A stretch of 64,000 bases of DNA from positions 1,130,158 through 1,194,157 of the forward strand of contig OZ244723.1 in NCBI GenBank assembly GCA_965219325.1, read 5' to 3'. The notes under the pieces were generated by a model. It was not told where the DNA came from, ran no database searches, and saw only the letters and a list, made by a program, of their open reading frames with translations. Below, piece after piece: positions 1-64,000 of this stretch. Position 1 is the stretch's first letter. Each line of letters starts with the position of its first letter. The position numbers and the translations under genes are program-made. The stretch is from Dehalococcoidia bacterium. GTDB lineage: Bacteria > Chloroflexota > Dehalococcoidia > Lucifugimonadales > UBA2962.

Positions 1-2
1 CG

Positions 3-407
3 ACCGTGATAGTCCATGCCAGGAGCGTTGGCCGGGAACTGGTCAAGATTGGGGAGTCAGAGCCCGGTACGGATAAGGGCGAACCGATCTGCGAATGGGT
101 GGTCTTCGCGGATGTGGAGGTGGGCGAGTACCTGAAGGGTGAAGGACCGGACACCCTGCGGGTCGCCCTGCCGGTGGCCGAGTTCCCCGTGGCAGATCGT
201 TCGGCCGCTGCGGTGGGGGAAATCCACGATGTTGAGGTCGGCTCCGAATACGTGCTCTTTCTGGACGACAGCCGGTTCACCAGGACGTGGGATCCGATCG
301 GACGGACCTGGATCGTCCTGTTCGAGTCCCATGGTCGCTGGGAGGTCCAGGCCGAGAGGCTGATGACCCGGCTTGAGCCGCCCGGGGAGGAGATGACGCT
401 CGACTAG
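3..407 (+). CDS. hypothetical protein, 5'-partial at window edge; tandem paralog of 441..1028
   Basis: Frame is open from base 3. Shares the blocks GEPICEWVVFADVEVGEYLKGEGPDTLRVAL, SEYVLFL and GRTWIVL..HGRW with the next ORF. Confidence 0.5.
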   Translation, partial: TVIVHARSVGRELVKIGESEPGTDKGEPICEWVVFADVEVGEYLKGEGPDTLRVALPVAEFPVADRSAAAVGEIHDVEVGSEYVLFLDDSRFTRTWDPIGRTWIVLFESHGRWEVQAERLMTRLEPPGEEMTLD

Positions 408-440
408 CTCAGAACGGCCATCTTCCCCCTCGGTCCTGGG

Positions 441-1028
441 GTGCTGCCGACGGTGGGACCGCTGGGTCGCTCCGTCGGTGAGGCGACGGAGTGCTCGTCT
501 GACCTGGCCGAGATATTCGCTTCCGATGAGGAGCGCATTGAGTTGGATACGACCGTCTCATACGTGCAATTTTCCCTGGAAGATCTGATAGACGAAGCGA
601 CCTTGATCGTGCATGTCAGGGGTGGTCCCCGTGAGCAGGTAAGCGTCCCGGGCGGGGACTCGCCCTTCTTCGAGGGTAAGCCCGTCTGCGAGTGGATGGC
701 GTTCGCGGAGGTGGAGGTGAAGGAGTACCTGAAGGGTGAGGGACCGGACAAGATTCGCGTAGCCCTGAAAGTGTCCAGCGGCCCCCGGCCTGACCGGCCG
801 CTCGTCAGGGTGGAACATGCTCAGAATGTCAGGGAGGGGCTTGAATACGTACTCTTCCTGCGGGGTCGACAGTTGCCGGACGAATGGGGACTGGACGGTC
901 GGACCTGGGCAATCTTGGGAGGCTCACAGGGCCGCTGGCCGGTGGCGGATGAGATATCCCGGACGCGCCTTGCGCCGCCTCTGGACGAGATTACTCTGAA
1001 CCAACTCCGGGAGGCCATCCCCCGTTAG
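441..1028 (+). CDS. hypothetical protein, tandem paralog of 3..407
   Basis: 195-aa ORF with the blocks GKPVCEWMAFAEVEVKEYLKGEGPDKIRVAL, LEYVLFL and GRTWAILGGSQGRW matching the upstream ORF. No family recognised. Confidence 0.55.
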   Translation: MLPTVGPLGRSVGEATECSSDLAEIFASDEERIELDTTVSYVQFSLEDLIDEATLIVHVRGGPREQVSVPGGDSPFFEGKPVCEWMAFAEVEVKEYLKGEGPDKIRVALKVSSGPRPDRPLVRVEHAQNVREGLEYVLFLRGRQLPDEWGLDGRTWAILGGSQGRWPVADEISRTRLAPPLDEITLNQLREAIPR

Positions 1029-1660
1029 CCAGTCGTCCCCACGGGTGGGAGAAGGAGTCAGGACAGCTGAAGTTTCTAGTATCGAAGCCGCCAGGCCTGC
1101 GAATGAGATGTGGCCTTTGTTGGGGATGAGGTTCAATTCGCTGCAGCACCCGTCACCTCTGAGGAGGTTAAGGCGCAGGGCGGGATAGAGGTGGAGGGAT
1201 TGGCCTGCGGGATTCGACTGGGTGCTTGGAGATGACCTGGCTGCCGTGCAGGAATCCAAGTCGCCTTGAGCCGTAGAATCAACGGACCCCTTGGTTTCTG
1301 CGGAGACCTGGACTGCGAGTTCAGGTCACACTTTTGGCCAGTCTTATTGGATGAAGCGCACGTGAATGGGTTGTCCAACGCACAGATTCATCGTGACGTT
1401 AGATTCGGTCTTTAGCTTTTTCATTAGCAGGTAGAAGGGGCTGAGTGATGAGTGGAGACACGGCGCCAGAATATGCAGCCTCAGCAGAACGAACTCCACA
1501 GGGGAAAACGGCGTCGGCCGCGGCGCCGCGGCCTCGTTGCGATGGCCTCAGGGCCCATTCGCGTCGACACGGGTACGGAAGCTACCTGTGTACATGGCGT
1601 TCCGAGCATGCGGCCACCTGAATCACTCGCAGAGTCGTCCCCGGGGGTGGATGTGCCCTA

Positions 1661-3337
1661 GTGAGATCTGCCGCCCTTATCGCCTCGATCGCCATGGTCC
1701 CACTTCTCGCGGGGGCCTGCGCCACCTCCACACCAACGGCGACACCCTCGCCGCCCGAAGACTTGGTCAACGACTGCAGCTACCGTGTTCCCGAGGCGAC
1801 GCCCACGCCGGACCTGACGGCGCACGCGGAAGATACGCCCGCAAGCACTGAGCCCGTCGTTTCGCCGGCGGAATCTCCGCCGGGGGATGTCATGGTCTTC
1901 CCCGACCTGCCGACGCCCGCGCTACCGCCGTCCGTCGAAGCCTGGCAGGAGGCTGTGGTGCGTGTGAGCGTCGAACTGGCCGGCGGCCGAGTTCGGAACC
2001 AGCAGGGTCTGATCGTCGCCGACAGAACCGTCCTCACCGTGCTCGACCTGACAGAGGAGATCGCATCTTTGTCTGTCGGTGTTTCAGGTCGGGGCGCCCT
2101 CGCCGCCGAGCTTGAGCGCTTCGATCCCCGAACTGGCGCCGCACTTCTGACCGTTGACATTGCCGACTTGCCCATTGCCCCTGGTGCGCGGGCGACCGTA
2201 TCGAACGGCGAGCCCGTGCTGCTCCTGAGCCGCGGTCTGGATGGTGATGGGTTGGCAGTGAAGGAGACATACGCCAGTCCCAGCCGCAATGCACCCAACC
2301 ATATCCTTGCGCTGCGGGCGAACTACACGACCCGCACCGATCGAGGCACATTGGTGTTGGCTTCTGACGGAACGCCAATTGGTCTTGCCGGTCACGGGCG
2401 AAGTTGGTACGGCCGACGGATCGTTTTTGGGATGATCGGCGGTACGGATCTTCCGGCCGTACTGTTGGCCTCCGCGCTCCAACTGCTTGAGTCCGCCCCG
2501 CGAAATGCCGACGCTACTCCGGCCGCAGTCACTTACAGCGGACCGGGTCTGAGACGGCACGTGGACGGACCGGAGACTAGGCAGCTGGTCGCGGCGCCAA
2601 TCCGTGCGAAGCTAGGGATTCTTGCGGAGGCGGTTCCACTCGAGGATCTGGGCCGGCACCCACGATACGTGCTCACACCCAATTCAGGCACGATGCTGGA
2701 GGTGCTCTACGCTGAGCCTCATGATCTGCTTCGGGCCGATGGCGAACTGCTGGGCAGTGCCCGGTACATCGTGCTGTGGTGGGACAGGGAGGACGGCGCG
2801 CCCGATCTCGTCCTGTGCGGCGAGGACAGGGAACACCTTGGTGCCGCCTTTGCCACGGACGGCCTGGACTCGCTCGAGGCGCTCATGGAGAGTGTGCCAT
2901 CCAGTTCGCCGCACTCGATGGTATCTGCCCGGCCTCTTCCCACCGCGGGGGATGTAAACGGCCCTGAGGACTACCAGTACCCTTATGTGTGGGAATTGAG
3001 GCCCGACAGGTCCGTGTACCACCGGGACGAGCTGGTGACTCTGACCTTCAAGATCGCCAACATCAGCGATTGGCCTGTTTCGTTGGCCTACGTGCCCCCT
3101 AGGGTAACGATTTACAGCGTTCAGGAAGGCCGCGAAGTTGCTGTCCTGCGCTACGGCGAGGGTCACCTCACCCTGCAACCCGGGGAGTCCACTTCCTTCA
3201 GCATGGAGTGGGACCAACTGCACTTCGAGGGTGGTCGGGCCGAGCCCGGTCAATACATTGCAAGTGTCCAACTGGCCAGCCTCGTTACCAAGCCGTTGCT
3301 GGATTGGGGCCCCCAGGCCGATGTGGTTCTGGAGTGA
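1661..3337 (+). CDS. putative secreted lipoprotein, function unknown
   Basis: GTG start. The N-terminus MRSAALIASIAMVPLLAGAC carries a lipobox-like LAGAC followed by a Thr/Pro-rich linker. 558-aa ORF. Confidence 0.6.
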   Translation: MRSAALIASIAMVPLLAGACATSTPTATPSPPEDLVNDCSYRVPEATPTPDLTAHAEDTPASTEPVVSPAESPPGDVMVFPDLPTPALPPSVEAWQEAVVRVSVELAGGRVRNQQGLIVADRTVLTVLDLTEEIASLSVGVSGRGALAAELERFDPRTGAALLTVDIADLPIAPGARATVSNGEPVLLLSRGLDGDGLAVKETYASPSRNAPNHILALRANYTTRTDRGTLVLASDGTPIGLAGHGRSWYGRRIVFGMIGGTDLPAVLLASALQLLESAPRNADATPAAVTYSGPGLRRHVDGPETRQLVAAPIRAKLGILAEAVPLEDLGRHPRYVLTPNSGTMLEVLYAEPHDLLRADGELLGSARYIVLWWDREDGAPDLVLCGEDREHLGAAFATDGLDSLEALMESVPSSSPHSMVSARPLPTAGDVNGPEDYQYPYVWELRPDRSVYHRDELVTLTFKIANISDWPVSLAYVPPRVTIYSVQEGREVAVLRYGEGHLTLQPGESTSFSMEWDQLHFEGGRAEPGQYIASVQLASLVTKPLLDWGPQADVVLE

Positions 3338-3748
3338 ACGCGATTGGGCAAAAAAGCCGGCGATGACCGCAGGGCCAGAGGTAGTCCGGCAGGTCCTCTA
3401 CCGGCTAATGGCCGGTGGCGGGCCGGATTTCAAGTACGAATTACTCAGGCTGGCGCCCTCCGAAGATAGTGTGGCAGATTTGAGAGCGGGTATCGAAAGG
3501 TACTATCTTCAGTCACCGAAAGCCGAAAATGTGGGCTGTGGGTGACTGAACGCAGAACCTTTCAATACGTAGTCTCAATTTAGTGCAAATGCACATGGAC
3601 CCGATGGTGGACTGATGGACGGCATTTGGAAGGCACGTAGGTGGCATCGAGCAGGCCACTAGAGCGACCTGACTCGTGCCCTATTACAGATTTCGTTTAC
3701 GGCCACAGAAGCCCTCGTCAAGTCAAACTGGCAACTAATACCAATTGA

Positions 3749-4854
3749 CTAAGAGGCGGCCGCCAAGTATGCGGGCAGGCGTCGGATGTTGTCGTCGATC
3801 CAGGTCCAGCCGGCGAGTGAGCGCACGCGGACGGGGTCAGATTCCAGTTCCCGCAGGTAGGCGTTGACGGCCTCCATCTTGTCCTCGATGGTCGGGTAGA
3901 TCCTGCCCTCCACCCATCGGCGGACCTCCTCAAACACGCGCTCGGCGGGGTTCAGCTCAGGACTGTACGGCGGCTGCACTATCGTCGGCAGTCCCACTCT
4001 CGCCACCTCCTCACCCCGGTGCCCCCGCGCTCCGTCCCACACCAGCGCACCCACATCGGTCTGCAGCCTCAAGCCCCTGACCGCCGACGCTATCGCCTCC
4101 GACCTCATCGAGTCGATCCACGTCCACAGCAGCCTTCCCCTGCGCCCGTCCACCACCAGGAAAAGGTACATCCACCGGTACGCCAGCTGCACTCGCTGGA
4201 CCACCTTCACACCGCGGCGGCCCCACACCCTGCGCACCATACCCCGCAGACCCACTCGCATCTCGTCGGCAAAGCCCAACTCCATCGCCGATGTCACCCC
4301 CGACTCTGCGAGCGCACTGGTGAGCCCCCTTTTTTCCAGGTCCTCTGCCTGGCTGCGTCCGACTTCTCGTGACGGGGCCTCGGCACCCTGCGGCTGCATC
4401 CCAGACGATTCAGCAAGTAGTACACGCTGTTGGGCGCGTAGCTGACTTCCCACTCGGACTCTATCCAGTCCCTGATCTCTCCCGCCGTGCGGAATCGACC
4501 CGTGGATACCTGCTCGACCAGCTCACGCTGCTGCTCTGCGCTCAGGAAGCTCGGCTGCCCCTTGCCCGCCTGCTTGTGGGCGGCCACCTCCTCCAGTCCT
4601 CCTCGCCTGTACCACCTCACCCACTCACCAACGGTGTCCTTGTGAACTCCCACCACCTCTGCCGCCTTCACTATCGGCCAGCCGTCTCGCACCAGCCACA
4701 ATCCTTGCAGACGGCTTCGCAGCCTGACGTCCCGTTCCGAAAGGTATCTTGCCCTCAGCGCCTCCGGTGTGTCCTCGGCACGCCACTCGATTCGAAGCGG
4801 TCTACCCTGCATCTGTGCTGACCTCCAACATCCCGTGTCGGACTCAGCTTCCAC
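3749..4854 (-). CDS. IS630-family transposase, two overlapping frames (4294..4854 and 3749..4453) probably joined by -1 frameshifting into about 368 aa
   Basis: The N-terminal frame has a wHTH-like region (VGVHKDTVGEWVRWYRRGG). The C-terminal frame has the DDE region ending ..QPPYSPELNPAERVFEEVRR. The frames overlap at an A6G5 run. Confidence 0.85.
4325..4337 (-). promoter_or_regulatory. putative programmed -1 frameshift site (GGAAAAAAGGGGG on the minus strand)
   Basis: In frame A the run reads W-K-K-G-G. The -1 frame reads E-K-R-G-L and continues into the DDE domain. A-rich slippery runs are typical of IS630/IS3 transposases. Confidence 0.55.
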
Positions 4855-4872
4855 CCATGCACTATCCCGCTC

Positions 4873-5814
4873 CTATACCTTTCTCGGCCTATTTACCTCT
4901 AATTGGTATAATTCACTTGTGCCCTCGACAGCGATTTGGACGTTAAATGCCGTGCCGCCGCCGGAGTTGCGCAGTGCTAGTCGGATTTCGATGTCCGCCT
5001 CGGCAGCGTGGAGCGGGTACTTCTTGTCGATCGGAGTTAAGCTGAGGGTGGCTGGCTGGGCCAGGTCCAATTTGCCGATTTCGAGATCAAGTGCCTTTTC
5101 TAGAGCGTGCGGAACTGACGCGATCAGAGAAGTGGAATAGGTTGTGCCGTGTTTGCGCAGTTCAGCCTGGACATCTGTGCATGCGTTCTTGGCATGGCGG
5201 TAGGTTTCAAGTATCGAGAGGTCATCTGCGTCCCGGAAGGCGTCTACCGAATCTAGCGATCTCTTGAGGGCTTCGTTCACAAGCGAGCGACTGGCAAATG
5301 CGTATAGAAGGCCAGCATTGCGAGGCGCATTAATGGTTGAGAGGAGAGTCTTCCGAAATTGGGCCAGAGTGTCGAAGGTGCGAAAGGTCACTGCTCCTTC
5401 AATTTCGAGTTCGATAGAAGGGACTACCTGGCTGAGAGCACTTTCTAGATCATGCGATTGGGAGTCAAAGTCAATTCGATGTACCTGGAGATCGTGCCCT
5501 ATTTGGGTCCGGATGAAAGTCAAGGCCTGCGGCCGGAGTTCGCGTGGCTCAGTAGGAAAGCCGCCGCAGCTTCCCAGAAATCTCATGAGTGCCCAGGCAA
5601 TGAGACGACGATATTCGGGGGCTATCGCTTCGCTTAGCGGGCCGAGTTCAATGGCGGTTTCAGGAGCAGCAAGGTTCCCATGCACTGCAGCTAGCAAGTT
5701 GAGCGAGAACTGAGTGTAGGATTCCTCGTCAGTCGCGTCCTGCGAAACAACCTTCCGCACAGCTTGGTCGATAAGCACTTGGACTGTCGGCACTTGCTGA
5801 CTTACCTCTGGCAA
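4873..5814 (-). CDS. hypothetical protein (313 aa), visibly lower G+C than neighbours; extreme 3' end replaced by IS630 sequence
   Basis: Long ORF with no recognisable motif. The last 11 codons (YQLEVNRPRKV) lie inside the IS630 right end. Confidence 0.5.
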   Translation of the reverse strand: MPEVSQQVPTVQVLIDQAVRKVVSQDATDEESYTQFSLNLLAAVHGNLAAPETAIELGPLSEAIAPEYRRLIAWALMRFLGSCGGFPTEPRELRPQALTFIRTQIGHDLQVHRIDFDSQSHDLESALSQVVPSIELEIEGAVTFRTFDTLAQFRKTLLSTINAPRNAGLLYAFASRSLVNEALKRSLDSVDAFRDADDLSILETYRHAKNACTDVQAELRKHGTTYSTSLIASVPHALEKALDLEIGKLDLAQPATLSLTPIDKKYPLHAAEADIEIRLALRNSGGGTAFNVQIAVEGTSELYQLEVNRPRKV

Positions 5815-5989
5815 GGAGTTTAACGCAGACGGGGCACGACGGGCAGCGGCGTGGACAACTTTGTGAGTTCAACTGGCGGTTTGGACGAGGGGTTGAGTCT
5901 GAGGTCGGTCCTTGCATGAAAGGAATGTAAATTGCTCGATGGCTTAGGGTTGCCAGAGGAGTGGTGAAGGACAAGCACTTTTAGCTTGT

Positions 5990-6200
5990 CGTGCACGAGG
6001 GACTGAAGGTCGGCCTCGGCTGGCACCACGATGAGCCGGGGGGCTGATCCAGGGGTCGTCGCCCGGCACGAATCTCCCCAAATGCAAGAAAGCCGCACAC
6101 ATGGAAGTCTGAGGGTGTGACCCCAACATGGAGCACATGATGACCCTGCTCCAAGTGGCCGAAGACCTTGGCCTCGCCCACATCTTCACCGAGTGGGAGA
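5990..6200 (+). pseudogene. decayed remnant of the small HTH paralog family (see 30981..31226, 53444..53704)
   Basis: MEHMMTLLQVAEDLGLAHIFTE aligns with PHLLALLDLAEGLGLAHTLP. An adjacent frame reads ARISPNARKPHTWKSEGV, resembling ARLIGSTELALWRWRNGV. Stops and frame changes interrupt it. Confidence 0.35.
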
Positions 6201-6251
6201 CTGCGAGAGCGCACGGGCCTGAACGCAAGAAAGACCCAATACATGGATGGC

Positions 6252-6290
6252 AGGGGGGAGGCTGTCGCACATTGGGCGACAGCCTCCCCC
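6252..6290. terminator. 16-bp perfect GC-rich hairpin (GGGGGGAGGCTGTCGC / GCGACAGCCTCCCCCC) just downstream of the helicase gene
   Basis: Inverted repeat read directly, with a 7-nt loop. It lies between the convergent HTH remnant and the stop of 6307..8700. Confidence 0.5.
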
Positions 6291-6306
6291 CTCGTATCTC
6301 TGCGGT

Positions 6307-8700
6307 CTAGCGTCCCGCGCCGACCGTCTCCTTCTCCCGCTCAAGCTCCATCGCCCACTCGAACATCGAGAGGGTCGAGGGCTGAGGCTTGCCCTTGCGA
6401 GCCTTCGGCTTCACCGGCTCCTCGGCCATGAACTCGGCCCAGGAGAACAGCGACTGCTGCGGCTCCTTGGCGTCTTCGTGGTGACCGTTGCCATTGCCGT
6501 TGGCGGGCGCGTGCCCGTTGACCGGGACCAACTCGACGGTTGGCACGATGCCGAGCAGATCGTCATTGCCGTTGCCGTTTGTTCCATTCCCGTTGGCCGA
6601 GACGATTTCCGGCTCGACCTCGACCGTCCTCCAGTCCACGTCCACCAGCAGTTCCTCGGCCTCGCTCTCGGCGTCCTTGGCCTGTGCGAAGACCGCCTCC
6701 ACCGCCTCCACCGCCTCCGCCTCGTCCTCCTCGCCGCTGACGATCTTCCTTGCCAGGGCCATCATCAGGTCGTCGCCGTCGTCTCCATAGGCGGCGAGTC
6801 CGTCCTCGGGCAACTCGCCCTCGACGGCCAGCGAGCTCTGGAGCTTTTTCGCCACCAGCTTCAGGGCGTCGGCCTGGAGGGTATTTCGGTAGCTCATGAA
6901 CACGACCCTGACGGGTTGCGTCTGCCCGATGCGCCAAGACCTGCGCGATGCCTGTCTCATCGTGTAGACGGAGTAGTCTGTTTCGTACCAGGCGATTGTT
7001 GGGAACTCCACGAGATCGAGGCCGGTCTGCACCAGCCGCGGGTGGCAGATCAGGACATCTATGCCCTCTTCCACCCTGTCCGCGACCCAGGCCTCGCGCC
7101 GGTCCGGGGGCACGGCGTCGGCCTTCATGACCGCGACGCGGAACCCGTGCCGGGTGAGGATGTCGCCCATGCGCCCTGTGATGTCGCGCGTGCCGGTGTG
7201 GGTGACGTAGACCAGCACCCTGCGTCCGGCCATGCGCTCGGCCGCGACGAGGTCGATCAATGCCCTTTCCTTTGGGTACAGCTTCTCTTCCGACAGCGGC
7301 GGTACCTGCGCGAGCACCTCTCCGGTCTCCGGATCCAGCACGGTCTCGCCCCTGGTGCACCCGTCCGGGAACGCGAGGAGGGTCTGAAGGTAGGCGGCGA
7401 GGAGTCGCCTCGAGCCCCTTGCGAGGGCGTCCGCCAGTGCGGCCCTGAGGGTCTCGAACAACGCCTCGTAGGCACTGCGCTGGGAGAGGCCGGTGGCGTC
7501 GGGTTCTGCGTCCATGCCCGATACCAGCACCTCCTCCGTGTAGGGAGGCAGGCCTGATGCGACGTCGGAGAGCCGCAGGAAGATTGACTGGCCTATCAAA
7601 TGGAAAAGCGCCGCCGGTGCGAGGCCGGGCCGTTCGCGGACGACCTTTCGGTAGCGCCTCCTTCGGCTGGCGCGTCCGTCCTCGTCGTGGCAGTCGCTGG
7701 GTTTGCCGATGGTGTGCTCTACGAAGCCGTAGCGTTCGACCCATCGGTGCTCGTCGGAGCGCCCGAACTCGCTGCGAATCTGCGGGCTGAACCTGTAGAG
7801 CAGGTGGAAGAGCGTGCTGGCGTACCCCCCGGACAGAGTGCCGGACAGGCTGAGTGTCCTGCCGCAGACGTCGGCGAGGATGCCTGCGGCGATGCCCTGG
7901 GCGGAGCCGCGCGATTTGTGCTCGTGGATCTCGTCTCCGATGAGCAAGTCGAAGAAGCCACTCATCCTGTGCTTTATGTAGTCGGCGAGAGGATATCGCC
8001 TGGGACCGGAGTTGTCGGCCTGCCACAGGGCGGATCCGCACGCGTTGCAGGTGCGCCGCCTGCGCGACAGGTCGCGGTCGGTGAGCGGCACGCCGTCGGT
8101 GTCCAGGACCATGGCGTAGCAGTCCGGGCAGCACGGGACCCGGAAGGGCTCCCCGGTCGCATCGTCCAGGAAGAGCCTGCCTCGCGCGGAGGCCCAGCGC
8201 TCGACAATGGCGGGCTGCCACCGGAACGACAGCTTCGCGCGTTCTCGACTCATCACTGCGAAGAGCGGCCCGTCGCCGCTGACCATGCGCAGTCGCTCGA
8301 GGTCGGTGATTGAGGTGACGATGGCGGCATGGGCGCCGGGAACGGTCTCCTTGATCTCCCTCTTCCATTTGCGCACCAGGTGCGGGGGAACAAGCACCAG
8401 CACCCTTCTGAAGCCGGCCACGTGCGCGGCGGCGGTTGCGATATAGGTCTTGCCTGTACCCATCTCGCCGACGACGGTGGTGCCGCGGTTGGCCCTGAGT
8501 GAGAGGGCGGCGCCCCTGATGGCGTCTGCCTGTGCCCCGAGCGGTGAGCGCAGGAGCTGGGGCAGGCGGAGTCCGTTTTCGGACGGCCTGTAGAGGGGCG
8601 GATAGGACTCGACCACCCGGTGGGCGATCGCTTCTCGGAAGTTGTCTATGAATTCAGCCAGGTTCACCGTGGAGTCTCCCGATTGTCGGAGAGGCCCCAC
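6307..8700 (-). CDS. SNF2/DEAD-like superfamily 2 helicase (797 aa)
   Basis: Walker A GEMGTGKT, motif II LLIGDEIHEHK, and a C-terminal helicase block ..QASRRSWRIGQTQPVRVVF. Acidic, Asn/Gly-rich low-complexity tail. Confidence 0.9.
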   Translation of the reverse strand: MGPLRQSGDSTVNLAEFIDNFREAIAHRVVESYPPLYRPSENGLRLPQLLRSPLGAQADAIRGAALSLRANRGTTVVGEMGTGKTYIATAAAHVAGFRRVLVLVPPHLVRKWKREIKETVPGAHAAIVTSITDLERLRMVSGDGPLFAVMSRERAKLSFRWQPAIVERWASARGRLFLDDATGEPFRVPCCPDCYAMVLDTDGVPLTDRDLSRRRRTCNACGSALWQADNSGPRRYPLADYIKHRMSGFFDLLIGDEIHEHKSRGSAQGIAAGILADVCGRTLSLSGTLSGGYASTLFHLLYRFSPQIRSEFGRSDEHRWVERYGFVEHTIGKPSDCHDEDGRASRRRRYRKVVRERPGLAPAALFHLIGQSIFLRLSDVASGLPPYTEEVLVSGMDAEPDATGLSQRSAYEALFETLRAALADALARGSRRLLAAYLQTLLAFPDGCTRGETVLDPETGEVLAQVPPLSEEKLYPKERALIDLVAAERMAGRRVLVYVTHTGTRDITGRMGDILTRHGFRVAVMKADAVPPDRREAWVADRVEEGIDVLICHPRLVQTGLDLVEFPTIAWYETDYSVYTMRQASRRSWRIGQTQPVRVVFMSYRNTLQADALKLVAKKLQSSLAVEGELPEDGLAAYGDDGDDLMMALARKIVSGEEDEAEAVEAVEAVFAQAKDAESEAEELLVDVDWRTVEVEPEIVSANGNGTNGNGNDDLLGIVPTVELVPVNGHAPANGNGNGHHEDAKEPQQSLFSWAEFMAEEPVKPKARKGKPQPSTLSMFEWAMELEREKETVGAGR

Positions 8701-8923
8701 GGCGTCTCAGGGCACTCCCGTGGCGGGAGACGCACCTCGCCCGTACAACCCTGTCCCCGCGGGAGTGGTGTGTGTCGGAGGGTGCGGGGTATGCCCTGGG
8801 GGAGTGCCGTGAGGCACCCTCCACTGATTTGTGTTGCGAGCGTTCACTGGGCGTGTGGGTTGCAGGGCCCCGCAGGTCGTCGCGATCGGCGAGGCCCCGT
8901 GTAGCGGCACTGCCGCAGGTCGC

Positions 8924-9118
8924 CTAAGCGACGATGGTGGCCGTCAAGGTCTGGTAGCCGCTTGCCCGCCACGCGTCCCGGCATGCACCGCCGGTGTGGT
9001 AGGAGCGTCCCGGCAGGGTGACGATCCGGCCGTCGCGAAGGTCGATGGGAGTCGTGTGGGCGGCCGGCTGGCCGGACCTTATGGGCAGGTTGCAGAGCGT
9101 GCATGTACTGGGGTTCAT
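8924..9118 (-). CDS. small Cys-containing hypothetical protein (64 aa)
   Basis: ATG preceded by AAGGAAGGGA. Has a CTLC motif near the N-terminus. Sits between the methyltransferase and helicase genes. Confidence 0.4.
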   Translation of the reverse strand: MNPSTCTLCNLPIRSGQPAAHTTPIDLRDGRIVTLPGRSYHTGGACRDAWRASGYQTLTATIVA

Positions 9119-9164
9119 AAGTGTGTCCCTTCCTTATACGTAGGTGTGCATGTCCTTGCTTCGG

Positions 9165-9212
9165 TCTGAGAAAGAGAGCGGGGCCCCTCCAGGTCTTGTC
9201 CGGAGGGGCCCC
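9165..9212 (-). terminator. hairpin GGGGCCCCTCC / GGAGGGGCCCC followed by a T-rich stretch on the minus strand
   Basis: 11-bp perfect stem read directly, located just after the methyltransferase stop codon. Confidence 0.45.
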
Positions 9213-9238
9213 GTGGGTGCGGCTGCGGCGAGAGCCGT

Positions 9239-10276
9239 CTATGCGGCGATGTCGGTGATCTGTCCGTCTTCGAGGTCGAGGGAGACGACGGTGGTGCGGA
9301 GTCTCTCGCGGTAGGTCTCCTTGTCCTCGGTGGCCTCGACGAGCACGAACTCCTTTGAGGTCCGGCCCTTTACGAGGATCCTTCGCCCCTCCGATTCCAG
9401 GCAGAGGTTGTCGAGGAATCCGGCGGCTACCAGCATGGCCATGTGCCCCTTGCGCAGGGGCATGAGCGGGCGTGTGCGCAGGTCACCCGCGGGCCACAGG
9501 GAGTCCGTGACCGCGGGGCTTGTCCACAGGCCGGAGCGCCGTGCCTCTGCGGCGGCGGCGACGGGATCCACTGTGCGGGTTGCGAACAGGACGTCCCCGG
9601 CGGGTGTGGTCGCTGCCGTGTAGATCGGGTAACGGTGGGCCGAGAGCGTCTCGGGCTCGCCGTCGGCCCACTCCCTTACCTGCTCCTCTGCATGCGGGTC
9701 GGAGTGCGGCTCGGCTTTTCTGTATCCGATGAGCATGACCTGGTCGAAGGCCTCGCGCTCGGGCTCGGGGAACGCCCAGCACCTGATCCTTCGGTAGTGG
9801 GAGGCGAGGTACCGCGCCGAGACGGCGAGGCGTTTTCGGGGGACGATGAAGATGAGCAGGCCGCCCTCTGCCAGGTACCTGGTGGTGTGCAGGAGAAAAC
9901 GGTGCTCGACCCGCTTCTCTTCACCTGGGTCCCAATCATACGGCGGGTTGAGAAGCAGCACGCCGAAGGCGCCGTTGGCTATGGAGGTGCCGAAGAGGTC
10001 GACGGCGAGGGTGCGGTCGAGCCGCTCCCGTGCCTGCTCGGCGCGTTCTGTGTGCAGCTCGACGCCGAAAGTTTCGACGGGCACTGCGCCGGGTTCGCCG
10101 AGCCGGTCGGCGAGCCGCGTCAGCGCCTCCCCGGCCCCGCAGCACGGGTCCAGGATGCGTACCGTCTCGCGGCAGCCGTAGTAGCTGGAGGGTACGTGGA
10201 CCAGTCCGGCGATAAGGTCCACGACGTTGATGGGGGTGGGATAGAACCCTCCTTTATATTGGGCGGCCAGTCTCAT
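9239..10276 (-). CDS. SAM-dependent DNA methyltransferase, probably N6-adenine type
   Basis: SAM-binding motif ILDPCCGAGE and catalytic-type motif LLLNPPYDW (NPPY). Confidence 0.8.
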   Translation of the reverse strand: MRLAAQYKGGFYPTPINVVDLIAGLVHVPSSYYGCRETVRILDPCCGAGEALTRLADRLGEPGAVPVETFGVELHTERAEQARERLDRTLAVDLFGTSIANGAFGVLLLNPPYDWDPGEEKRVEHRFLLHTTRYLAEGGLLIFIVPRKRLAVSARYLASHYRRIRCWAFPEPEREAFDQVMLIGYRKAEPHSDPHAEEQVREWADGEPETLSAHRYPIYTAATTPAGDVLFATRTVDPVAAAAEARRSGLWTSPAVTDSLWPAGDLRTRPLMPLRKGHMAMLVAAGFLDNLCLESEGRRILVKGRTSKEFVLVEATEDKETYRERLRTTVVSLDLEDGQITDIAA

Positions 10277-10331
10277 GCGTCATCTCCTTTTTGCTTGCTT
10301 AGTCTCCGACCGCGCCAATCTGCTCCGGTCG

Positions 10332-10718
10332 CTAGGCTGCCATCCTCGACGACTCTCTCCTGATCGCCCCGAGGGTCTTCGGCTTCCAGTACAGGTCGCG
10401 CTCGACGGCGGGAACGCCGCCGAACACGGTCGCCTCCGCCAGTTCGGTCAGGTCGAAATACCCCAACTCAACGGCGAACCCCTCGACGAGGCCGAAGCAC
10501 AGTCCGGTTTCGCGGTCCCACTCGGTCAAGTACCAGCGCCAGCCGTTGTAGGGCGAAAAGAGCTTGGCGTGCGCCAGGACCGAGTCGTAGTCCTTTACGT
10601 TCTCGTTTGCGTAGAGGGCGGGAATCGTGTCCCCGATCTCCTTCGTCATGAGCCTGTGCCTGCGGAGCCTGCTGTTTGGGTCCTGCCAGGTCGCGGCGGC
10701 TGTCTCTGCGCTGGTCAT
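10332..10718 (-). CDS. DUF2958-family protein (plasmid/ICE-associated)
   Basis: Motif ..LFSPYNGWRWYLTEWDRETGLCFGLVEGFAVELGYFDLTELA is characteristic of DUF2958. Internal ATG at 10718 is preceded by GGAAGGGAGAAACC. Confidence 0.7.
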   Translation of the reverse strand: MTSAETAAATWQDPNSRLRRHRLMTKEIGDTIPALYANENVKDYDSVLAHAKLFSPYNGWRWYLTEWDRETGLCFGLVEGFAVELGYFDLTELAEATVFGGVPAVERDLYWKPKTLGAIRRESSRMAA

Positions 10719-11113
10719 GGTTTCTCCCTTCCGTTTGGACTGATGCCGACGACCTCGCCGACGGCGGTGTTTCGCTGGTAGCACGCCACCTGGCGCGTGT
10801 TCATCTCCCGGGCGCATTCGGTGCAGAAGACGGTGATGAGTTCGGCGGCCCTTGCGACGACCATGCGCCTTAGCAGGACCTGTCCGTTCTCCGGTGTCTC
10901 GTGCCGGTAGAGCCTTACCGAGCGGCTGTGTCTCTCGGCGTCGGTTGCGGGCCGGTAAAAGATGGGTTGAGCTGAGGTACAGAGATGGGAAGGACCGCTA
11001 TGGGGGCAATACCTGCAGGTGTCACCGTCGGGTGAGAAGCCCTGCCACGCCGTGAGGTTTCGCTCCTGCCGCCGCCTGTTGCCGCGTCTGGATTTCCGCA
11101 GCGTTCTATCCAT
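10715..11113 (-). CDS. hypothetical Cys-rich protein, possible zinc-binding
   Basis: 132-aa ORF whose end overlaps the next start by 4 nt (ATGA). Contains CRYCPH and CTEC motifs. Confidence 0.45.
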   Translation of the reverse strand: MDRTLRKSRRGNRRRQERNLTAWQGFSPDGDTCRYCPHSGPSHLCTSAQPIFYRPATDAERHSRSVRLYRHETPENGQVLLRRMVVARAAELITVFCTECAREMNTRQVACYQRNTAVGEVVGISPNGREKP

Positions 11114-11735
11114 CCCCGCCTCCTTCGGCTAGCGTGAGAGCCCCTGCAGCGACCGCCTCCGACAGGTCGCTTCGGAGCCGCTCGCCGTCGGGCTGGCACA
11201 GGTACGCCACGATGCCCGCCGACTGCAGGGGAGCTATCTCGCCGTTTGCGATGCCCCTGTCCCAGAGCCAGTCCGCCCAGGAGCGATGGAGGGGCAGAGG
11301 GCTTCGGCGGTCCATGAATCGGTGGTGAAGCGCTGGCGCCTCGCGCTCGTCACCGGCCAGCAACAGGAACGAATCGGAGTCGTGGGAGAACTCGGCGAGT
11401 TTCGTGTACAGGAAGGCATGCCACCCTCCGGTCACCTGCAGGCGTGAGATCTTCGTGGTCCACGTTCCGACGGTCTGAGGCGGGATGGTGCAGCGTTGGT
11501 AGCCGCCCGAAAGGGCGGTGCCGTCTGCGCCTCGCATCAGGTGTGCGGCCTCGGGAGGCTGCTTGAGCAGAGCGGCCCATATGGCCTTGAGGGCAGTCTG
11601 TGAGCCGACCATGGAAAGGAACCAGAGGGTCTGGTCGCGGTCGTCCCGGGCGAAGGCGTCGACCGTGGCGGAAAATCCTCCGGCGCTGATCGTGTGAAGG
11701 TCCGCCGCGCCCGGCGGATCGCAGCTTGCTGTCAT
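11106..11735 (-). CDS. hypothetical protein (209 aa)
   Basis: ORF in the same operon-like minus-strand series. No motif recognised. Confidence 0.45.
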   Translation of the reverse strand: MTASCDPPGAADLHTISAGGFSATVDAFARDDRDQTLWFLSMVGSQTALKAIWAALLKQPPEAAHLMRGADGTALSGGYQRCTIPPQTVGTWTTKISRLQVTGGWHAFLYTKLAEFSHDSDSFLLLAGDEREAPALHHRFMDRRSPLPLHRSWADWLWDRGIANGEIAPLQSAGIVAYLCQPDGERLRSDLSEAVAAGALTLAEGGGDG

Positions 11736-11769
11736 GTGATATCTCCTGGGTGAGAGTTTCGGCGGTGTG

Positions 11770-12273
11770 CTAGGCCGGTATGTGGCCGCGGTCCCTGAGG
11801 CTGACGAAGTCGTCCGGGCCGCCGATAACTATGTGGTCGAGCAGGTCGATGCGAAGGAGCTTCGCGGCGTCGACCAGGTCCTGTGTGACGGCGATGTCCT
11901 CCGGGCTCGGAGTGGGGTCTTGTGAGGGATGATTATGCAGAACTATGACGTGGGGGACGGCCTCGACGACGGCGGGGCGGAAGACCTCTGCGGGCCTCAC
12001 GATCGCCGAGTACGCGTTGCCCATGTAGATCGTTCTCTGGCCGACGACGTGGTTCTTTCTGTCGAGGAGCAGGACGCGGACCTGCTCCTGTGCGAGCTGG
12101 GACATCTCGGGTCCGACGAGCCGGCACACGTCCTCGGGAGAGGAGACGGTGGGCGGGTCGGCCTCGCGCTCGGGGAGGGTCTCGACGTCGTACCGGATGG
12201 ACAGCTCGCTGAGCAGGTCGAGGTTGCGGCGCAGGGCGTCGAGCAGGGTGTCGGTGTGGGCTATCGTGGTCAT
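11770..12273 (-). CDS. radC: RadC-like JAB/MPN domain protein
   Basis: JAMM-type motif VLHNHPSQDPTPSPEDIAVT and the C-terminal block LLDHIVIG. Confidence 0.85.
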   Translation of the reverse strand: MTTIAHTDTLLDALRRNLDLLSELSIRYDVETLPEREADPPTVSSPEDVCRLVGPEMSQLAQEQVRVLLLDRKNHVVGQRTIYMGNAYSAIVRPAEVFRPAVVEAVPHVIVLHNHPSQDPTPSPEDIAVTQDLVDAAKLLRIDLLDHIVIGGPDDFVSLRDRGHIPA

Positions 12274-12317
12274 GTCTGTACTCCTGTAGCGGGTGTGCGA
12301 TGGGTCGGATAAGAAGG

Positions 12318-12357
12318 CGGGGCCGCTCCCTCATTCGGTCTGAGGCGAGCGGCCCCG
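12318..12357 (-). terminator. long GC-rich hairpin after ssb (CGGGGCCGCTCCCTCA / TGAGGCGAGCGGCCCCG)
   Basis: About 16-bp stem with one bulge and a 7-nt loop, read directly. Confidence 0.45.
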
Positions 12358-12399
12358 TGATGCGCCCGGAGATACCGGGCGGCGGAGTGCGGGCGGCTG

Positions 12400-12780
12400 C
12401 TAGAAGGGCGAGCTCTCGGCCTCTGCCTGCTCCACCTCGGCGCTCTTGCCGCTGCCGTTGCGCGAGTCGAGGAAGATGACCTCGTTTGCGTGGATCTCGG
12501 TGCGGAAGCGTCGCTGTCCGTCGGAGCCTTCGTAGGAGCTGTAGGAGATCCGTCCGGCGACGAAGATCCGGTCGCCCTTGCCGACGAACTGGTTGACGAC
12601 CTCGGCCGTCTTTCCCCAGCACGTGACTCCGTGCCAGTCGGTCTCCGTTTCGCCGTTCTGCCGTCGCCGGTCGGTGGCGACCCGCAGCTGCGTCACGGCG
12701 GTGCCGGACTGCGTGTACTTCATCTCGGGCTCGATTCCCACGCGTCCCAGCAGTTCTACCCTGTTGATTGTCCTTGCCAT
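12400..12780 (-). CDS. ssb: single-stranded DNA-binding protein
   Basis: MARTINRVELLGRVG..EMKYTQSG..V..L.VAT OB-fold N-terminus and an acidic tail ending ..SPF. ATG at 12780 is preceded by AAGGAGG. Confidence 0.9.
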   Translation of the reverse strand: MARTINRVELLGRVGIEPEMKYTQSGTAVTQLRVATDRRRQNGETETDWHGVTCWGKTAEVVNQFVGKGDRIFVAGRISYSSYEGSDGQRRFRTEIHANEVIFLDSRNGSGKSAEVEQAEAESSPF

Positions 12781-12884
12781 TTGTTTCCTCCTTACAGGTC
12801 CTTCGGTGCGGTCCGTCCGCACCCGGCGTATAGAAAGCGGGGCCGTGTTGGCGGCCCCGTCCGGCGCTCCGGCAATCGGAGCGG

Positions 12885-13907
12885 CTATGTCACGCGCACG
12901 TGCTCCGAGGTGTTTTCCGAAACGACCTCGGCCCGAGTCTCCGGGTCCAGCAATGCGCTGAGACGCCGGTGGTTGACGGTGAACCTGGTGGTCCGAACGA
13001 GGCTGACCGTCCGGCCCCCGATGCTCTCCTTTCCGTTGTTCCTTCCTCGCATCCACTCCTTCAGCGTTTCCAGCGCGGCCCGTTTGGCCCGCTCGGGCTC
13101 TCGCATCGCCTCCTGTGCCGCTGTGTATGAGGCCACCGCGGCGTGCGCCTCCTCATCCGTCACCTCGCTTTGCTGCACATCCGGCACGTCAGGTCCCGGC
13201 TCCGCGGGTTGGCAGACGGTCAGGAACGGGCAGGCGCCACAGCGCCAGCTTCCCGCAGTGAAGTCCCGCTCGGGCAGGGCGTCCGGGTCCGGCCCTGTGG
13301 CAGCGAGGTGCTCGGCCAGCGGAGCCAGCCATGACCGCGTCTTCTCCAGCGCCGCGGTCACCCGGGGAGACGGGATCACCTCGAAATCCCAGCCGCGGGA
13401 TCCCGTCTCCATGGTGGCGATGACGACGGGCCGGGCCTCGCCGAATCTCCCGTGGGAGTAGACTGCTGCCTGAGCGACCGAGTCCGGGTGGCTGATCTCG
13501 GCGCCCATCGCCTGCCAGCGCTTGAACGCGGCGGGTCCGCGGGTCTTGACCTCGACGATGAGCTCGTCCCCGCCGAAGACGGGTATGCGTCCGGTGGCGT
13601 CGGGGTGGCCGGACACGGTCAGGTTGGGGGCGAGCCTGACCGATACCCGCTCCGGGTTCTCCGGATCGCTGGGAGAGATCTCCCACCCGGCCCTTTCCAT
13701 GGCCCTCAGGACCACCGGTTCGAGTGCTCTGCCCGCCTCCATGATGGTTACGGGCTGGTCGGTCGGCTCGTTCGTGGGCGCGTGGCCGGTGGCCGCGTAC
13801 CACAGGGCCCTTCGGCAGCCCATCGCCGCCGAGGCCCTGACCTCGAGCCCGCCGCCATCGTCGATGCGTGCGGCGGGACGCGAGTATGCCCGGTCCATGT
13901 CGTTCAT
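12885..13907 (-). CDS. PD-(D/E)XK exonuclease, Cas4/RecB-like with a four-Cys cluster
   Basis: GHPDATG...DELIVEVKT (D..ExK), an N-terminal Cys (AMGCRRA), and a C-terminal CGACPFLTVC (C-x2-C-x5-C). Confidence 0.7.
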   Translation of the reverse strand: MNDMDRAYSRPAARIDDGGGLEVRASAAMGCRRALWYAATGHAPTNEPTDQPVTIMEAGRALEPVVLRAMERAGWEISPSDPENPERVSVRLAPNLTVSGHPDATGRIPVFGGDELIVEVKTRGPAAFKRWQAMGAEISHPDSVAQAAVYSHGRFGEARPVVIATMETGSRGWDFEVIPSPRVTAALEKTRSWLAPLAEHLAATGPDPDALPERDFTAGSWRCGACPFLTVCQPAEPGPDVPDVQQSEVTDEEAHAAVASYTAAQEAMREPERAKRAALETLKEWMRGRNNGKESIGGRTVSLVRTTRFTVNHRRLSALLDPETRAEVVSENTSEHVRVT

Positions 13908-13940
13908 CTCGTCTCCTTCCTTTTCCTGTAGCGGAGCGGC

Positions 13941-14321
13941 TCATGCGGCGATCGCGTGGACCCGCTCTCCGTCGTCCCCGGCGTACTCCCGCAGCACGTG
14001 CGCAATGCCGTCGGCGACTCCCCTGACCTGGACCGTCCTGCCACCTGGCATCCGGTTCGGCCATGGCTGCATCTCCCCGATCCCACGGCACTGGCCGACG
14101 ATCTCGGCAAGGGGCGTGCCGCGGCGAAGGTGCAGCGATATGAGCCTGCAGGCCGTCTCGACCATGCCGTGCTCGGGGCTGCCCGCCTTGCCGAGCGAGC
14201 CGAGGACCTCCACGGGCCGACCGTCGTCGTCGACGCAGACGGTGACGAAGAGGCTTCCGCGGTCGGTGGCCAGCCGTGTGGTGGTGCTCCGCAGCGTCCT
14301 GGGCCTGCCCTGCGCCGTCAT
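13941..14321 (-). CDS. stand-alone TSCPD-domain protein (resembles the class II ribonucleotide reductase C-terminal domain)
   Basis: GSLFVTVCVDDDGRPVEVLGSLGKAGS...RLISLHLRRGTPLAEIVGQCRGI... matches the pattern I know for NrdJ C-terminal/TSCPD domains. Confidence 0.6.
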   Translation of the reverse strand: MTAQGRPRTLRSTTTRLATDRGSLFVTVCVDDDGRPVEVLGSLGKAGSPEHGMVETACRLISLHLRRGTPLAEIVGQCRGIGEMQPWPNRMPGGRTVQVRGVADGIAHVLREYAGDDGERVHAIAA

Positions 14322-15082
14322 GACCCCTTGCCCTCACCGCCGGCCTGCCCGAGCTTGTCCGCTGCGCCCTCGATGAGGGGCGTCAGTTCTGCAGCGGTGA
14401 CCTCTTCGAGGTCCCTGCCGGTCTTGGCCCTGACCGCCGCCCGCACCTGCGCCTCGTCGAATCCCTGCATGATGCCGAGCCGCACCAACGTGGCGCGAAG
14501 CGACGGTGCCAGCGAGTCGGCCGAGCCCGCCCGGACGGGCGCCGGGTGCTCACCGTAGAGGCCATTGCCGAAACGGTCTCCGAAGCTGCGCAGCGCCCGC
14601 TTCATGCCGTCGGTGACGCAGCCCTTTATCGCCGTTTCGTGGCCGTCCGCCGTGTCGTCGGCCACAGCGTGGAAGCCGATGTCGGTCCGAGGCGGAGCAC
14701 CCGGTACGGTCACCCGGACTGGCGCCGAGTATGCGAGGATCCGCGTCACCTCGCCGGTGCCGCGGTCGACGGTCTCGATCTCGCGGAGAGTAACGTTCCC
14801 GGCGAGCTCATATGCCCATCCACCAAAGCCGAAAATCCTGTTGGCTTCGGCGATCGCAACGTGCCCTTCGATGTATGAGAAAGTCTTCCCGCCGCGGCCC
14901 CTGCGCTGCGATACGAGCGCCGGGTCGAGGGGGCGTGCAAGCTCCGCCGTGACTACCGGGGGCAGGGCGTCCCAGCCCAGGTCATGGTCGCCGGCGACCG
15001 GCGCGGTTTCTCTGTGGGTACCGTTGGTGCCGTTCTTCGCAGCGCCGTTTACGCTGCCGTTTCTTCGTGTTCCGTTGAGCAT
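14318..15082 (-). CDS. Rad52/22-family single-strand annealing protein
   Basis: KTFSYIEGHVAIAEANRIFGFGGW ... KGCVTDGMKRALRSFGDRFGNGLY, which are typical Rad52-family blocks. Confidence 0.75.
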   Translation of the reverse strand: MLNGTRRNGSVNGAAKNGTNGTHRETAPVAGDHDLGWDALPPVVTAELARPLDPALVSQRRGRGGKTFSYIEGHVAIAEANRIFGFGGWAYELAGNVTLREIETVDRGTGEVTRILAYSAPVRVTVPGAPPRTDIGFHAVADDTADGHETAIKGCVTDGMKRALRSFGDRFGNGLYGEHPAPVRAGSADSLAPSLRATLVRLGIMQGFDEAQVRAAVRAKTGRDLEEVTAAELTPLIEGAADKLGQAGGEGKGS

Positions 15083-15304
15083 GTCTGTCTCCTTCAGTCA
15101 TTCGCTGGAGATCGATGATCGATGCGGTTTCCGGTAGGAGGAAGCCGTGAGTGAACAGGGCCCCGGACGCGTGGATGGGCCCCTGGGGCCATGCACGCAG
15201 TGGAAGGGCGGGAGTGTGGGTCCGGGGTCCGCCGGTGGGGTTGAGGGTCCCGCATCACCGCCCGGGGTTCGGGCGGCCGGGACCTGTGGGGTGGGGGAGC
15301 GCCG

Positions 15305-16342
15305 CTACCGTGCGGCGCGGGCGGCTGCGCGGAGCGCATGCATGAAGGCGGTCCTGCCTCTGGGGAGGGACGCGAGCTCGGAGGCGTCCGATATGCCACC
15401 CGGAAGGGTGACGGACGCCGCCCTCCTACCGAGCAGCCCCTGGAGTTGCTCGGCGGCCTCACGGCCTGCTTCGTCCGCGTCGAAGGCGAGGAAGACGCGA
15501 CCGCAGCCCCGCAGGGACGCGGCGATGCGCTCTGCGCCCTGTATGCCGAGCGCGCTGCAGGCCGGGAGGCCCCACCCGGCGAGCGCGACCCAGTCGAACA
15601 GGCCCTCAGTGAGGACCACGAACGAGGGGGCGGCGCTGAGCCTTGCGAGACCGAGCACCGGCTTCGTACCAGGCAGAGCCTGGAACCGGTGCGAGGTGCC
15701 GGGATCGATGGCCCTTCCTGCAATCCAGCGCGCGAGCCCGCCGGCGGCGTCTGGGACGACGATCATGCCGGCGAAGCGTTCACCGCGGGCGGTCAGCAGA
15801 CCCGAGCGGCTGAGACGCTCGGCGCCGAAACCTGCGGACTCCAGGTGGGCCCGCAGTCCCTCTCCCGGCGCGTAGCCGAGCCCGAGACGGGCGGCCGCGC
15901 CGGCGCCGATGCCCCGCCACGCAAGGTACTTCCTCGCCTCCGGACAGCGCCTGAGCTGCCCTGCGTAGAACCTCATCGCCGCGGTGAGCGCTGCGGGATC
16001 GCAGGCGTATCCGCCGGCCGGGGTGCGGTCCCACGGGACGGCCCGAGGTCTCACGGCGCATCCACCATCGGACTGCAGCCTGCGAATCGCCTCCGGCAGC
16101 CCGACCCCCTGGGTGCGCTGGACGAAGTCCAGGACATCGCCTCCTGAGCCACAGCCGAAGCAGTACCACCTTTCGGTATCGCCGTACACGGTGAACGACC
16201 CCTCCGCCTCGGAGTGGAAGGGGCAGACGCCCTGCCGGACCCTGCCCCTCCCGGAAAGCTCGACCCCCGCCGCCTCGACGGTATCGCCGAGCGGGTGCCG
16301 GCACTTGAGCGCAGCCAGGTCTACCGGCGCCGAGGCTGTCAT
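15305..16342 (-). CDS. DNA primase, CHC2 zinc finger plus TOPRIM (DnaG-like, element-encoded)
   Basis: CPFHSEAEGSFTVY..WYCFGCG zinc finger. TOPRIM block VVLTEGLFD...FLAFDADEAG. The ATG at 16342 overlaps the upstream stop (ATGA). Confidence 0.85.
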   Translation of the reverse strand: MTASAPVDLAALKCRHPLGDTVEAAGVELSGRGRVRQGVCPFHSEAEGSFTVYGDTERWYCFGCGSGGDVLDFVQRTQGVGLPEAIRRLQSDGGCAVRPRAVPWDRTPAGGYACDPAALTAAMRFYAGQLRRCPEARKYLAWRGIGAGAAARLGLGYAPGEGLRAHLESAGFGAERLSRSGLLTARGERFAGMIVVPDAAGGLARWIAGRAIDPGTSHRFQALPGTKPVLGLARLSAAPSFVVLTEGLFDWVALAGWGLPACSALGIQGAERIAASLRGCGRVFLAFDADEAGREAAEQLQGLLGRRAASVTLPGGISDASELASLPRGRTAFMHALRAAARAAR

Positions 16343-16788
16343 CGAACGCCCCCGTCCAGCGGCCGGAGCCCCCGGACCGAGCGCCGCGAGACGAGCCGAC
16401 CGGGCTTCCACCGCATCCCTATCGCCGCCGCCACCTCGAGCATGCCGTCCGCAGTGGGGCGCAGCACCGCACCGCGGCCCGTGCCCTGGCCGTAGAGCAG
16501 GGCGCCGGAGCCGGCGAACCTCCTTCGCGCGAGCCCGAGCCACTCGGAGTACGCCCACCGGACCTCTCCGTCCGTGGCCCTGCGGATGTCCACACCACCC
16601 AGCACCGCCAGTGCGCCGTCCGTGTCCCCGGTCCGCCGCAGCCGCCGCGCGTCGTGGACGCTGCGCGCAACGCTCTGCGCCTCCCGGCAGGTCTGCCCGA
16701 GCAGGGCGTCCATCACCCGGTCGATCAGCTCCTCGATGCTGTGCCGGCTGCCACTCGTCGCCTGGTTCGTCACTGTCATCGTCGTCAT
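16339..16788 (-). CDS. hypothetical protein (149 aa)
   Basis: ORF translationally coupled to the primase gene. No motif recognised. Confidence 0.45.
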   Translation of the reverse strand: MTTMTVTNQATSGSRHSIEELIDRVMDALLGQTCREAQSVARSVHDARRLRRTGDTDGALAVLGGVDIRRATDGEVRWAYSEWLGLARRRFAGSGALLYGQGTGRGAVLRPTADGMLEVAAAIGMRWKPGRLVSRRSVRGLRPLDGGVR

Positions 16789-16827
16789 CGTTATCTCCTT
16801 CTCGGCAGTCCCGGCCGCCGTCTCTGA

Positions 16828-17010
16828 TTACTTGCCCTTGAGAGCCTTCAAAACCATGAATCCCAGGAACCCGATCGCCAGCCCGTTCACCGCGAACAGC
16901 GACAGCGAGCCTGTCAGCACCAGCGGCGCCACCAGCACCGCGACCGCTGCCGATCTCCTGTGTCTCCAGAGGAATCCCGGAACCCTGAGGGCCAAATTCA
17001 AAACCAGCAA
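16828..17010 (-). CDS. small two-helix membrane protein (about 60 aa)
   Basis: TTG start 7 nt after AAGGAGG. Has two hydrophobic segments. Confidence 0.35.
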   Translation of the reverse strand: MLVLNLALRVPGFLWRHRRSAAVAVLVAPLVLTGSLSLFAVNGLAIGFLGFMVLKALKGK

Positions 17011-17672
17011 AGTGCGCACCTCCTTATGCGTATGCGTGTGTCGCCCAGGTCGTCGATCAATAGATGGGGAAAGACACACCTCGCCCGATGCCGGATGCCA
17101 TGCACGGGGGCCGAGGTGTGGTGGGGGAAGATGAGGGGAGGCGGCCGGCCTATGACGCGGTCACAGGTCGGCGCGGATGGGGAAGGGAAGCCGTTGCCCG
17201 CCTGAGCATATGTCCCGGGAGACACGGTGGACCGGCGCCGGGACGTAGGGAACCAACGGACCAGCTCGGGGAGCCAGACCGCGGGCATGCGGGACCGGCG
17301 GCAGGGCGGTGGGCGCTCAGCCGGCGGCGTCTATGGGGCGATGCGCAACACGCGCGTTCGCCGTGGTGTCCGGGCCGCGAAAGACTCGGTCGACTCCGCA
17401 TACCGGACGGGGCCGCGGGCGAAGGACTGAGTCACTCCGTCACTGCGACGATGTTCCCCTTGGAAGCGGTTCAGGAGAGCAGAGCTCGATCCCTACTAAC
17501 GCTCCCGGGCACGGGAACAGGACCCCCAGGTTTCATTAATGGCGAAACTTGGAAAGCCGAACAACGAACTCAGTATTGGGGTGCCGGATGGGCCGACGCA
17601 AGGGTTTCGGGGCCAGGGACGCAGGATCATGAACTCCGGTTGACCGGGACTTGTACGGGACCCTAAGTGGCG

Positions 17673-18509
17673 GGTAGTGTCTGAGTTTGACTCTGCAAAC
17701 TTGGCTAGCCATTCGAGGTCGCGAGGTCGTAAGGTTCGGTCGTCAGGCTGGCAGCCAACGCTAGAGTCTTCCGGATGCTGACATGTGGCCTCACGAAGTT
17801 GTAGTAGGCGAGGTATAGGGCCAGCCCGTGGCTGTGGTTCTCAAAGCGCTTCGAGAAGGCGTTGGTCCTGGGGATGAACCGCTTCATGCTGGTCCCCATG
17901 GTTATGTTCTGGCGCTCAACGCAGGGGTTGGTGACGCCTTACCTGGTGTTCTGCAGAGAGTCGAGTTCATTCCCGAACGCGGCCTCGACCGCCAAGGGAT
18001 GGGACTTAAAGGCCCTGGCCGTCAGGACGACCCGTCCTGCGAGCCGCGCCGGAGGTCGTCTATAGACCTGATGACCGCCTCGGTGTCACGATTTCCCGCG
18101 TTCCAAGTTACGACGAGCCTGAAGCGGTAGGCGTATGACCTGGGCGACAACGTTTTTCCTGCTCGGGCTGTGGTGCGCATTCACTCTGGCGGCAGCGATC
18201 CTGGTGCTGGTCGGATTTGAGGGATCGCGGCTCTTCGGTTTCGTCGATCCCGATCTGATCGAGACCGAGACGGTTGGCGTGTGGGTCGAGACTTTCAAGG
18301 TGACATGGGCCGACGTGGTGGTGGGCCTCTCGGCCTGGCGCTATCATTTTCTGGAGACTTCCAATGCCATTGTGGGCGTCAGGATGATTACCCTCTGGCC
18401 GCTGACGGGCGCGGCCGTACTCGCGCTGGCGAGACTGGCGGTGACCGGTTTGACCATCGCAGTCTCGAGGGTCCGATCTAAGCTTGCAGAGTCAAACTGA
18501 GACACTACC
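17673..18509 (-). mobile_element. decayed IS (IS1595/IS1-like) with intact 26-bp terminal inverted repeats
   Basis: GGTAGTGTCTGAGTTTGACTCTGCAA at 17673-17698 versus the reverse complement of 18484-18509 (25 of 26 match). Transposase remnants lie inside in several frames. Confidence 0.6.
17705..17899 (-). pseudogene. transposase C-terminal fragment
   Basis: ..TNAFSKRFENHSHGLALYLAYYNFVRPH.. is the conserved C-terminal block of IS1/IS1595-type DDE transposases. An upstream GIDETE block (within 18108..18347) lies in a different frame. Confidence 0.55.
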
Positions 18510-18624
18510 AAGCTGCGAGGCTGGAGCTGCCCTCATCTCCTCGATCCCGCCAGCAATGTTCCTCCGAGCTACACCCAGCGGCCCAGGGTTTCTGGGCTAG
18601 CCGGCCCCACCGGCGCCGTACCCC

Positions 18625-19080
18625 CTAGCTTTTCCACACCCCGAACGTTAGCGCCCGCCGAAGCCGGCTGAGCAACTGAAGCCTCCTGCGCTCGGCCCTT
18701 ATGTCGTCCAGTTCCCGCATCCGCCAGTCGAGCTGGACGGCGCGTCTCGACGGGTGCAGCGGCTCGGTCTCCGGAGGCAGCGTGAGGTCGTGCTCGCCGA
18801 GCATGGCCACCTCCAGCTCCATGACCCTCTCCCTGTCGACCGCCTGCTCCAGCCTGGTCCCCTCGCCCCGTCGGTCCCTGAGGTCCCTCCACTCGGCGAC
18901 CAGCGCCATGCCCGCCCCGTAGGACTCCTCCTCGCCCGGGTGTGGCTCTTCGGTCACAAGGCCCGGCCTGACATCGCCGTGAGGGTGGCGCCCCCGGTCT
19001 CCGGTCGCCGGGGCGGCGTCTAACCGCAGCCCGCCGCCGCTGCGCTCCAGCACGGCGACCCTGCGCGCAAGCTCCCGCAC
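18625..19080 (-). CDS. coiled-coil protein; same reading frame as 19132..19446, separated from it by a single TAG
   Basis: GTG start, Glu/Arg/Leu-rich, third codon positions mostly G/C. See findings. Confidence 0.4.
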   Translation of the reverse strand: MRELARRVAVLERSGGGLRLDAAPATGDRGRHPHGDVRPGLVTEEPHPGEEESYGAGMALVAEWRDLRDRRGEGTRLEQAVDRERVMELEVAMLGEHDLTLPPETEPLHPSRRAVQLDWRMRELDDIRAERRRLQLLSRLRRALTFGVWKS

Positions 19081-19131
19081 CCGCCCCCCTCCGGTCCGCC
19101 CCTGACCTGCCTGCTCGACCGCGGCGCGGAT

Positions 19132-19446
19132 CTAGCCGAGCCCGCCGCGCACCTCCTTCTCCAGGGCGCCCACGCGGACATCCAGTGCCCTCACCCCCTT
19201 CTCCAGCGCCGCAAAGCGCTCGCGCTGCCTCGCCGCCGCGGACCCGCCGCCGACAAGCATCACCTTCTCCAGCGCGTCCGCCAGCCTTCGCGACAGCTCC
19301 CCGCGCTCCATGCTCCGCCACAGCGTCTTGCGGTCGACCTCAAGTACCTCGGCGGCTCCCCGCTGTCCGTGCCTGCGCACAAGGTCGTTGAGCAGCGACA
19401 TCAGCCGCACCCGGTGAAGGTCCACCTCGATCCCTGACGTTTCCAT
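19132..19446 (-). CDS. HTH-type regulator with coiled-coil tail (104 aa)
   Basis: ATG at 19446 is preceded by GGGAGGGAGG. HTH-like segment GAAEVLEVDRKTLWRSMERGE. Transcribed divergently from the T4SS operon. Confidence 0.6.
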   Translation of the reverse strand: METSGIEVDLHRVRLMSLLNDLVRRHGQRGAAEVLEVDRKTLWRSMERGELSRRLADALEKVMLVGGGSAAARQRERFAALEKGVRALDVRVGALEKEVRGGLG

Positions 19447-19468
19447 AAGTGCGCCTCCCTCCCGCAGG

Positions 19469-19559
19469 TGTTCCACGTGGAACATTCTGGGGGTTTTTGG
19501 AACACAACCCGCCGATTTGGAGTGTTCCAGATGGGCCATATGCGGGGGTTTTTGGAACG
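19469..19559. promoter_or_regulatory. operator-like array: 16-bp perfect palindrome plus repeated TGGAAC/GTTCCA half-sites
   Basis: TGTTCCACGTGGAACA at 19469-19484. GGGGGTTTTTGGAAC at 19489-19503 and 19544-19558. TGTTCCA at 19523-19529. Confidence 0.5.
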
Positions 19560-19824
19560 CCGCCCCGCAGCCGGGCCTTAAGAAAGATCGTTCACACATA
19601 GGGGGTCTGCCTGCCCGCTGCAGTCCTGTAGGGCCGCCTTCCGGGTCCTGCCTGGGCCCTCTTCGCAGGTACCGGATTCCTGTACACCCCTGCGGCATAG
19701 GAAGGGCCTGCCGTTCATTGGTGAACGCCCCCATGTGGCCTTGGCGGGATCTGGCCGGCACACGAGACTCGACCTCTACCGCAGAGCCCGAAAGGGCACA
19801 TATGTTCTGCAGGAGGAGGCGAGA

Positions 19825-20454
19825 GTGCCGCTTGAATCGACCATCGGGGCCGCAGGGATCACCGCAAGCAGGAGTGCCAGGCGACTGGCGCCGCTCGCTG
19901 CAGCGCTGGCCCTGGCGGCCCTCCTGGTCTTTCCCTCCGCCGGGGTAGCCCACGCGCAGGCCCCGCCGGACGGGATCGTCCTGGTGAACGCGTCCGACGG
20001 GGCCGTCGAGCGAAAGAAGGACGGGCGGTTCGTGGCAAGACCCATCTTCGACCGCAGGTTGGAGGGGCTCTTCTTCGGCATCCGTCACCCGGACACGGGT
20101 GATTGGCTGACGGCCGTCTACCGGGTGATCGGCGGGGAGACCCGGCTGATCGACGGCTGGCAGTACGAGTGGGAGTACCCCGTTCTCGCAGAGCAGCCCG
20201 ACCTTGAGCCCGACCGGGCCTACGTGCTGGTGATGCTCGCCGCCGAGACGCTGCCCGGTGATCCCCAGACGATCCGCGCGCTGGTGCCGGTGCATGAGCC
20301 GGGGAGCCTGTGGGAGCGGGTGATCAGGGCGATGGAACCCGCCCGCTGGGCGAGGGCCTTCGCACGGTGGGTGGTCGAGGGCGTTCACGGGACTCTGTGC
20401 GCCGTGCTCGAACGGGCGAGCGGGGCGGTCGCCGCCAACTGCGGCGGGGGCTGA
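19825..20454 (+). CDS. secreted hypothetical protein, first gene of the T4SS operon
   Basis: GTG start after AGGAGGAGG. Signal-peptide-like RRLAPLAAALALAALLVFPSAGVAHAQ. Confidence 0.5.
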   Translation: MPLESTIGAAGITASRSARRLAPLAAALALAALLVFPSAGVAHAQAPPDGIVLVNASDGAVERKKDGRFVARPIFDRRLEGLFFGIRHPDTGDWLTAVYRVIGGETRLIDGWQYEWEYPVLAEQPDLEPDRAYVLVMLAAETLPGDPQTIRALVPVHEPGSLWERVIRAMEPARWARAFARWVVEGVHGTLCAVLERASGAVAANCGGG

Positions 20455-21446
20455 TGGGCATGGGCGACATCATCACCGGGACCCCGGCGCACCTGACCTA
20501 CGAGCACGAGCTGGTCAGGCAGGCCTGGATCGTGGTCTGGGCCATCGCGTCCGGGGCGCTGGTGGTGGTGCTGGGCTGGATGGGGCTGACGATGATCGTT
20601 TCCGAGCACCTCGGGCGGCCGCAGGCGGGGTGGCGCGAGCTGGTGCCGCGCCTTGTGCTCGGTCTCGTTGCCGCGGCGACGTCGCTGTGGTGGTGCGCGC
20701 TGGTGATCGATGTGGCGGACGCGGTGTCCGGGTTCATCGCGGCGACGCTCGGGGTAACACCCGGTGACCTGCTGCGCTCCTCGATCCAGACCCTGATAAC
20801 GGCAGTGACCGCAGGGAGCGTGGGCATGGCGCTGCTGCTGGCTTTTTTGTACCTCGTCTACGGTTTCTTCGTCCTCTATGTCCTGGTGCAGATGCTGGTG
20901 CGGCTGGCGCTGATTGATCTCTTGCTGGCGCTGGCCCCCATCGCGCTCGGGCTGTGGATCCTGCCGCACACGGCGGGTTGGGGCAGGCACTGGCTGAAGC
21001 TCTTCATGACCACCGTGTTCCAGCAGGCGGTGCAGCTCATCGCGCTGGCGCTTGCGTTCGGGTTCCTGGCGGACTTTGCGGACATAGGCGAGTTCGAGCC
21101 GGTGCGGGACCTGGTGTGGAAGCTGCTGATGTCACTCGCGTTCGTGTACCTGACGACACGTGTGCCGTCGCTGATGGGCAACCCGGGCACGTTCGACGCG
21201 TGGCTTCACACGATGTACTTCGGGATGTCGCTCCCCGGTTCGATCGTGCGGTCGGCGAAGTCGATAGGGACGGTGGTTGGAGGAGCGATGGGTGGCGGTC
21301 CGGTCGGAGCCGGGGTGGCGGCGGCAGTTGCCGGCACGGGCATAGCGGCTGGAGCGACGGCCGCCATCCGTTCGATGGCCGACATGTCGACGCCCTCGTA
21401 CGCCGCCGCCAGCGATGCGCCCGCCCCGAGGAGCTCCAGCGAGTGA
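20454..21446 (+). CDS. polytopic membrane protein, TrbL/VirB6-like
   Basis: ATG overlaps the upstream stop (TGATG). At least six hydrophobic helices and an Ala/Gly-rich tail. Position is between the pilin-like genes and the first operon gene. Confidence 0.55.
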   Translation: MGMGDIITGTPAHLTYEHELVRQAWIVVWAIASGALVVVLGWMGLTMIVSEHLGRPQAGWRELVPRLVLGLVAAATSLWWCALVIDVADAVSGFIAATLGVTPGDLLRSSIQTLITAVTAGSVGMALLLAFLYLVYGFFVLYVLVQMLVRLALIDLLLALAPIALGLWILPHTAGWGRHWLKLFMTTVFQQAVQLIALALAFGFLADFADIGEFEPVRDLVWKLLMSLAFVYLTTRVPSLMGNPGTFDAWLHTMYFGMSLPGSIVRSAKSIGTVVGGAMGGGPVGAGVAAAVAGTGIAAGATAAIRSMADMSTPSYAAASDAPAPRSSSE

Positions 21447-21597
21447 ATGCGAAGGAGCGAGCCGACGTGATCAGGACCCACAGGGGTGAAGGGGGAGAGG
21501 CGATGTGCGGTTAGAGACGGGTCATGAGCGAAAGCAAGGAACGGAAAAGCGATGAAACGCCGGGCGGGGAGACCGCCCGGGGAGAGGAGAACAAGTT

Positions 21598-21891
21598 ATG
21601 GGTGATCTTACGCAGACGATCTCGAACATAGTCGGGATCCTCCTGGGCCTTGTGGGAGCGGTCGGAGTCGGGTTCTTTATCTACGGGGCCTACTTGTATC
21701 TGACCGCCTCCGGTGCGCCGCACCAGATGGAGCGCGGGAAGAGCGCGATGATGACGGCCCTGGCCGGCATCGTTCTCGCGATGGTCGGGTATGGAGTTGT
21801 CGAGCTGGTGATGAACGCCGTCGTCAACCCGGTGGTGGACATCGATTCGATACCGACCCCGGCCACTCCCACGACCACTCCGAGCGGTTGA
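21598..21891 (+). CDS. small two-TM protein, VirB2/TrbC pilin-like
   Basis: 97 aa with two hydrophobic helices separated by a short polar loop (TASGAPHQMERGKS) and a Thr/Pro tail. Confidence 0.5.
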   Translation: MGDLTQTISNIVGILLGLVGAVGVGFFIYGAYLYLTASGAPHQMERGKSAMMTALAGIVLAMVGYGVVELVMNAVVNPVVDIDSIPTPATPTTTPSG

Positions 21892-23585
21892 TGGGAGGTG
21901 GTGGCATGACGGAGCACGAGGTGCCGACGCACGTTCAGGCGGAGGACAGGGTGATCCTATGGTTCACGTTTCCGCAGATAGTCGCGATGACCGCTGTGTG
22001 CGCGCTGTCCTATGGCGCGTACCGCTACTCCCCGGTGGGGCCGTCCGAGGTCCGGATGGGCCTGGCGGTGATCCTGGCGCTGTTCGGAATGGCAATGGTG
22101 GTGGGCAAGGTGGGAGGCAGGCGGCTGCCGGTGGTGGCGGCCGACCTGCTGAGGTTCGGTCTCGGTCCCCGGCGCTACGCCGGGCCCGCGTCCGACCTGG
22201 TGCGCAGCGAGGCGCCCGCGCCACCGCCGATGCCCGAGAAGGACAGGCGTTCGGAGAGGTGGAGCCGCAGGCGTTCCCGGAGCCGGTCCCGGCGGACGTT
22301 CCGGCCGCACGGGTGGTTCGGAAAGCGGCGAAGGCGTCGCAGGCGAGACCGCGGGGTACGCAGGGTCGGGGAAGAAAGGCCCGGGCGAAGGTGGAAGTGG
22401 CTGATGGTAGCGGGGGTCGCCGCCGTTTCGGCGGCGGCCCTCGCGGCCATGTCGCTCACCGCCCCGGTCTCGGGACAGGAGCCCGAATTCGAAGACATCG
22501 GCCTGTGGGACATCGAGTCCGAGATCGATTTCGAGCCCCGCGAGCCGGTCCCGGGACGAAGGCTGTACTACGAGGAACTTCGGGTCGCGGGCGACCGTGC
22601 ACACGTCACGCTGCGCGCGGCGACCGACCTGGAGATACGGGTGAGGGCGTTCGGGGGCCTTGGGGGAAGAGAGCTGAGGTTCTGGAGCGCTGCGGCGCTG
22701 GATGAGGGCGAGACGGTCTCCTACTCCCTGCCGCTGGCTGGCGACGAGCCGTCGCTGACGTTCTCCTGGGAGGACGGGATAGGGCAGGGCGGGGCGGTGA
22801 CGGTCCGGGCGGAGCAGATCCCGTACCCGCTTCCGTCGGCAGGCGGCGAGCTGTGCGACCTGGAGGTTACATCCCTTGGCTGGACCCCGGGGGTCGTGGA
22901 GGGCGCCATCTTCTCTGACTGCGTGTCGAGGATAGACGAGGTGGCGAAGGTGTGGACGGCGGTGGGCCACGACCTGATCGGGGTGGACGCGGTGATCGAG
23001 TCAAAGGTGACAGCCATCACCGGGACCCTCGGTGTGACCGACGGCGGGTTCAGCCTGGCCGTGCCGTTCGTGCCGGACGGGGAGACGACCTTCCGTTTCC
23101 CGGTCGCCCGGGGCGAGGTCATCCGGACCGTGGAGATCGGGGCGGACCTTGAGGCGACGCTCCAGGTGCCCATGCCGGACATGGTGAGGCTGACGCACCA
23201 CCCGGCGCGGACCGAGCGGCGCACCGAGAGTGTGAGGCTGTGGCGTCCGGGCACCGGGAGGACCGTGTCCAGGACGGTCTCCATCACGCACGGCGACGGG
23301 ACGACCACCTCGCACACGATCTCGGCATACCTGTCGGTCCCGGGCGCGACGGTCACCAGGAACGTGACGCTGACGATCGAGCACGAGGAGCACGTGCGGG
23401 CGGTGGTGGAGAGCCAGGAGCCGATCGAGCGCACGAGGACGGAATCGCTGGCCCTCCCGGCGAGCCTGGGTGCCGATGCGGCGTTCCGCGTCATGGTCTA
23501 CCCGGAGACGGAGCCCGAGGTGCGGCCTGCCGAGCAGAGGCAGGTGTCCGCGGAGCAGATGGAGGACCTGTTCGGGTGGCGCTGA
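21888..23585 (+). CDS. PrgI/VirB3-like N-terminal domain fused to an Arg-rich linker, a third TM helix and a roughly 370-aa extracytoplasmic domain
   Basis: N-terminus AEDRVILWFTFPQIVAMTAVCAL.. with two TM helices. Then RRSERWSRRRSRSRSRR...KRRRRRRRDRG, a TM segment and a large C-terminal region. Confidence 0.55.
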   Translation: MMGGGGMTEHEVPTHVQAEDRVILWFTFPQIVAMTAVCALSYGAYRYSPVGPSEVRMGLAVILALFGMAMVVGKVGGRRLPVVAADLLRFGLGPRRYAGPASDLVRSEAPAPPPMPEKDRRSERWSRRRSRSRSRRTFRPHGWFGKRRRRRRRDRGVRRVGEERPGRRWKWLMVAGVAAVSAAALAAMSLTAPVSGQEPEFEDIGLWDIESEIDFEPREPVPGRRLYYEELRVAGDRAHVTLRAATDLEIRVRAFGGLGGRELRFWSAAALDEGETVSYSLPLAGDEPSLTFSWEDGIGQGGAVTVRAEQIPYPLPSAGGELCDLEVTSLGWTPGVVEGAIFSDCVSRIDEVAKVWTAVGHDLIGVDAVIESKVTAITGTLGVTDGGFSLAVPFVPDGETTFRFPVARGEVIRTVEIGADLEATLQVPMPDMVRLTHHPARTERRTESVRLWRPGTGRTVSRTVSITHGDGTTTSHTISAYLSVPGATVTRNVTLTIEHEEHVRAVVESQEPIERTRTESLALPASLGADAAFRVMVYPETEPEVRPAEQRQVSAEQMEDLFGWR

Positions 23586-23893
23586 GGAGGTTTGCGGCCA
23601 TCGTTCCGGTCACCCTTGCCGCCCTGGCGTCGATGGCTGCCGAGCCGCCGGGCGACGCGGAGATGATCTATCAGTTCGACCGTGTGCTCACGGCGATGGC
23701 CTACGCGGCCGGCGGCCTTGCGCTCTTCTCGATCGTGTGGGCCGGGTTCGTGCTGATGGCCGAGGGGAGCGAGGAGCGAGGCGGGGGTCGGGCGCGTGCC
23801 GCCGTGATGGGCTCGGTCATCGGCCTTGTGCTGGTGCTGTCCGCCAAGGGCGTGGCGTTCGCGCTCACGAAGGCCGTCGGCACGGTCCCGTAG
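23576..23893 (+). CDS. second small two-TM protein, VirB2-like
   Basis: GTG start overlapping the previous gene. Signal-like RRFAAIVPVTLAALASMAA followed by two hydrophobic helices. Confidence 0.4.
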   Translation: MALRRFAAIVPVTLAALASMAAEPPGDAEMIYQFDRVLTAMAYAAGGLALFSIVWAGFVLMAEGSEERGGGRARAAVMGSVIGLVLVLSAKGVAFALTKAVGTVP

Positions 23894-23911
23894 GAGAAGG
23901 AGAACCCCAGA

Positions 23912-26194
23912 GTGAAGATCCCGTTTCGATTAAGAACTGGGCCAGGCCCAGGAGAAGGGAAGGGGCAGCCCGACCAGGAGATCGGACCGCCCCAGAGCAC
24001 CCAGGCTAGTCACCCGGACGCAGGTTGGCACACGTCATCGGCACCGGCGGAGAGGCCGCCTGCTCCGCTGCCGTTCTTGTTCCTGCTCTCGCACCTGGAG
24101 GACGACGGCCCGGTGCGCATCGACGGCGTGAAGGTCGGGGTGTGCGAGGTGATGGGACTGGAGCTCGACGGGCCGAAGCTCGGGGCGTTCGCCGGCGCGC
24201 TCAACGCGCTCGACTTTCCGCTTCAGCTGCTGGTGCGCCAGCACCCTCCGGGCCTTTCGGGTATGCGCGCAAGGCTCGGCGAGGAGCAGCCTGATGGACT
24301 ACCGGACAGGACGCGAGAGGCGGCCGAGTCCCTGCTGCGGCTACTCACTGACCTTGAGACGAGGGACGGAATCCTGGACCGTCGCTTCTACGCCGTGTGC
24401 GCGGCGGACCGGCTCGACGACCTGTGCGGGCTGCTGGCGAGGGCGGGACTGTCGGTGCATATCCTGGGGGGACGCCAACTCAGGATGCTGCTGCTTGCCT
24501 CGGCGCTGGGCGGCTCGCCGAGGGAGATGGACGAGGCAGAGCCGGTGGAGATCGAGGTCGGCCGCCGCGACATACGCATCGGCGATCGCCTTACTCGCTC
24601 GCTGCACCTTGGCAACTGGCCGCGCTCCCTTTCGCCGGGCTTCCTGCAGGGGCTGATGGCCGCGGGAGCTCCGATGGACCTTTCGATCCACCTCGGGGCG
24701 ATACCCGCAGAGCAGGCTGCGCGGACGCTGGAGTGGCAGAAGGTGCGCTTCGAGTCTGCGCAGAGCCTGTCGCTGCGGCGCGGCAAGACCATGTCGCCGG
24801 AGGCGGAGATCGCCCTGGAGGACGTGTCGCGCCTGAGAGATGAGGTGCAGCGCGGGCGCGAGAGGCTGTTCCACGCCTCGCTGTCGGTGAGGCTGCACGC
24901 CAGGGACGAGGGGTCCCTGAAGGAGATGACGCAGCGTGCCCGGGCGCACTTCGGGGCGACGCTCGGCAAGCTCGATGCTCTTTCGTTCCGACAGCGCGAG
25001 GGACTGGTCTCGACGCTGCCGCTGGGACTGAACGCGGTTGGTGTCTGGAGAACGCTGGACACCTCGTCGGTGGCCAGGCTGTTCCCGTTCTCACCGCCGG
25101 ACATGGATACCCGCAGCGGTACGTTGTACGGGATAGACCTGCGGGCGTGCTCGCCCGTGGTCTACGACCCATTCGACGGCACGCACCTCAACGCGAACAC
25201 GGCGGTGCTGGCCCGGTCGGGCAGCGGCAAGTCCTTTTCAACCAAGCTCGGCGTGCTGCGCGGCCTGTGCCGCGGGGTGACCGCGTACGTGATCGACCCG
25301 GAGGGGGAGTATGCGGACATGGCAAGGGCCGCCGGCGGGCGCGTGCTGTCCCCGGGTGTGCCGGGTCAGGGCATGAACCCGTTCGTGATCGACAGGGGCG
25401 ACTCTGAGGAGCTTCTCCAGCGCATAGGGAGCCTGCGGCGGCTGATCGAGGTGATGGTGGGCGAGCGGCTCAGCGCCGAGCGCAGGGCCTTGCTCGACCA
25501 CTTCCTGGCCACCTATTACGCCCGGCCCCGCGAGCGGACGGGTTTTCGCGACTTCTACGCATTCCTTACAGAGGAGGGGGACAGTGACCTCGCCATGCTG
25601 CTGCGGCCATTCGCTACGGGAAGCCTGAGACACCTGCTGACCGACGAGGGCGACGACCTGCTGGGCAAAGAGGCGCTGGTCACCGTCTTTGATCTGCGGC
25701 TGCTGGAGCCCGAGCTTCGTCCGGCCGCGGCGATGGTGTGCACCGAGACGGTGTGGGCGGCCGCGGCGCGTGATCCACGGCCCCGCCTGCTGGTGGTCGA
25801 CGAGGTGTGGAGCATCATGCAGCACCCCGAGGGAGCGGCGTTCATGGTCAGCATGGCCAAGCGCGCCCGCAAGCACAGGTTGGGTCTTCAGTTCATCACC
25901 CAGGACGTTCAGGACCTGCTCAGCGAGGACACCTCGCGTGCGATCACCGGCCACTCGGGAAGGGCGCTGCTGCAGAACGCCGCCTTCAAGCTGCTGCTCC
26001 AGCAGGACGCGGCGGCCATATCCACGGTGTGCGACGCGTTCGACCTGCCGGACGAGCTTGGCCGGTGGCTGCTGTCGTGCCCGCGGGGCGACGGGCTGCT
26101 GCTGGCCCGCGGCAACCGCATCCCGATACGCATCGAGGCGACGGCCGAGGAGAAGGACGTGGTCGATTGGCGGCCTGTGAGCCACGGGAAGTGA
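23912..26194 (+). CDS. VirB4/TraC/PrgJ-type conjugative transfer ATPase
   Basis: Walker A ARSGSGKSF, Walker B LLVVDEVWSIM, and the downstream block RKHRLGLQFITQDVQDL. Confidence 0.85.
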   Translation: MKIPFRLRTGPGPGEGKGQPDQEIGPPQSTQASHPDAGWHTSSAPAERPPAPLPFLFLLSHLEDDGPVRIDGVKVGVCEVMGLELDGPKLGAFAGALNALDFPLQLLVRQHPPGLSGMRARLGEEQPDGLPDRTREAAESLLRLLTDLETRDGILDRRFYAVCAADRLDDLCGLLARAGLSVHILGGRQLRMLLLASALGGSPREMDEAEPVEIEVGRRDIRIGDRLTRSLHLGNWPRSLSPGFLQGLMAAGAPMDLSIHLGAIPAEQAARTLEWQKVRFESAQSLSLRRGKTMSPEAEIALEDVSRLRDEVQRGRERLFHASLSVRLHARDEGSLKEMTQRARAHFGATLGKLDALSFRQREGLVSTLPLGLNAVGVWRTLDTSSVARLFPFSPPDMDTRSGTLYGIDLRACSPVVYDPFDGTHLNANTAVLARSGSGKSFSTKLGVLRGLCRGVTAYVIDPEGEYADMARAAGGRVLSPGVPGQGMNPFVIDRGDSEELLQRIGSLRRLIEVMVGERLSAERRALLDHFLATYYARPRERTGFRDFYAFLTEEGDSDLAMLLRPFATGSLRHLLTDEGDDLLGKEALVTVFDLRLLEPELRPAAAMVCTETVWAAAARDPRPRLLVVDEVWSIMQHPEGAAFMVSMAKRARKHRLGLQFITQDVQDLLSEDTSRAITGHSGRALLQNAAFKLLLQQDAAAISTVCDAFDLPDELGRWLLSCPRGDGLLLARGNRIPIRIEATAEEKDVVDWRPVSHGK

Positions 26195-26241
26195 ACGGAT
26201 GCCGGTCGGCCCCAGGACCGTCCGGAGAGGAGGTGCGAACG

Positions 26242-28833
26242 ATGAAACTTGATCCGAGGAAGATATTCTCCGGCGGAGAGCGGCGCAGGCGTGTCCCGGT
26301 CCTGCTCGCGGTGACGCCCCCGCGCAAGGGCGAGCGAACGCTGCTGGGCGTCGAGAACCTGCTGGGTTCGATCGCCATCCCCGAGCCCTTCTCGCTGGAG
26401 ATGGCCGGCGATGCCGACGGGGTGACGCTGATGGCCCGGTGCATCGACAGGGAGGTGGTGCGGGGGCAAATAGCCGTGCGCTACCCGCAGGCCCGGATCA
26501 GCGAGTTGACGGAGGCGGATGACCCCCTGCGGGTCCGGGAAGGCGAGCAGGCCTGGGGCATGACGCTCCGGTCGGAGGGGCCCGACGAGGCCCCGCTGCG
26601 CACCTTTCGCGACGACGACCTGCTCGATCCCGGCTCCGACCCCCTGATGGCCATCATCGGGGCGCTGTCCTCTCTGCATCCCGGCGAACGGGTGGTGGCC
26701 CGGCTGCTGCTGCGGTCCCTGGGGCCGGACTGGGCCGAGGGCCACCGGGAGCAACCCCAGAAGGGCGGCACGCGGCAGCCGGACACCGGGGCTCCGGCTG
26801 AACAGCCGGCCAGCCACGGGGCCGAGGGCCTGAAGATGGCGGTGCTGGCCCTGGGCGGGCTGGCGGCCCTGAAGGGCTATTTCTGGGTACGGGACGGCGA
26901 GGTCTGGAAGGCCGTGCTGCTCGGACTCGGGTTGACGGCCGTCCTGGCCATCGGCGGCTGGGCGTGGGCGCGGTGGAAGAGGTCGCGCGACCGGGTGTGC
27001 GACCCGCTGCAGATCAGGGAGAAGGTGTCGCGTATCGCCTTTGACGCCGAGGTCCAGGTCACCGCGATCCTTCCGGCGGGAGACCAGCGCCGGCGCGCGG
27101 GGGACCTGCTCGGGAAGATCGAGGCTGCGTACCGCCACTACGACAACCCTGCCGGAGCCAGGCTGCGGGCGAGCAGGATACGACCGGTCCAGCCTGCCGC
27201 CTCCCTGCATCCGTCCGGCCCCGGGCTGTTCGGGCGGCGCAGCATCCTGGGCGTTCGCGAGGCTGCGGCGCTGTGGCACCCGCCCGGGGCGGCCGACGAG
27301 ACGCCGCTGGTGGCGAGGTCGGGTGCGAAGGTGCTGCTCCCCTCCGCCGCCAGCGTCAGGGGCGGGGCCCACGTCGGGGACACGACGACGGGGACTCCCA
27401 GCGAGATCCGCTTCCCGGCGGACCTGCTGCGGCGCCACCACCTGTACGTTGCCCGCACGCGTATGGGCAAGTCCACGCTCATGCACCACATAGTCGCCCA
27501 CAAGATGCGCGAGAAGGCGGCGGGAAGGGACACCGACGCCATAGTGGTGATCGATCCCCACGCGGACCTGGTGGAAGGACTGCTGGAGCACGTGCCCGAA
27601 TCCCTGGCGGGCCGGGTGCGCCTCATAGACCTTGCCGACGACGACAGGGCCCCGGGCATCAACCTGCTCGATACGAGGATCTTCGCCGACAGGGACCGGA
27701 CCGCCGATTCGGTGGTGCGGGTGGCAAAGGGGCTGTGGGAGCAGTGGGGTCCCAGGATGCAGTCGATCCTTGAGCACACGGTAAAGAGCCTGCACGAGGC
27801 GAACGAGGAGCTGGACGAGCGAGACCAGTACACGATCCTTGACGGTCTGCCGCTGCTCACCGACGAGGTGTTCCGGGCCGAGGTGCTAGGCAAGGTGGAT
27901 GACCCGTACCTGATTCGCTGGTGGGCCAGGGTATTCGGCAACTGGCATGAGAACCAGCACGCAGAGGCGATCGCCCCGGTGCAGACGCGCCTTTCGTACT
28001 ATGCGTCCTCGCGGCGGGCCCGCGCCATCCTGGGCCAGCCGCGCTCGACGATCGACGTGCGCCGGACGATCCTTGACGGGGGCGTGCTGCTGGTCTCCAC
28101 GGCGCAGGGAAGTGCGGGAAGGGATGTCGCGGCGCTGGTCGGTGCATCGCTGCTGAACCTGGTTGACGCGGTGATACGCGAGCAGGGGGCCCTGCCTGCC
28201 GGACGTCGTCGGGGCGTGCTCGTGGTCGTCGACGAGATGCAGTCGATGCCCGGTGTGGCCTACGAGTCGATGCTGAGCGAGCTCGGAAAGTTCGGTGCGA
28301 ACTTCATCCTGGCGACCCAGAGCCTGGCAAAGCTCGGGGACCTCTCGCTCACGATGCGCGACACGGTGCTGGCGAACGTCGGGTGCCTGGCGGTGTTCCA
28401 GGTGGCGGGCGCGGACGCGAGGGACCTTGTGTGGGAGCTGGGTCGCGAGCGCGTGACCGAGGACGACATCACCTCGCTGCCGGTGCACCACTGCTACGTC
28501 CGTGCGACGGTGGGCGCTGAGCGCATGCCGACGTTCTCGATGATGGTCAGGAAGCCGGAACCGGGTGATCCGGGCGTAGCCGCACGCATCGTGGGGGAGA
28601 CCGAGGGTTACACGACCTCGGCCGGGGACCTTGCCGCCCTCAGCGAGGAGACCGAGAAGATGGTCGCCGAGTACCGGGAGAAGCTGGCCGAGATCAGGAA
28701 GAGGGGGGCCTCGACCACTCAGAGGAAGAAACGCCGGGGCAGGCGCGGCAGGGCCGGGAAGGGGAGCGCCGCAGGGGCGGGATCCGGGCAGGCGGGCCAG
28801 GCATCTCCGGGCCACGGCGGAGGGGCCACATGA
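26242..28833 (+). CDS. type IV coupling-protein-like ATPase (VirD4/TraD/FtsK-HerA superfamily)
   Basis: ATG after GGAGAGGAGG. Two TM helices (residues about 200-250 of this CDS). Walker A ARTRMGKST, Walker B VLVVVDEMQSM, and GANFILATQS. Confidence 0.7.
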   Translation: MKLDPRKIFSGGERRRRVPVLLAVTPPRKGERTLLGVENLLGSIAIPEPFSLEMAGDADGVTLMARCIDREVVRGQIAVRYPQARISELTEADDPLRVREGEQAWGMTLRSEGPDEAPLRTFRDDDLLDPGSDPLMAIIGALSSLHPGERVVARLLLRSLGPDWAEGHREQPQKGGTRQPDTGAPAEQPASHGAEGLKMAVLALGGLAALKGYFWVRDGEVWKAVLLGLGLTAVLAIGGWAWARWKRSRDRVCDPLQIREKVSRIAFDAEVQVTAILPAGDQRRRAGDLLGKIEAAYRHYDNPAGARLRASRIRPVQPAASLHPSGPGLFGRRSILGVREAAALWHPPGAADETPLVARSGAKVLLPSAASVRGGAHVGDTTTGTPSEIRFPADLLRRHHLYVARTRMGKSTLMHHIVAHKMREKAAGRDTDAIVVIDPHADLVEGLLEHVPESLAGRVRLIDLADDDRAPGINLLDTRIFADRDRTADSVVRVAKGLWEQWGPRMQSILEHTVKSLHEANEELDERDQYTILDGLPLLTDEVFRAEVLGKVDDPYLIRWWARVFGNWHENQHAEAIAPVQTRLSYYASSRRARAILGQPRSTIDVRRTILDGGVLLVSTAQGSAGRDVAALVGASLLNLVDAVIREQGALPAGRRRGVLVVVDEMQSMPGVAYESMLSELGKFGANFILATQSLAKLGDLSLTMRDTVLANVGCLAVFQVAGADARDLVWELGRERVTEDDITSLPVHHCYVRATVGAERMPTFSMMVRKPEPGDPGVAARIVGETEGYTTSAGDLAALSEETEKMVAEYREKLAEIRKRGASTTQRKKRRGRRGRAGKGSAAGAGSGQAGQASPGHGGGAT

Positions 28834-30479
28834 GCACCGGGAGCCGGTCCCGGGCGATGCTGGCGCTGGCCGAGATGCCCCTGATCGATTGCCCGTCGCT
28901 GGCCGCAGTGTGCGGCATGGCTGAGCGCTCTGCCTACGAGGCCGTCGCCGGTCTCGAGCGGATCGGACTCGCCGCGCACGTCCCGCACACCACGAGCCTC
29001 CTCAACCCGACGCGGCGGTTCCATCTCACCGGCGCGGGGCTGAGGCTGCTGGCGCTGGAGCGGGATATTGCGCTTGACGAGGTGCTCGGGGCATACCCGG
29101 TCTCCCGCGCGTGGCGGCGGATCCTGCTCGAGAGACTCGATGCCGTGGCCGTCATATACAGGCTGGCGGCCGCGATCGCCGGGGAGCAGGGGCCGGTGGG
29201 GCTGCGCTGGTACAGGGCGCTCCCGCTGGACGCCGCGATCGTGCTCCCCGGAGGCCGGCCGGTCGGGGTGGTCAGGCAGGGACCGACCGCAGATCGGACG
29301 GGGTTTGCCAGGCGGCTGTGGAGGCTGCGCGAATTGCCGCGCATGAGTGGGGTACTGGTGCTCGCCTCCGACGAGATGCGTCTGCGCCACTCGATCAGGC
29401 TGCTCGCCGGCACGCCCCTGGTCTCCCTGGTCGCCCTGGAGAGGGACGCCGCAGGGGTGGGGCCGGGTGACCCGGTCTGGAAGCTGCCCTCGACCGCGGC
29501 CGCCATGGACCTTCGGCGCATGCTCTCTCACATCGAGAGGGCCGGTTCGCTTCCGGAGGAGAGGAGACTCTCACGGGCCTCCATGCCCGGGGACATCGCG
29601 GCCGACGGACCCGGGGATGACTTTCCCGCCTGCGTCCTGCCCGCGCTCCTTGGGTCCGCCGAGAAGCGCACGCTCGACATCCTGTTCGACTGGCCCTGGA
29701 TGGCGCAGAAGGACATGGCGGGTCTGCTGGGCGTCTCGGCCGCGCGCGCGTCCCAGCTCACGGCGTCCCTGGAGAGATTCGGCCTGGTCTCCCGCGCTCC
29801 CGACGCGGGTCGCCGCCTGGCGCTCACCGACCGTGGCCTCGGTCTGCTGGTCCGCAGGGACCGCGCGTCCTGGGGCGTTGCCAGGGGACGCTGGAGCATC
29901 TCGCCCGTCGACCCGGGCGAGCCGTTCTCCTGGCGCAATGTGTCCGGGGCCAGGAGCCGGCAGCTGCTCAGGAACCTTGCGCACACGGCAGCGGTACACG
30001 GCTTCATGGCCGCGCTGGCCGGACAGGCCCGGTCGTCCGGCTGGGAGGTGGTGCAGGTCGACCCGCCCACCCGGGCGTCGAGGTACTTCTGGCATGGGGG
30101 AACCCTGCGGTCCGTGCATCCCGACGCGTTCGGCATCCTGCGCAGGGGAGCCGAGACGTGGCCGTTCTTCCTGGAGTGGGAGCGGCGTGCGGTGAGGCCG
30201 GTCACGATGGCGGCGCGGCTCGCGCCCTATGTCCGTTACTACTCGACCCGCCGGCCCATCGACGACCACGGCGTGCGTCCCGCAGTCATGATCGTGTTCG
30301 ACGACGACCTGGCCGCTGCGGGCTTCCTCAGGGTGGCCCGCCGGGAGATCGAGGGGGCCGGGGTTTCGGTGCCCATCCTTGTTTCCGACAGGAGCACTGT
30401 GGACAGACTGGGGCCACTGGGTCCGGCGTGGCGCAAGGTTGGGGAGTGGTCATCCTGCCACGCTCTCCCCGCTGTTTAG
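28830..30479 (+). CDS. Replic_Relax (replication-relaxation) family protein with N-terminal wHTH repeats; putative relaxase
   Basis: ATGA overlap with the coupling-protein gene. C-terminal block ..LAHTAAVHGF...HPDAFGIL......WPFFLEWERR.. is as I know it for the replication-relaxation family. Confidence 0.7.
   Translation: MSTGSRSRAMLALAEMPLIDCPSLAAVCGMAERSAYEAVAGLERIGLAAHVPHTTSLLNPTRRFHLTGAGLRLLALERDIALDEVLGAYPVSRAWRRILLERLDAVAVIYRLAAAIAGEQGPVGLRWYRALPLDAAIVLPGGRPVGVVRQGPTADRTGFARRLWRLRELPRMSGVLVLASDEMRLRHSIRLLAGTPLVSLVALERDAAGVGPGDPVWKLPSTAAAMDLRRMLSHIERAGSLPEERRLSRASMPGDIAADGPGDDFPACVLPALLGSAEKRTLDILFDWPWMAQKDMAGLLGVSAARASQLTASLERFGLVSRAPDAGRRLALTDRGLGLLVRRDRASWGVARGRWSISPVDPGEPFSWRNVSGARSRQLLRNLAHTAAVHGFMAALAGQARSSGWEVVQVDPPTRASRYFWHGGTLRSVHPDAFGILRRGAETWPFFLEWERRAVRPVTMAARLAPYVRYYSTRRPIDDHGVRPAVMIVFDDDLAAAGFLRVARREIEGAGVSVPILVSDRSTVDRLGPLGPAWRKVGEWSSCHALPAV
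29962..30479 (+). repeat. direct repeat copy 1 (3' end of the relaxase gene); diverged copy at 49399..49915
   Basis: Encoded peptides are about 90% identical (..GWEVVQVDPPTRASRYFWHGG.. versus ..GWDVVQVDPPTRASRYFRHGG..). Confidence 0.8.
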
Positions 30480-30483
30480 GCTG

Positions 30484-30894
30484 TCAGCCGGGTATGGAAG
30501 CCACCGCGAGGAGGCCGCCGAGCCGGCTAGGCCCAGAGGCCGCAGGCCCAGGCCCGCCGCCCCGTCTCTGTTCGATTGGGCGCTCAGCCTGGAGCAGGAG
30601 AGGGAGCTGGTCGACGTGCCTGATGATGAACAGGTCGTCAAAGTTGGCCACGCGGAGCACCTGCTGAAGACGCCTCCGCATCTGAGGCGAGGGACTGCGC
30701 TTGCCGGACACAAGGTTGGACATGTAGCCCGACGAGGTGCCGACCAGCCGCGCCAGTGCGTTCTGGGAGATCTCGCGCCGGTCGAGAAGCCGCCACAGGG
30801 CTACGGCGTTCAACACGACGCGCGAGGACTGTTGCCTGCGCTCCTCTCCCGACTCACCGGACTCCGTTGGGAACAGACCGTCGAGTGAGCACAT
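30484..30894 (-). CDS. XRE-family HTH regulator
   Basis: ..LLDRREISQNALARLVGTSSGYMSNLVSGKRSPS..RRRLQQVL...FDDLF. Paralog of 52844..53119. Confidence 0.7.
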   Translation of the reverse strand: MCSLDGLFPTESGESGEERRQQSSRVVLNAVALWRLLDRREISQNALARLVGTSSGYMSNLVSGKRSPSPQMRRRLQQVLRVANFDDLFIIRHVDQLPLLLQAERPIEQRRGGGPGPAASGPSRLGGLLAVASIPG

Positions 30895-30980
30895 ACCATT
30901 TCCCCCTGCACGGCCATGTATGCGGCCCCTTTTTGCGTTTTCGGCCCTGCGGTCGTGGGCGCTGCCTGAGCGCCGACTCC

Positions 30981-31226
30981 CTAGTCGGTGAACAGGTGGG
31001 CGAGGCCCAGGGGTCTCGCCAGGGCCACCAGCGCCATCATGTTCCGCATGCTGGGGCGAGCCCGTCCCTTCCTCCAGCGCCGCAGCGTCTCGTGGTGGAC
31101 GTCGAGACGACGGGCGATCTCCGCCCACGACAGGCCCGACTCCTCCTTGAACCGCTCCAGCCGCTCCGGGAAGTCGTGGGGGACCTGGTAGGTAACTCTG
31201 CTGTGATAAATGCGCTGTCGCGGCAT
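30981..31226 (-). CDS. small HTH protein (81 aa), member of a five-copy family in this window
   Basis: MPRQRIYHS..VPHDFPERLERFKEESGLSWAEIARRLDVHHETLRRWRKG...LGLAHLF. Confidence 0.65.
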   Translation of the reverse strand: MPRQRIYHSRVTYQVPHDFPERLERFKEESGLSWAEIARRLDVHHETLRRWRKGRARPSMRNMMALVALARPLGLAHLFTD

Positions 31227-32306
31227 CGGTCCTTCCGGAAGACGGCTGCAAGCTCCCTCCTACGGGGATGTCCGGGGCCGTCCGATATCCCCAGGCAGGA
31301 CGGTATGCGGAACGCAAGCTCACGCGGTCAGCCCGTCCCGGAGTCCTGTGGGAGGCCGCCGCTCTGCTTGTCGGAGGGCTGGGGCGGCCTCCCCCAGCTT
31401 CATCCATGTGTGCGGGCTTTCTTGTTGCCCTTCCTGCGGGCGGGGTCCGCGCGGGTACGCGTACACCCGCGCGGACCTTCCTCTCCTCCCGACGCCACAT
31501 GCCATCAGGAATTATCCGGCGGATCGGGCCCTTCCACGCATGGCCCCTCACCGAGTTCGTTGACCGCCGCCACACCGAATTTGACGGGTCCCACATAGAC
31601 GATCTTGAAGTATTTGAAACCCGTCGGGGTGCCGTCGGGGTGCTCTGGTGGCGTGGTGGATCCAGGGTGCTCCACCTCGTATTCGTCCAGCAGGTAGCCG
31701 CCGCAGCCCTCGCTGGCTGAGCCGTAGATGCGGAACTCCGTGATCCATTGCGCGCCGGTTCCGGTCTCGTCCGGCGCGTCCCACGACACGATTTGCCCAC
31801 CAATGCCGCTGACGGGCGAGTAGGACACAGACACATTGCGGACCGCGCCCGGGATCTCCGAGGGGCCCAGACCACCGGGCGGAACGGCAACTGCCAGCAA
31901 AATTTCACGCACCGACAGCGTGTAGGTGCCTGGGTCCAAGCCCGCTACTTCCAGGTGGTAGATGCCGGTCGCGGTCGCCGTGTAGGTCAGTCGGCTGTTA
32001 AGTCCCTCGCCGCCGTCGTCGTCCTCACTGATGTAGTGGGAGACGTTGAAGGAGTCGCCGTAGAGCGCCAGGATCGGGTCCGCCTGGGAGCCGCGGCCGG
32101 TGTCCGCGCCCTCCAGGTCGAACCGGTATCGCTTGCCCGCCTCCAGATTGACACGGAACCCGTCCAAATCCTCGCCAGGGTCGATGTTGCCCGTGGCCGA
32201 GGCCCCGACCTCGACCCGGCCGGTGGTGGTGGTGTCTCTGGGAAAGTCCGTGTCGGCCTCCGAGGCGCCGTTCGCGCCCAGCACGATCACCGACAGCGTG
32301 TAGGTG
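31197..32306. repeat. about 1.1-kb near-identical direct repeat, copy 1 (HTH 5' end, 279-bp spacer, last 267 codons of the giant gene)
   Basis: Matches 40309..41418 at a constant offset of 9112 nt, with only a handful of mismatches read by eye. Confidence 0.85.
31444..31477 (-). terminator. 12-bp GC hairpin GGTCCGCGCGGG / CCCGCGCGGACC 30 nt downstream of the giant gene 1 stop; identical copy at 40556..40589
   Basis: Perfect inverted repeat read directly. There is no clear U-tract, so terminator function is uncertain. Confidence 0.4.
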
Positions 32307-35300
32307 CCGGTCATGGTGGCTGTGCCGGCCGCAGCTATGTAGTAGGTCCCGTCCGCCGTGGGCGTGTAGATAACCCGGCCGTTTTTGCCCACACCGCCAT
32401 CGTTGCTCCTCGCATCGGATATCGCCTGTCCTCCCGCATCATACAACCCCCAAAGAAACGGATCCGCCAAGTTGCCTCGGCCGGTATCCGCCCCCTCCAC
32501 GTCGAACTGGTATCGCTTGCCCTTCTTCAGCTCGACCGCGAACCAGTCGACGTCGGCGTCCCTATCGACGTTCCCCGTGACCGAGCCGCCCACCTCGACC
32601 TCGCCGGTGGTGGTGGTGTCGGCGGGCAGGTCTTCGCCGTCGGGCTCCGAGACGTTGGTGGGCAGGTCCGTGGCGCCCTCGGCGACCCCTTGCGCGGGGA
32701 CGGCCGCGCCGCTGACGCTGAACTTCGTATACTCGCCGCTTTCTCCCGACCAATCGCCTAGGTCGGTGTGACTACGGGTTAGCCGCGCACCGGCGACGCT
32801 CCATCCCGTCGAATCGTCGTCAGCGGACCCTGAAGCCGTTACGCGTAGGGTGAGATGCGCCCGAGCGCCGCTGTAGGACTGAACCACAAAGTACGTCGTG
32901 CCGGGGTCCAGTACCGTGCCCCCTGGGGCGTTGAACGTGTTGACGCCGGTGGCCCAGGTATCCGTGGAATGCGTCAGCGTGGCGACCGGGGCGTCGGGCG
33001 TCGGTGGGGAGTCGCTGGTCGCGGACCACAGCGAGACCGTGACGTCGGCCGGGGTTTTGGGGACCGTGTCCACATCCAAGCTGATGCTGGCCAGGAAGTA
33101 TCCGTAGCGATCTGAGCCGGTGGTGAACCCCTGGGCGTTCTCAAAATCGCCAACGATTATTGCAAAATTCAGGTTGTTGGCTTGCCCGAGGTTGGTCAGG
33201 AGGTCGGTGACGGAATCCGGGACATTGCCGGAATCGTCCGGGGGATCGTCGGGCGTCATCTCCGCCGCCCGCGTCACGGTCACCGTGTAGGTCTGCGTCG
33301 AGGTGTCGTCCTCGGCCGTCACCTTCACCTTGATGACGGTGTCGCCCACCTCCAGCGCCACCTGGAAGTCGTCCTCCATGTCGTCCGCGTCGTCGAGCTC
33401 GTTGTCGTCCGTGTCTAGAATCTCGACCGTCGCGCTGGCGTGGTTCGTGGTCGGCGTCACCGTCACCTCGTCGACGCTGTTGGCGACCGACGCCGTGTAG
33501 ATGGCCGTGCCCGAGGCGAAGGCCGGGCTCAGCGTCACCCCCATGCCCAGCGACAGCCCGCTCAGCGTCGCGTCCGTCGAGAGCGCCGTCGCGTCGTCGT
33601 CCTCGATGGTTCCCGTCGCGGTCGGGTCCGTCTCCAGCTTCGCGTTCGACGACGGGCTCGACAGCGTCACCGTGAAGGTCTCGTCGCCCTCCTCGGTGGC
33701 GTCGTTCACCACCGGCACCTCGAACGTTCCCGTCGTGTCGCCGATCGCGACGGTCACCGTCCCCGTCTTCGTCGCCCCGAGGTCCGCCGCGACCGCCGTG
33801 TCGCCGGCCTCGATCGACGCCGTCCAGGTCGCCGTCACGGCCGTCGCGGCCGCTTCCGACAGCGTCACCGTGAACTCCACTTCCCCATCGTTCTCGGCGT
33901 CCGAGGCATCCGCGACGCTCAGCGTCCGCGGGCGCACACGAATCGTGACGGTGTCCCCCGCAGACCAGGTCAGGCCCGACAGACCCCAAGAGTAGAGGCC
34001 GGTGGTGCTTTTCGTGGCACCGCTGAACTCGAATGGGGTGGCGGCGCCGTCGACCGTGAGCAGCAGGCCCGCCTTGTCATCGTCGGTGAGATCGGCGGTG
34101 AGCAAGACGTACAGGGTGCCCGTGGGGGTGGTCCCAGTTGGGACTTGGACGTAAGCGCCTTGGATCGTGTAGTCGTTGTCCCCGACCGAGAACACCGTTT
34201 CGTCAGGGTTGCCGGCAAGGCTGCCCGCGCTGAGGCCAGCTCCATCAGCAAAACCGTGTCCGACAAGCGCGTCGGCGGGGCTGGTCTTGATCTCTGCCAC
34301 CGTCACCGCGCCGCACCAGATGTCGCCGGTGTTCAGCGTGCACGGCGGCGGCTGCGTGATTTCACGCACCGACAGCGTGTAGGTGCCAGTAGTGGGGGCC
34401 GCGGTCTCGACAACCAGGTAGTAGGCGCCGGCCGCGGTCGGCGTGAAGACCAACTGGCTGTTTAGGTTCGCGGTGCTGATGTCGTCGTCTTCAGCAAGTT
34501 TGTTACTTCCAGACGCGTCGAAGATCTGTAGGAACGGGTCTCCCAGGGAGCCGCGGCCGGTCGGCGAACCCTCCAGGTCGAACTGGTAGGTCTTGCCGGC
34601 CTCCAGATCGACGCGGAACCAGTCTTTATCCGATGTGCTGGCGATGTTGCCCGTGGCCGAGGCCCCGACCTCGACGCGGCCAGAGGTCGTGTTGTCGGCG
34701 GGAAAGTCCGTGTCGGCCTCCGAGGCGCCGTTCGCGCCCAGCACGATCACCGACACCGTGTAGGTGCCGGTATCACTGGTTGCTGAGTCCGCGACCACGT
34801 AGTAGGTGCCGGTCGCCGTGGGCGTGTTGATAATCCGGGCGTTCTTGCCCACGCCCGCGTCATCGTTACCACTAATCAGGCTAGTCGCGTAGAGGCTTGC
34901 GGCCGGGTCCGGCAAGGTGCCGCGCCCGGTATCCGCCCCCTCCACGTCGAACTGGTATCTCGTGCCCGCCTCCAGTTCGACCTTGAACCAGTCTTTGTCC
35001 GTGCTAGGTTTGATGGCGCCCGTGACCGAGCCGCCCACCTCGACCTCGCCGGTGGTGGTGTTGTCGTTGGGAAAGTCGTCGCGCGTCACGGTCACCGTGT
35101 AGGTCTGCGTCGCGGTGCTGTCCTCGGCCGTCACCTTCACCTTGATGACGGTGTCGCCCACCGACAGCGCCACCTGGAAGTCGTCCTCCATGTCGTCCGC
35201 GTCGTCGAGCTCGTTGTCGTCCGTGTCCAGAATCTCGACCGTCGCGCTGGCGTGGTTCGTCGTCGGCGTCACCGTCACCTCGTCGACGCTGTTGGCGACC

Positions 35301-38300
35301 GACGCCGTGTAGGTGACCGTGCCCGAGGCGAAGGCCGGGCTCAGCGTCACCCCCGTGCCCAGCGACAGCCCGCTCAGCGTCGTTGGGCCGGTCGAGAGAG
35401 GTATCGCTTCGGTGCGCTGTTTGCCGTAAACGAGCATCTTCACCACCCAATTCTCGCCACTCCAGTTTGTTCCGTCCCTGGACTTCTGTGACTCATTGGC
35501 CACAAAGATGTTACTGTTCCCATCCTGGTCGTTGCTTGCTGTGTTCCGGAGTCGTATCCAACCGCCACTGAGACGTTGGATTACGATCGCATATCTCCCC
35601 TGTGGTCTGAGCGTCGTTCCTTCCGGCGCCGTGAATGCGTTGTCATGGCCTTCCCTGAACGCCGGTGGATCGCGAAAGTCGAACAGTTTTTCGTCGGGAA
35701 CCGGATCGCCGCCTCCTTCTTGTTTTCCGGTGTAAAGCGACACGATGATTTCGTCCGGGCTGTCCGGTATACCTGAGTCGGCGGATGCAATGTATTCAAG
35801 GGCCAATGCAACGCTGTGCAGTTTGAAGCCGATGAAGCTGTCAGCCCCCTGGATGACATTAAAACTCTGAGCCCACCAGTTATAGTTGTCTTCACCCACC
35901 TTAAAGTTGTCCTGATCACTCTCACTGGTGGTGTAGGTAAGCCGGTCGAGATCGTAGCCGTGGATCGTGAAGACAGGAATCCGCGTCGGGGTTTGCGTGA
36001 CGGAGTCCGGCCACGGGTCGTCGGGGTTGCTTAGATCCTGGTATCGCACGGCTGAGTTAAGGATCCACCAGTTGCTGTCAACGCGGCTTTGACCGTCCGC
36101 GTCAGTGTTCGTTATGTAATATTCCGTGCTGCCCGAGCCATCTGATTCGATGACCACGAAGTAGACCCTATCGTCGTGCAGGTAAAAGGGCTCGGGCGGA
36201 GTGAAGGTGTTGATTTGGTTGTTACCGTCTTTGAATGCCGATGGATTATCGAACTCGAAATATTTATTATTCGGTCGCCAATCATCATCTCCATCATCAT
36301 TACCACCTGGTCTATACCCGTCCCAAAGAGACACCGTAACGGGAACGACCGGCTTGGCGCTAAACATCAAATCGAGCGCGGTGAGCGCGTAGCCGCCAGT
36401 GTCATCGCCAATCTGAAAACCGACAGCGAAGCTGATTGATCCAACGGTGGTCTGCTCGAAGGTAGTGGTTTGCGTAGTGTTGCCCACCATTGCCGCCGCC
36501 GCCGTCGCCCGGTTGTTGATCGTGCCCGTCGCGGTGGTGTCCGTGGTCAGCGTCGCGTTATTCGGGTTTGAAATCGTCAGCGTGAAGGTCTCGGCGCTCT
36601 CGCTCGCGTCGTCCTCCGTCGTCTGGACCTCGATCGTCCCGGTGGCGGTATTGTCGGCCGCCGCGATGGTCAGCGTGCCGCTCTTCGTCGTGAAGTCCAC
36701 GCCCGAGGTGGCGTCGTCTCCGGTCGCCACCGACGTCGCGTAGTCCACCATCACGTCGCGGCCGCTCACCGCCGACAGCGTCACCACGAACTCCACCGCG
36801 TCACCCTCGGTCGCCGCCGCGTTGGCCACCGTCACGGTCGGCGTCGGGTCGTCGTCCTCGATGGTTCCCTTCGCCGTCGGGTCCGTCTCCAGCTTGGCGT
36901 TCGACGACGGGCTCGACAGCGTCACCGTGAAGGTCTCGTCGCCCTCGTCGGTGGCGTCGTTCACCACCGGCACCGTAAACGTTTCCGTCGTGTCGCCGAT
37001 CGCGACGGTCACCGTCCCCGTCTTCATCGACCCGAGGTCCGCCGCGGCCGCCGTGTCGCCGGTCTTGATCGAGGCCGTCCAGGTCGCCGTCACCTCCTCT
37101 GTGGCCGCTTCCGACAGCGTCACCGTGAATTCCACTTCCCCATCGTTCTCGGCGTCCGAGGCATCCGCGACGCTCAGCGTCCGCGGGCGCCGCACACGAA
37201 TCGTGACGGTGTCCCCCGCAGACCAGCTCAGGCCCGACAGACCCCAAGAGTAGAGGCCGGTGGTGCCTTTCGTGGCACCGCTGAATGCGAACGTGGTGGC
37301 GGCGCCGTCGACCGTGAGCACCAGGCCCGCCTTGTCATCGTCGGTGAGGTCGGCGCTGAGCAAGACGTACAGGGTGCCCGTGAGGGTGGTCCCAGTTGGG
37401 ACTTGGATATAAGCGGCACTGATCGTGTAGTCGTTGTCCCCGACCGAGAACATCGTGGCGTCAGGGTAGCCGGCAAGGCCGCCCGCGCTGAGGCCAGCTC
37501 CATCAGCAAAACCGTGTCCGACAAGCATGTCGGCGCTAGACTTGAGCTCTCCCACCGTCACCACGCCGCACCAGATGTCTCCGGTGTTCAGCGTGCATGG
37601 CGGCGTCGTGATGTCACGCACCGACAGCGTGTAGGTGCCCGTCCCCCCGGTGACCCCGCTAACCGCTACCAGGTAGTAGGTGCCGGCCGCGGTCGGCGTG
37701 TAGACGGTCTGGCTGTCGTAGATGTCGTTAGAGGGGTCGACATCGTCATTCTCGGTGCCGTCAATCTCGGTGCCGGATGAGTCGCGGATATTGAGCAGAT
37801 AAGGGTTTTCCAAGGTGCCGCCGCCGCCACCAATGCCCTTCAGGTCGATCTGGTAGGTCTTGCCCGCCTCCAGATCGACGCGGAACCAGTCATAGTCATT
37901 GGCGATGCCGATGTTGCCCGTGGCCGATGCGCCGACCTCGACGCGGCCAGAGGTCGTGTTGTCGGCGGGAAAGTCCGTGTCGGCCTCCGAGGCGCCGTTC
38001 GCGCCCAGGAGGATCACCGACAGCGTGTAGGTGCCTGTAAGATTGTCATTGATTTCGGTCACCACTGGGTAGAAGTCGCCGGACGCGGCCGGGGTGTAGA
38101 TCATCCGGGCGTTGGCGCCCACGCCGCTGTTGTCGTCGCCCTGTTGGCCGTTGTCACCCTGAAGCTGGCTCCCGATATTGTCGTAGAGGCCCAGGTGCGG
38201 GTCCGCCAGGGTGCCCCGGCCGGTGTCCGCGCCCTCCAGATCCAACTGGTATCGCGTGCCCGCCTCCAGTTCCACTTTGAACCGGTCGTAGTCGCCGACC

Positions 38301-40249
38301 GTCCCGATGTTGCCCGTTACTGTGCCGCCCACCTCGACCTCGCCGGTGGTGGTGTTGTCGTTGGGAAAGTCGTCGCGCGTCACGGTCACCGTGTAGGTCT
38401 GCGTCGAGGTGCCGTCCGCGGCCGTCACCTTCACCTTGATGACGGTGTCGCCCACCGACAGCGCCACCTGGAAGTCGGCCGCATTGTCGTCCGCGTCCGC
38501 GAGCGCATTGCCGTCCGCGTCCTGAATTTCGGAATCGGCGCTGGCGTGGTTCTCCGTCACCGTCACTGTCACCTCGTCGACGCTGTTGGCGACCGACGCC
38601 GTGTAGGTGACCGTGCCCGAGGCGAAGGCCGGGCTCAGCGTCACCCCCGGGCCCAGCGACAGCGCGCTCAGCGTCGCGTCCGTCGAGAGCATGGGCGTGA
38701 TGTCACGCACCGACAGCGTGTAGGTGCCCGTGAGGTTGGCAGCACCAGTGGTGGCCCTGAGGTAGTGGGCGCCGGCCGAGGCCGCAGTGTAGACCATCTG
38801 GCTGTTGAGGTCCGTGCCGCTGTCGTCGTCTACGAGAAGGAAGGTTGCGGACCCGTCATAGAGCGACAGGAACGGGTCTACCAAGGTGCCGCGGCCGGAA
38901 TCCGCCCCTTCCAGGTCGAACTGGTAGGTCTTGCCCGCCTCCAGATCGACGCGGAAATAGTCTTTATCCGATGTGCTGGCGATGTTGCCCGTGGCCGAGG
39001 CCCCGACGTCGACGCGGCCGGTGGTGGTGGCGGTGGCGGGGAAGTCCGTGTCGGCCTCCGAGACGCCGTTTGCGCCCAGCACGATCACCGACAGCGTGTA
39101 GGTGCCGGTCGTGGTGGCTGTGCCGGACGCAGCTATGTAGTAGGTGCCGTCCGCCGTGGGCGTGTAGATAACGCGGCCGTTTTTGCCCACACCGCCATCG
39201 TTGCTCCTCGCACCGGATATCGCCTGTCCTCCCGCATCATACAACCCCCAAAGAAACGGATCCGCCAAGTTGCCGCGGCCGGTATCCGCCCCCTCCACGT
39301 CGAACTGGTATCTCGTGTCCGCCTCCAACTCGACGCGGAACCAGTCGACGTCGGCGTCCCTATCGACGTTCCCCGTGACCGAGCCACCGACGTCCACCTC
39401 GCCGGTGGTGGCGGTGCCTTCGGGCAGGTCTTCGCCGTCGCCCTCCGAGACGTTCGCCCGCCCGCCGGGACCGGGCGGCGTGGCATGGCCGGGCGCTCCG
39501 CCGCCGTCCTCCCCGTCCTGGTCGTCGCCTTCGACGGCCTCCGGCGCGGTCGGCGTGTCGATGTGGAACCAGCGGGAGCGCGGGCTCACCCCGTGCTCGT
39601 TGATGGCCTTGATGCGGTAGGTGTAGGTGGTCTCAGCAACCACTGTGTCGTCGGTATAGGTGGTGGCGGCGGTGCCCGTGTCCGCGACCAATTCTCTGAA
39701 CTCGCCCTTTCTGTCGGTATCCCGGTTACGGCGCAGGATCACGTAGCCGGTGATGGTGTCGTCGCCCGGCTCGTCCCAGGTGAGGACCACCTGGTCGTGG
39801 GTCGCCGTGGCGTCCAGGCCCCTGGGCTTGTCGGGCCGCTCGGGGGCCGCCGGTATGTCGATGTGGAACCAGCGGGAGCGCTCGCTCACCCCGTGCTCGT
39901 TGGTCGCCTTGATGCGGTAGGTGTAGGTAGTATTGGCCTTTACGCTGTCGTCGGTATAGGTGGTCGCCGCCGTCCCAGTGTCCGCCACGAGCTCACTGAA
40001 CTCGCCCCCGGTATCGTTCACGCGGACGCGCCGCAGGATCACGTAGCCGGTGATGGTGTCGTCGCCCGGGTCGTCCCAGGTCAGCACCACCGAGTCGTGG
40101 GTCGCCGTGGCGGAAAGGCCCGTGGGCTTGTCGGGCGCCGAGCCCTCCTGGGCCTGCACCGTGGAGAACAGCAGGGCCATCGCCAGGGCCAGGGCCGCTA
40201 TGGCGGCGAACAGGATGGGGAATCGTCGTCTATCGGTGCGAGTCATCAT
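31505..40249 (-). CDS. giant secreted repeat protein (2914 aa): signal peptide, 2 FN3-like domains, 8 PPC-type repeats in 4 pairs, 3 cadherin-like beta-sandwich repeats, Calx-beta-like repeats, unknown domains, C-terminal FN3-like domain
   Basis: N-terminus MMTRTDRRRFPILFAAIAALALAMALLF..VQAQ. FN3-like P.GL.A.A....V.L.WD.P...ITGY...R. PPC-type D.DWFRV.LEAG..YQFD.EG....GTL.DP.L.LYD......TYTLSV. Calx-like LSVADASDAENDGEVEFTVTLS. Confidence 0.9.
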   Translation of the reverse strand: MMTRTDRRRFPILFAAIAALALAMALLFSTVQAQEGSAPDKPTGLSATATHDSVVLTWDDPGDDTITGYVILRRVRVNDTGGEFSELVADTGTAATTYTDDSVKANTTYTYRIKATNEHGVSERSRWFHIDIPAAPERPDKPRGLDATATHDQVVLTWDEPGDDTITGYVILRRNRDTDRKGEFRELVADTGTAATTYTDDTVVAETTYTYRIKAINEHGVSPRSRWFHIDTPTAPEAVEGDDQDGEDGGGAPGHATPPGPGGRANVSEGDGEDLPEGTATTGEVDVGGSVTGNVDRDADVDWFRVELEADTRYQFDVEGADTGRGNLADPFLWGLYDAGGQAISGARSNDGGVGKNGRVIYTPTADGTYYIAASGTATTTGTYTLSVIVLGANGVSEADTDFPATATTTGRVDVGASATGNIASTSDKDYFRVDLEAGKTYQFDLEGADSGRGTLVDPFLSLYDGSATFLLVDDDSGTDLNSQMVYTAASAGAHYLRATTGAANLTGTYTLSVRDITPMLSTDATLSALSLGPGVTLSPAFASGTVTYTASVANSVDEVTVTVTENHASADSEIQDADGNALADADDNAADFQVALSVGDTVIKVKVTAADGTSTQTYTVTVTRDDFPNDNTTTGEVEVGGTVTGNIGTVGDYDRFKVELEAGTRYQLDLEGADTGRGTLADPHLGLYDNIGSQLQGDNGQQGDDNSGVGANARMIYTPAASGDFYPVVTEINDNLTGTYTLSVILLGANGASEADTDFPADNTTSGRVEVGASATGNIGIANDYDWFRVDLEAGKTYQIDLKGIGGGGGTLENPYLLNIRDSSGTEIDGTENDDVDPSNDIYDSQTVYTPTAAGTYYLVAVSGVTGGTGTYTLSVRDITTPPCTLNTGDIWCGVVTVGELKSSADMLVGHGFADGAGLSAGGLAGYPDATMFSVGDNDYTISAAYIQVPTGTTLTGTLYVLLSADLTDDDKAGLVLTVDGAATTFAFSGATKGTTGLYSWGLSGLSWSAGDTVTIRVRRPRTLSVADASDAENDGEVEFTVTLSEAATEEVTATWTASIKTGDTAAAADLGSMKTGTVTVAIGDTTETFTVPVVNDATDEGDETFTVTLSSPSSNAKLETDPTAKGTIEDDDPTPTVTVANAAATEGDAVEFVVTLSAVSGRDVMVDYATSVATGDDATSGVDFTTKSGTLTIAAADNTATGTIEVQTTEDDASESAETFTLTISNPNNATLTTDTTATGTINNRATAAAAMVGNTTQTTTFEQTTVGSISFAVGFQIGDDTGGYALTALDLMFSAKPVVPVTVSLWDGYRPGGNDDGDDDWRPNNKYFEFDNPSAFKDGNNQINTFTPPEPFYLHDDRVYFVVIESDGSGSTEYYITNTDADGQSRVDSNWWILNSAVRYQDLSNPDDPWPDSVTQTPTRIPVFTIHGYDLDRLTYTTSESDQDNFKVGEDNYNWWAQSFNVIQGADSFIGFKLHSVALALEYIASADSGIPDSPDEIIVSLYTGKQEGGGDPVPDEKLFDFRDPPAFREGHDNAFTAPEGTTLRPQGRYAIVIQRLSGGWIRLRNTASNDQDGNSNIFVANESQKSRDGTNWSGENWVVKMLVYGKQRTEAIPLSTGPTTLSGLSLGTGVTLSPAFASGTVTYTASVANSVDEVTVTPTTNHASATVEILDTDDNELDDADDMEDDFQVALSVGDTVIKVKVTAEDSTATQTYTVTVTRDDFPNDNTTTGEVEVGGSVTGAIKPSTDKDWFKVELEAGTRYQFDVEGADTGRGTLPDPAASLYATSLISGNDDAGVGKNARIINTPTATGTYYVVADSATSDTGTYTVSVIVLGANGASEADTDFPADNTTSGRVEVGASATGNIASTSDKDWFRVDLEAGKTYQFDLEGSPTGRGSLGDPFLQIFDASGSNKLAEDDDISTANLNSQLVFTPTAAGAYYLVVETAAPTTGTYTLSVREITQPPPCTLNTGDIWCGAVTVAEIKTSPADALVGHGFADGAGLSAGSLAGNPDETVFSVGDNDYTIQGAYVQVPTGTTPTGTLYVLLTADLTDDDKAGLLLTVDGAATPFEFSGATKSTTGLYSWGLSGLTWSAGDTVTIRVRPRTLSVADASDAENDGEVEFTVTLSEAAATAVTATWTASIEAGDTAVAADLGATKTGTVTVAIGDTTGTFEVPVVNDATEEGDETFTVTLSSPSSNAKLETDPTATGTIEDDDATALSTDATLSGLSLGMGVTLSPAFASGTAIYTASVANSVDEVTVTPTTNHASATVEILDTDDNELDDADDMEDDFQVALEVGDTVIKVKVTAEDDTSTQTYTVTVTRAAEMTPDDPPDDSGNVPDSVTDLLTNLGQANNLNFAIIVGDFENAQGFTTGSDRYGYFLASISLDVDTVPKTPADVTVSLWSATSDSPPTPDAPVATLTHSTDTWATGVNTFNAPGGTVLDPGTTYFVVQSYSGARAHLTLRVTASGSADDDSTGWSVAGARLTRSHTDLGDWSGESGEYTKFSVSGAAVPAQGVAEGATDLPTNVSEPDGEDLPADTTTTGEVEVGGSVTGNVDRDADVDWFAVELKKGKRYQFDVEGADTGRGNLADPFLWGLYDAGGQAISDARSNDGGVGKNGRVIYTPTADGTYYIAAAGTATMTGTYTLSVIVLGANGASEADTDFPRDTTTTGRVEVGASATGNIDPGEDLDGFRVNLEAGKRYRFDLEGADTGRGSQADPILALYGDSFNVSHYISEDDDGGEGLNSRLTYTATATGIYHLEVAGLDPGTYTLSVREILLAVAVPPGGLGPSEIPGAVRNVSVSYSPVSGIGGQIVSWDAPDETGTGAQWITEFRIYGSASEGCGGYLLDEYEVEHPGSTTPPEHPDGTPTGFKYFKIVYVGPVKFGVAAVNELGEGPCVEGPDPPDNS

Positions 40250-40338
40250 GGTTCCTCCTTGAACCGCACCAGCCGCTCAGGAAAGTCGGCTGGGAAGCCA
40301 GGGGGTCTTCTGCTGTGATAAATGCGCTGTCGCGGCAT
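40246..40338 (-). pseudogene. 30-codon 5' fragment of the small HTH gene, fused to and overlapping the giant gene 1 start
   Basis: MPRQRIYHSRRPPGFPADFPERLVRFKEEP*. Its AAGGAGGAA codons double as the RBS of the ATG at 40249. Confidence 0.7.
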
Positions 40339-41418
40339 CGGTCCTTCCGGAAGACGGCTGCAAGCTCCCTCCTACGGGGATGTCCGGGGCCGTCCGATAT
40401 CCCCAGGCAGGACGGTATGCGGAACGCAAGCTCACGCGGTCAGCCCGTCCCGGAGTCCTGTGGGAGGCCGCCGCTCTGCTTGTCGGAGGGCTGGGGCGGC
40501 CTCCCCCAGCTTTATCCATGTGTGCGGGCTTTCTTGTTGCCCTTCCTGCGGGCGGGGTCCGCGCGGGTACGCGTACACCCGCGCGGACCTTCCTCTCCTC
40601 CCGACGCCACATGCCATCAGGAATTATCCGGCGGATCGGGCCCTTCCACGCATGGCCCCTCACCGAGTTCGTTGACCGCCGCCACACCGAATTTGACGGG
40701 TCCCACATAGACGATCTTGAAGTATTTGAAACCCGTCGGGGTGCCGTCGGGGTGCTCTGGTGGCGTGGTGGATCCAGGGTGCTCCACCTCGTATTCGTCC
40801 AGCAGGTAGCCGCCGCAGCCCTCGCTGGCTGAGCCGTAGATGCGGAACTCCGTGATCCATTGCGCGCCGGTTCCGGTCTCGTCCGGCGCGTCCCACGACA
40901 CGATTTGCCCACCAATGCCGCTGACGGGCGAGTAGGACACAGACACATTGCGGACCGCGCCCGGGATCTCCGAGGGGCCCAGACCACCGGGCGGAACGGC
41001 AACTGCCAGCAAAATTTCACGCACCGACAGCGTGTAGGTGCCTGGGTCCAAGCCCGCTACTTCCAGGTGGTAGATGCCGGTCGCGGTCGCTGTGTAGGTC
41101 AGTCGGCTGTTAAGTCCCTCGCCGCCGTCGTCGTCCTCACTGATGTAGTCGGAGACGTTGAAGGAGTCGCCGTAGAGCGCCAGGATCGGGTCCGCCTGGG
41201 AGCCGCGGCCGGTGTCCGCGCCCTCCAGGTCGAACCGGTATCGCTTGCCCGCCTCCAGATCGACACGGAACCCGTCCAAATCCTCGCCAGGGTCGATGTT
41301 GCCCGTGGCCGAGGCCCCGACCTCGACCCGGCCGGTGGTGGTGGTGTCTCTGGGAAAGTCCGTGTCGGCCTCCGAGGCGCCGTTCGCGCCCAGCACGATC
41401 ACCGACAGCGTGTAGGTG
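40309..41418. repeat. about 1.1-kb near-identical direct repeat, copy 2
   Basis: See 31197..32306. Confidence 0.85.
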
Positions 41419-44400
41419 CCCGTCGTGCTGTCTGCGCCGGCCACAGCTATGTAGTAGGTGCCTTCCGCGTCGGGCGTGTTGATGACCCGGCCGTTCTTCC
41501 CCACACCGCCGTCGTTACTCCTCGCACCGGAGACCGCCTGTCCTCCCGCATCCTGCAACCCCCAAAGATGCGGATCCGCCAAGTTGCCTCGGCCGGTATC
41601 CGCCCCCTCCACGTCGAACTGGTATCGCTTGCCCTTCTTCAGCTCGACCGCGAACCAGTCGACGTCGAGAGCTGGGGCGATTTCGCCCGTGACCGAACCG
41701 CCGACCTCAACTCTACCGGTGGTGGTGATGCCTTCGGGCAGGTCTTCGCCGTCGGGCTCCGAGACGTTGGTGGAATCGGCTGGCGGGTCGGCGGAATCGT
41801 CGGGCGGCGGCGTGATGTCGCGCACCGACAGCGTGTAGGTGCCGGTGTCGGTTTCATCAAAATCTGCCACACGTAGGTAGTACGTGCCAGCCGTGGTCGG
41901 AGTGAATATCCCCCGGCTGTTCGCACCAATACCGCTGTTGACATCATCCAGAAGGTTGTCCTCGGACTCGTCGTAGAGTGTTAGCGCCGGGTCCGCCAGG
42001 GTACCGCGGCCGGTCGGCGCCCCCTCCAGGTCGATCTGGTAGCGCGTGCCCGCCTCCAGGACGACGCGGAAATAGTCTCGGTCGGCGAAGGAGCCGATGT
42101 TGCCCGTGACCGAGGCCCCGACGTCGACCCGGCCGGTGGTGGCGGTGGTGGCGGGCAGGTCCGTGTCGGCCTCCGAGACGCCGTTCGCGCCCAGCACGAT
42201 CACCGACAGCGTGTAGGTGCCTGTCACGCCGTTCGAGGAGGCGACTACGTAGTGAGAGCCGTCCGCGGGCGCCGTGAAGATCCTCCGGGCGTTGTTCCCT
42301 ATGCCGCTGTCAAGCGCGTCGGTGACTACATTGCCCAACGCATCGCGCATCCTGCTAAGAACCGGGTCTGTCAGGGTGCCCCGGTTGGTGTCCGCGCCCT
42401 CCAGGTCGATCTGGTATCGCTTGTCCTTCTTCAGATCGACGCGGAACCAGTCAATGTCGAAGACGCTGTCCATGTTGCCCGTGACCGAGCCGCCGACGTC
42501 GACCTGGCCGGTGGTGGTGTTGTCGGAGGGAAAGTCGTCGGGCGTCGTCGACCCCGACAGACGGACCGTGACCGTGGTCGTCGACGACCAGTCCAGGCCC
42601 GTATTCGCCCAAGAGTAGAGGCCGGTGCTCAATCTACTGGCATCGCTGAGCGCGCGGTCGGTAGTGACGCCGTCGATCTTGAAAACCAGGTTCTCCTTGT
42701 CATCGTCGGAGAGATCGGCGGTGAGCAATAAGAACAGGGAGCCATCGTTGTTGCCCCCTGGGGCTCCGACATAAAGGCCCCTGATCGTGTAGTCGTTGTC
42801 CCCGACCGAGAACATCGTGTCGCCGGGGTTGCCGACAAGACCGCCCGCGCTGAGACTACTGGTATCCGCAAACCCGTGTGAGACAAGCACGTCGGCGCTA
42901 GTCTTGAGCTCTCCCACCGTCACCACGCCGCACCAGAGGTCGCCGATGTTCAGCGTGCACGGTGGCGGGATCTCACGCACCGACAGCGTGTAGGTGCCCG
43001 TCCCCCCGGTCTCTGTCGTACTCGGTTCCAAGGTGTAGGTGCCGGTCGTGGTCGGCGTGTAGACTATCTGACTGTTTTTGTTCGTGCTGCTGATGTTCTC
43101 GTTGAACCCCACGACCGTTACGAATCGGTAGAGTTTTAGGTACGGATTCTCCAGGGTGCCGCGGCCGTTATGCGATCCTTCCAGGTCGAACTGGTAGGTC
43201 TTGCCCGCCTCCAGAGCGACATTGAACAAGTCCGTATCGCCGTTGAACCCGATCGTCCCCGTGACCGAGGCCCCGACGTCGACAGTGCTAACGTTGGTGT
43301 TGGAAAAGTCCGTGTCGGCCTCCGAGGCGCCGTTCGCGCCCAGCACGATCACCGACAGCGTGTAGGTGCCCGTCACGCCGTTCGAGGCGGCGACTACGTA
43401 GTGAGTGCCGTCCGCGGTCGCCGTGAAGATCGTCCGGGCGTTGTTCCCCACGCCGCTGTCATCGTTCTGCGTGCCCGTGATCGTATTGCCCCCCGCATCA
43501 CGCACTGCGTTGATAGTCGGGTCCGACACTGTGCCGCGGCCGGTAGGCGCACCCTCCAGGTCGATCTGGTATCGCGTGGTCTCCTCCAGCTCGACGAGGA
43601 ACCAGTCCGCGTCGCCGACGGACTCGATGTTGCCCGTGACCGAGCCGCCGATGTCGACCTTGCCGGTGGTGGTGGTGCCGGCGGGAAAGTCGTCGGGCGG
43701 CGACAGACGAACCGTAACCGTGGTCGTCGCAGACCAGTCCAGGCCCGACAGACCCCAAGAGTAGAGGCCGGTGGTGCCTTTCGTGGCGCCGCTGAACGCG
43801 AACGTGAGGGTGGTGTCGTCGACCGTGAGCACCAGGCCCGCCTTGTCATCCTCGCTGAGATCGGCGCTGAGCAAGACGTACAGGGTGCCCGTGACGGTGG
43901 ACCCAGTTGGGACTTGGATATAAGCGGCACTGATCGTGTAGTCGTTGTCCCCGACCGAGAACATCGTGTCGTCAGGGTAGCCGGCAAGGCTGCCCGCGCT
44001 GAGGCCAGCTCCATCAGCAAAACCGTGTGCGACAAGCACGTCGGCGTTAGTCTTGACCTCTGCCACCGTCACCACGCCGCACCAGACGTCGCCCGTGTTC
44101 AGCGTACACGGCGGCGGCGTGATGTCACGCACCGACAGCGTGTAGGTGCCGGCCGCGCTATTCGAGGCTGCCACCAGGTAGTAGACGCCGGCCGCGGTCG
44201 GCGTGAAGGTTATCTGGCTTTCGTAGATGTCGTTGTCCGGATCGACGTCGTCATTCTCGGTGCCGCTAATCGCGTTGCCGGATGAGTTGCGGATATTGAG
44301 CAGATAAGGGTCTTCCAAGGTGCCGCCGCCGCTATCTTCGCCCTTCTGGTCGATCTGGTAGGTCTTGCCCGCCTCCAGATCGACCTTGAACCAGTCCGCG

Positions 44401-45662
44401 TCGGTATCGGGGTCGATGTTGCCCGTGACCGAGCCGCCCACGTCCACCTCGCCGATGGTGGCGGTGGTGGCGGGAAAGTCCGTGTCGGCCTCCGAGGCGC
44501 CGTTCGCGCCCAGCAGGATCACCGACAGCGTGTAGGTGCCGGTATCTGACCCATTGGCATTCTGTGCCCGCACGTAGTAGGCGCCGGCCGCGGTCGGCGT
44601 GTAAATCCGCCGGGCGTTTTTGCCCACGCCCTCGTCGTTGCTCAAAGAACCGACAACTGCGTTGCTATAGTAGAGAGCCATCCTCGGGTCCGGTAGGGTA
44701 CCGCGGCTGGTATCCGCACCTTCAAGATCGATCTGGTATCTCGTGCCCGCCTCCAGCACGACCTTGAACCAGTCCCCGTCCGTCCCGGTTCCGATGTTGC
44801 CCGTGACCGAGCCGCCGACGTCCACCTCGCCGGTGGTGGTGTCGTCGGTCGGCAGGTCTTCGCCGTCGGGCTCGGAGACGTTGGCCCGCTTGCCGGGACC
44901 GCCGGGCGCGCCGTCGTCGTCCTCCCCGTCCTGGTCGTCGCCTTCGACGGCCTCCGGCGCGGCCGGCGTGTCGATGTGGAACCAGCGGGAGCGCTCGCTC
45001 ACACCGTGCTCGTTGATCGCCTTGATGCGGTAGGTGTAGGTAGTATTGGCCTGTACGCTGTCGTCGGTGTAGGTGGTCGCCGCCGCCCCCGTGTCCGCCA
45101 CCAGCACACTGAACTCGCCCCCGGTATCGTTCACGCGGACGCGCCGCAGGATGACGTAGCCGGTGATGGTGTCGTCGTCAGGGTCGTCCCAGGTGAGGAC
45201 CACCTGGTCGTGGGTCGCCGTGGCGTCCAGGCCCGTGGGCTTGTCGGGCCGCTCGGGGGCCGCCGGAATGTCGATGTGGGACCAGCGCGAGCGTTCGCTC
45301 ACCCCGTGCTCGTTGATCGCCTTGATGCGGTAGGTGTAGGTAGTGTTGGCCTTTACGGTAGCGTCGGTGTAGGTGGTCGCCGCTGTGCCCGTGTCCGCCA
45401 CGAGCTCACTGAACTCGCCCCCGGTATTGTTCACGCGCACGCGCCGCAGGATGACGTAGCCGGTGATGCTGGCGTCGCCCGGGTCGTCCCAGGTGAGGAC
45501 CACCTGGTCGTGGGTCGCCGTGGCGGAGAGGCCCGTGGGCTTGTCGGGCACCGAGCCCTCCTGGGCCTGGACCGGAGAGAACAGCAGGGTCATCGCCAGG
45601 GCCAGCGCCGCTATGGCGGCAATCAGGATGGGGAATCGTCGTCTATCGGTGCGAGTCATCAT
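40617..45662 (-). CDS. giant secreted repeat protein (1681 aa): signal peptide, 2 FN3-like domains, 8 PPC-type repeats in 4 pairs, two copies of the CTLNxGDxWCG domain, C-terminal FN3-like domain
   Basis: The first roughly 270 aa and last roughly 270 aa are highly similar or near-identical to giant protein 1. It has the same RBS context, AAGGAGGAACCATGATG. Confidence 0.9.
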   Translation of the reverse strand: MMTRTDRRRFPILIAAIAALALAMTLLFSPVQAQEGSVPDKPTGLSATATHDQVVLTWDDPGDASITGYVILRRVRVNNTGGEFSELVADTGTAATTYTDATVKANTTYTYRIKAINEHGVSERSRWSHIDIPAAPERPDKPTGLDATATHDQVVLTWDDPDDDTITGYVILRRVRVNDTGGEFSVLVADTGAAATTYTDDSVQANTTYTYRIKAINEHGVSERSRWFHIDTPAAPEAVEGDDQDGEDDDGAPGGPGKRANVSEPDGEDLPTDDTTTGEVDVGGSVTGNIGTGTDGDWFKVVLEAGTRYQIDLEGADTSRGTLPDPRMALYYSNAVVGSLSNDEGVGKNARRIYTPTAAGAYYVRAQNANGSDTGTYTLSVILLGANGASEADTDFPATTATIGEVDVGGSVTGNIDPDTDADWFKVDLEAGKTYQIDQKGEDSGGGTLEDPYLLNIRNSSGNAISGTENDDVDPDNDIYESQITFTPTAAGVYYLVAASNSAAGTYTLSVRDITPPPCTLNTGDVWCGVVTVAEVKTNADVLVAHGFADGAGLSAGSLAGYPDDTMFSVGDNDYTISAAYIQVPTGSTVTGTLYVLLSADLSEDDKAGLVLTVDDTTLTFAFSGATKGTTGLYSWGLSGLDWSATTTVTVRLSPPDDFPAGTTTTGKVDIGGSVTGNIESVGDADWFLVELEETTRYQIDLEGAPTGRGTVSDPTINAVRDAGGNTITGTQNDDSGVGNNARTIFTATADGTHYVVAASNGVTGTYTLSVIVLGANGASEADTDFSNTNVSTVDVGASVTGTIGFNGDTDLFNVALEAGKTYQFDLEGSHNGRGTLENPYLKLYRFVTVVGFNENISSTNKNSQIVYTPTTTGTYTLEPSTTETGGTGTYTLSVREIPPPCTLNIGDLWCGVVTVGELKTSADVLVSHGFADTSSLSAGGLVGNPGDTMFSVGDNDYTIRGLYVGAPGGNNDGSLFLLLTADLSDDDKENLVFKIDGVTTDRALSDASRLSTGLYSWANTGLDWSSTTTVTVRLSGSTTPDDFPSDNTTTGQVDVGGSVTGNMDSVFDIDWFRVDLKKDKRYQIDLEGADTNRGTLTDPVLSRMRDALGNVVTDALDSGIGNNARRIFTAPADGSHYVVASSNGVTGTYTLSVIVLGANGVSEADTDLPATTATTGRVDVGASVTGNIGSFADRDYFRVVLEAGTRYQIDLEGAPTGRGTLADPALTLYDESEDNLLDDVNSGIGANSRGIFTPTTAGTYYLRVADFDETDTGTYTLSVRDITPPPDDSADPPADSTNVSEPDGEDLPEGITTTGRVEVGGSVTGEIAPALDVDWFAVELKKGKRYQFDVEGADTGRGNLADPHLWGLQDAGGQAVSGARSNDGGVGKNGRVINTPDAEGTYYIAVAGADSTTGTYTLSVIVLGANGASEADTDFPRDTTTTGRVEVGASATGNIDPGEDLDGFRVDLEAGKRYRFDLEGADTGRGSQADPILALYGDSFNVSDYISEDDDGGEGLNSRLTYTATATGIYHLEVAGLDPGTYTLSVREILLAVAVPPGGLGPSEIPGAVRNVSVSYSPVSGIGGQIVSWDAPDETGTGAQWITEFRIYGSASEGCGGYLLDEYEVEHPGSTTPPEHPDGTPTGFKYFKIVYVGPVKFGVAAVNELGEGPCVEGPDPPDNS

Positions 45663-45923
45663 GGTTCCTCCTTGTGCTTGTGCGGGGATACGGGACGCAG
45701 CCCGTCCCGTCCCCAGGCGTCAGCGGACGCGGAGGACGCGGGCGTCGGGCGTTGCATGGTCGAAGGCTGTTTCGGGTGAGTGCGGGACGTGCGAAGCCCG
45801 CCGCAAGGCGTCCTTCAAGGACACTGAGAACTTCGGGCGCACGCAGAGAGAGCGGCGATGGGAGAGGATCGGGCCTGCCGGTATGAGCCGGAGGCGGCGA
45901 GGGGGCCAGAGCGGAGGGAAATC

Positions 45924-45936
45924 GGGGGGGGGGGGG
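45924..45936. repeat. homopolymeric G13 (C13 on the minus strand) tract in the divergent intergenic region
   Basis: Read directly. Lies 262 nt upstream of the giant gene 2 ATG and 324 nt upstream of the kinase-regulator ATG. Confidence 0.9.
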
Positions 45937-46139
45937 TGAACGTCTGTGCTAGACCGCGACGGAGGACGGACCGGGTCGCGGAGACCACGTCAACACGGGC
46001 CGCTGCGACCAGTTTCTCCACTCCGTCTATCGGCCTGTCGAATCCCACGTTAAACCCTCCCCGCCGTACGTTGGGGCAAAGTGCCCATCAGTATGACGGA
46101 CAAAGTTGTGGAAAGTCAGTGTAATATCTGCATTTTAGC

Positions 46140-46158
46140 GACCAATCGAGGACCAATC
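46140..46158 (+). promoter_or_regulatory. direct repeat GACCAATC-N3-GACCAATC (11-bp phasing), candidate OmpR/PhoB-type response-regulator box
   Basis: Two perfect 8-mers at 46140-46147 and 46151-46158, 4 nt upstream of a -35-like hexamer. Confidence 0.4.
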
Positions 46159-46162
46159 CTGC

Positions 46163-46192
46163 TTGTGTAATGTGCCGTATGGCCTCTATAAT
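46163..46192 (+). promoter_or_regulatory. sigma-70-like promoter candidate for 46260..48641
   Basis: TTGTGT (46163-46168), an 18-nt spacer, then TATAAT (46187-46192), about 68 nt upstream of the ATG. Confidence 0.4.
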
Positions 46193-46259
46193 GGGCGCGC
46201 CGGGCCGTGTGGGACTAGGGGGGCCGCGGGCCGTCCATGCCTGAACGGAGGTCGAGAGG

Positions 46260-48641
46260 ATGAAGAACGCCGGGGAGCTTGAGCGGGAGAACGAGGCCCT
46301 TCGCGACCGCCTCTCCAGGCTGAGCCAGGCCAGCCTGCGCATCAACGAGAGCCTGGACTTCGATGGCGTCCTTCAGGAGGTGGTGGACAGCGCCCGCGCC
46401 ATCACGGACGCCCGCTTCGGAGGGCTCACCACCGTGGACGGCTCGGGGCAGCTGGAGAGTTTCCTGAGCTCCGGCCTGACGCCCGAGCAACACGAGGCGC
46501 TGTACACCCCGGAGGGTCCGGCCATCTACGACCTCTTCCTGAATATGAAAGAGCCGCTGCGAGTCGACGACCTCACCGCCTACGTCAAGTCACTCGGCTA
46601 CCCCGGCAACTCGGCGTATCTGAAGAGCTTTCTGGGGACGCCGATCCTGCATCGCGGCGTGCCCGTTGGCCTGTGCTGTGTCGCCAACAAAGAGGGTGGG
46701 GGCGGGTTCACCCCCGAGGACGAGGCGACCCTGGTGATGTTCGCCTCCCAGGCGGCGCTGGTCATCGCCAACGCCCGCAGGCACCGGGAGGAGCAGCGGG
46801 CCAGGACCGACCTGGAGACCCTGGTGAACACCACACCTGTGGGCGTCTTGGTGTTCGACGCCAAGACGGGCGGCGTGACGTCGGTCAACCGGGAGGCCAG
46901 GAGGATCGTCAGCGACCTGTGTGCGCCCGGCGGCTCGGCGGAGCAGCTGCTGGAGGTGCTGACCTTCCGGCGGTTCGACGGGAGGGATGTCTCTCTGGAG
47001 GAGTTCCCCCTGGCCCTGGCGCTGAGCACGGGGGAGACGGTGCGAGCGGAGGAGATCGTCCTGCAGGGTCCCGAGGGTCGCAGCGTCACCACCCTGATCA
47101 ACGCCACGCCCATCTTCTCCGAGGAGGGCGAGGTCGAGTCGGTGGTCGTGACCCTACAGGACATGACGCCGATGGAGGAGCTTGAGCGGCTGCGGGCCGA
47201 GTTCCTGGGCATGGTGAGCCACGAGTTGCGGACGCCCCTGGCCGCCGTCAAGGGATCGGTGGATACCCTTCTGGAATCCGCCTCCGACCTGGACTCTGCC
47301 GAGATGACGCAGTTCTTCAGGATCATCCGCGACCAGTCGGAGAACATGCGTTACCTGATAGGCGACCTGCTGGACGTGGCCCGCATCGAGACGGGCACCC
47401 TGCCGGTTTCCCCCGAACCCGTAGAGGCGGGCGTCCTGGTGGACGAGGCCAGGAGCAGGTTCCAGAGCGGGGGCGGAAGGAGCAACCTCGTTATCGACCT
47501 GCCGCCGGATCTGCCCCGGGTCATGGCGGACCGGCGGCGCATCGTCCAGGCACTGGGCAACCTGCTCTCCAACGCGGCCCACCACTCGAACGAACTGTCC
47601 CCCATCCGGGTGGCCGCAGTGCGGGATGGCGTCCACGTCGCCTTCTCGGTGGCGGACGACGGCGTGGGCGTGCCCGCCGAGCGGCTGCCGCACCTGTTCC
47701 GCAAGTTCTCCCGGCTCGACGGCGAGGAGCGGGGACGTGAGATAGCCGGGTCGGGCCTGGGACTCGCCATCTGCAAGGGGATCGTGGAGGCCCACGGCGG
47801 CCGCATTCGGGCCGAGAGCGACGGGCTTGGTCTGGGAAGCCGGTTCACCTTCACCGTTCCGGCGGTGGAGGAGGCCGTCGCCCTTCCCCCTCCACGGTCA
47901 CGCCGGCGCAGGAGCAAGACCGCGGAGCGGCCCCGCGTCCTGTGCGTGGACGACGACCCGCAGACGCTCCGGTACGTGCGGGACGCCCTCACCAAGGCGG
48001 GCTACACGCCCGTCGTGACCGGAGACCCGGAGGAGGTCTCCCGGCTCATGGCGGAGGAAGCGCCCCGCCTGGTCCTGCTGGACATGATGCTGCCGGGCAG
48101 CGACGGCATGGAGCTGATGAAGGACATCCGGGAAGTCTCCGACGTGCCGGTCATCTTCCTGTCCGTCAACGGCCAGGAGGAGGTCGTCGCCCGGGCCTTC
48201 GACATGGGAGCGGCCGACTACGTGGTCAAGCCCTTCTCGCCGACGGAGCTTGCGGCCAGGATCAGGGCGGCCCTGCGCAAGCTGCGCAAGCGCGCGGCGC
48301 CGGAGCTGGCCCAGCCCTCCGAGCCCTACGTGCGTGGAGACCTGACCATCGACTATGCCCAGCGCAGGGTTACGGTGGCCGGCCGCCCGGTCGAGCTCAC
48401 CTACACCGAGTACCGGATGCTGGTCGAGCTTTCGGTGAACGCGGGGCGGGCGCTGACCCACGTGCACCTGCTGCAACGGGTCTGGGGACCGGACAAGGGC
48501 GAAGACACCGGGCCGGTGAGGAACATCGTCAAGAGGCTGCGCCGCAAGCTGGGCGAGGACGCGTCCAACCCGGCCTTCATCTTCGCCGTGCCCAGGGTCG
48601 GCTATCGGATGGAGAAGGGGGAGGGGCAGGAGGATGCGTGA
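46260..48641 (+). CDS. single-polypeptide two-component system: coiled coil, GAF, PAS, HisKA, HATPase_c, REC, OmpR/PhoB-type winged-helix DNA-binding domain
   Basis: H-box FLGMVSHELRTPL, N-box LGNLLSNAAHH, G-boxes VADDGVGV and GSGLGLAICKGIVEAHGG. REC: VLCVDDD...LVLLDMMLPGSDG...KPF. wHTH: ELTYTEYRMLVEL...VRNIVKRLRRKL...VGYRM. No TM segment seen. Confidence 0.9.
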   Translation: MKNAGELERENEALRDRLSRLSQASLRINESLDFDGVLQEVVDSARAITDARFGGLTTVDGSGQLESFLSSGLTPEQHEALYTPEGPAIYDLFLNMKEPLRVDDLTAYVKSLGYPGNSAYLKSFLGTPILHRGVPVGLCCVANKEGGGGFTPEDEATLVMFASQAALVIANARRHREEQRARTDLETLVNTTPVGVLVFDAKTGGVTSVNREARRIVSDLCAPGGSAEQLLEVLTFRRFDGRDVSLEEFPLALALSTGETVRAEEIVLQGPEGRSVTTLINATPIFSEEGEVESVVVTLQDMTPMEELERLRAEFLGMVSHELRTPLAAVKGSVDTLLESASDLDSAEMTQFFRIIRDQSENMRYLIGDLLDVARIETGTLPVSPEPVEAGVLVDEARSRFQSGGGRSNLVIDLPPDLPRVMADRRRIVQALGNLLSNAAHHSNELSPIRVAAVRDGVHVAFSVADDGVGVPAERLPHLFRKFSRLDGEERGREIAGSGLGLAICKGIVEAHGGRIRAESDGLGLGSRFTFTVPAVEEAVALPPPRSRRRRSKTAERPRVLCVDDDPQTLRYVRDALTKAGYTPVVTGDPEEVSRLMAEEAPRLVLLDMMLPGSDGMELMKDIREVSDVPVIFLSVNGQEEVVARAFDMGAADYVVKPFSPTELAARIRAALRKLRKRAAPELAQPSEPYVRGDLTIDYAQRRVTVAGRPVELTYTEYRMLVELSVNAGRALTHVHLLQRVWGPDKGEDTGPVRNIVKRLRRKLGEDASNPAFIFAVPRVGYRMEKGEGQEDA

Positions 48642-49099
48642 CAGAGCCGAAAGAGGAAACGGAGCCACTGTGTTCCCTCTTTGCGGCCCTCAGCCCTGTC
48701 ACGCCATAATAGTCAAGCCCCGGTTAGGCTCCGGGCTTTGGTAGGTGCCCCGAGCCACATCTCGAAGATAGTGCCATCTACCGTCCACTTAGGCCCACCT
48801 ATGGGGACTCGAACCGCATTTCATCCACGGCGAGCTACCCCACAACGACCAAGGATCCTCCCTAACTTGCCAAATGGTCTACGACCGCAAAGTGCCAACG
48901 GCGATGAGACGCCCGTATTGGGGAAACTCTGCAAGCTGATAGGCAACAAGCTCAAAGACCGCAGTCGGTTTGCCACCAAATCCCTTTTGGCCCAGTAGCT
49001 AACTCATTTGACTCGTGTTGAGCGTCGTCATGAGATGCTCCCGCCGGGTTGAACTATCTTAGGCCGAGATGAATATCGAGATCGGAGGAATCACTACCC

Positions 49100-49390
49100 A
49101 TGCCACAGTTCACTACGACAACTCTGGAAGAAGCGCAGAGGCTCACGGGCGGCGGAAAGAGGGAGAAGGAACTGGCCGCATACCTTGAGAGCGTCAACGG
49201 CCTGTCCGCTGGAACTGCGGGCAAAGTGGTCCCGTCGGAGGGCGAGAGCCTATCGACGGTGAGGCGCAGGCTGGGCGACGCTGTGCGCAGGTCGGGTCGG
49301 GACATCGAGATAAGACGAACGGATGACGCCGTCCATTTCTGGATCAAGGAGGGGCGTCGCCGGGGTCGCCCGAGGTCCCGTCGCGAATAG
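49100..49390 (+). CDS. small AT-hook-like DNA-binding protein (96 aa), copy 1
   Basis: ATG after GGAGGAA. C-terminus RRRGRPRSRRE (RGRP core). About 90% identical to 51508..51798. Confidence 0.6.
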   Translation: MPQFTTTTLEEAQRLTGGGKREKELAAYLESVNGLSAGTAGKVVPSEGESLSTVRRRLGDAVRRSGRDIEIRRTDDAVHFWIKEGRRRGRPRSRRE

Positions 49391-49398
49391 AGCCGCCA

Positions 49399-49915
49399 AC
49401 TGCCAAGGAACCTTGCGCACACGACGGCGGTAGACGGTTTCGTCGCGGCGCTGGCCGTGCAGGCCCGATCGACCGGCTGGGATGTGGTGCAAGTCGACCC
49501 TCCCACCCGTGCGTCCAGGTACTTTCGGCACGGGGGGATCCTGCGGTCCGTGCACCCGGACGCGTTCTGCATCCTGCGCAGGGGAGCCGTGACGTGGCCG
49601 TTCTTCCTGGAGTGGGAGCGGCGAGCGGTACGGCCGGTCACCATGGCGGCGCGGCTCGCGCCCTACGTGCGTTACTACTCGACCCGCCGTCCCATCGACG
49701 ACCACGGCGTGCGGCCCACGGTTATGATCGTGTTCGACGACGACCTGGCCGCCGCGGGCTTTCTTCGGGTGGCCCGCCGGGAGATGGAGAGGGCCCGGGC
49801 TGTGGTACCCCTCCTTGTCTCGGACAGGGGAACGGTGCACAGGCTGGGGCCGCTGGGACCGGCGTGGCGCAAGGCTGGGGAGTGGTCGTCCTGCCATGCT
49901 CTACCCGCGGCCTGA
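49399..49915 (+). pseudogene. 3' fragment (last roughly 170 codons) of a second, diverged Replic_Relax relaxase gene
   Basis: ..RNLAHTTAVDGFVAALAVQARSTGWDVVQVDPPTRASRYF... is collinear with residues about 378-549 of 28830..30479. It has no N-terminal part and starts directly after the stop of 49100..49390. Confidence 0.75.
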
Positions 49916-49918
49916 GCA

Positions 49919-51301
49919 TTAGGATTCTCCCGGGTCATCGTAACTCTCATCCAATGCGACCTCCTGTTCGGGCCAAACAAATGGAGAGTACGTGTAGTCT
50001 TCTTCCCGCGTTTCGCCAACCGACCAAGTGTCGAATACTACGTCGAGTAGCCAAATCAGCGCAGATTCCAGATCGAGAGGTCCGGATTCCGGGTCATACT
50101 TCTCGTCCCAGCCAAGCAGTTCCTCCAGCTTCTCACTCAGGTGCAGTGCTGACCGGTATACATTCCCGACACTCTCCGCAGATCCGTCCACCAAAGAGTA
50201 AATGTGTCGATCGTAAGCGGTGCTGAGTTCGTCGTATCTCTCTGCCTCCTCTAGGCTCAGTTTGCGTTTGTGAACTTCCGCTCGGGGACCAAAGGGTTCA
50301 CTCTTGAACCAGTACATGACTGTAGCCCAGTGAAACTCGAAGCGCAGGGCTGTTCGGGGTGTCTGCAGATGCTTTTCCTCATAGGCTCCCTCCAGCATGC
50401 GGCAAACGAGGCGTTTAACTGCGTCCGGGATTTTCTCTTCCGCGCCCATGAAATCTACGTTCTCCAAAGGCATGACAGCGTATTCAGCATCTTCGTCTAT
50501 GACTTCGGTCCACAGATTCTTATATGCCGCCAAGTTCCTGTACGGGAACGTCCATCGGAACGGGAATCGCGTCGCGTCGTACCTGAGGTGTCCCGACCCA
50601 CGTGCAACGAAGTCCTGTCCTTCGCTGCTGAGCGCTTCTAGCTTCATCGCTATCTTTACAGGCCGTTCCACGTCGGTACCGATTTGCGCGCGAATGTGTT
50701 CAAAGATATCCGTGGCGGGCTCCGCACTTGTGCCAGATTGACGAAGTACCTTTTCCAACCTCTCACGTGACCTCAATTCTGAAAGCCGACAGACAGGAAT
50801 GCCCCTACTCCTAGCGGTATGTGAGAGGTCCCAATCTCTGGTAATGAGCAGGGTCGAGGTTTCAGGAAACGCTCGTGAACAGTCGTCTGCCAGCTTGAGC
50901 AGCGAAGTGTCGACCTTCCCTAAGATCATGCGGAACCGTTCATCCTCCAGCTTGCTGCCATTGGAGGGCTTTGCGGAGTCAACCGTGATCAAGAAATGTC
51001 CGTTGTTAAGCTCGATCCCGGTAGCTGCATTCCCTCGCTTGTAAATCCTGTCAGTCAAGCTGCAGGCCCTATAGGCTTTCTCCTGAGTCTCTTTGTCTTT
51101 GCCGCCTCGCTTCAGTTTCATTAGTTCACTGACCACCAGGACAGGAACAACCATCAGGAATTTGCCTTCTGTGTTTATCTCATACAAGTCCAACCTTGGG
51201 GCGTCCATTATCGTGTTGGTGTCCAAGAGCAATATCCCGCGCGGGTTCAAACGGCTAACGGCGTCCACAAGGTTGTCAGGTGATTCCATCTCAGGCTCCA
51301 A
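49919..51301 (-). CDS. PIN-domain protein (N-terminal about 190 aa) with a roughly 270-aa C-terminal domain of unknown function
   Basis: PIN acidic positions: ILLLDTN, VVSELMKLK, DTSLLKLA, LLITRDWDL. Markedly lower G+C than flanking DNA. Confidence 0.7.
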   Translation of the reverse strand: MEPEMESPDNLVDAVSRLNPRGILLLDTNTIMDAPRLDLYEINTEGKFLMVVPVLVVSELMKLKRGGKDKETQEKAYRACSLTDRIYKRGNAATGIELNNGHFLITVDSAKPSNGSKLEDERFRMILGKVDTSLLKLADDCSRAFPETSTLLITRDWDLSHTARSRGIPVCRLSELRSRERLEKVLRQSGTSAEPATDIFEHIRAQIGTDVERPVKIAMKLEALSSEGQDFVARGSGHLRYDATRFPFRWTFPYRNLAAYKNLWTEVIDEDAEYAVMPLENVDFMGAEEKIPDAVKRLVCRMLEGAYEEKHLQTPRTALRFEFHWATVMYWFKSEPFGPRAEVHKRKLSLEEAERYDELSTAYDRHIYSLVDGSAESVGNVYRSALHLSEKLEELLGWDEKYDPESGPLDLESALIWLLDVVFDTWSVGETREEDYTYSPFVWPEQEVALDESYDDPGES

Positions 51302-51507
51302 CTGTCGAAGATCTCAAGTTAAATCCGAATTCAGCCGTTTCTTGAAGGCTTCACTTCACTCACCTAAGTGTAAGGCAGTCTTTAATCATCTCTCTGTTTC
51401 TCGGGTAGCATGGCAGGTGGCCATCTGGAATCTCTTCCCGGTAGTCTCGAGGTCTTGTACAACGTACGCTCCGATACCTCATAATCTGATTGGAGGAACC
51501 ACTAACG

Positions 51508-51798
51508 ATGCCACAGTTCACGACGACGACCCTGGAGGAAGCGCTAAGGCTCACGGGCGGCGGCAAGAGGGAGAAGGACCTGGCCGCGTACCTTGAGAGC
51601 GTCAACGGCCTGTCCGCCGGGACCGCCGGCAAGGTGGTCCCGGCGGAGGGAGAGACCCTATCGACGGTCAGGCGCAGGCTGGGGGACGCCGTCCGCAGGT
51701 CGGGCCGGGACATCGAGATAAGGCGAACGGACGCCGCCGTCTTTTTTTGGGTCAAGGATGGCCGTCGCAGGGGTCGCCCGAGATCCCGCCGCGAATAG
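51508..51798 (+). CDS. small AT-hook-like DNA-binding protein (96 aa), copy 2
   Basis: MPQFTTTTLEEALRLTGGGKREKDLAAYLESVNGLSAGTAGKVV... with an RRRGRPRSRRE tail. RBS GGAGGAA. Confidence 0.6.
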   Translation: MPQFTTTTLEEALRLTGGGKREKDLAAYLESVNGLSAGTAGKVVPAEGETLSTVRRRLGDAVRRSGRDIEIRRTDAAVFFWVKDGRRRGRPRSRRE

Positions 51799-51938
51799 AA
51801 CCACCGGCTTCTCGTCCTAACGTGGGTGGCATTCCGGGCGGGTAGCCCGGGCGAGGGTAGGGGCTGGACGACTATAGTTCTCTTGCCGCTGGCCGGTTCA
51901 CCCGTCCCGCCGATGGGCATTGCGGCCAGCCGTTCGCG

Positions 51939-52367
51939 TCAATCCAACTTCAGTGGCACCTGGAGCCTTAAGACCTCTTCGGGCACCCCGAAGTGCTCGG
52001 CGACTTGCCAAGAGTGGGTGAATCCCCGCTCGACAACCTCGCGCACGTCCAGCAGAAGTGTGTGGGCAAAGTCCTCGGCCTCCCGCTCGAACTTGTGGGC
52101 GAGACCGGTGTGTTTGCGAATCCAGAGGTGGTTGCCCGGGTGCATGAGCAGGTGCCCGATGGCGTGAGCCATGCACCATCGCTTCCACTCCGGCTCAAGC
52201 CTGTGCGCGATGCATACGAATTCGCCGAGCTTAAGCTCCTTATGTTTGCGCAGGGGCCGCTGCCATATCTCCAGTTCCAGGATGTCGGCCACTCCCTTAG
52301 CGTCGACCCGGCCGTGGAGCCTGAGCATGCGGCGAAGCTCCACGGCCCTTCGCTGCGCACGGTTCAT
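51939..52367 (-). CDS. ImmA/IrrE-like metallopeptidase-fold protein with a variant zinc motif (HAIGH instead of HExxH)
   Basis: ..WCMAHAIGHLLMHPGNH.. aligns with the ..AHELGH..LH.. core of the family. Its ATG overlaps the stop of the upstream XRE gene. Confidence 0.6.
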   Translation of the reverse strand: MNRAQRRAVELRRMLRLHGRVDAKGVADILELEIWQRPLRKHKELKLGEFVCIAHRLEPEWKRWCMAHAIGHLLMHPGNHLWIRKHTGLAHKFEREAEDFAHTLLLDVREVVERGFTHSWQVAEHFGVPEEVLRLQVPLKLD

Positions 52368-52744
52368 CAGCCACCCTGCTTCTTCCTCCTCCGGCGCTCC
52401 CGCACGAATCGTATGAATTCCCGTATCTCCTCGAGGTCCTCGATCGGAAGGCCTGTGACGGAGTCCCTGAAGGAGACGTCGGCCTCCTTGAGAAGCTCGG
52501 CCTCGACGACGTCCATGCCAAACAGCGACTCGGTGCTGACCTCGAACAGATAGGCGAGCTCGAGCAGGTGGTCGGCGTTGGGCTTCATCTTCCCGGCCTC
52601 CCAGCACCAGACGGAGTGATTGCTGACGCCGACCAGCCTGGCGACCTGCTTCTGGGTCAGGCCGGCCCTGTTCCTGGCCTCCCTGATGCGGGCGCCGATG
52701 TCCTTCCACTTGTAGCCGTCGTCCTGCGGCGTGTTCGCGGTCAA
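52367..52744 (-). CDS. XRE-family HTH repressor (ImmR-like partner)
   Basis: IGARIREARNRAGLTQKQVARLVGVSNHSVWCWEAGKMKP. Confidence 0.8.
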   Translation of the reverse strand: MTANTPQDDGYKWKDIGARIREARNRAGLTQKQVARLVGVSNHSVWCWEAGKMKPNADHLLELAYLFEVSTESLFGMDVVEAELLKEADVSFRDSVTGLPIEDLEEIREFIRFVRERRRRKKQGG

Positions 52745-52804
52745 GGCTGACGATCGGCTCGGGGAAGGGATGTGGTCACGGGGAAAGGGTCAGCACGAAC
52801 GTTC

Positions 52805-52833
52805 TTGTGTTGCTGTCAATCCTATCATAGAAT
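52805..52833 (+). promoter_or_regulatory. sigma-70-like promoter candidate in the divergent XRE/XRE intergenic region
   Basis: TTGTGT (52805-52810), a 17-nt spacer, then TAGAAT (52828-52833). Confidence 0.35.
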
Positions 52834-52843
52834 GAAGCTCTAA

Positions 52844-53119
52844 GTGCACTTATGGTATCACCACGAGGAGCGAATTCACCGCATGGCGCGCACGGGACGG
52901 ACGGTCGTCCTACTGAAGAGACGGGTCCTCTGGGACCGGCTGGATCTGCTGAACAGGTCGCAGAGCTGGCTGGCCCGCGAGGTTGGGATCAGCCCCAGCT
53001 ACCTGTCGAGGCTGCTGCGGGACGGACGTGCTCCGTCCGGGCGCATCCGGCGCCGGTTGCAACACGTTCTGGGCTTCGACGGCTTCGACGACCTGTTCGA
53101 GCTGGAGCGCCCGGGTTGA
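52844..53119 (+). CDS. XRE-family HTH regulator (start uncertain: GTG 52844 or ATG 52883)
   Basis: ..LLNRSQSWLAREVGISPSYLSRLLRDGRAPS..RRRLQHVLG...FDDLF. Paralog of 30484..30894. Confidence 0.65.
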   Translation: MHLWYHHEERIHRMARTGRTVVLLKRRVLWDRLDLLNRSQSWLAREVGISPSYLSRLLRDGRAPSGRIRRRLQHVLGFDGFDDLFELERPG

Positions 53120-53439
53120 AGCGGCGCTGGCGCTTTCTTCCCCCCGCTTCCTGCTGCGGCGGGCTCAGGATCGATGACCGTCTGCTCGTCTATGCCACGG
53201 CCCAGTTGCCGGAGGACTTCCCCCAGCGTCTGTGCCGGTTCAAGGAGATGACCGGGCTGAGCTGGAACCAGCTCTGCGACGTCCTGGGGGTGAGCAGCAA
53301 GCAGATGCGCCGGTGGCGGAAGGGGATCGAGCCGTGCGGCGGTGCGATGCTGGCGATCATCTGGGTTGCATCCCAGGTTTCGGGCGGCCTGGACGTGATC
53401 ATGGGCGAGGGATTCGCGGCGTCCTTCGCGACGGTCTGA
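53116..53439 (+). CDS. small HTH protein, paralog family member (start uncertain; TTG overlapping the upstream stop is proposed)
   Basis: ..LPEDFPQRLCRFKEMTGLSWNQLCDVLGVSSKQMRRWRKG.. Confidence 0.45.
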   Translation: MKRRWRFLPPASCCGGLRIDDRLLVYATAQLPEDFPQRLCRFKEMTGLSWNQLCDVLGVSSKQMRRWRKGIEPCGGAMLAIIWVASQVSGGLDVIMGEGFAASFATV

Positions 53440-53443
53440 CAGC

Positions 53444-53704
53444 ATGCCCCGTCAGCGGAGGACATACAGGAAGCTGAGACACGTCGTTCCCGAGGAGTTC
53501 GGGGAGAGCCTTGTTCGCTTCAAGGAGGCCTCGGGCCTGCCGTGGGGAGAGATCGCGCGGCTCATCGGGAGCACCGAGTTGGCGCTGTGGCGGTGGCGGA
53601 ACGGGGTGCATCCCAACTGGCCGCACCTGCTTGCCCTGCTGGACCTTGCGGAGGGCCTGGGGCTGGCGCACACGCTTCCCATACGCAGGGTACGTCCCCG
53701 GTAG
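53444..53704 (+). CDS. small HTH protein, paralog family member (86 aa)
   Basis: MPRQRRTYRKLRHVVPEEFGESLVRFKEASGLPWGEIARLIGSTELALWRWRNG...LGLAHTL. Confidence 0.6.
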   Translation: MPRQRRTYRKLRHVVPEEFGESLVRFKEASGLPWGEIARLIGSTELALWRWRNGVHPNWPHLLALLDLAEGLGLAHTLPIRRVRPR

Positions 53705-53995
53705 GGCTCCGCAACCGAACCCCACCTCGCATGGATGGCTGCCGTCGCCGAACGGCCGGCGGCTTATGAGCTGACGTCCTTTCCCACATCGTCAGGCGCC
53801 TTCGCCCGTGGTCCGGGTGTGTCCCTTCGATCAACCGACCTCTCTCCAGGTGGACCGTTCATCGGTGAACGCGCCTAAGGGACCTTATCGCGGGGTTCTA
53901 CCGGGCGACACACTTGCCATACAGAACGGTAGTTCTTTCGTGCGTCCGGAGCAATTCGCCTCGGACGCCGGGTGGCCGGTGACGAGGAGGTTGTC

Positions 53996-54208
53996 ATGCA
54001 AGGCGGGAAGAGGCCGAACGAAACTAGAGCTAAACGCGGGCAGTCGCCGGAGCCGCATATAGGTACGGTCACCTTCAATCCCGGTCCCGACGCCGAGGAC
54101 CGGTTGCGCAGGCTGTTCATCCTGCTGCTGGGCTTGGCGAACGAGGCCCGGACACCTGGGGAGGGTAGGGACGGGGGTGCCTGTAGCGATGCCGGGGGAG
54201 GGGAATGA
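53996..54208 (+). CDS. small hypothetical protein (70 aa)
   Basis: ATG after GAGGAGG. ATGA overlap with the next gene. Confidence 0.4.
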   Translation: MQGGKRPNETRAKRGQSPEPHIGTVTFNPGPDAEDRLRRLFILLLGLANEARTPGEGRDGGACSDAGGGE

Positions 54209-55044
54209 CGGCGCCGGATCCTTCCCTCACGGTCATCAGCCTGGGCGGAGGCGTGCAGTCCTCTGTCATGGCCCTGATGGCAAGCGAAGGCGCATTCGAC
54301 AGGATTCCCGACTGCGCCATCTTCGCCGACACCGGGTGGGAGCCTCCCAGCATCTATGAACACCTCGACTGGCTCTCAGGCCGGCTCCGGTTTCCGCTCC
54401 ACATCGTGGACAATGGCCGGAGTCTGCGTGACGACACCAGGGCCCTCACCAACCACTCGGACTCTCTCAACTACGTAGACATCCCCGTGTATCTCAGGGG
54501 ACGCGACGGTCAGGCCGACGGCATAGGCAGGCGCCAGTGCACCCAGAACTACAAGATCAGGCCGGTCCGGACCATGATCCGCGAGCTGTTGGGGGTGGGG
54601 AAGGGAGAGCGGGTTCCGGCCGGCACCACTGTCGAGTTGTGGCTCGGCATTTCGACCGACGAGTTCAGCCGCACACGCCCATCTCGCGAGCGGTGGATGC
54701 ACAACCGCTATCCGCTGATCGAGGCGCGGATGTCGCGGCGGGACTGCACGGACTGGTGGGAGGCGCGTTACGACAGGCCGCTGGAGAGATCGGCATGCGT
54801 GGCCTGTCCCTACCAGTCACGCAAGCGGTGGGTGGAGACGATGCACAGATGGCCCGAGCTGTTCGCCGAGGCTGTGGAGATTGACGCCAGGATGCGTGGC
54901 AGGCTGGCGTTTGCGAAGGAGCCGTACCTTCATCCCCGCCGTATACCGCTGGCCGAGGCGGTGAAGCTTGACGAGGCGGAAGTCGGCGCAGGCGGGCAGG
55001 CCGACGGCTTTGGCAACGAGTGCGAGGGGCACTGCGGAGTCTGA
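54205..55044 (+). CDS. PAPS-reductase/PP-loop family protein (phage/ICE type)
   Basis: N-terminal PP-loop-like VISLGGGVQSSVMAL. C-terminal Cys pair CVACPYQS. Confidence 0.65.
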   Translation: MTAPDPSLTVISLGGGVQSSVMALMASEGAFDRIPDCAIFADTGWEPPSIYEHLDWLSGRLRFPLHIVDNGRSLRDDTRALTNHSDSLNYVDIPVYLRGRDGQADGIGRRQCTQNYKIRPVRTMIRELLGVGKGERVPAGTTVELWLGISTDEFSRTRPSRERWMHNRYPLIEARMSRRDCTDWWEARYDRPLERSACVACPYQSRKRWVETMHRWPELFAEAVEIDARMRGRLAFAKEPYLHPRRIPLAEAVKLDEAEVGAGGQADGFGNECEGHCGV

Positions 55045-55184
55045 AAGGTCCGACAGGGTTTTGACCTTCGTTCACGACCCCCGCTAAGATGCTGGGAGCA
55101 GGTGGCCCGGCGATGCGGCAAACATCCCGGGCCGTGACACCACCTGAAAGAGGCAGGTGATGCGAACGGGATTGTAATGCGCAA

Positions 55185-55220
55185 AGACCCGCTTCCGACA
55201 GGTGGCGGGTCTTTTTGTTT
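55185..55220 (+). terminator. rho-independent terminator
   Basis: AGACCCGC, a 12-nt loop, then GCGGGTCT followed by TTTTGTTT. Confidence 0.7.
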
Positions 55221-55251
55221 CGTGCGAATGTGAATCGGCAGGAGGCGAACC

Positions 55252-56865
55252 TTGACGGAAAAGGGAAAAGCGAACGCGGAGCCGAATCGCGCGGCGGTCT
55301 ACGCCCGGGTGTCGGACAAGAGCCAGGCTGCCGAGGACAGGACCTCCATCTCGGAGCAGGTCGCGGACATGGAGGCGTACTGCGAGCGCAGGGGGCTGAC
55401 CATCGTCGCGCGCTACCAGGAGGTGGGCAGGGGCTGGTCGAAGAAGCGTCCTGAGTTCCAGAGGATGCTCGAGGAAGCCCGCCAGGGGCGATTCGACACG
55501 ATCGTTTGCTGGAAGTCGGACCGTCTAAGTCGGGGAGTATACCCGGCCGCGGTGCTCATGGAGGTGGTCGAGGCCTACGGTATCACCATCGAGTCGGTGA
55601 TGGACTCCATGGACATGAAGTACTTCGGGCTGATGGCAGCGATCGGCAAGATCGAGATCGACAACTTTCGCGAGCGTGCGTCGATGGGCAAGCGGGGAGC
55701 GGCCAAGCGGGGGCGCATACCGATCGGGGGGTTGCCCTACGGATATCGCAACGGGGAGGACGGGAAGGCCGAGGTGGAGGAGACGGAGGCGGCCGTCGTC
55801 GGGCGCATCTTTCGCCAGTACGTGCATGAGGGCGTGGGTACGCGAACGATCGCCCGGATGCTGGAGGATGACGGAGTACGTCCTCACCAGGGCGGGAGGC
55901 GGTGGCACCAGTCCCATGTCTATCGCATCCTGGGGAACGAGACCTACAGGGGAGTGTGGAACTACGGCCAGACGCGTACGACGAGGACAGATCAGGGCAA
56001 GAAGGTTCGTAATCGGCCGCGCGAGACCTGGATATCGGTGGCGGTGCCGCCACTGGTGGACGAGGAGACATGGGACCGCGCCCAGAGGCTCAAGAAGGAA
56101 CGCCTGAGGGGCTCAAGGCGGAACACGAAGGTCTTCTATCTTCTACAGCACATGATGAGGTGCGCCGAGTGCGGGACGCTGCTTGGGGCCAGGTCCACCT
56201 GGACCACGACCAGAACGCGCAACGGCAAAAGGCAGCGCTACAGGATGCCCAGTCCCCGCCGGTACTACTGCTGCTACGGCTCGGCTCGACGTGTGACCTG
56301 TCGTGAGCGATCACACATCAGGGCGGAGCAGTTGGAGGGATTGGTGTGGCGCGAGGTGAGCGAGGTGCTGAGAAACCCCGAACTGATCCTGTCCGGCATC
56401 GATGTGGTTGATTCGGTGGCGGGCAACGGGGTGGCTGAGAAGGCGGTCAGCGTAGAGCGTGAGCTGCGGACGGTCCAGAGACAGGAGGACCGGGCGATCG
56501 ACCTGTATGTGGCGGGCAGGATAGACGAGCGGCAGTTCGAGCGGCAGCGTGGGCGGATCACCGAAAGGCTTGATGTCCTGCGGACGAAGCTGGAGCATAT
56601 CCGCGTCCAGGAGGCAACCGCCGCCGACAGGCGGCTGGCGGCGGAGAACATCATCGCCTGGATGGATAAGATCGGGAATGACCTGGACGAGCTTGCTCCC
56701 GAGGAGCGCAGAGAGATCCTGATGACGATCGTTGAGGGGATCACCGTGGACCGGCACAACAGGGTGGATATCGCCCTGGCCGTGCCGACCGGGGAGGCGT
56801 TGTCGATTGATTCTCAGTCATCGACATGTCCGGCTATTCGTTCACGCCCGACGAGGCCACCCTAA
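55252..56865 (+). CDS. large serine recombinase (integrase of the element)
   Basis: TTG start after GGAGG. Resolvase-type N-terminus AAVYARVSDKSQ...ICWKSDRLSRG, a recombinase domain, a Cys-rich zinc-ribbon region (CAECG...CCYG) and a coiled-coil tail. Confidence 0.9.
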   Translation: MTEKGKANAEPNRAAVYARVSDKSQAAEDRTSISEQVADMEAYCERRGLTIVARYQEVGRGWSKKRPEFQRMLEEARQGRFDTIVCWKSDRLSRGVYPAAVLMEVVEAYGITIESVMDSMDMKYFGLMAAIGKIEIDNFRERASMGKRGAAKRGRIPIGGLPYGYRNGEDGKAEVEETEAAVVGRIFRQYVHEGVGTRTIARMLEDDGVRPHQGGRRWHQSHVYRILGNETYRGVWNYGQTRTTRTDQGKKVRNRPRETWISVAVPPLVDEETWDRAQRLKKERLRGSRRNTKVFYLLQHMMRCAECGTLLGARSTWTTTRTRNGKRQRYRMPSPRRYYCCYGSARRVTCRERSHIRAEQLEGLVWREVSEVLRNPELILSGIDVVDSVAGNGVAEKAVSVERELRTVQRQEDRAIDLYVAGRIDERQFERQRGRITERLDVLRTKLEHIRVQEATAADRRLAAENIIAWMDKIGNDLDELAPEERREILMTIVEGITVDRHNRVDIALAVPTGEALSIDSQSSTCPAIRSRPTRPP

Positions 56866-57782
56866 GGGGCCTGTGGGACCGGCCCTACACGATGGACATG
56901 GTTGGAACCTACCAGCGCATCGTCTGGTTCAACCGCGATCTCATGCAGCTCTACAGCGAGCAGGAGGCCCTAGGCGAGGTGAGACGCTTCATGCTCGCCG
57001 GGGGTGGAACCGTGGTCGACACGACCAACTGGGACCTCGGGCGCAGCCCGGGGACCCTGGCCCGCATCTCCCGCGCGACCGGGCTGAACATCGTCATGGG
57101 CTGCAGCCACTACGTTCCCCTGCTGCGCCCGCCCGACATGGACGAGCGCACGGAGGAATCCATATGCGATCGCATCGTGGCCGACATCACCGTCGGAGTG
57201 GGTGATACGGGCATAAAGTCGGGGGTGATCGGCGAGGTCGGCAACGTGCACCCGCTGGACGACAATCAGCGCAAGGTCCTGCGTGCCTCCGCCCAGGCCC
57301 ATCTGGATACCGGCGCCCCGATCTCGATACACCCCGGCGGCGTGGACGAATCTCCCATGGCCATCTTGGAGGTCCTGGCTGAGGCGGGCGTCGACCTTAC
57401 ACGGGTGATCATGGGCCACCTCGATTTCGCGGTCCGCGATAACGCGGTCCTAAAGTCGGTCGCAGAGACCGGGTGCTTTCTGGAGTACGACACCGTCGGC
57501 GCGGAGGACAGCGGAATGAGCTACATGGGGGCCGAGCTCCGGATGCCCACCGACGGCGAGCGGCTCTCGGCACTGGACTTCCTGATGGAGGAGGGATACG
57601 GGGACCGAATACTGCTCGCCCAGGACGTGTGCTTTAAGAAGATGCACGTGGCCAGCGGCGGCAAGGGCTTTGCGCACATAGTCGAGTCGATCGTGCCGCG
57701 CCTGCGAAAGCGCGGCTATACCCAGGACCAGATCGACGGCTTTCTGGTAAGGAACCCCGCCGCTGCATTGGCCTTCAGCTAG
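56826..57782 (+). CDS. phosphotriesterase-family (PTE/PHP-like) hydrolase, apparently 5'-truncated
   Basis: Has GEVG, APISIHPGG, IMGHLD and LLAQDVC metal-ligand blocks but lacks the N-terminal HxH block. The frame is closed by a stop at 56808, inside the recombinase 3' end. Confidence 0.7.
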   Translation: MSGYSFTPDEATLRGLWDRPYTMDMVGTYQRIVWFNRDLMQLYSEQEALGEVRRFMLAGGGTVVDTTNWDLGRSPGTLARISRATGLNIVMGCSHYVPLLRPPDMDERTEESICDRIVADITVGVGDTGIKSGVIGEVGNVHPLDDNQRKVLRASAQAHLDTGAPISIHPGGVDESPMAILEVLAEAGVDLTRVIMGHLDFAVRDNAVLKSVAETGCFLEYDTVGAEDSGMSYMGAELRMPTDGERLSALDFLMEEGYGDRILLAQDVCFKKMHVASGGKGFAHIVESIVPRLRKRGYTQDQIDGFLVRNPAAALAFS

Positions 57783-58121
57783 AGATACCGGCCCCTGCTG
57801 TCGGTCTCCCACAGGCGAGCGGAGAACCCAGTTCGCCCGACCGCCTAGCGCCTGCTTCGCAAGACCTCCCGACTGTCGCGTCTACTCGACGATGGGTAAC
57901 CAATCGGCAAGCAAAGTGGCGATACTCGTGGCGTTCGAAACTTGGTGGATCTACTTAGGTAGTTGTGCCGATTCTTGCTTTCCAAGAGCTAGTGTGTGTC
58001 AGGACTAAGGATTCAAGATGCGCTGGAGTCAGCCCCGTTGCGTTGGAGGAACCGGTGGCGACGAACCTGGGTCGCCCTAGTAGCACCTAGTAAAGGGTGA
58101 GAGTAATTGATTAGCGGGGTG

Positions 58122-59640
58122 TTAGTACTACTTTGTTAGATCATGGTGGGCGGTTTCGAGGACGCATGAGATCTTCGATGACCTGGGAGAACATCCGCTC
58201 AAGTACCAGTCGTCTGATCGATGCCAGGCTCTGACGCTGCTGTGGGGGGGGAACCCCCGGGTCGGCCCCGGCACTTCCGTCGATCTGTGGTCCTCGCCGA
58301 GGCCGGAGGGTTCGTGCTCTTCGATGTCCGATCCGTAGTCCTGGAGGAGTGCCAGGTAACAGTGGGCCAGCATGCACAGCGCCACATGGCGGTGGAACCC
58401 GGACCATAGCCTGCCCTCGTAGTCGTCGAGTCCCACCTCACCCTTCGCGTCCTGGTAGAAGCGCTCGATTATCCAGCGGCTGTGAGCCAGCTCGACAATA
58501 TCCTCCAGGCCCACCCGGTCCATTCCCCAGGCGAAGTGGTACTTGACTTCTCCACGATCTCCATCCACGGGACGTTCGCCGATCAGCCACCCCACGGACG
58601 ACAGGTGTGTCCCGCGATACCCTGCTCGATACACTCTTGTCCTGGTGCACAGCTTGCGCAGAACGCCCCTGGTTCCCTTCCTCCAGGCGACGATGCGCCA
58701 ACTGTCCTGCTCAAGTCCTTCCAGTAAGGAACTGGCGTCTTTGACGGGTACCCTGTCCTCGAGCCGCTTCGCTTTTCTCGGGCGACCGATGCCACGATAC
58801 GGCGGAGGAGGTTCATCCCCCGGATACCGCTCAACTTGATCTGCGATACGGAACCGGGCGATGGATGGCACACCTACGACATACGGCAGCCGTCGATCTT
58901 CAAGGCCGTCCAAAAAGGGTGGCTGATCGCCATAGCCCGCATCCGCCACCACCGCCCTCGTCCGTACGCCGGCATCCATCCCGGCATCTATCAGTCCCAG
59001 GGCGATCTCACCCTTGGTCTCAAAGGCCAACCCCGCAGGCACCCCGGCCACAGACCTGCGCTCGCCATCCTCGACCCAGGACTGTGGAAGATACACCCGG
59101 GACGTGAGCGGCCAGTCATACACCCGGTCCACATAGTGGGTCGACACCAGCACCTCGCAGTTGTCCACACGACCCAGGGTTCCCGAGTACTGACGCGCTA
59201 CTCCAACCGACTGGCTCCCCTTCTTGGCGATGCCGGTGTCGTCCACGATCTGAACGCCCCCACCCACGCTGGCATGAACCATCATGTGCCCGATCCTGAG
59301 CCGGTCCATCTCCTGCGGGTCCCATCTCGTCCGGGTCAGAAACTCCTGCAGACGCTGCGAGTTGGTTCCCGCAACCGCCCTGCCAATCTCCGATGCGGTC
59401 TTGCGCCGAAGGTCTGACAGGAGCCCCGTCGTGTAGCGCTCCATCGCGTGCCGACTCTCCGCCCTGCGCACCAGCGAGCCGAACGGCCTCAGAAACTCGT
59501 CAAGGTCATCCAGGGGTGAGGCCGCAGCCTTCAAGATCGTCATCGCGCCTCTCCGTCAAATGGTGCGATAACAACCTGCCACCACGACTCTCACTATCAC
59601 CAGCTCTTCTGAGGTCTCTATCTAACAAAATAGTATTAGA
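58122..59640 (-). mobile_element. IS701-family insertion sequence (about 1.5 kb), apparently intact
   Basis: Imperfect terminal inverted repeats TTAGTACTACTTTGTTAGAT (58122-58141) and ATCTAACAAAATAGTATTAGA (59620-59640). Flanked on both sides by CGGGGTG (58115-58121 and 59641-59647). Confidence 0.8.
58128..59543 (-). CDS. IS701-family DDE transposase (471 aa)
   Basis: ..VQIVDDTGIAKKGSQSVGVARQYSGTLGRVDNCEVLV.. is the hallmark block of IS701/IS4-like transposases. Confidence 0.85.
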   Translation of the reverse strand: MTILKAAASPLDDLDEFLRPFGSLVRRAESRHAMERYTTGLLSDLRRKTASEIGRAVAGTNSQRLQEFLTRTRWDPQEMDRLRIGHMMVHASVGGGVQIVDDTGIAKKGSQSVGVARQYSGTLGRVDNCEVLVSTHYVDRVYDWPLTSRVYLPQSWVEDGERRSVAGVPAGLAFETKGEIALGLIDAGMDAGVRTRAVVADAGYGDQPPFLDGLEDRRLPYVVGVPSIARFRIADQVERYPGDEPPPPYRGIGRPRKAKRLEDRVPVKDASSLLEGLEQDSWRIVAWRKGTRGVLRKLCTRTRVYRAGYRGTHLSSVGWLIGERPVDGDRGEVKYHFAWGMDRVGLEDIVELAHSRWIIERFYQDAKGEVGLDDYEGRLWSGFHRHVALCMLAHCYLALLQDYGSDIEEHEPSGLGEDHRSTEVPGPTRGFPPHSSVRAWHRSDDWYLSGCSPRSSKISCVLETAHHDLTK

Positions 59641-59816
59641 CGGGGTGGCGGTGTCAGACTCGATGGTGAGGGTGCGAACGGGTCGGAGGACACCCGTATA
59701 GTTGGCCTGCTGTGGGCGCGCTGTGGGCGCGATGCCAATGGCAGGGATACGTGTGGATCTGAGCGATTCGATGCCCGTGTAGGGGTTGTGGTGGTGGATG
59801 GGAGATATCTTAGGCT

Positions 59817-60098
59817 TTGGGTATGTGTGAGGCCAAAGCCTTCCCTCCCTGTGAACGCGACGAGCTGATGGCGTTGGTCAAGAGGCTGCAGGGACAGAAC
59901 GCCCAGTTGCAACGGCAGGTTGCCCAGTTGGCGGCGGCCAACGAACGGTTGAGCAAGCAACTCGCAGAGCTGCAGCGAGCCGGAAAGCGTCAGGCGGCTC
60001 CGTTCTCCAAGGGCAGGCGGACCTCCAGCCCCAGGCGGCCTGGGCTCGGGCCAGATTGCCAAGCCGATGGGCGCTTGCGCGAAGACACCCAGGAGTGA
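59817..60098 (+). pseudogene. N-terminal coiled-coil fragment of an IS66-like transposase
   Basis: ..LQGQNAQLQRQVAQLAAANERLSKQLAELQRAGKRQAAPFSKG... then no catalytic domain. It runs into the SDR gene. Confidence 0.4.
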
Positions 60099-60103
60099 AG
60101 GAA

Positions 60104-60925
60104 GTGAGCGGTGAGCGGCTACCAGAGTTTTCACTCGACGGCCGCGTCGCCCTGGTTACCGGCGGGGGCCGGGGCATCGGACGTGCCATCGCCTCGACGC
60201 TGGCGGAGGCTGGCGCTGACGTCGCCGTGGCCGCCCGAACCCGCTCTGAGATAGATTCGGTGGCGGACGAGATACGGGCGCTCGGCCGCCGGTCCGTTGC
60301 CATTCCCACCGACGTCTGTGTCTCCTCCGAGGTGGACGCGATGGTGGCGATGGCGGAGCGTGAGCTAGGGCCGTTGGACATCCTCGTCAACAACGCCGGA
60401 GCCCACATCACGGTGCCCCTAGTACCGATACCCGGCCGTCCGCTGGGGCCGCCGCAAGTAAGCCGCGTCGCCGATCACCCGTTAACGAACGGGGAGTGGG
60501 ATTTGATCTACACCACCAACGTCAACTCCGTAATGTTCGGCTGCCGCGCCGTCGCGCCAGGCATGCTGGACAGGCGCTACGGCAAGATCATCAATATCTC
60601 GTCCAGAACCGCACAGCAGGCCGTCGAGTACGCGGCCCCGTACAACGCTTCCAAGGCCGCGGTCAACATGCTTACCCGGGTACTCGCGCTGGAGTGGGCA
60701 TCCTACGGCATCCGGGTAAACGCCATCGGCCCGGGCGATTTCAAGACCCAAATGAACCCCCTGGACGACCCCCGTGAGCGTGACCGCATGATGGCCCGCG
60801 TCCCCTTGGGCGTGGCGGGGAGCCTGCGGGACCTCGGCCTCTTGGCGGTCTACCTGGCCAGCCCCGCGTCCGACTACATGACCGGTCAGGTGGTCTACCT
60901 GGACGGCGGCGATACCGCAAGATGA
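60104..60925 (+). CDS. short-chain dehydrogenase/reductase (SDR)
   Basis: VALVTGGGRGIG, NNAG, YNASKAAV. GTG start after AGGAG is proposed. Confidence 0.85.
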   Translation: MSGERLPEFSLDGRVALVTGGGRGIGRAIASTLAEAGADVAVAARTRSEIDSVADEIRALGRRSVAIPTDVCVSSEVDAMVAMAERELGPLDILVNNAGAHITVPLVPIPGRPLGPPQVSRVADHPLTNGEWDLIYTTNVNSVMFGCRAVAPGMLDRRYGKIINISSRTAQQAVEYAAPYNASKAAVNMLTRVLALEWASYGIRVNAIGPGDFKTQMNPLDDPRERDRMMARVPLGVAGSLRDLGLLAVYLASPASDYMTGQVVYLDGGDTAR

Positions 60926-61082
60926 CTTACCTAGACCTGCTCAATACCGACCGAGTGCCAGGCGTGTCGACGACGGCATCGCCTCGCGTGCACGACCCAA
61001 AAGGGGACCGGCCTCGGCGTGTGGTACCGCATCGTCAAGCAGCAAAGCGGCGATCTGTGGGCCCGGCGCCGGTGGTGGGATA

Positions 61083-62159
61083 CTAGTCAACCTGCCCCCG
61101 CGACGGCGTACCGCCGGGGACGGGCGCCTGTGCGGAGATCAGACCTTCGACCTTCATCTCCGTCCACACGTCCGCCGGGATGGGAAGGGTCGCCATCACC
61201 GCGTTCTCCTCCGCCTCCGCCGCACTGCGAGCGCCCGGCACGGTGGACACGACCGCCGGGTGGGCGATGCCGAACTGGAGCGCTGCCGCCTTCAGCGGGA
61301 CGCCGTGCCGGTCACAAACGGCCTTAAGGGCACGCGCCCGGCCGACCACTTCACCGGATGCCCTCTGGTAGTTGTGTCGTGCGCCGACGTCCGTCTCGAC
61401 GTCTGGGTCGGAGGCCAGCAGCCCGCTGGCATAGGGAGCGCCGAGGAATACACCGATGTTCCGCTCGGTGCAGAACGGCAGCAGATCATTGAGCGCGCTG
61501 TGATCGAGCAGGTTGTACCGCATGGCTATGAGGACGCAGTCGTATTTGCCATGCTCCGCCATCTCGATGAACTTGTAACTGTTGTCTACGCCCGCGCCAA
61601 TGGCCCGCACCGTGCCGTCGGCGCGAAGCTCCTCGAGCGCAGCGTAGGCCTCGGTCGTGATCGTGTCTTTGACCTCTTTCCATTCTTTCGCCGGAGCGGG
61701 GTCGTGGACCAGGACGACATCGATACGGTCGAGGCCCAGGCGGCCCAAACTCTCTTCGATCGACCGGAGAACACCGTCACGCGAGTAGTCGAGGTGCTCG
61801 AACGCCGGAGGTAGGTCGGAGAAGGGGGGGGGGTAGTCGGTCCCCTCTCGCTCCGGCGCATCGACCAGTAGCCGCCCCACCTTGGTGGACAGCACGAACG
61901 AGTCGCGGTCGACCGTGCTCAGCACCGAGCCCACGACGGCCTCGCTGCGGCCGAAGCCATACCCGGGTGCGGTGTCAAAAAAGTTGACCCCGACGCCGAG
62001 GGCGGCACGTATGGCCCCCGCCGCCGCGTCAGGGTCGAAAGTCGTGTACATGCCGGCCAGGCCGGAGCCGCCCTGGCCCATGGCGGTTACGTCCAGGCCA
62101 GTGTTGCCGATACGCCGCTTCTCTAACTTCGACATTCGCCGCTCGATCGATTCGGTCAC
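61083..62159 (-). CDS. aldo/keto reductase family oxidoreductase
   Basis: ..IGNTGLDVTAMGQG...FFDTAPGYGFGRSE..VG....STKVGR.. Confidence 0.8.
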   Translation of the reverse strand: MTESIERRMSKLEKRRIGNTGLDVTAMGQGGSGLAGMYTTFDPDAAAGAIRAALGVGVNFFDTAPGYGFGRSEAVVGSVLSTVDRDSFVLSTKVGRLLVDAPEREGTDYPPPFSDLPPAFEHLDYSRDGVLRSIEESLGRLGLDRIDVVLVHDPAPAKEWKEVKDTITTEAYAALEELRADGTVRAIGAGVDNSYKFIEMAEHGKYDCVLIAMRYNLLDHSALNDLLPFCTERNIGVFLGAPYASGLLASDPDVETDVGARHNYQRASGEVVGRARALKAVCDRHGVPLKAAALQFGIAHPAVVSTVPGARSAAEAEENAVMATLPIPADVWTEMKVEGLISAQAPVPGGTPSRGQVD

Positions 62160-62173
62160 TTCACTTTGCGTGC

Positions 62174-63082
62174 ATGAATGGCAGTATATCGACTGTTATA
62201 GTGGCCGGGAACAGGGGGATTGAAGTGACCGAATCGATCGACATGACCGGGCAAGTGGCCCTGGTGACCGGCGCCAGCCGTGGGCTGGGCCGCGAGTTCG
62301 CCCAGGCGATAGCTGGAGCCGGAGCCACGGTGGCGCTGGTGGCCCGTTCGGAGTCGGGTCTAAAAGAGACGGCGGCGGCGATAGAGGCCGTCGGTGGCCG
62401 GACCATTGCCCTGGCCTGCGACGTGGCCGACCAAGACTCGGTGCGGGCGACCGCGCAAGAGGCCGAGCAACGGCTGGGCCCGCTTAACGTGCTGGTCAAC
62501 AACGCGGGCGTTGCGGGACCGACGGGCCATGACTGGGAGCTCGACCCGGCCGAGTGGTGGCGGGTATTCGAGGTCAACGTGCTGGGTCAGTTCTACTTCG
62601 CCCAGGCGGCCATGCCCGGCATGGTGGCTCGCGGCCGCGGCCGCGTGGTCAACGTCTCCAGCGCCGCGGCCGGATTCCCCAGCCCGGGTTACTCCGCCTA
62701 CTGCGCCGCCAAGGCCGCACTCACCTTTTGGACCGAGTGTTTGGCGGGCTCGGCTGCCCACTACGGTGTTACGGTCATGGCCTACCACCCCGGCACTGTG
62801 AGGACTGACATGACCGAGTACTCGGCGGCCCGGCCGGATACGAAAGTCGGCAACCCCATCGTCGACTACATACGCGACGCGTTCGCCGCCGGCACGGACG
62901 ACTCGATGGAGGACGCGGTGGAGCGGCTTTTGCAGGTTGCGGCCGGAGTCTATGACGCCCTCCCGGGCCGCCAGATCGGGGTCAACGACCCGCCCGAGTT
63001 GCTGCTGCCTAGGGCCGCCGAGATCGAGGAGCGCGGCCTCTACGCCGTCCGCATCAACGATCTCGAAGGAGGCTACGCGTGA
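62174..63082 (+). CDS. short-chain dehydrogenase/reductase (SDR); true start may be ATG 62243
   Basis: VALVTGASRGLG, NNAGV, YCAAKAAL. Confidence 0.8.
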   Translation: MNGSISTVIVAGNRGIEVTESIDMTGQVALVTGASRGLGREFAQAIAGAGATVALVARSESGLKETAAAIEAVGGRTIALACDVADQDSVRATAQEAEQRLGPLNVLVNNAGVAGPTGHDWELDPAEWWRVFEVNVLGQFYFAQAAMPGMVARGRGRVVNVSSAAAGFPSPGYSAYCAAKAALTFWTECLAGSAAHYGVTVMAYHPGTVRTDMTEYSAARPDTKVGNPIVDYIRDAFAAGTDDSMEDAVERLLQVAAGVYDALPGRQIGVNDPPELLLPRAAEIEERGLYAVRINDLEGGYA

Positions 63083-63182
63083 ACGTCAACCCGGAAGTCG
63101 GCTCCTGGTTCGCCGAAGCCGAGTTGGTGTTTCGGGAGTAGTTCGACCCTCACCGGTCTCCACTACTCTGTAACTGGACAGG

Positions 63183-63704
63183 CTAGGTGCCGAGCGGTCT
63201 GGTCAGCCACAGTTGGCGACCGCCGCTCAGTTCGGCAGCCGGGCCGCCGCCGCAGGAGAATCCTAGACTCTCGTAAAGGGCAATCGCTGGGCCGTTTCGC
63301 TCGTTGGTGTCGAGCGTTACGAGCGAGCATCCTCGGGCCCGGGCCCTCTCCACAGCCGCCTCTACCAGCCGTCCGCCAAGACCGCGGCGCCGACTCCCGC
63401 TTGCCACGAACAGATCCTCAATATACGCCTCGCCACCCGTGGTCCAGATGTCGCGGCGGTATCGCTGCTGCAGGAACCCGGCGCACGCCCCGCCCTCGTC
63501 GAAGGCCACCAGGTAGTCGGTGTCCGGGTCGTCGATCAGGCCGGCGATCCTCTCGGCGAACTCGGCCCGGGAGGGCTGCCGGCGCCCAAGTTCACGCCGA
63601 AACGCGTCGGCCATGGCCGAGATGCACGGCACGTCTGCCTCTGCGCCCAACCTGATGTGAAAGCCGTCGTCCAAGTTTCGATTCTGGCCTGCGTTTCTCT
63701 CCAT
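63183..63704 (-). CDS. GNAT-family N-acetyltransferase
   Basis: ..YIEDLFVASGSRRRGLGGRLVEAAVERARARGCSLVTLDTNERNGPAIALYESLGF.. Internal ATG at 63704 chosen as start. Confidence 0.8.
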   Translation of the reverse strand: MERNAGQNRNLDDGFHIRLGAEADVPCISAMADAFRRELGRRQPSRAEFAERIAGLIDDPDTDYLVAFDEGGACAGFLQQRYRRDIWTTGGEAYIEDLFVASGSRRRGLGGRLVEAAVERARARGCSLVTLDTNERNGPAIALYESLGFSCGGGPAAELSGGRQLWLTRPLGT

Positions 63705-63784
63705 TAGCCCTGCGGTCCGGCGGCTGTATAATAGCCGACCGCAGGCGACCTCGCCGTCGCCGCGGCAGACTGGAGGAGGGATGG

Positions 63785-64000
63785 TTGGAGAAGCTCGGGA
63801 CACACCTTCTGCTGGAGCTCGAGGGCTGCAGGTCTGATCTCCTTGACGACCTCGAACACATAAAGAGGTCGATGGTCAGTGCCGCCGAAGAGACCGGCGC
63901 GACCATCGTCGGGCAGACTTTTCACAAGTTCTCGCCCACAGGCGTTACCGGGGTCGTCGCCATCGCCGAGTCGCACCTGTGCATACACACCTGGCCCGAG
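63785..64000 (+). CDS. speH: S-adenosylmethionine decarboxylase proenzyme (small bacterial/archaeal type), 3'-partial at window edge
   Basis: TTG start after GGAGGAGGG. ..GTHLLLELEGC...ATIVGQTFHKFSPTGVTGVVAIAESHLCIHTWPE contains the ES processing site and the HTWPE block. Confidence 0.75.
   Translation, partial: MEKLGTHLLLELEGCRSDLLDDLEHIKRSMVSAAEETGATIVGQTFHKFSPTGVTGVVAIAESHLCIHTWPE

What the first reader, a model, noticed from the sequence alone, without database searches (positions are those of the whole stretch)
55252..57782. Large serine recombinase abuts a 5'-truncated phosphotriesterase-family gene: probable right junction of the element inside that gene
The PTE-family ORF has every metal-ligand block except the N-terminal HxH (GEVG, ISIHPGG, MGHLD and AQDVC are present). 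Its frame is closed by a stop at 56808 inside the recombinase gene, and the recombinase ORF tail (..IDSQSSTCPAIRSRPTRPP) reads into PTE sequence. Large serine recombinases often integrate within coding genes, with the recombinase gene at the element edge. The junction therefore probably lies at about 56800-56830. No matching 5' PTE fragment occurs elsewhere in the window, so the left end lies beyond base 1 or has been rearranged. That would make the element longer than 56 kb.
Basis: partly seen in the sequence, partly recalled or inferred. Interest (0 to 1): 0.6.

Follow-up and report, generated by a model that had tools for sequence, protein, structure and literature searches.

The report
Conjugative element inserted in phosphotriesterase-like gene
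A large mobile DNA element of an uncultured Dehalococcoidia bacterium has inserted, using its own serine recombinase, into a phosphotriesterase-related gene and cut off the start of that gene; this is a well-known kind of event, mapped here to a two-base crossover.

Summary
The observation and its interpretation both hold. The recombinase ORF (55252-56865) has the full large-serine-recombinase (LSR) domain set. The next ORF is a phosphotriesterase-related gene that lacks its first ~33 codons, including the HxH metal ligands. Intact 351-aa orthologues up to 96% identical exist, and DNA homology to them starts at 56817.

The same recombinase/PTE junction occurs in three other independent assemblies. 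The reciprocal left junction, a 5' PTE fragment ending ...GTCATYGA followed by foreign DNA, occurs in two further genomes. Together these place the crossover on the GA dinucleotide at 56823-56824. They also rebuild a roughly 50-bp attP with dyad symmetry centred on that GA.

The element is an integrative conjugative element, not a prophage. It carries a VirB4-like ATPase plus candidate coupling protein, VirB6-like and relaxase-like genes, and an ImmR/ImmA-like switch.

Interrupted and intact PTE alleles interleave, and the recombinase and PTE distance patterns disagree, so the element has integrated or excised repeatedly. The window contains neither a 5' PTE fragment nor an attP right arm. The left end therefore lies beyond base 1 or is lost, and I could not check this in the source genome.

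This is a new member of a known kind and of modest interest.

The parts
55252..56865 (+). Large serine recombinase gene (537 aa). The family-conserved protein ends at ...SIDSQSST (codon ending at 56826). The last 13 codons and the stop (56825-56865) are read from host PTE DNA.
   Evidence: Pfam Resolvase, Recombinase and Zn_ribbon_recom. Nucleophile motif YARVSDKSQ is invariant across homologues. C-terminal tails diverge after SST. PDB SprA/YokA E 2e-18. NCBIfam CcrB 5.7e-37 and XisF 1.7e-25, both below cut-off.
56797..56850 (+). attR. The attP-derived left half-site is 56797-56822 (GCGTTGTCGATTGATTCTCAGTCATC). The crossover dinucleotide GA is 56823-56824. The attB-derived right half-site is 56825-56850.
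   Evidence: Homology breakpoints against intact genes and against attL in L017/L022. The base just left of GA follows the element at attR and the host at L017's attL. Dyad symmetry of the rebuilt attP peaks at this GA.
56826..57782 (+). 3' fragment of a phosphotriesterase-related (PTER-like) gene. It corresponds to residues ~34-351 of the intact protein and lacks the HxH ligands. The ORF is intact.
   Evidence: dN/dS is 0.05-0.13 against intact and other interrupted alleles. The closest solved structure is PTER 9efa, E 1e-70 for the intact orthologue.
51939..55044 (.). Regulatory and accessory module next to the recombinase: IrrE/M78 protease plus XRE repressor (51939-52744, minus strand; ImmA/ImmR-like), small HTH genes (52844-53704, plus strand), and a PAPS-reductase-like gene (54205-55044, plus strand).
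   Evidence: Pfam and phrog_424. The same genes sit in the same order in L003, L004 and L005.
20310..30479 (+). Conjugation module: TrbL/VirB6-like (20310-21446), VirB4-like ATPase (23912-26194), coupling-protein-like ATPase (25807-28833), Replic_Relax relaxase-like protein (28830-30479).
   Evidence: Pfam. NCBIfam VirB4-like CD1110 family, E 5.5e-68. Colinear with L004.
6300..17577 (-). Conserved backbone of DNA-processing genes: helicase (6307-8700), DUF6094 methyltransferase (9239-10276), Cas4-like exonuclease (12885-13907), Rad52-like recombinase (14318-15082) and primase (15305-16558). SSB and RadC lie between these in the colinear related elements.
   Evidence: Pfam and PHROGs. 84% identical over 11 kb to L033 and colinear with L031 and L032; homology stops at about 6300.
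30473..49389 (.). About 19 kb of cargo: two giant surface proteins (31505-40249 and 40617-45662, minus strand) and a hybrid histidine kinase/response regulator (46260-48641, plus strand). It is flanked by a 519-bp direct repeat of the relaxase gene's 3' end.
   Evidence: Pfam. Absent from the L004 element. Repeat 29954-30472 / 49390-49908 is 87.5% identical.
1..6299 (.). Unassigned left region (an IS630-like transposase at 3749-4854 and a predicted lipoprotein at 1661-3337). Probably variable cargo of the element. It contains no left junction.
   Evidence: No homology to any fetched locus. No 5' PTE fragment or attP right arm.
57783..64000 (.). Host chromosome on the right. It carries an IS701-like IS (58123-59638) and an SDR/AKR/SDR block, then a GNAT gene (63183-63803) that directly follows PTE in related genomes.
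   Evidence: Synteny of 63163-64000 with L004, L005 and L012. IS inverted repeats. Pfam.

Best explanation
Window position 56823-56824 is the right junction (attR) of an integrative conjugative element. Its large serine recombinase recombined an element site (attP) with a chromosomal site (attB) inside codons 31-34 of a phosphotriesterase-related gene, just after the HxH metal-binding motif.

attP overlaps the last codons of the recombinase gene. After integration the recombinase ORF therefore runs on into host DNA, and the PTE gene keeps only a 318-codon 3' fragment without HxH.

The crossover is the non-palindromic dinucleotide GA.
- Reconstructed attP: TTGTCGATTGATTCTCAGTCATC-GA-GATGGACAGGAACTAATCGACTT
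- Reconstructed attB: ...CACGAGCACCTCGTCATT-GA-CATGTCCGGCTATTCG...

The left junction, which should carry the HxH-bearing 5' fragment, lies outside the window. The element is therefore larger than 56.8 kb.

Shown: the junction, the truncation, the recurrence of the junction, the reciprocal left junctions, and the conjugation genes. Inferred: that this recombinase catalysed the event, that the element can still excise, and that the ImmR/ImmA-like module controls it.
For: - Intact 351-aa orthologues exist (96% identical), and window homology to them is limited to 56817-57837.
- The identical junction, with the same upstream gene order, occurs in L003, L004 and L005, whose recombinases are 88%, 88% and 80% identical. 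This rules out an assembly artefact.
- Left junctions in L017 and L022 keep PTE codons 1-34 and then switch to a shared foreign sequence, GATGGA..GGA.CTAATCGAC. L017's host flank is 94% identical to L029, which has the intact gene.
- attL and attR overlap by GTCATYGA. The Y position is element-like at attR (C/G/C/C against T in the nearest intact alleles) and matches the nearest intact host allele (T, L029) at L017's attL. That leaves GA as the crossover.
- The rebuilt attP matches its own reverse complement at 15-16 of 26 positions. Random expectation is 6.3, with P about 6e-5 to 2.5e-4, and the best centre is exactly on that GA.
- The window fragment is closest to the intact L001 allele (94.5%), and L003's is closest to intact L029 (96.6%). 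The recombinase and PTE distance patterns disagree. This indicates repeated integration or excision.
- Conjugation genes are present and no capsid, portal or tail hits were found.
Against: - The left junction of this particular element was not seen. The source genome (a 3.25-Mb contig carrying the identical recombinase, P0121) could not be read.
- The attP right arm comes from other genomes, and I could not see their recombinases.
- No excised attP or circular form was found in metagenome or viral collections.
- The coupling-protein, VirB6-like and relaxase assignments rest on weak Pfam hits (E 3e-5 to 2.5e-9).
- In L005 the element upstream of ImmA is replaced by IS elements, so such elements can decay in place.
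Confidence: 0.88

Rival explanations
1. The integration happened as described, but the element in this genome is now an immobile remnant. Its left end and the 5' PTE fragment have been lost or moved by IS-mediated rearrangement, so no matching attL exists.
For: No 5' fragment or attP right arm occurs in 56.8 kb. An IS630-like transposase lies at 3749-4854 and an IS701-like IS at 58123-59638. The L005 relative has lost its conjugation genes to IS elements while keeping the junction.
Against: The backbone from helicase to recombinase is complete and colinear with relatives, and the recombinase ORF is intact. Relatives carry more than 10 kb of variable DNA beyond the helicase without reaching an end. 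So absence within 6.3 kb is expected even for an intact element.
Confidence: 0.15
2. The PTE gene naturally starts at the ATG at 56826 and is a short HxH-less paralogue. Its position next to the recombinase is coincidental.
For: An in-frame ATG exists at 56826, the ORF is intact, and dN/dS is low.
Against: Twelve aligned orthologues have the N-terminal 33 residues. DNA identity to intact genes stops abruptly at 56817. Each truncated copy examined is preceded by the recombinase. Complementary 5' fragments exist.
Confidence: 0.01
3. The element is a prophage that uses a serine integrase.
For: It has an XRE/M78 switch, a Rad52/exonuclease/SSB recombination module and a PAPS-reductase-like gene that is common in phages (phrog_424). 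The VirB4-like protein weakly hits a terminase PHROG.
Against: No capsid, portal or tail families were found. The VirB4-like CD1110 family match is E 5.5e-68, and TraG P-loop, TrwB, TrbL and Replic_Relax hits are present. A viral-contig search with the recombinase found no relatives.
Confidence: 0.04
4. The join is an assembly chimera between a mobile element and a chromosomal contig.
For: The source is a metagenome-assembled genome.
Against: The same join, to the base, is present in three other independent assemblies with 8-20% sequence divergence.
Confidence: 0.01

Closest known systems
Gene-interrupting elements moved by large serine recombinases: Bacillus subtilis SPbeta (SprA/SprB, in spsM), the skin element (SpoIVCA, in sigK), the Anabaena fdxN element (XisF), and Listeria A118 (in comK)
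   Same: A large serine recombinase gene sits at the element edge. Insertion is inside a protein-coding gene at a short site with a 2-bp crossover. Intact and interrupted alleles coexist among relatives. SprA/YokA is the closest solved structure (E 2e-18), and XisF is an NCBIfam hit (1.7e-25).
   Different: The element here is conjugative, not a phage or a defective phage. The host is an uncultured Dehalococcoidia bacterium. The target is a PTER-like amidohydrolase. No directionality factor and no regulated excision is known. All family scores are far below the equivalog cut-offs.
Firmicutes-type ICEs with serine recombinases (Tn5397/TndX, Clostridioides CTn elements, some streptococcal ICEs)
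   Same: A serine recombinase is combined with a VirB4-like ATPase of the CD1110 family, a coupling-protein-like ATPase and a relaxase-like protein. Integration is site-specific.
   Different: The conjugation proteins are only distantly related (below the curated cut-offs). Cargo, phylum and target site all differ. The identity of the relaxase is uncertain.
ICEBs1 ImmR/ImmA regulatory module
   Same: An XRE-type repressor adjoins an IrrE/M78 metalloprotease gene next to the integrase end of the element. The pair is conserved in L004 and L005.
   Different: ICEBs1 uses a tyrosine integrase and a tRNA attachment site. Function here is inferred from domain content only.
SCCmec cassette chromosome recombinases CcrA/B/C
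   Same: CcrB is the best NCBIfam match to the recombinase (E 5.7e-37). It shares the large-serine-recombinase architecture.
   Different: The score of 128 bits is far below the cut-off of 900. SCC elements are not conjugative and they integrate at the 3' end of rlmH.

Membership tests
Large serine recombinase (serine integrase) | N-terminal resolvase-type catalytic domain with the nucleophilic serine | tested here: met
   PF00239 at residues 14-155, E 1.6e-25. The YARVSDKSQ motif is invariant in 12 homologues.
Large serine recombinase (serine integrase) | Large C-terminal DNA-binding region: recombinase domain plus zinc-ribbon domain | tested here: met
   PF07508 at 177-284 and PF13408 at 297-369. 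Aligns to SprA residues 59-511.
Large serine recombinase (serine integrase) | Coiled-coil motif embedded in the zinc-ribbon domain | not tested
   No structure prediction was run. Residues ~380-480 are covered by the SprA alignment.
Large serine recombinase (serine integrase) | Short (~40-50 bp) attP and attB sites with imperfect dyad symmetry around a non-palindromic central dinucleotide, and no long shared core | tested here: met
   attL and attR share only GTCATYGA. The rebuilt attP shows 15-16 of 26 symmetric positions centred on GA (P about 1e-4), and attB shows 12 of 26. Caveat: the attP right arm comes from related elements in other genomes.
Large serine recombinase (serine integrase) | Catalyses attP x attB recombination without host factors | not testable with these tools
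   Needs a recombination assay.
Integrative conjugative element | VirB4-type conjugation ATPase | tested here: met
   NF045971 VirB4-like CD1110 family, E 5.5e-68 (below the equivalog cut-off). TraG P-loop, AAA_10 and TraC hits.
Integrative conjugative element | Coupling protein and relaxase | tested here: inconclusive
   TrwB_AAD_bind E 3.3e-5 and DUF87 for 25807-28833. Replic_Relax E 2.5e-9 for 28830-30479. No NCBIfam hits.
Integrative conjugative element | Integrase, and both element boundaries (attL and attR) flanking the element | tested here: inconclusive
   attR and the integrase were found. attL is not in the window. Matching attL sites were seen only in other genomes.
Phosphotriesterase / PTER amidohydrolase family (PF02126) | Complete binuclear metal site: HxH, bridging Lys/Glu, two His, Asp | tested here: not met
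   The window copy starts at profile position 42 and lacks HxH. GEVG, IHPGG, GHLD and QDVC are present. Intact orthologues have THEHL.
Reversible gene-interrupting elements (skin / SPbeta type) | Regulated precise excision that restores the interrupted gene | not testable with these tools
   Only indirect evidence: intact and interrupted alleles interleave, and interrupted fragments show dN/dS of 0.05-0.13 with no stops.

The most novel reading that the evidence does not exclude
The element acts as a reversible switch on the PTER-like gene. The interrupted alleles in four diverged genomes (dS up to 0.47 between them) show no frameshifts or stops, and their dN/dS (0.05-0.13) matches that of intact alleles. 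This would be expected if excision regularly rebuilds a working gene. In addition, attP lies inside the recombinase's own 3' end, so the recombinase carries a different C-terminal tail when integrated (host-encoded) than when excised (read on for 24-25 codons into the element's left end). That difference could bias directionality or stability.
Probability: 0.12. Interest if true: 0.6.

Novelty: new member of a known kind. Interest (0 to 1): 0.35.

Why it matters
The analysis yields a natural serine integrase with attB mapped to the base pair and attP reconstructed. That is the information needed to test it as an orthogonal genome-engineering tool.

It also documents a conjugative element family that is abundant in uncultured Dehalococcoidia. 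More than 2000 helicase homologues were found at E <= 1e-30, and there are several copies per genome. The family carries giant surface proteins and defence genes as exchangeable cargo. Conjugative gene flow in this phylum appears little described: two full-text searches found nothing specific.

Biologically it is a routine gene disruption by a mobile element.

Tried and rejected
- **Source genome.** Four exact-protein look-ups failed (the window recombinase, P0121, P0126 and the lipoprotein at 1661-3337), so I could not reach the left junction in the source genome.
- **Walking left in relatives.** I used helicase homologues to read L031, L032 and L033. Homology to the window ends at the helicase (about 6300). 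Another 10 kb of unrelated cargo follows with no PTE fragment.
- **Metagenome scans.** One scan for the attP right arm and one for attL-type PTE 5' ends found nothing.
- **Viral-contig scans.** Scans with the recombinase and with both attP arms found nothing.
- **Conserved tail in the excised form.** I considered whether the excised form encodes a conserved recombinase C-terminal extension, because the stops align in L017 and L022. The 18 differences fall 4/7/7 on codon positions 1/2/3, which is not a coding pattern (hand count). I rejected this as evidence.
- **tRNA-like motif.** GGTTCGAATCC lies near the left ends of L017 and L022, but ARAGORN calls no tRNA.
- **Second recombinase.** P0127, on the L005 contig, lies in an unrelated context and was uninformative.
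- **Literature.** Searches found no description of these Dehalococcoidia elements.
Full report
**1. Observation**

The ORF at 55252-56865 (+) encodes 537 aa from a TTG start preceded by GGAGG. It has Resolvase, Recombinase and zinc-ribbon domains, which is the full large-serine-recombinase (LSR) architecture.

The next ORF runs from the ATG at 56826 to 57782 (318 aa). It matches Pfam PTE (E 2.7e-66) only from profile position 42 onward.

Its frame is closed upstream by TGA at 56808. The recombinase ORF runs 41 nt past the crossover (56825-56865), to its stop codon, in another frame of the PTE DNA.

GEVG, ISIHPGG, MGHLD and AQDVC are present, and HxH is not.

**2. The gene is truncated, not naturally short**

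A search of 5.8 billion proteins returned 880 relatives. The closest are 351 aa long and cover 100% of the window protein at up to 96% identity.

In the alignment they all carry about 33 additional N-terminal residues, MASQLSGKVQTVLGAIDPSAMGVTITHEHL. The window frame reads FSVID, and only VIDMSGYS... aligns.

At DNA level the window matches contigs with the intact gene (L001, L002) only from 56817 to 57837, at 94.5% identity over the PTE fragment itself.

The closest solved structure to the intact protein is a phosphotriesterase-related protein (PTER, 9efa, E 1e-70).

**3. The junction recurs**

The LSR has a 100% identical database entry (P0121) on a 3,247,277-bp contig, and relatives at 88, 88, 86 and 80% identity. 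I fetched three of their contigs (L003, L004, L005).

All three show the same order: ImmA/ImmR-like genes, small HTH genes, a PAPS-reductase-like gene, the LSR, then a 318-320-aa PTE fragment. The junction sequence is the same to the base: TGTCGATTGATTCTC[A/G]GTCAT[C/G]GACATG. The fourth relative's tail (P0124) also reads into PTE.

This excludes an assembly artefact.

The LSR protein family is conserved up to ...SIDSQSST, and the tails after that differ. Two relatives stop immediately because their host PTE has ATGA at that point. The tail after SST is therefore an incidental read-through into host DNA.

**4. The reciprocal left junction exists elsewhere**

I scanned one genome per prokaryotic species for the degenerate GVTITHEHL coding pattern. 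This gave 25 loci. Most hold full-length PTE-family genes, and a few are cut by the end of the contig or locus.

Two loci hold only the 5' end. In L017, and in L022 (OZ242262.1), PTE codons 1-34 are followed by foreign DNA:
- L017: ...CACGAGCACCTCGTCATTGA|GATGGACAGGAACTAATCGAC...
- L022: ...CACGAGCACCTGGTCATCGA|GATGGAGGGGAGCTAATCGAC...

L017's host flank is 94.3% identical over 2.4 kb to L029, which has the intact gene. That homology stops exactly at ...GTCATTGA.

**5. Crossover and att sites**

attL keeps PTE sequence through GTCATYGA, and attR keeps it from GTCATYGA onward. So 8 bp are shared.

At the Y position, attR has C, G, C and C (window, L003, L004, L005), while the nearest intact alleles have T. 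L017's attL has T, like its host relative L029. That position therefore comes from the element at attR and matches the host at L017's attL. This leaves GA (56823-56824) as the exchanged dinucleotide.

I joined the window's left arm to the L017 or L022 right arm to rebuild attP. It has TGTCGATT/AATCGACA and CATC/GATG symmetry, with 15-16 of 26 positions symmetric. Random 26-mers from the window average 6.3, with P(>=15) = 2.5e-4 and P(>=16) = 6e-5. The best symmetry centre is exactly that GA. attB shows weaker symmetry (12 of 26) about the same GA.

This is the expected anatomy of serine-integrase sites. The caveat is that I could not see the recombinases of the L017 and L022 elements.

**6. 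What the element is**

Pfam, PHROGs and NCBIfam scans give the following:
- Helicase (6307-8700)
- DUF6094 methyltransferase
- Cas4-like exonuclease
- Rad52-like protein
- Primase (15305-16558)
- TrbL/VirB6-like protein (20310-21446)
- VirB4-like ATPase of the CD1110 family (23912-26194, E 5.5e-68)
- Coupling-protein-like ATPase (25807-28833)
- Replic_Relax protein (28830-30479)
- Two giant surface proteins
- Hybrid histidine kinase
- XRE plus M78 pair

No capsid, portal or tail family was found. A viral-contig search with the LSR found no relatives. The element is best read as an integrative conjugative element.

The backbone from 17.6 kb down to 6.3 kb is 75-84% identical and colinear with three other copies (L031, L032, L033). 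All of these diverge beyond the helicase into unrelated cargo more than 10 kb long: GmrSD, a 4284-aa surface protein, and a histidine kinase.

**7. Left end**

The window contains no PTE 5' fragment, by protein or by DNA. It contains no attP right arm. It contains no second LSR or PTE copy.

Given the long variable region beyond the helicase in relatives, the left end most likely lies beyond base 1. The element is then larger than 56.8 kb. Loss by rearrangement remains possible, because IS elements are present and L005 is visibly decayed. The source contig could not be read.

**8. Mobility**

The window's PTE fragment is closest to an intact allele (L001, 94.5% nt, dS 0.17). L003's fragment is closest to intact L029 (96.6%).

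LSR distances give ((window, L003), L004), L005, whereas PTE distances put the window nearest L005. Interrupted and intact alleles therefore interleave, and the element and host histories differ. This requires repeated site-specific integration, precise excision, or both.

All fragment ORFs are intact, with dN/dS of 0.05-0.13, the same as for intact alleles. That fits either recent insertions or continued selection through reversible excision. The data cannot separate the two.

**9. Right flank**

Window 63163-64000 (GNAT and AdoMet decarboxylase) is syntenic with the DNA following PTE in L004, L005 and L012. The 5.3 kb in between holds an IS701-like IS with 19-nt inverted repeats (58123-59638) and an SDR/AKR/SDR block. 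So the right side is ordinary chromosome.

**10. Comparison and verdict**

This works like the LSR-mobilised, gene-interrupting elements (SPbeta/SprA, skin/SpoIVCA, fdxN/XisF, A118) and like serine-recombinase ICEs of Firmicutes.

The recombinase meets the tested defining features of the LSR family. ICE membership is supported for VirB4 and the integrase, weak for the coupling protein and relaxase, and lacks the second boundary.

Full-text searches found no description of these Dehalococcoidia elements.

It is a new member of a known kind. Interest is modest.

Noticed in passing
window 29954-30472 and 49390-49908: A 519-bp direct repeat (87.5% identical): the 3' end of the relaxase-like gene is duplicated as a separate 152-aa ORF. 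The two copies bracket about 19 kb of cargo (giant surface proteins and a hybrid histidine kinase) that is absent from the related L004 element. This looks like a nested insertion that carried its own copy of the gene end.
   Followed up: partly
window 6282-6490; L031 14124-14504; L032 16584-16790; L033 13672-13845: About 200 bp of the helicase gene's 3' end reappears (70-78% identical) downstream of different cargo in three related elements. This suggests a second cargo hot-spot flanked by a gene-end duplication. The window itself has no second copy.
   Followed up: partly
window 31505-40249 (-) and 40617-45662 (-): Two giant predicted surface proteins (2914 and 1681 aa) with fn3, cadherin-like, PPC and Calx-beta repeats and internally repeated DNA, carried as cargo. 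A related element (L033) carries a different 4284-aa surface protein at another position.
   Followed up: no
window 58123-59638: An IS701-like insertion sequence (DDE_5 transposase, 471 aa, minus strand) with 19-nt terminal inverted repeats. It lies between the PTE fragment and the host GNAT gene. Together with an SDR/AKR/SDR block (60056-63082) it is absent from L005 and L012, where GNAT follows PTE directly.
   Followed up: partly
source genome (3,247,277-bp contig; proteins P0126, P0248, P0257): The contig carrying the identical recombinase also encodes a second LSR (71% identical, with a different C-terminal tail) and two further helicase copies (87% and 85%). So there appear to be several copies of this element family per genome. 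The helicase has more than 2000 database homologues at E <= 1e-30.
   Followed up: partly
LSR homologues P0121-P0240 (C-termini): Across 120 homologues the protein is conserved up to an S-[IV]-x-S motif, after which tails vary widely in sequence and length (0 to more than 200 aa). Groups share identical tails. This suggests that attP overlaps the stop-codon region across the whole family, with several distinct target sites.
   Followed up: partly
L017 2403-2475; L022 1262-1190 (minus strand): In the excised (attP) configuration the recombinase ORF would read on for 24-25 codons into the element's left end, with the stop codons aligned in both loci. The differences between the two loci do not show a coding pattern.
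   Followed up: yes
L017 ~2580-2595; L022 ~1070-1085: A GGTTCGAAT[C/A]C motif, like a tRNA T-loop, lies about 200 nt inside both element left ends. ARAGORN calls no tRNA there.
   Followed up: partly
window 3749-4854 (-): An IS630-like transposase split into two overlapping ORFs (HTH part 4294-4854, DDE_3 part 3749-4453). It sits in the unassigned, lower-GC left region of the window.
   Followed up: no
window 54205-55044 (+): A PAPS-reductase-like gene (phrog_424, E 2e-43) lies immediately upstream of the recombinase in all four elements. Its role is unknown; it may act in DNA modification.
   Followed up: no
L017 5633-7392: The left end of the L017 element carries defence-type cargo: an AbiJ-like protein and a Pycsar-effector-like membrane protein. 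L031 carries GmrSD in the equivalent variable region.
   Followed up: no
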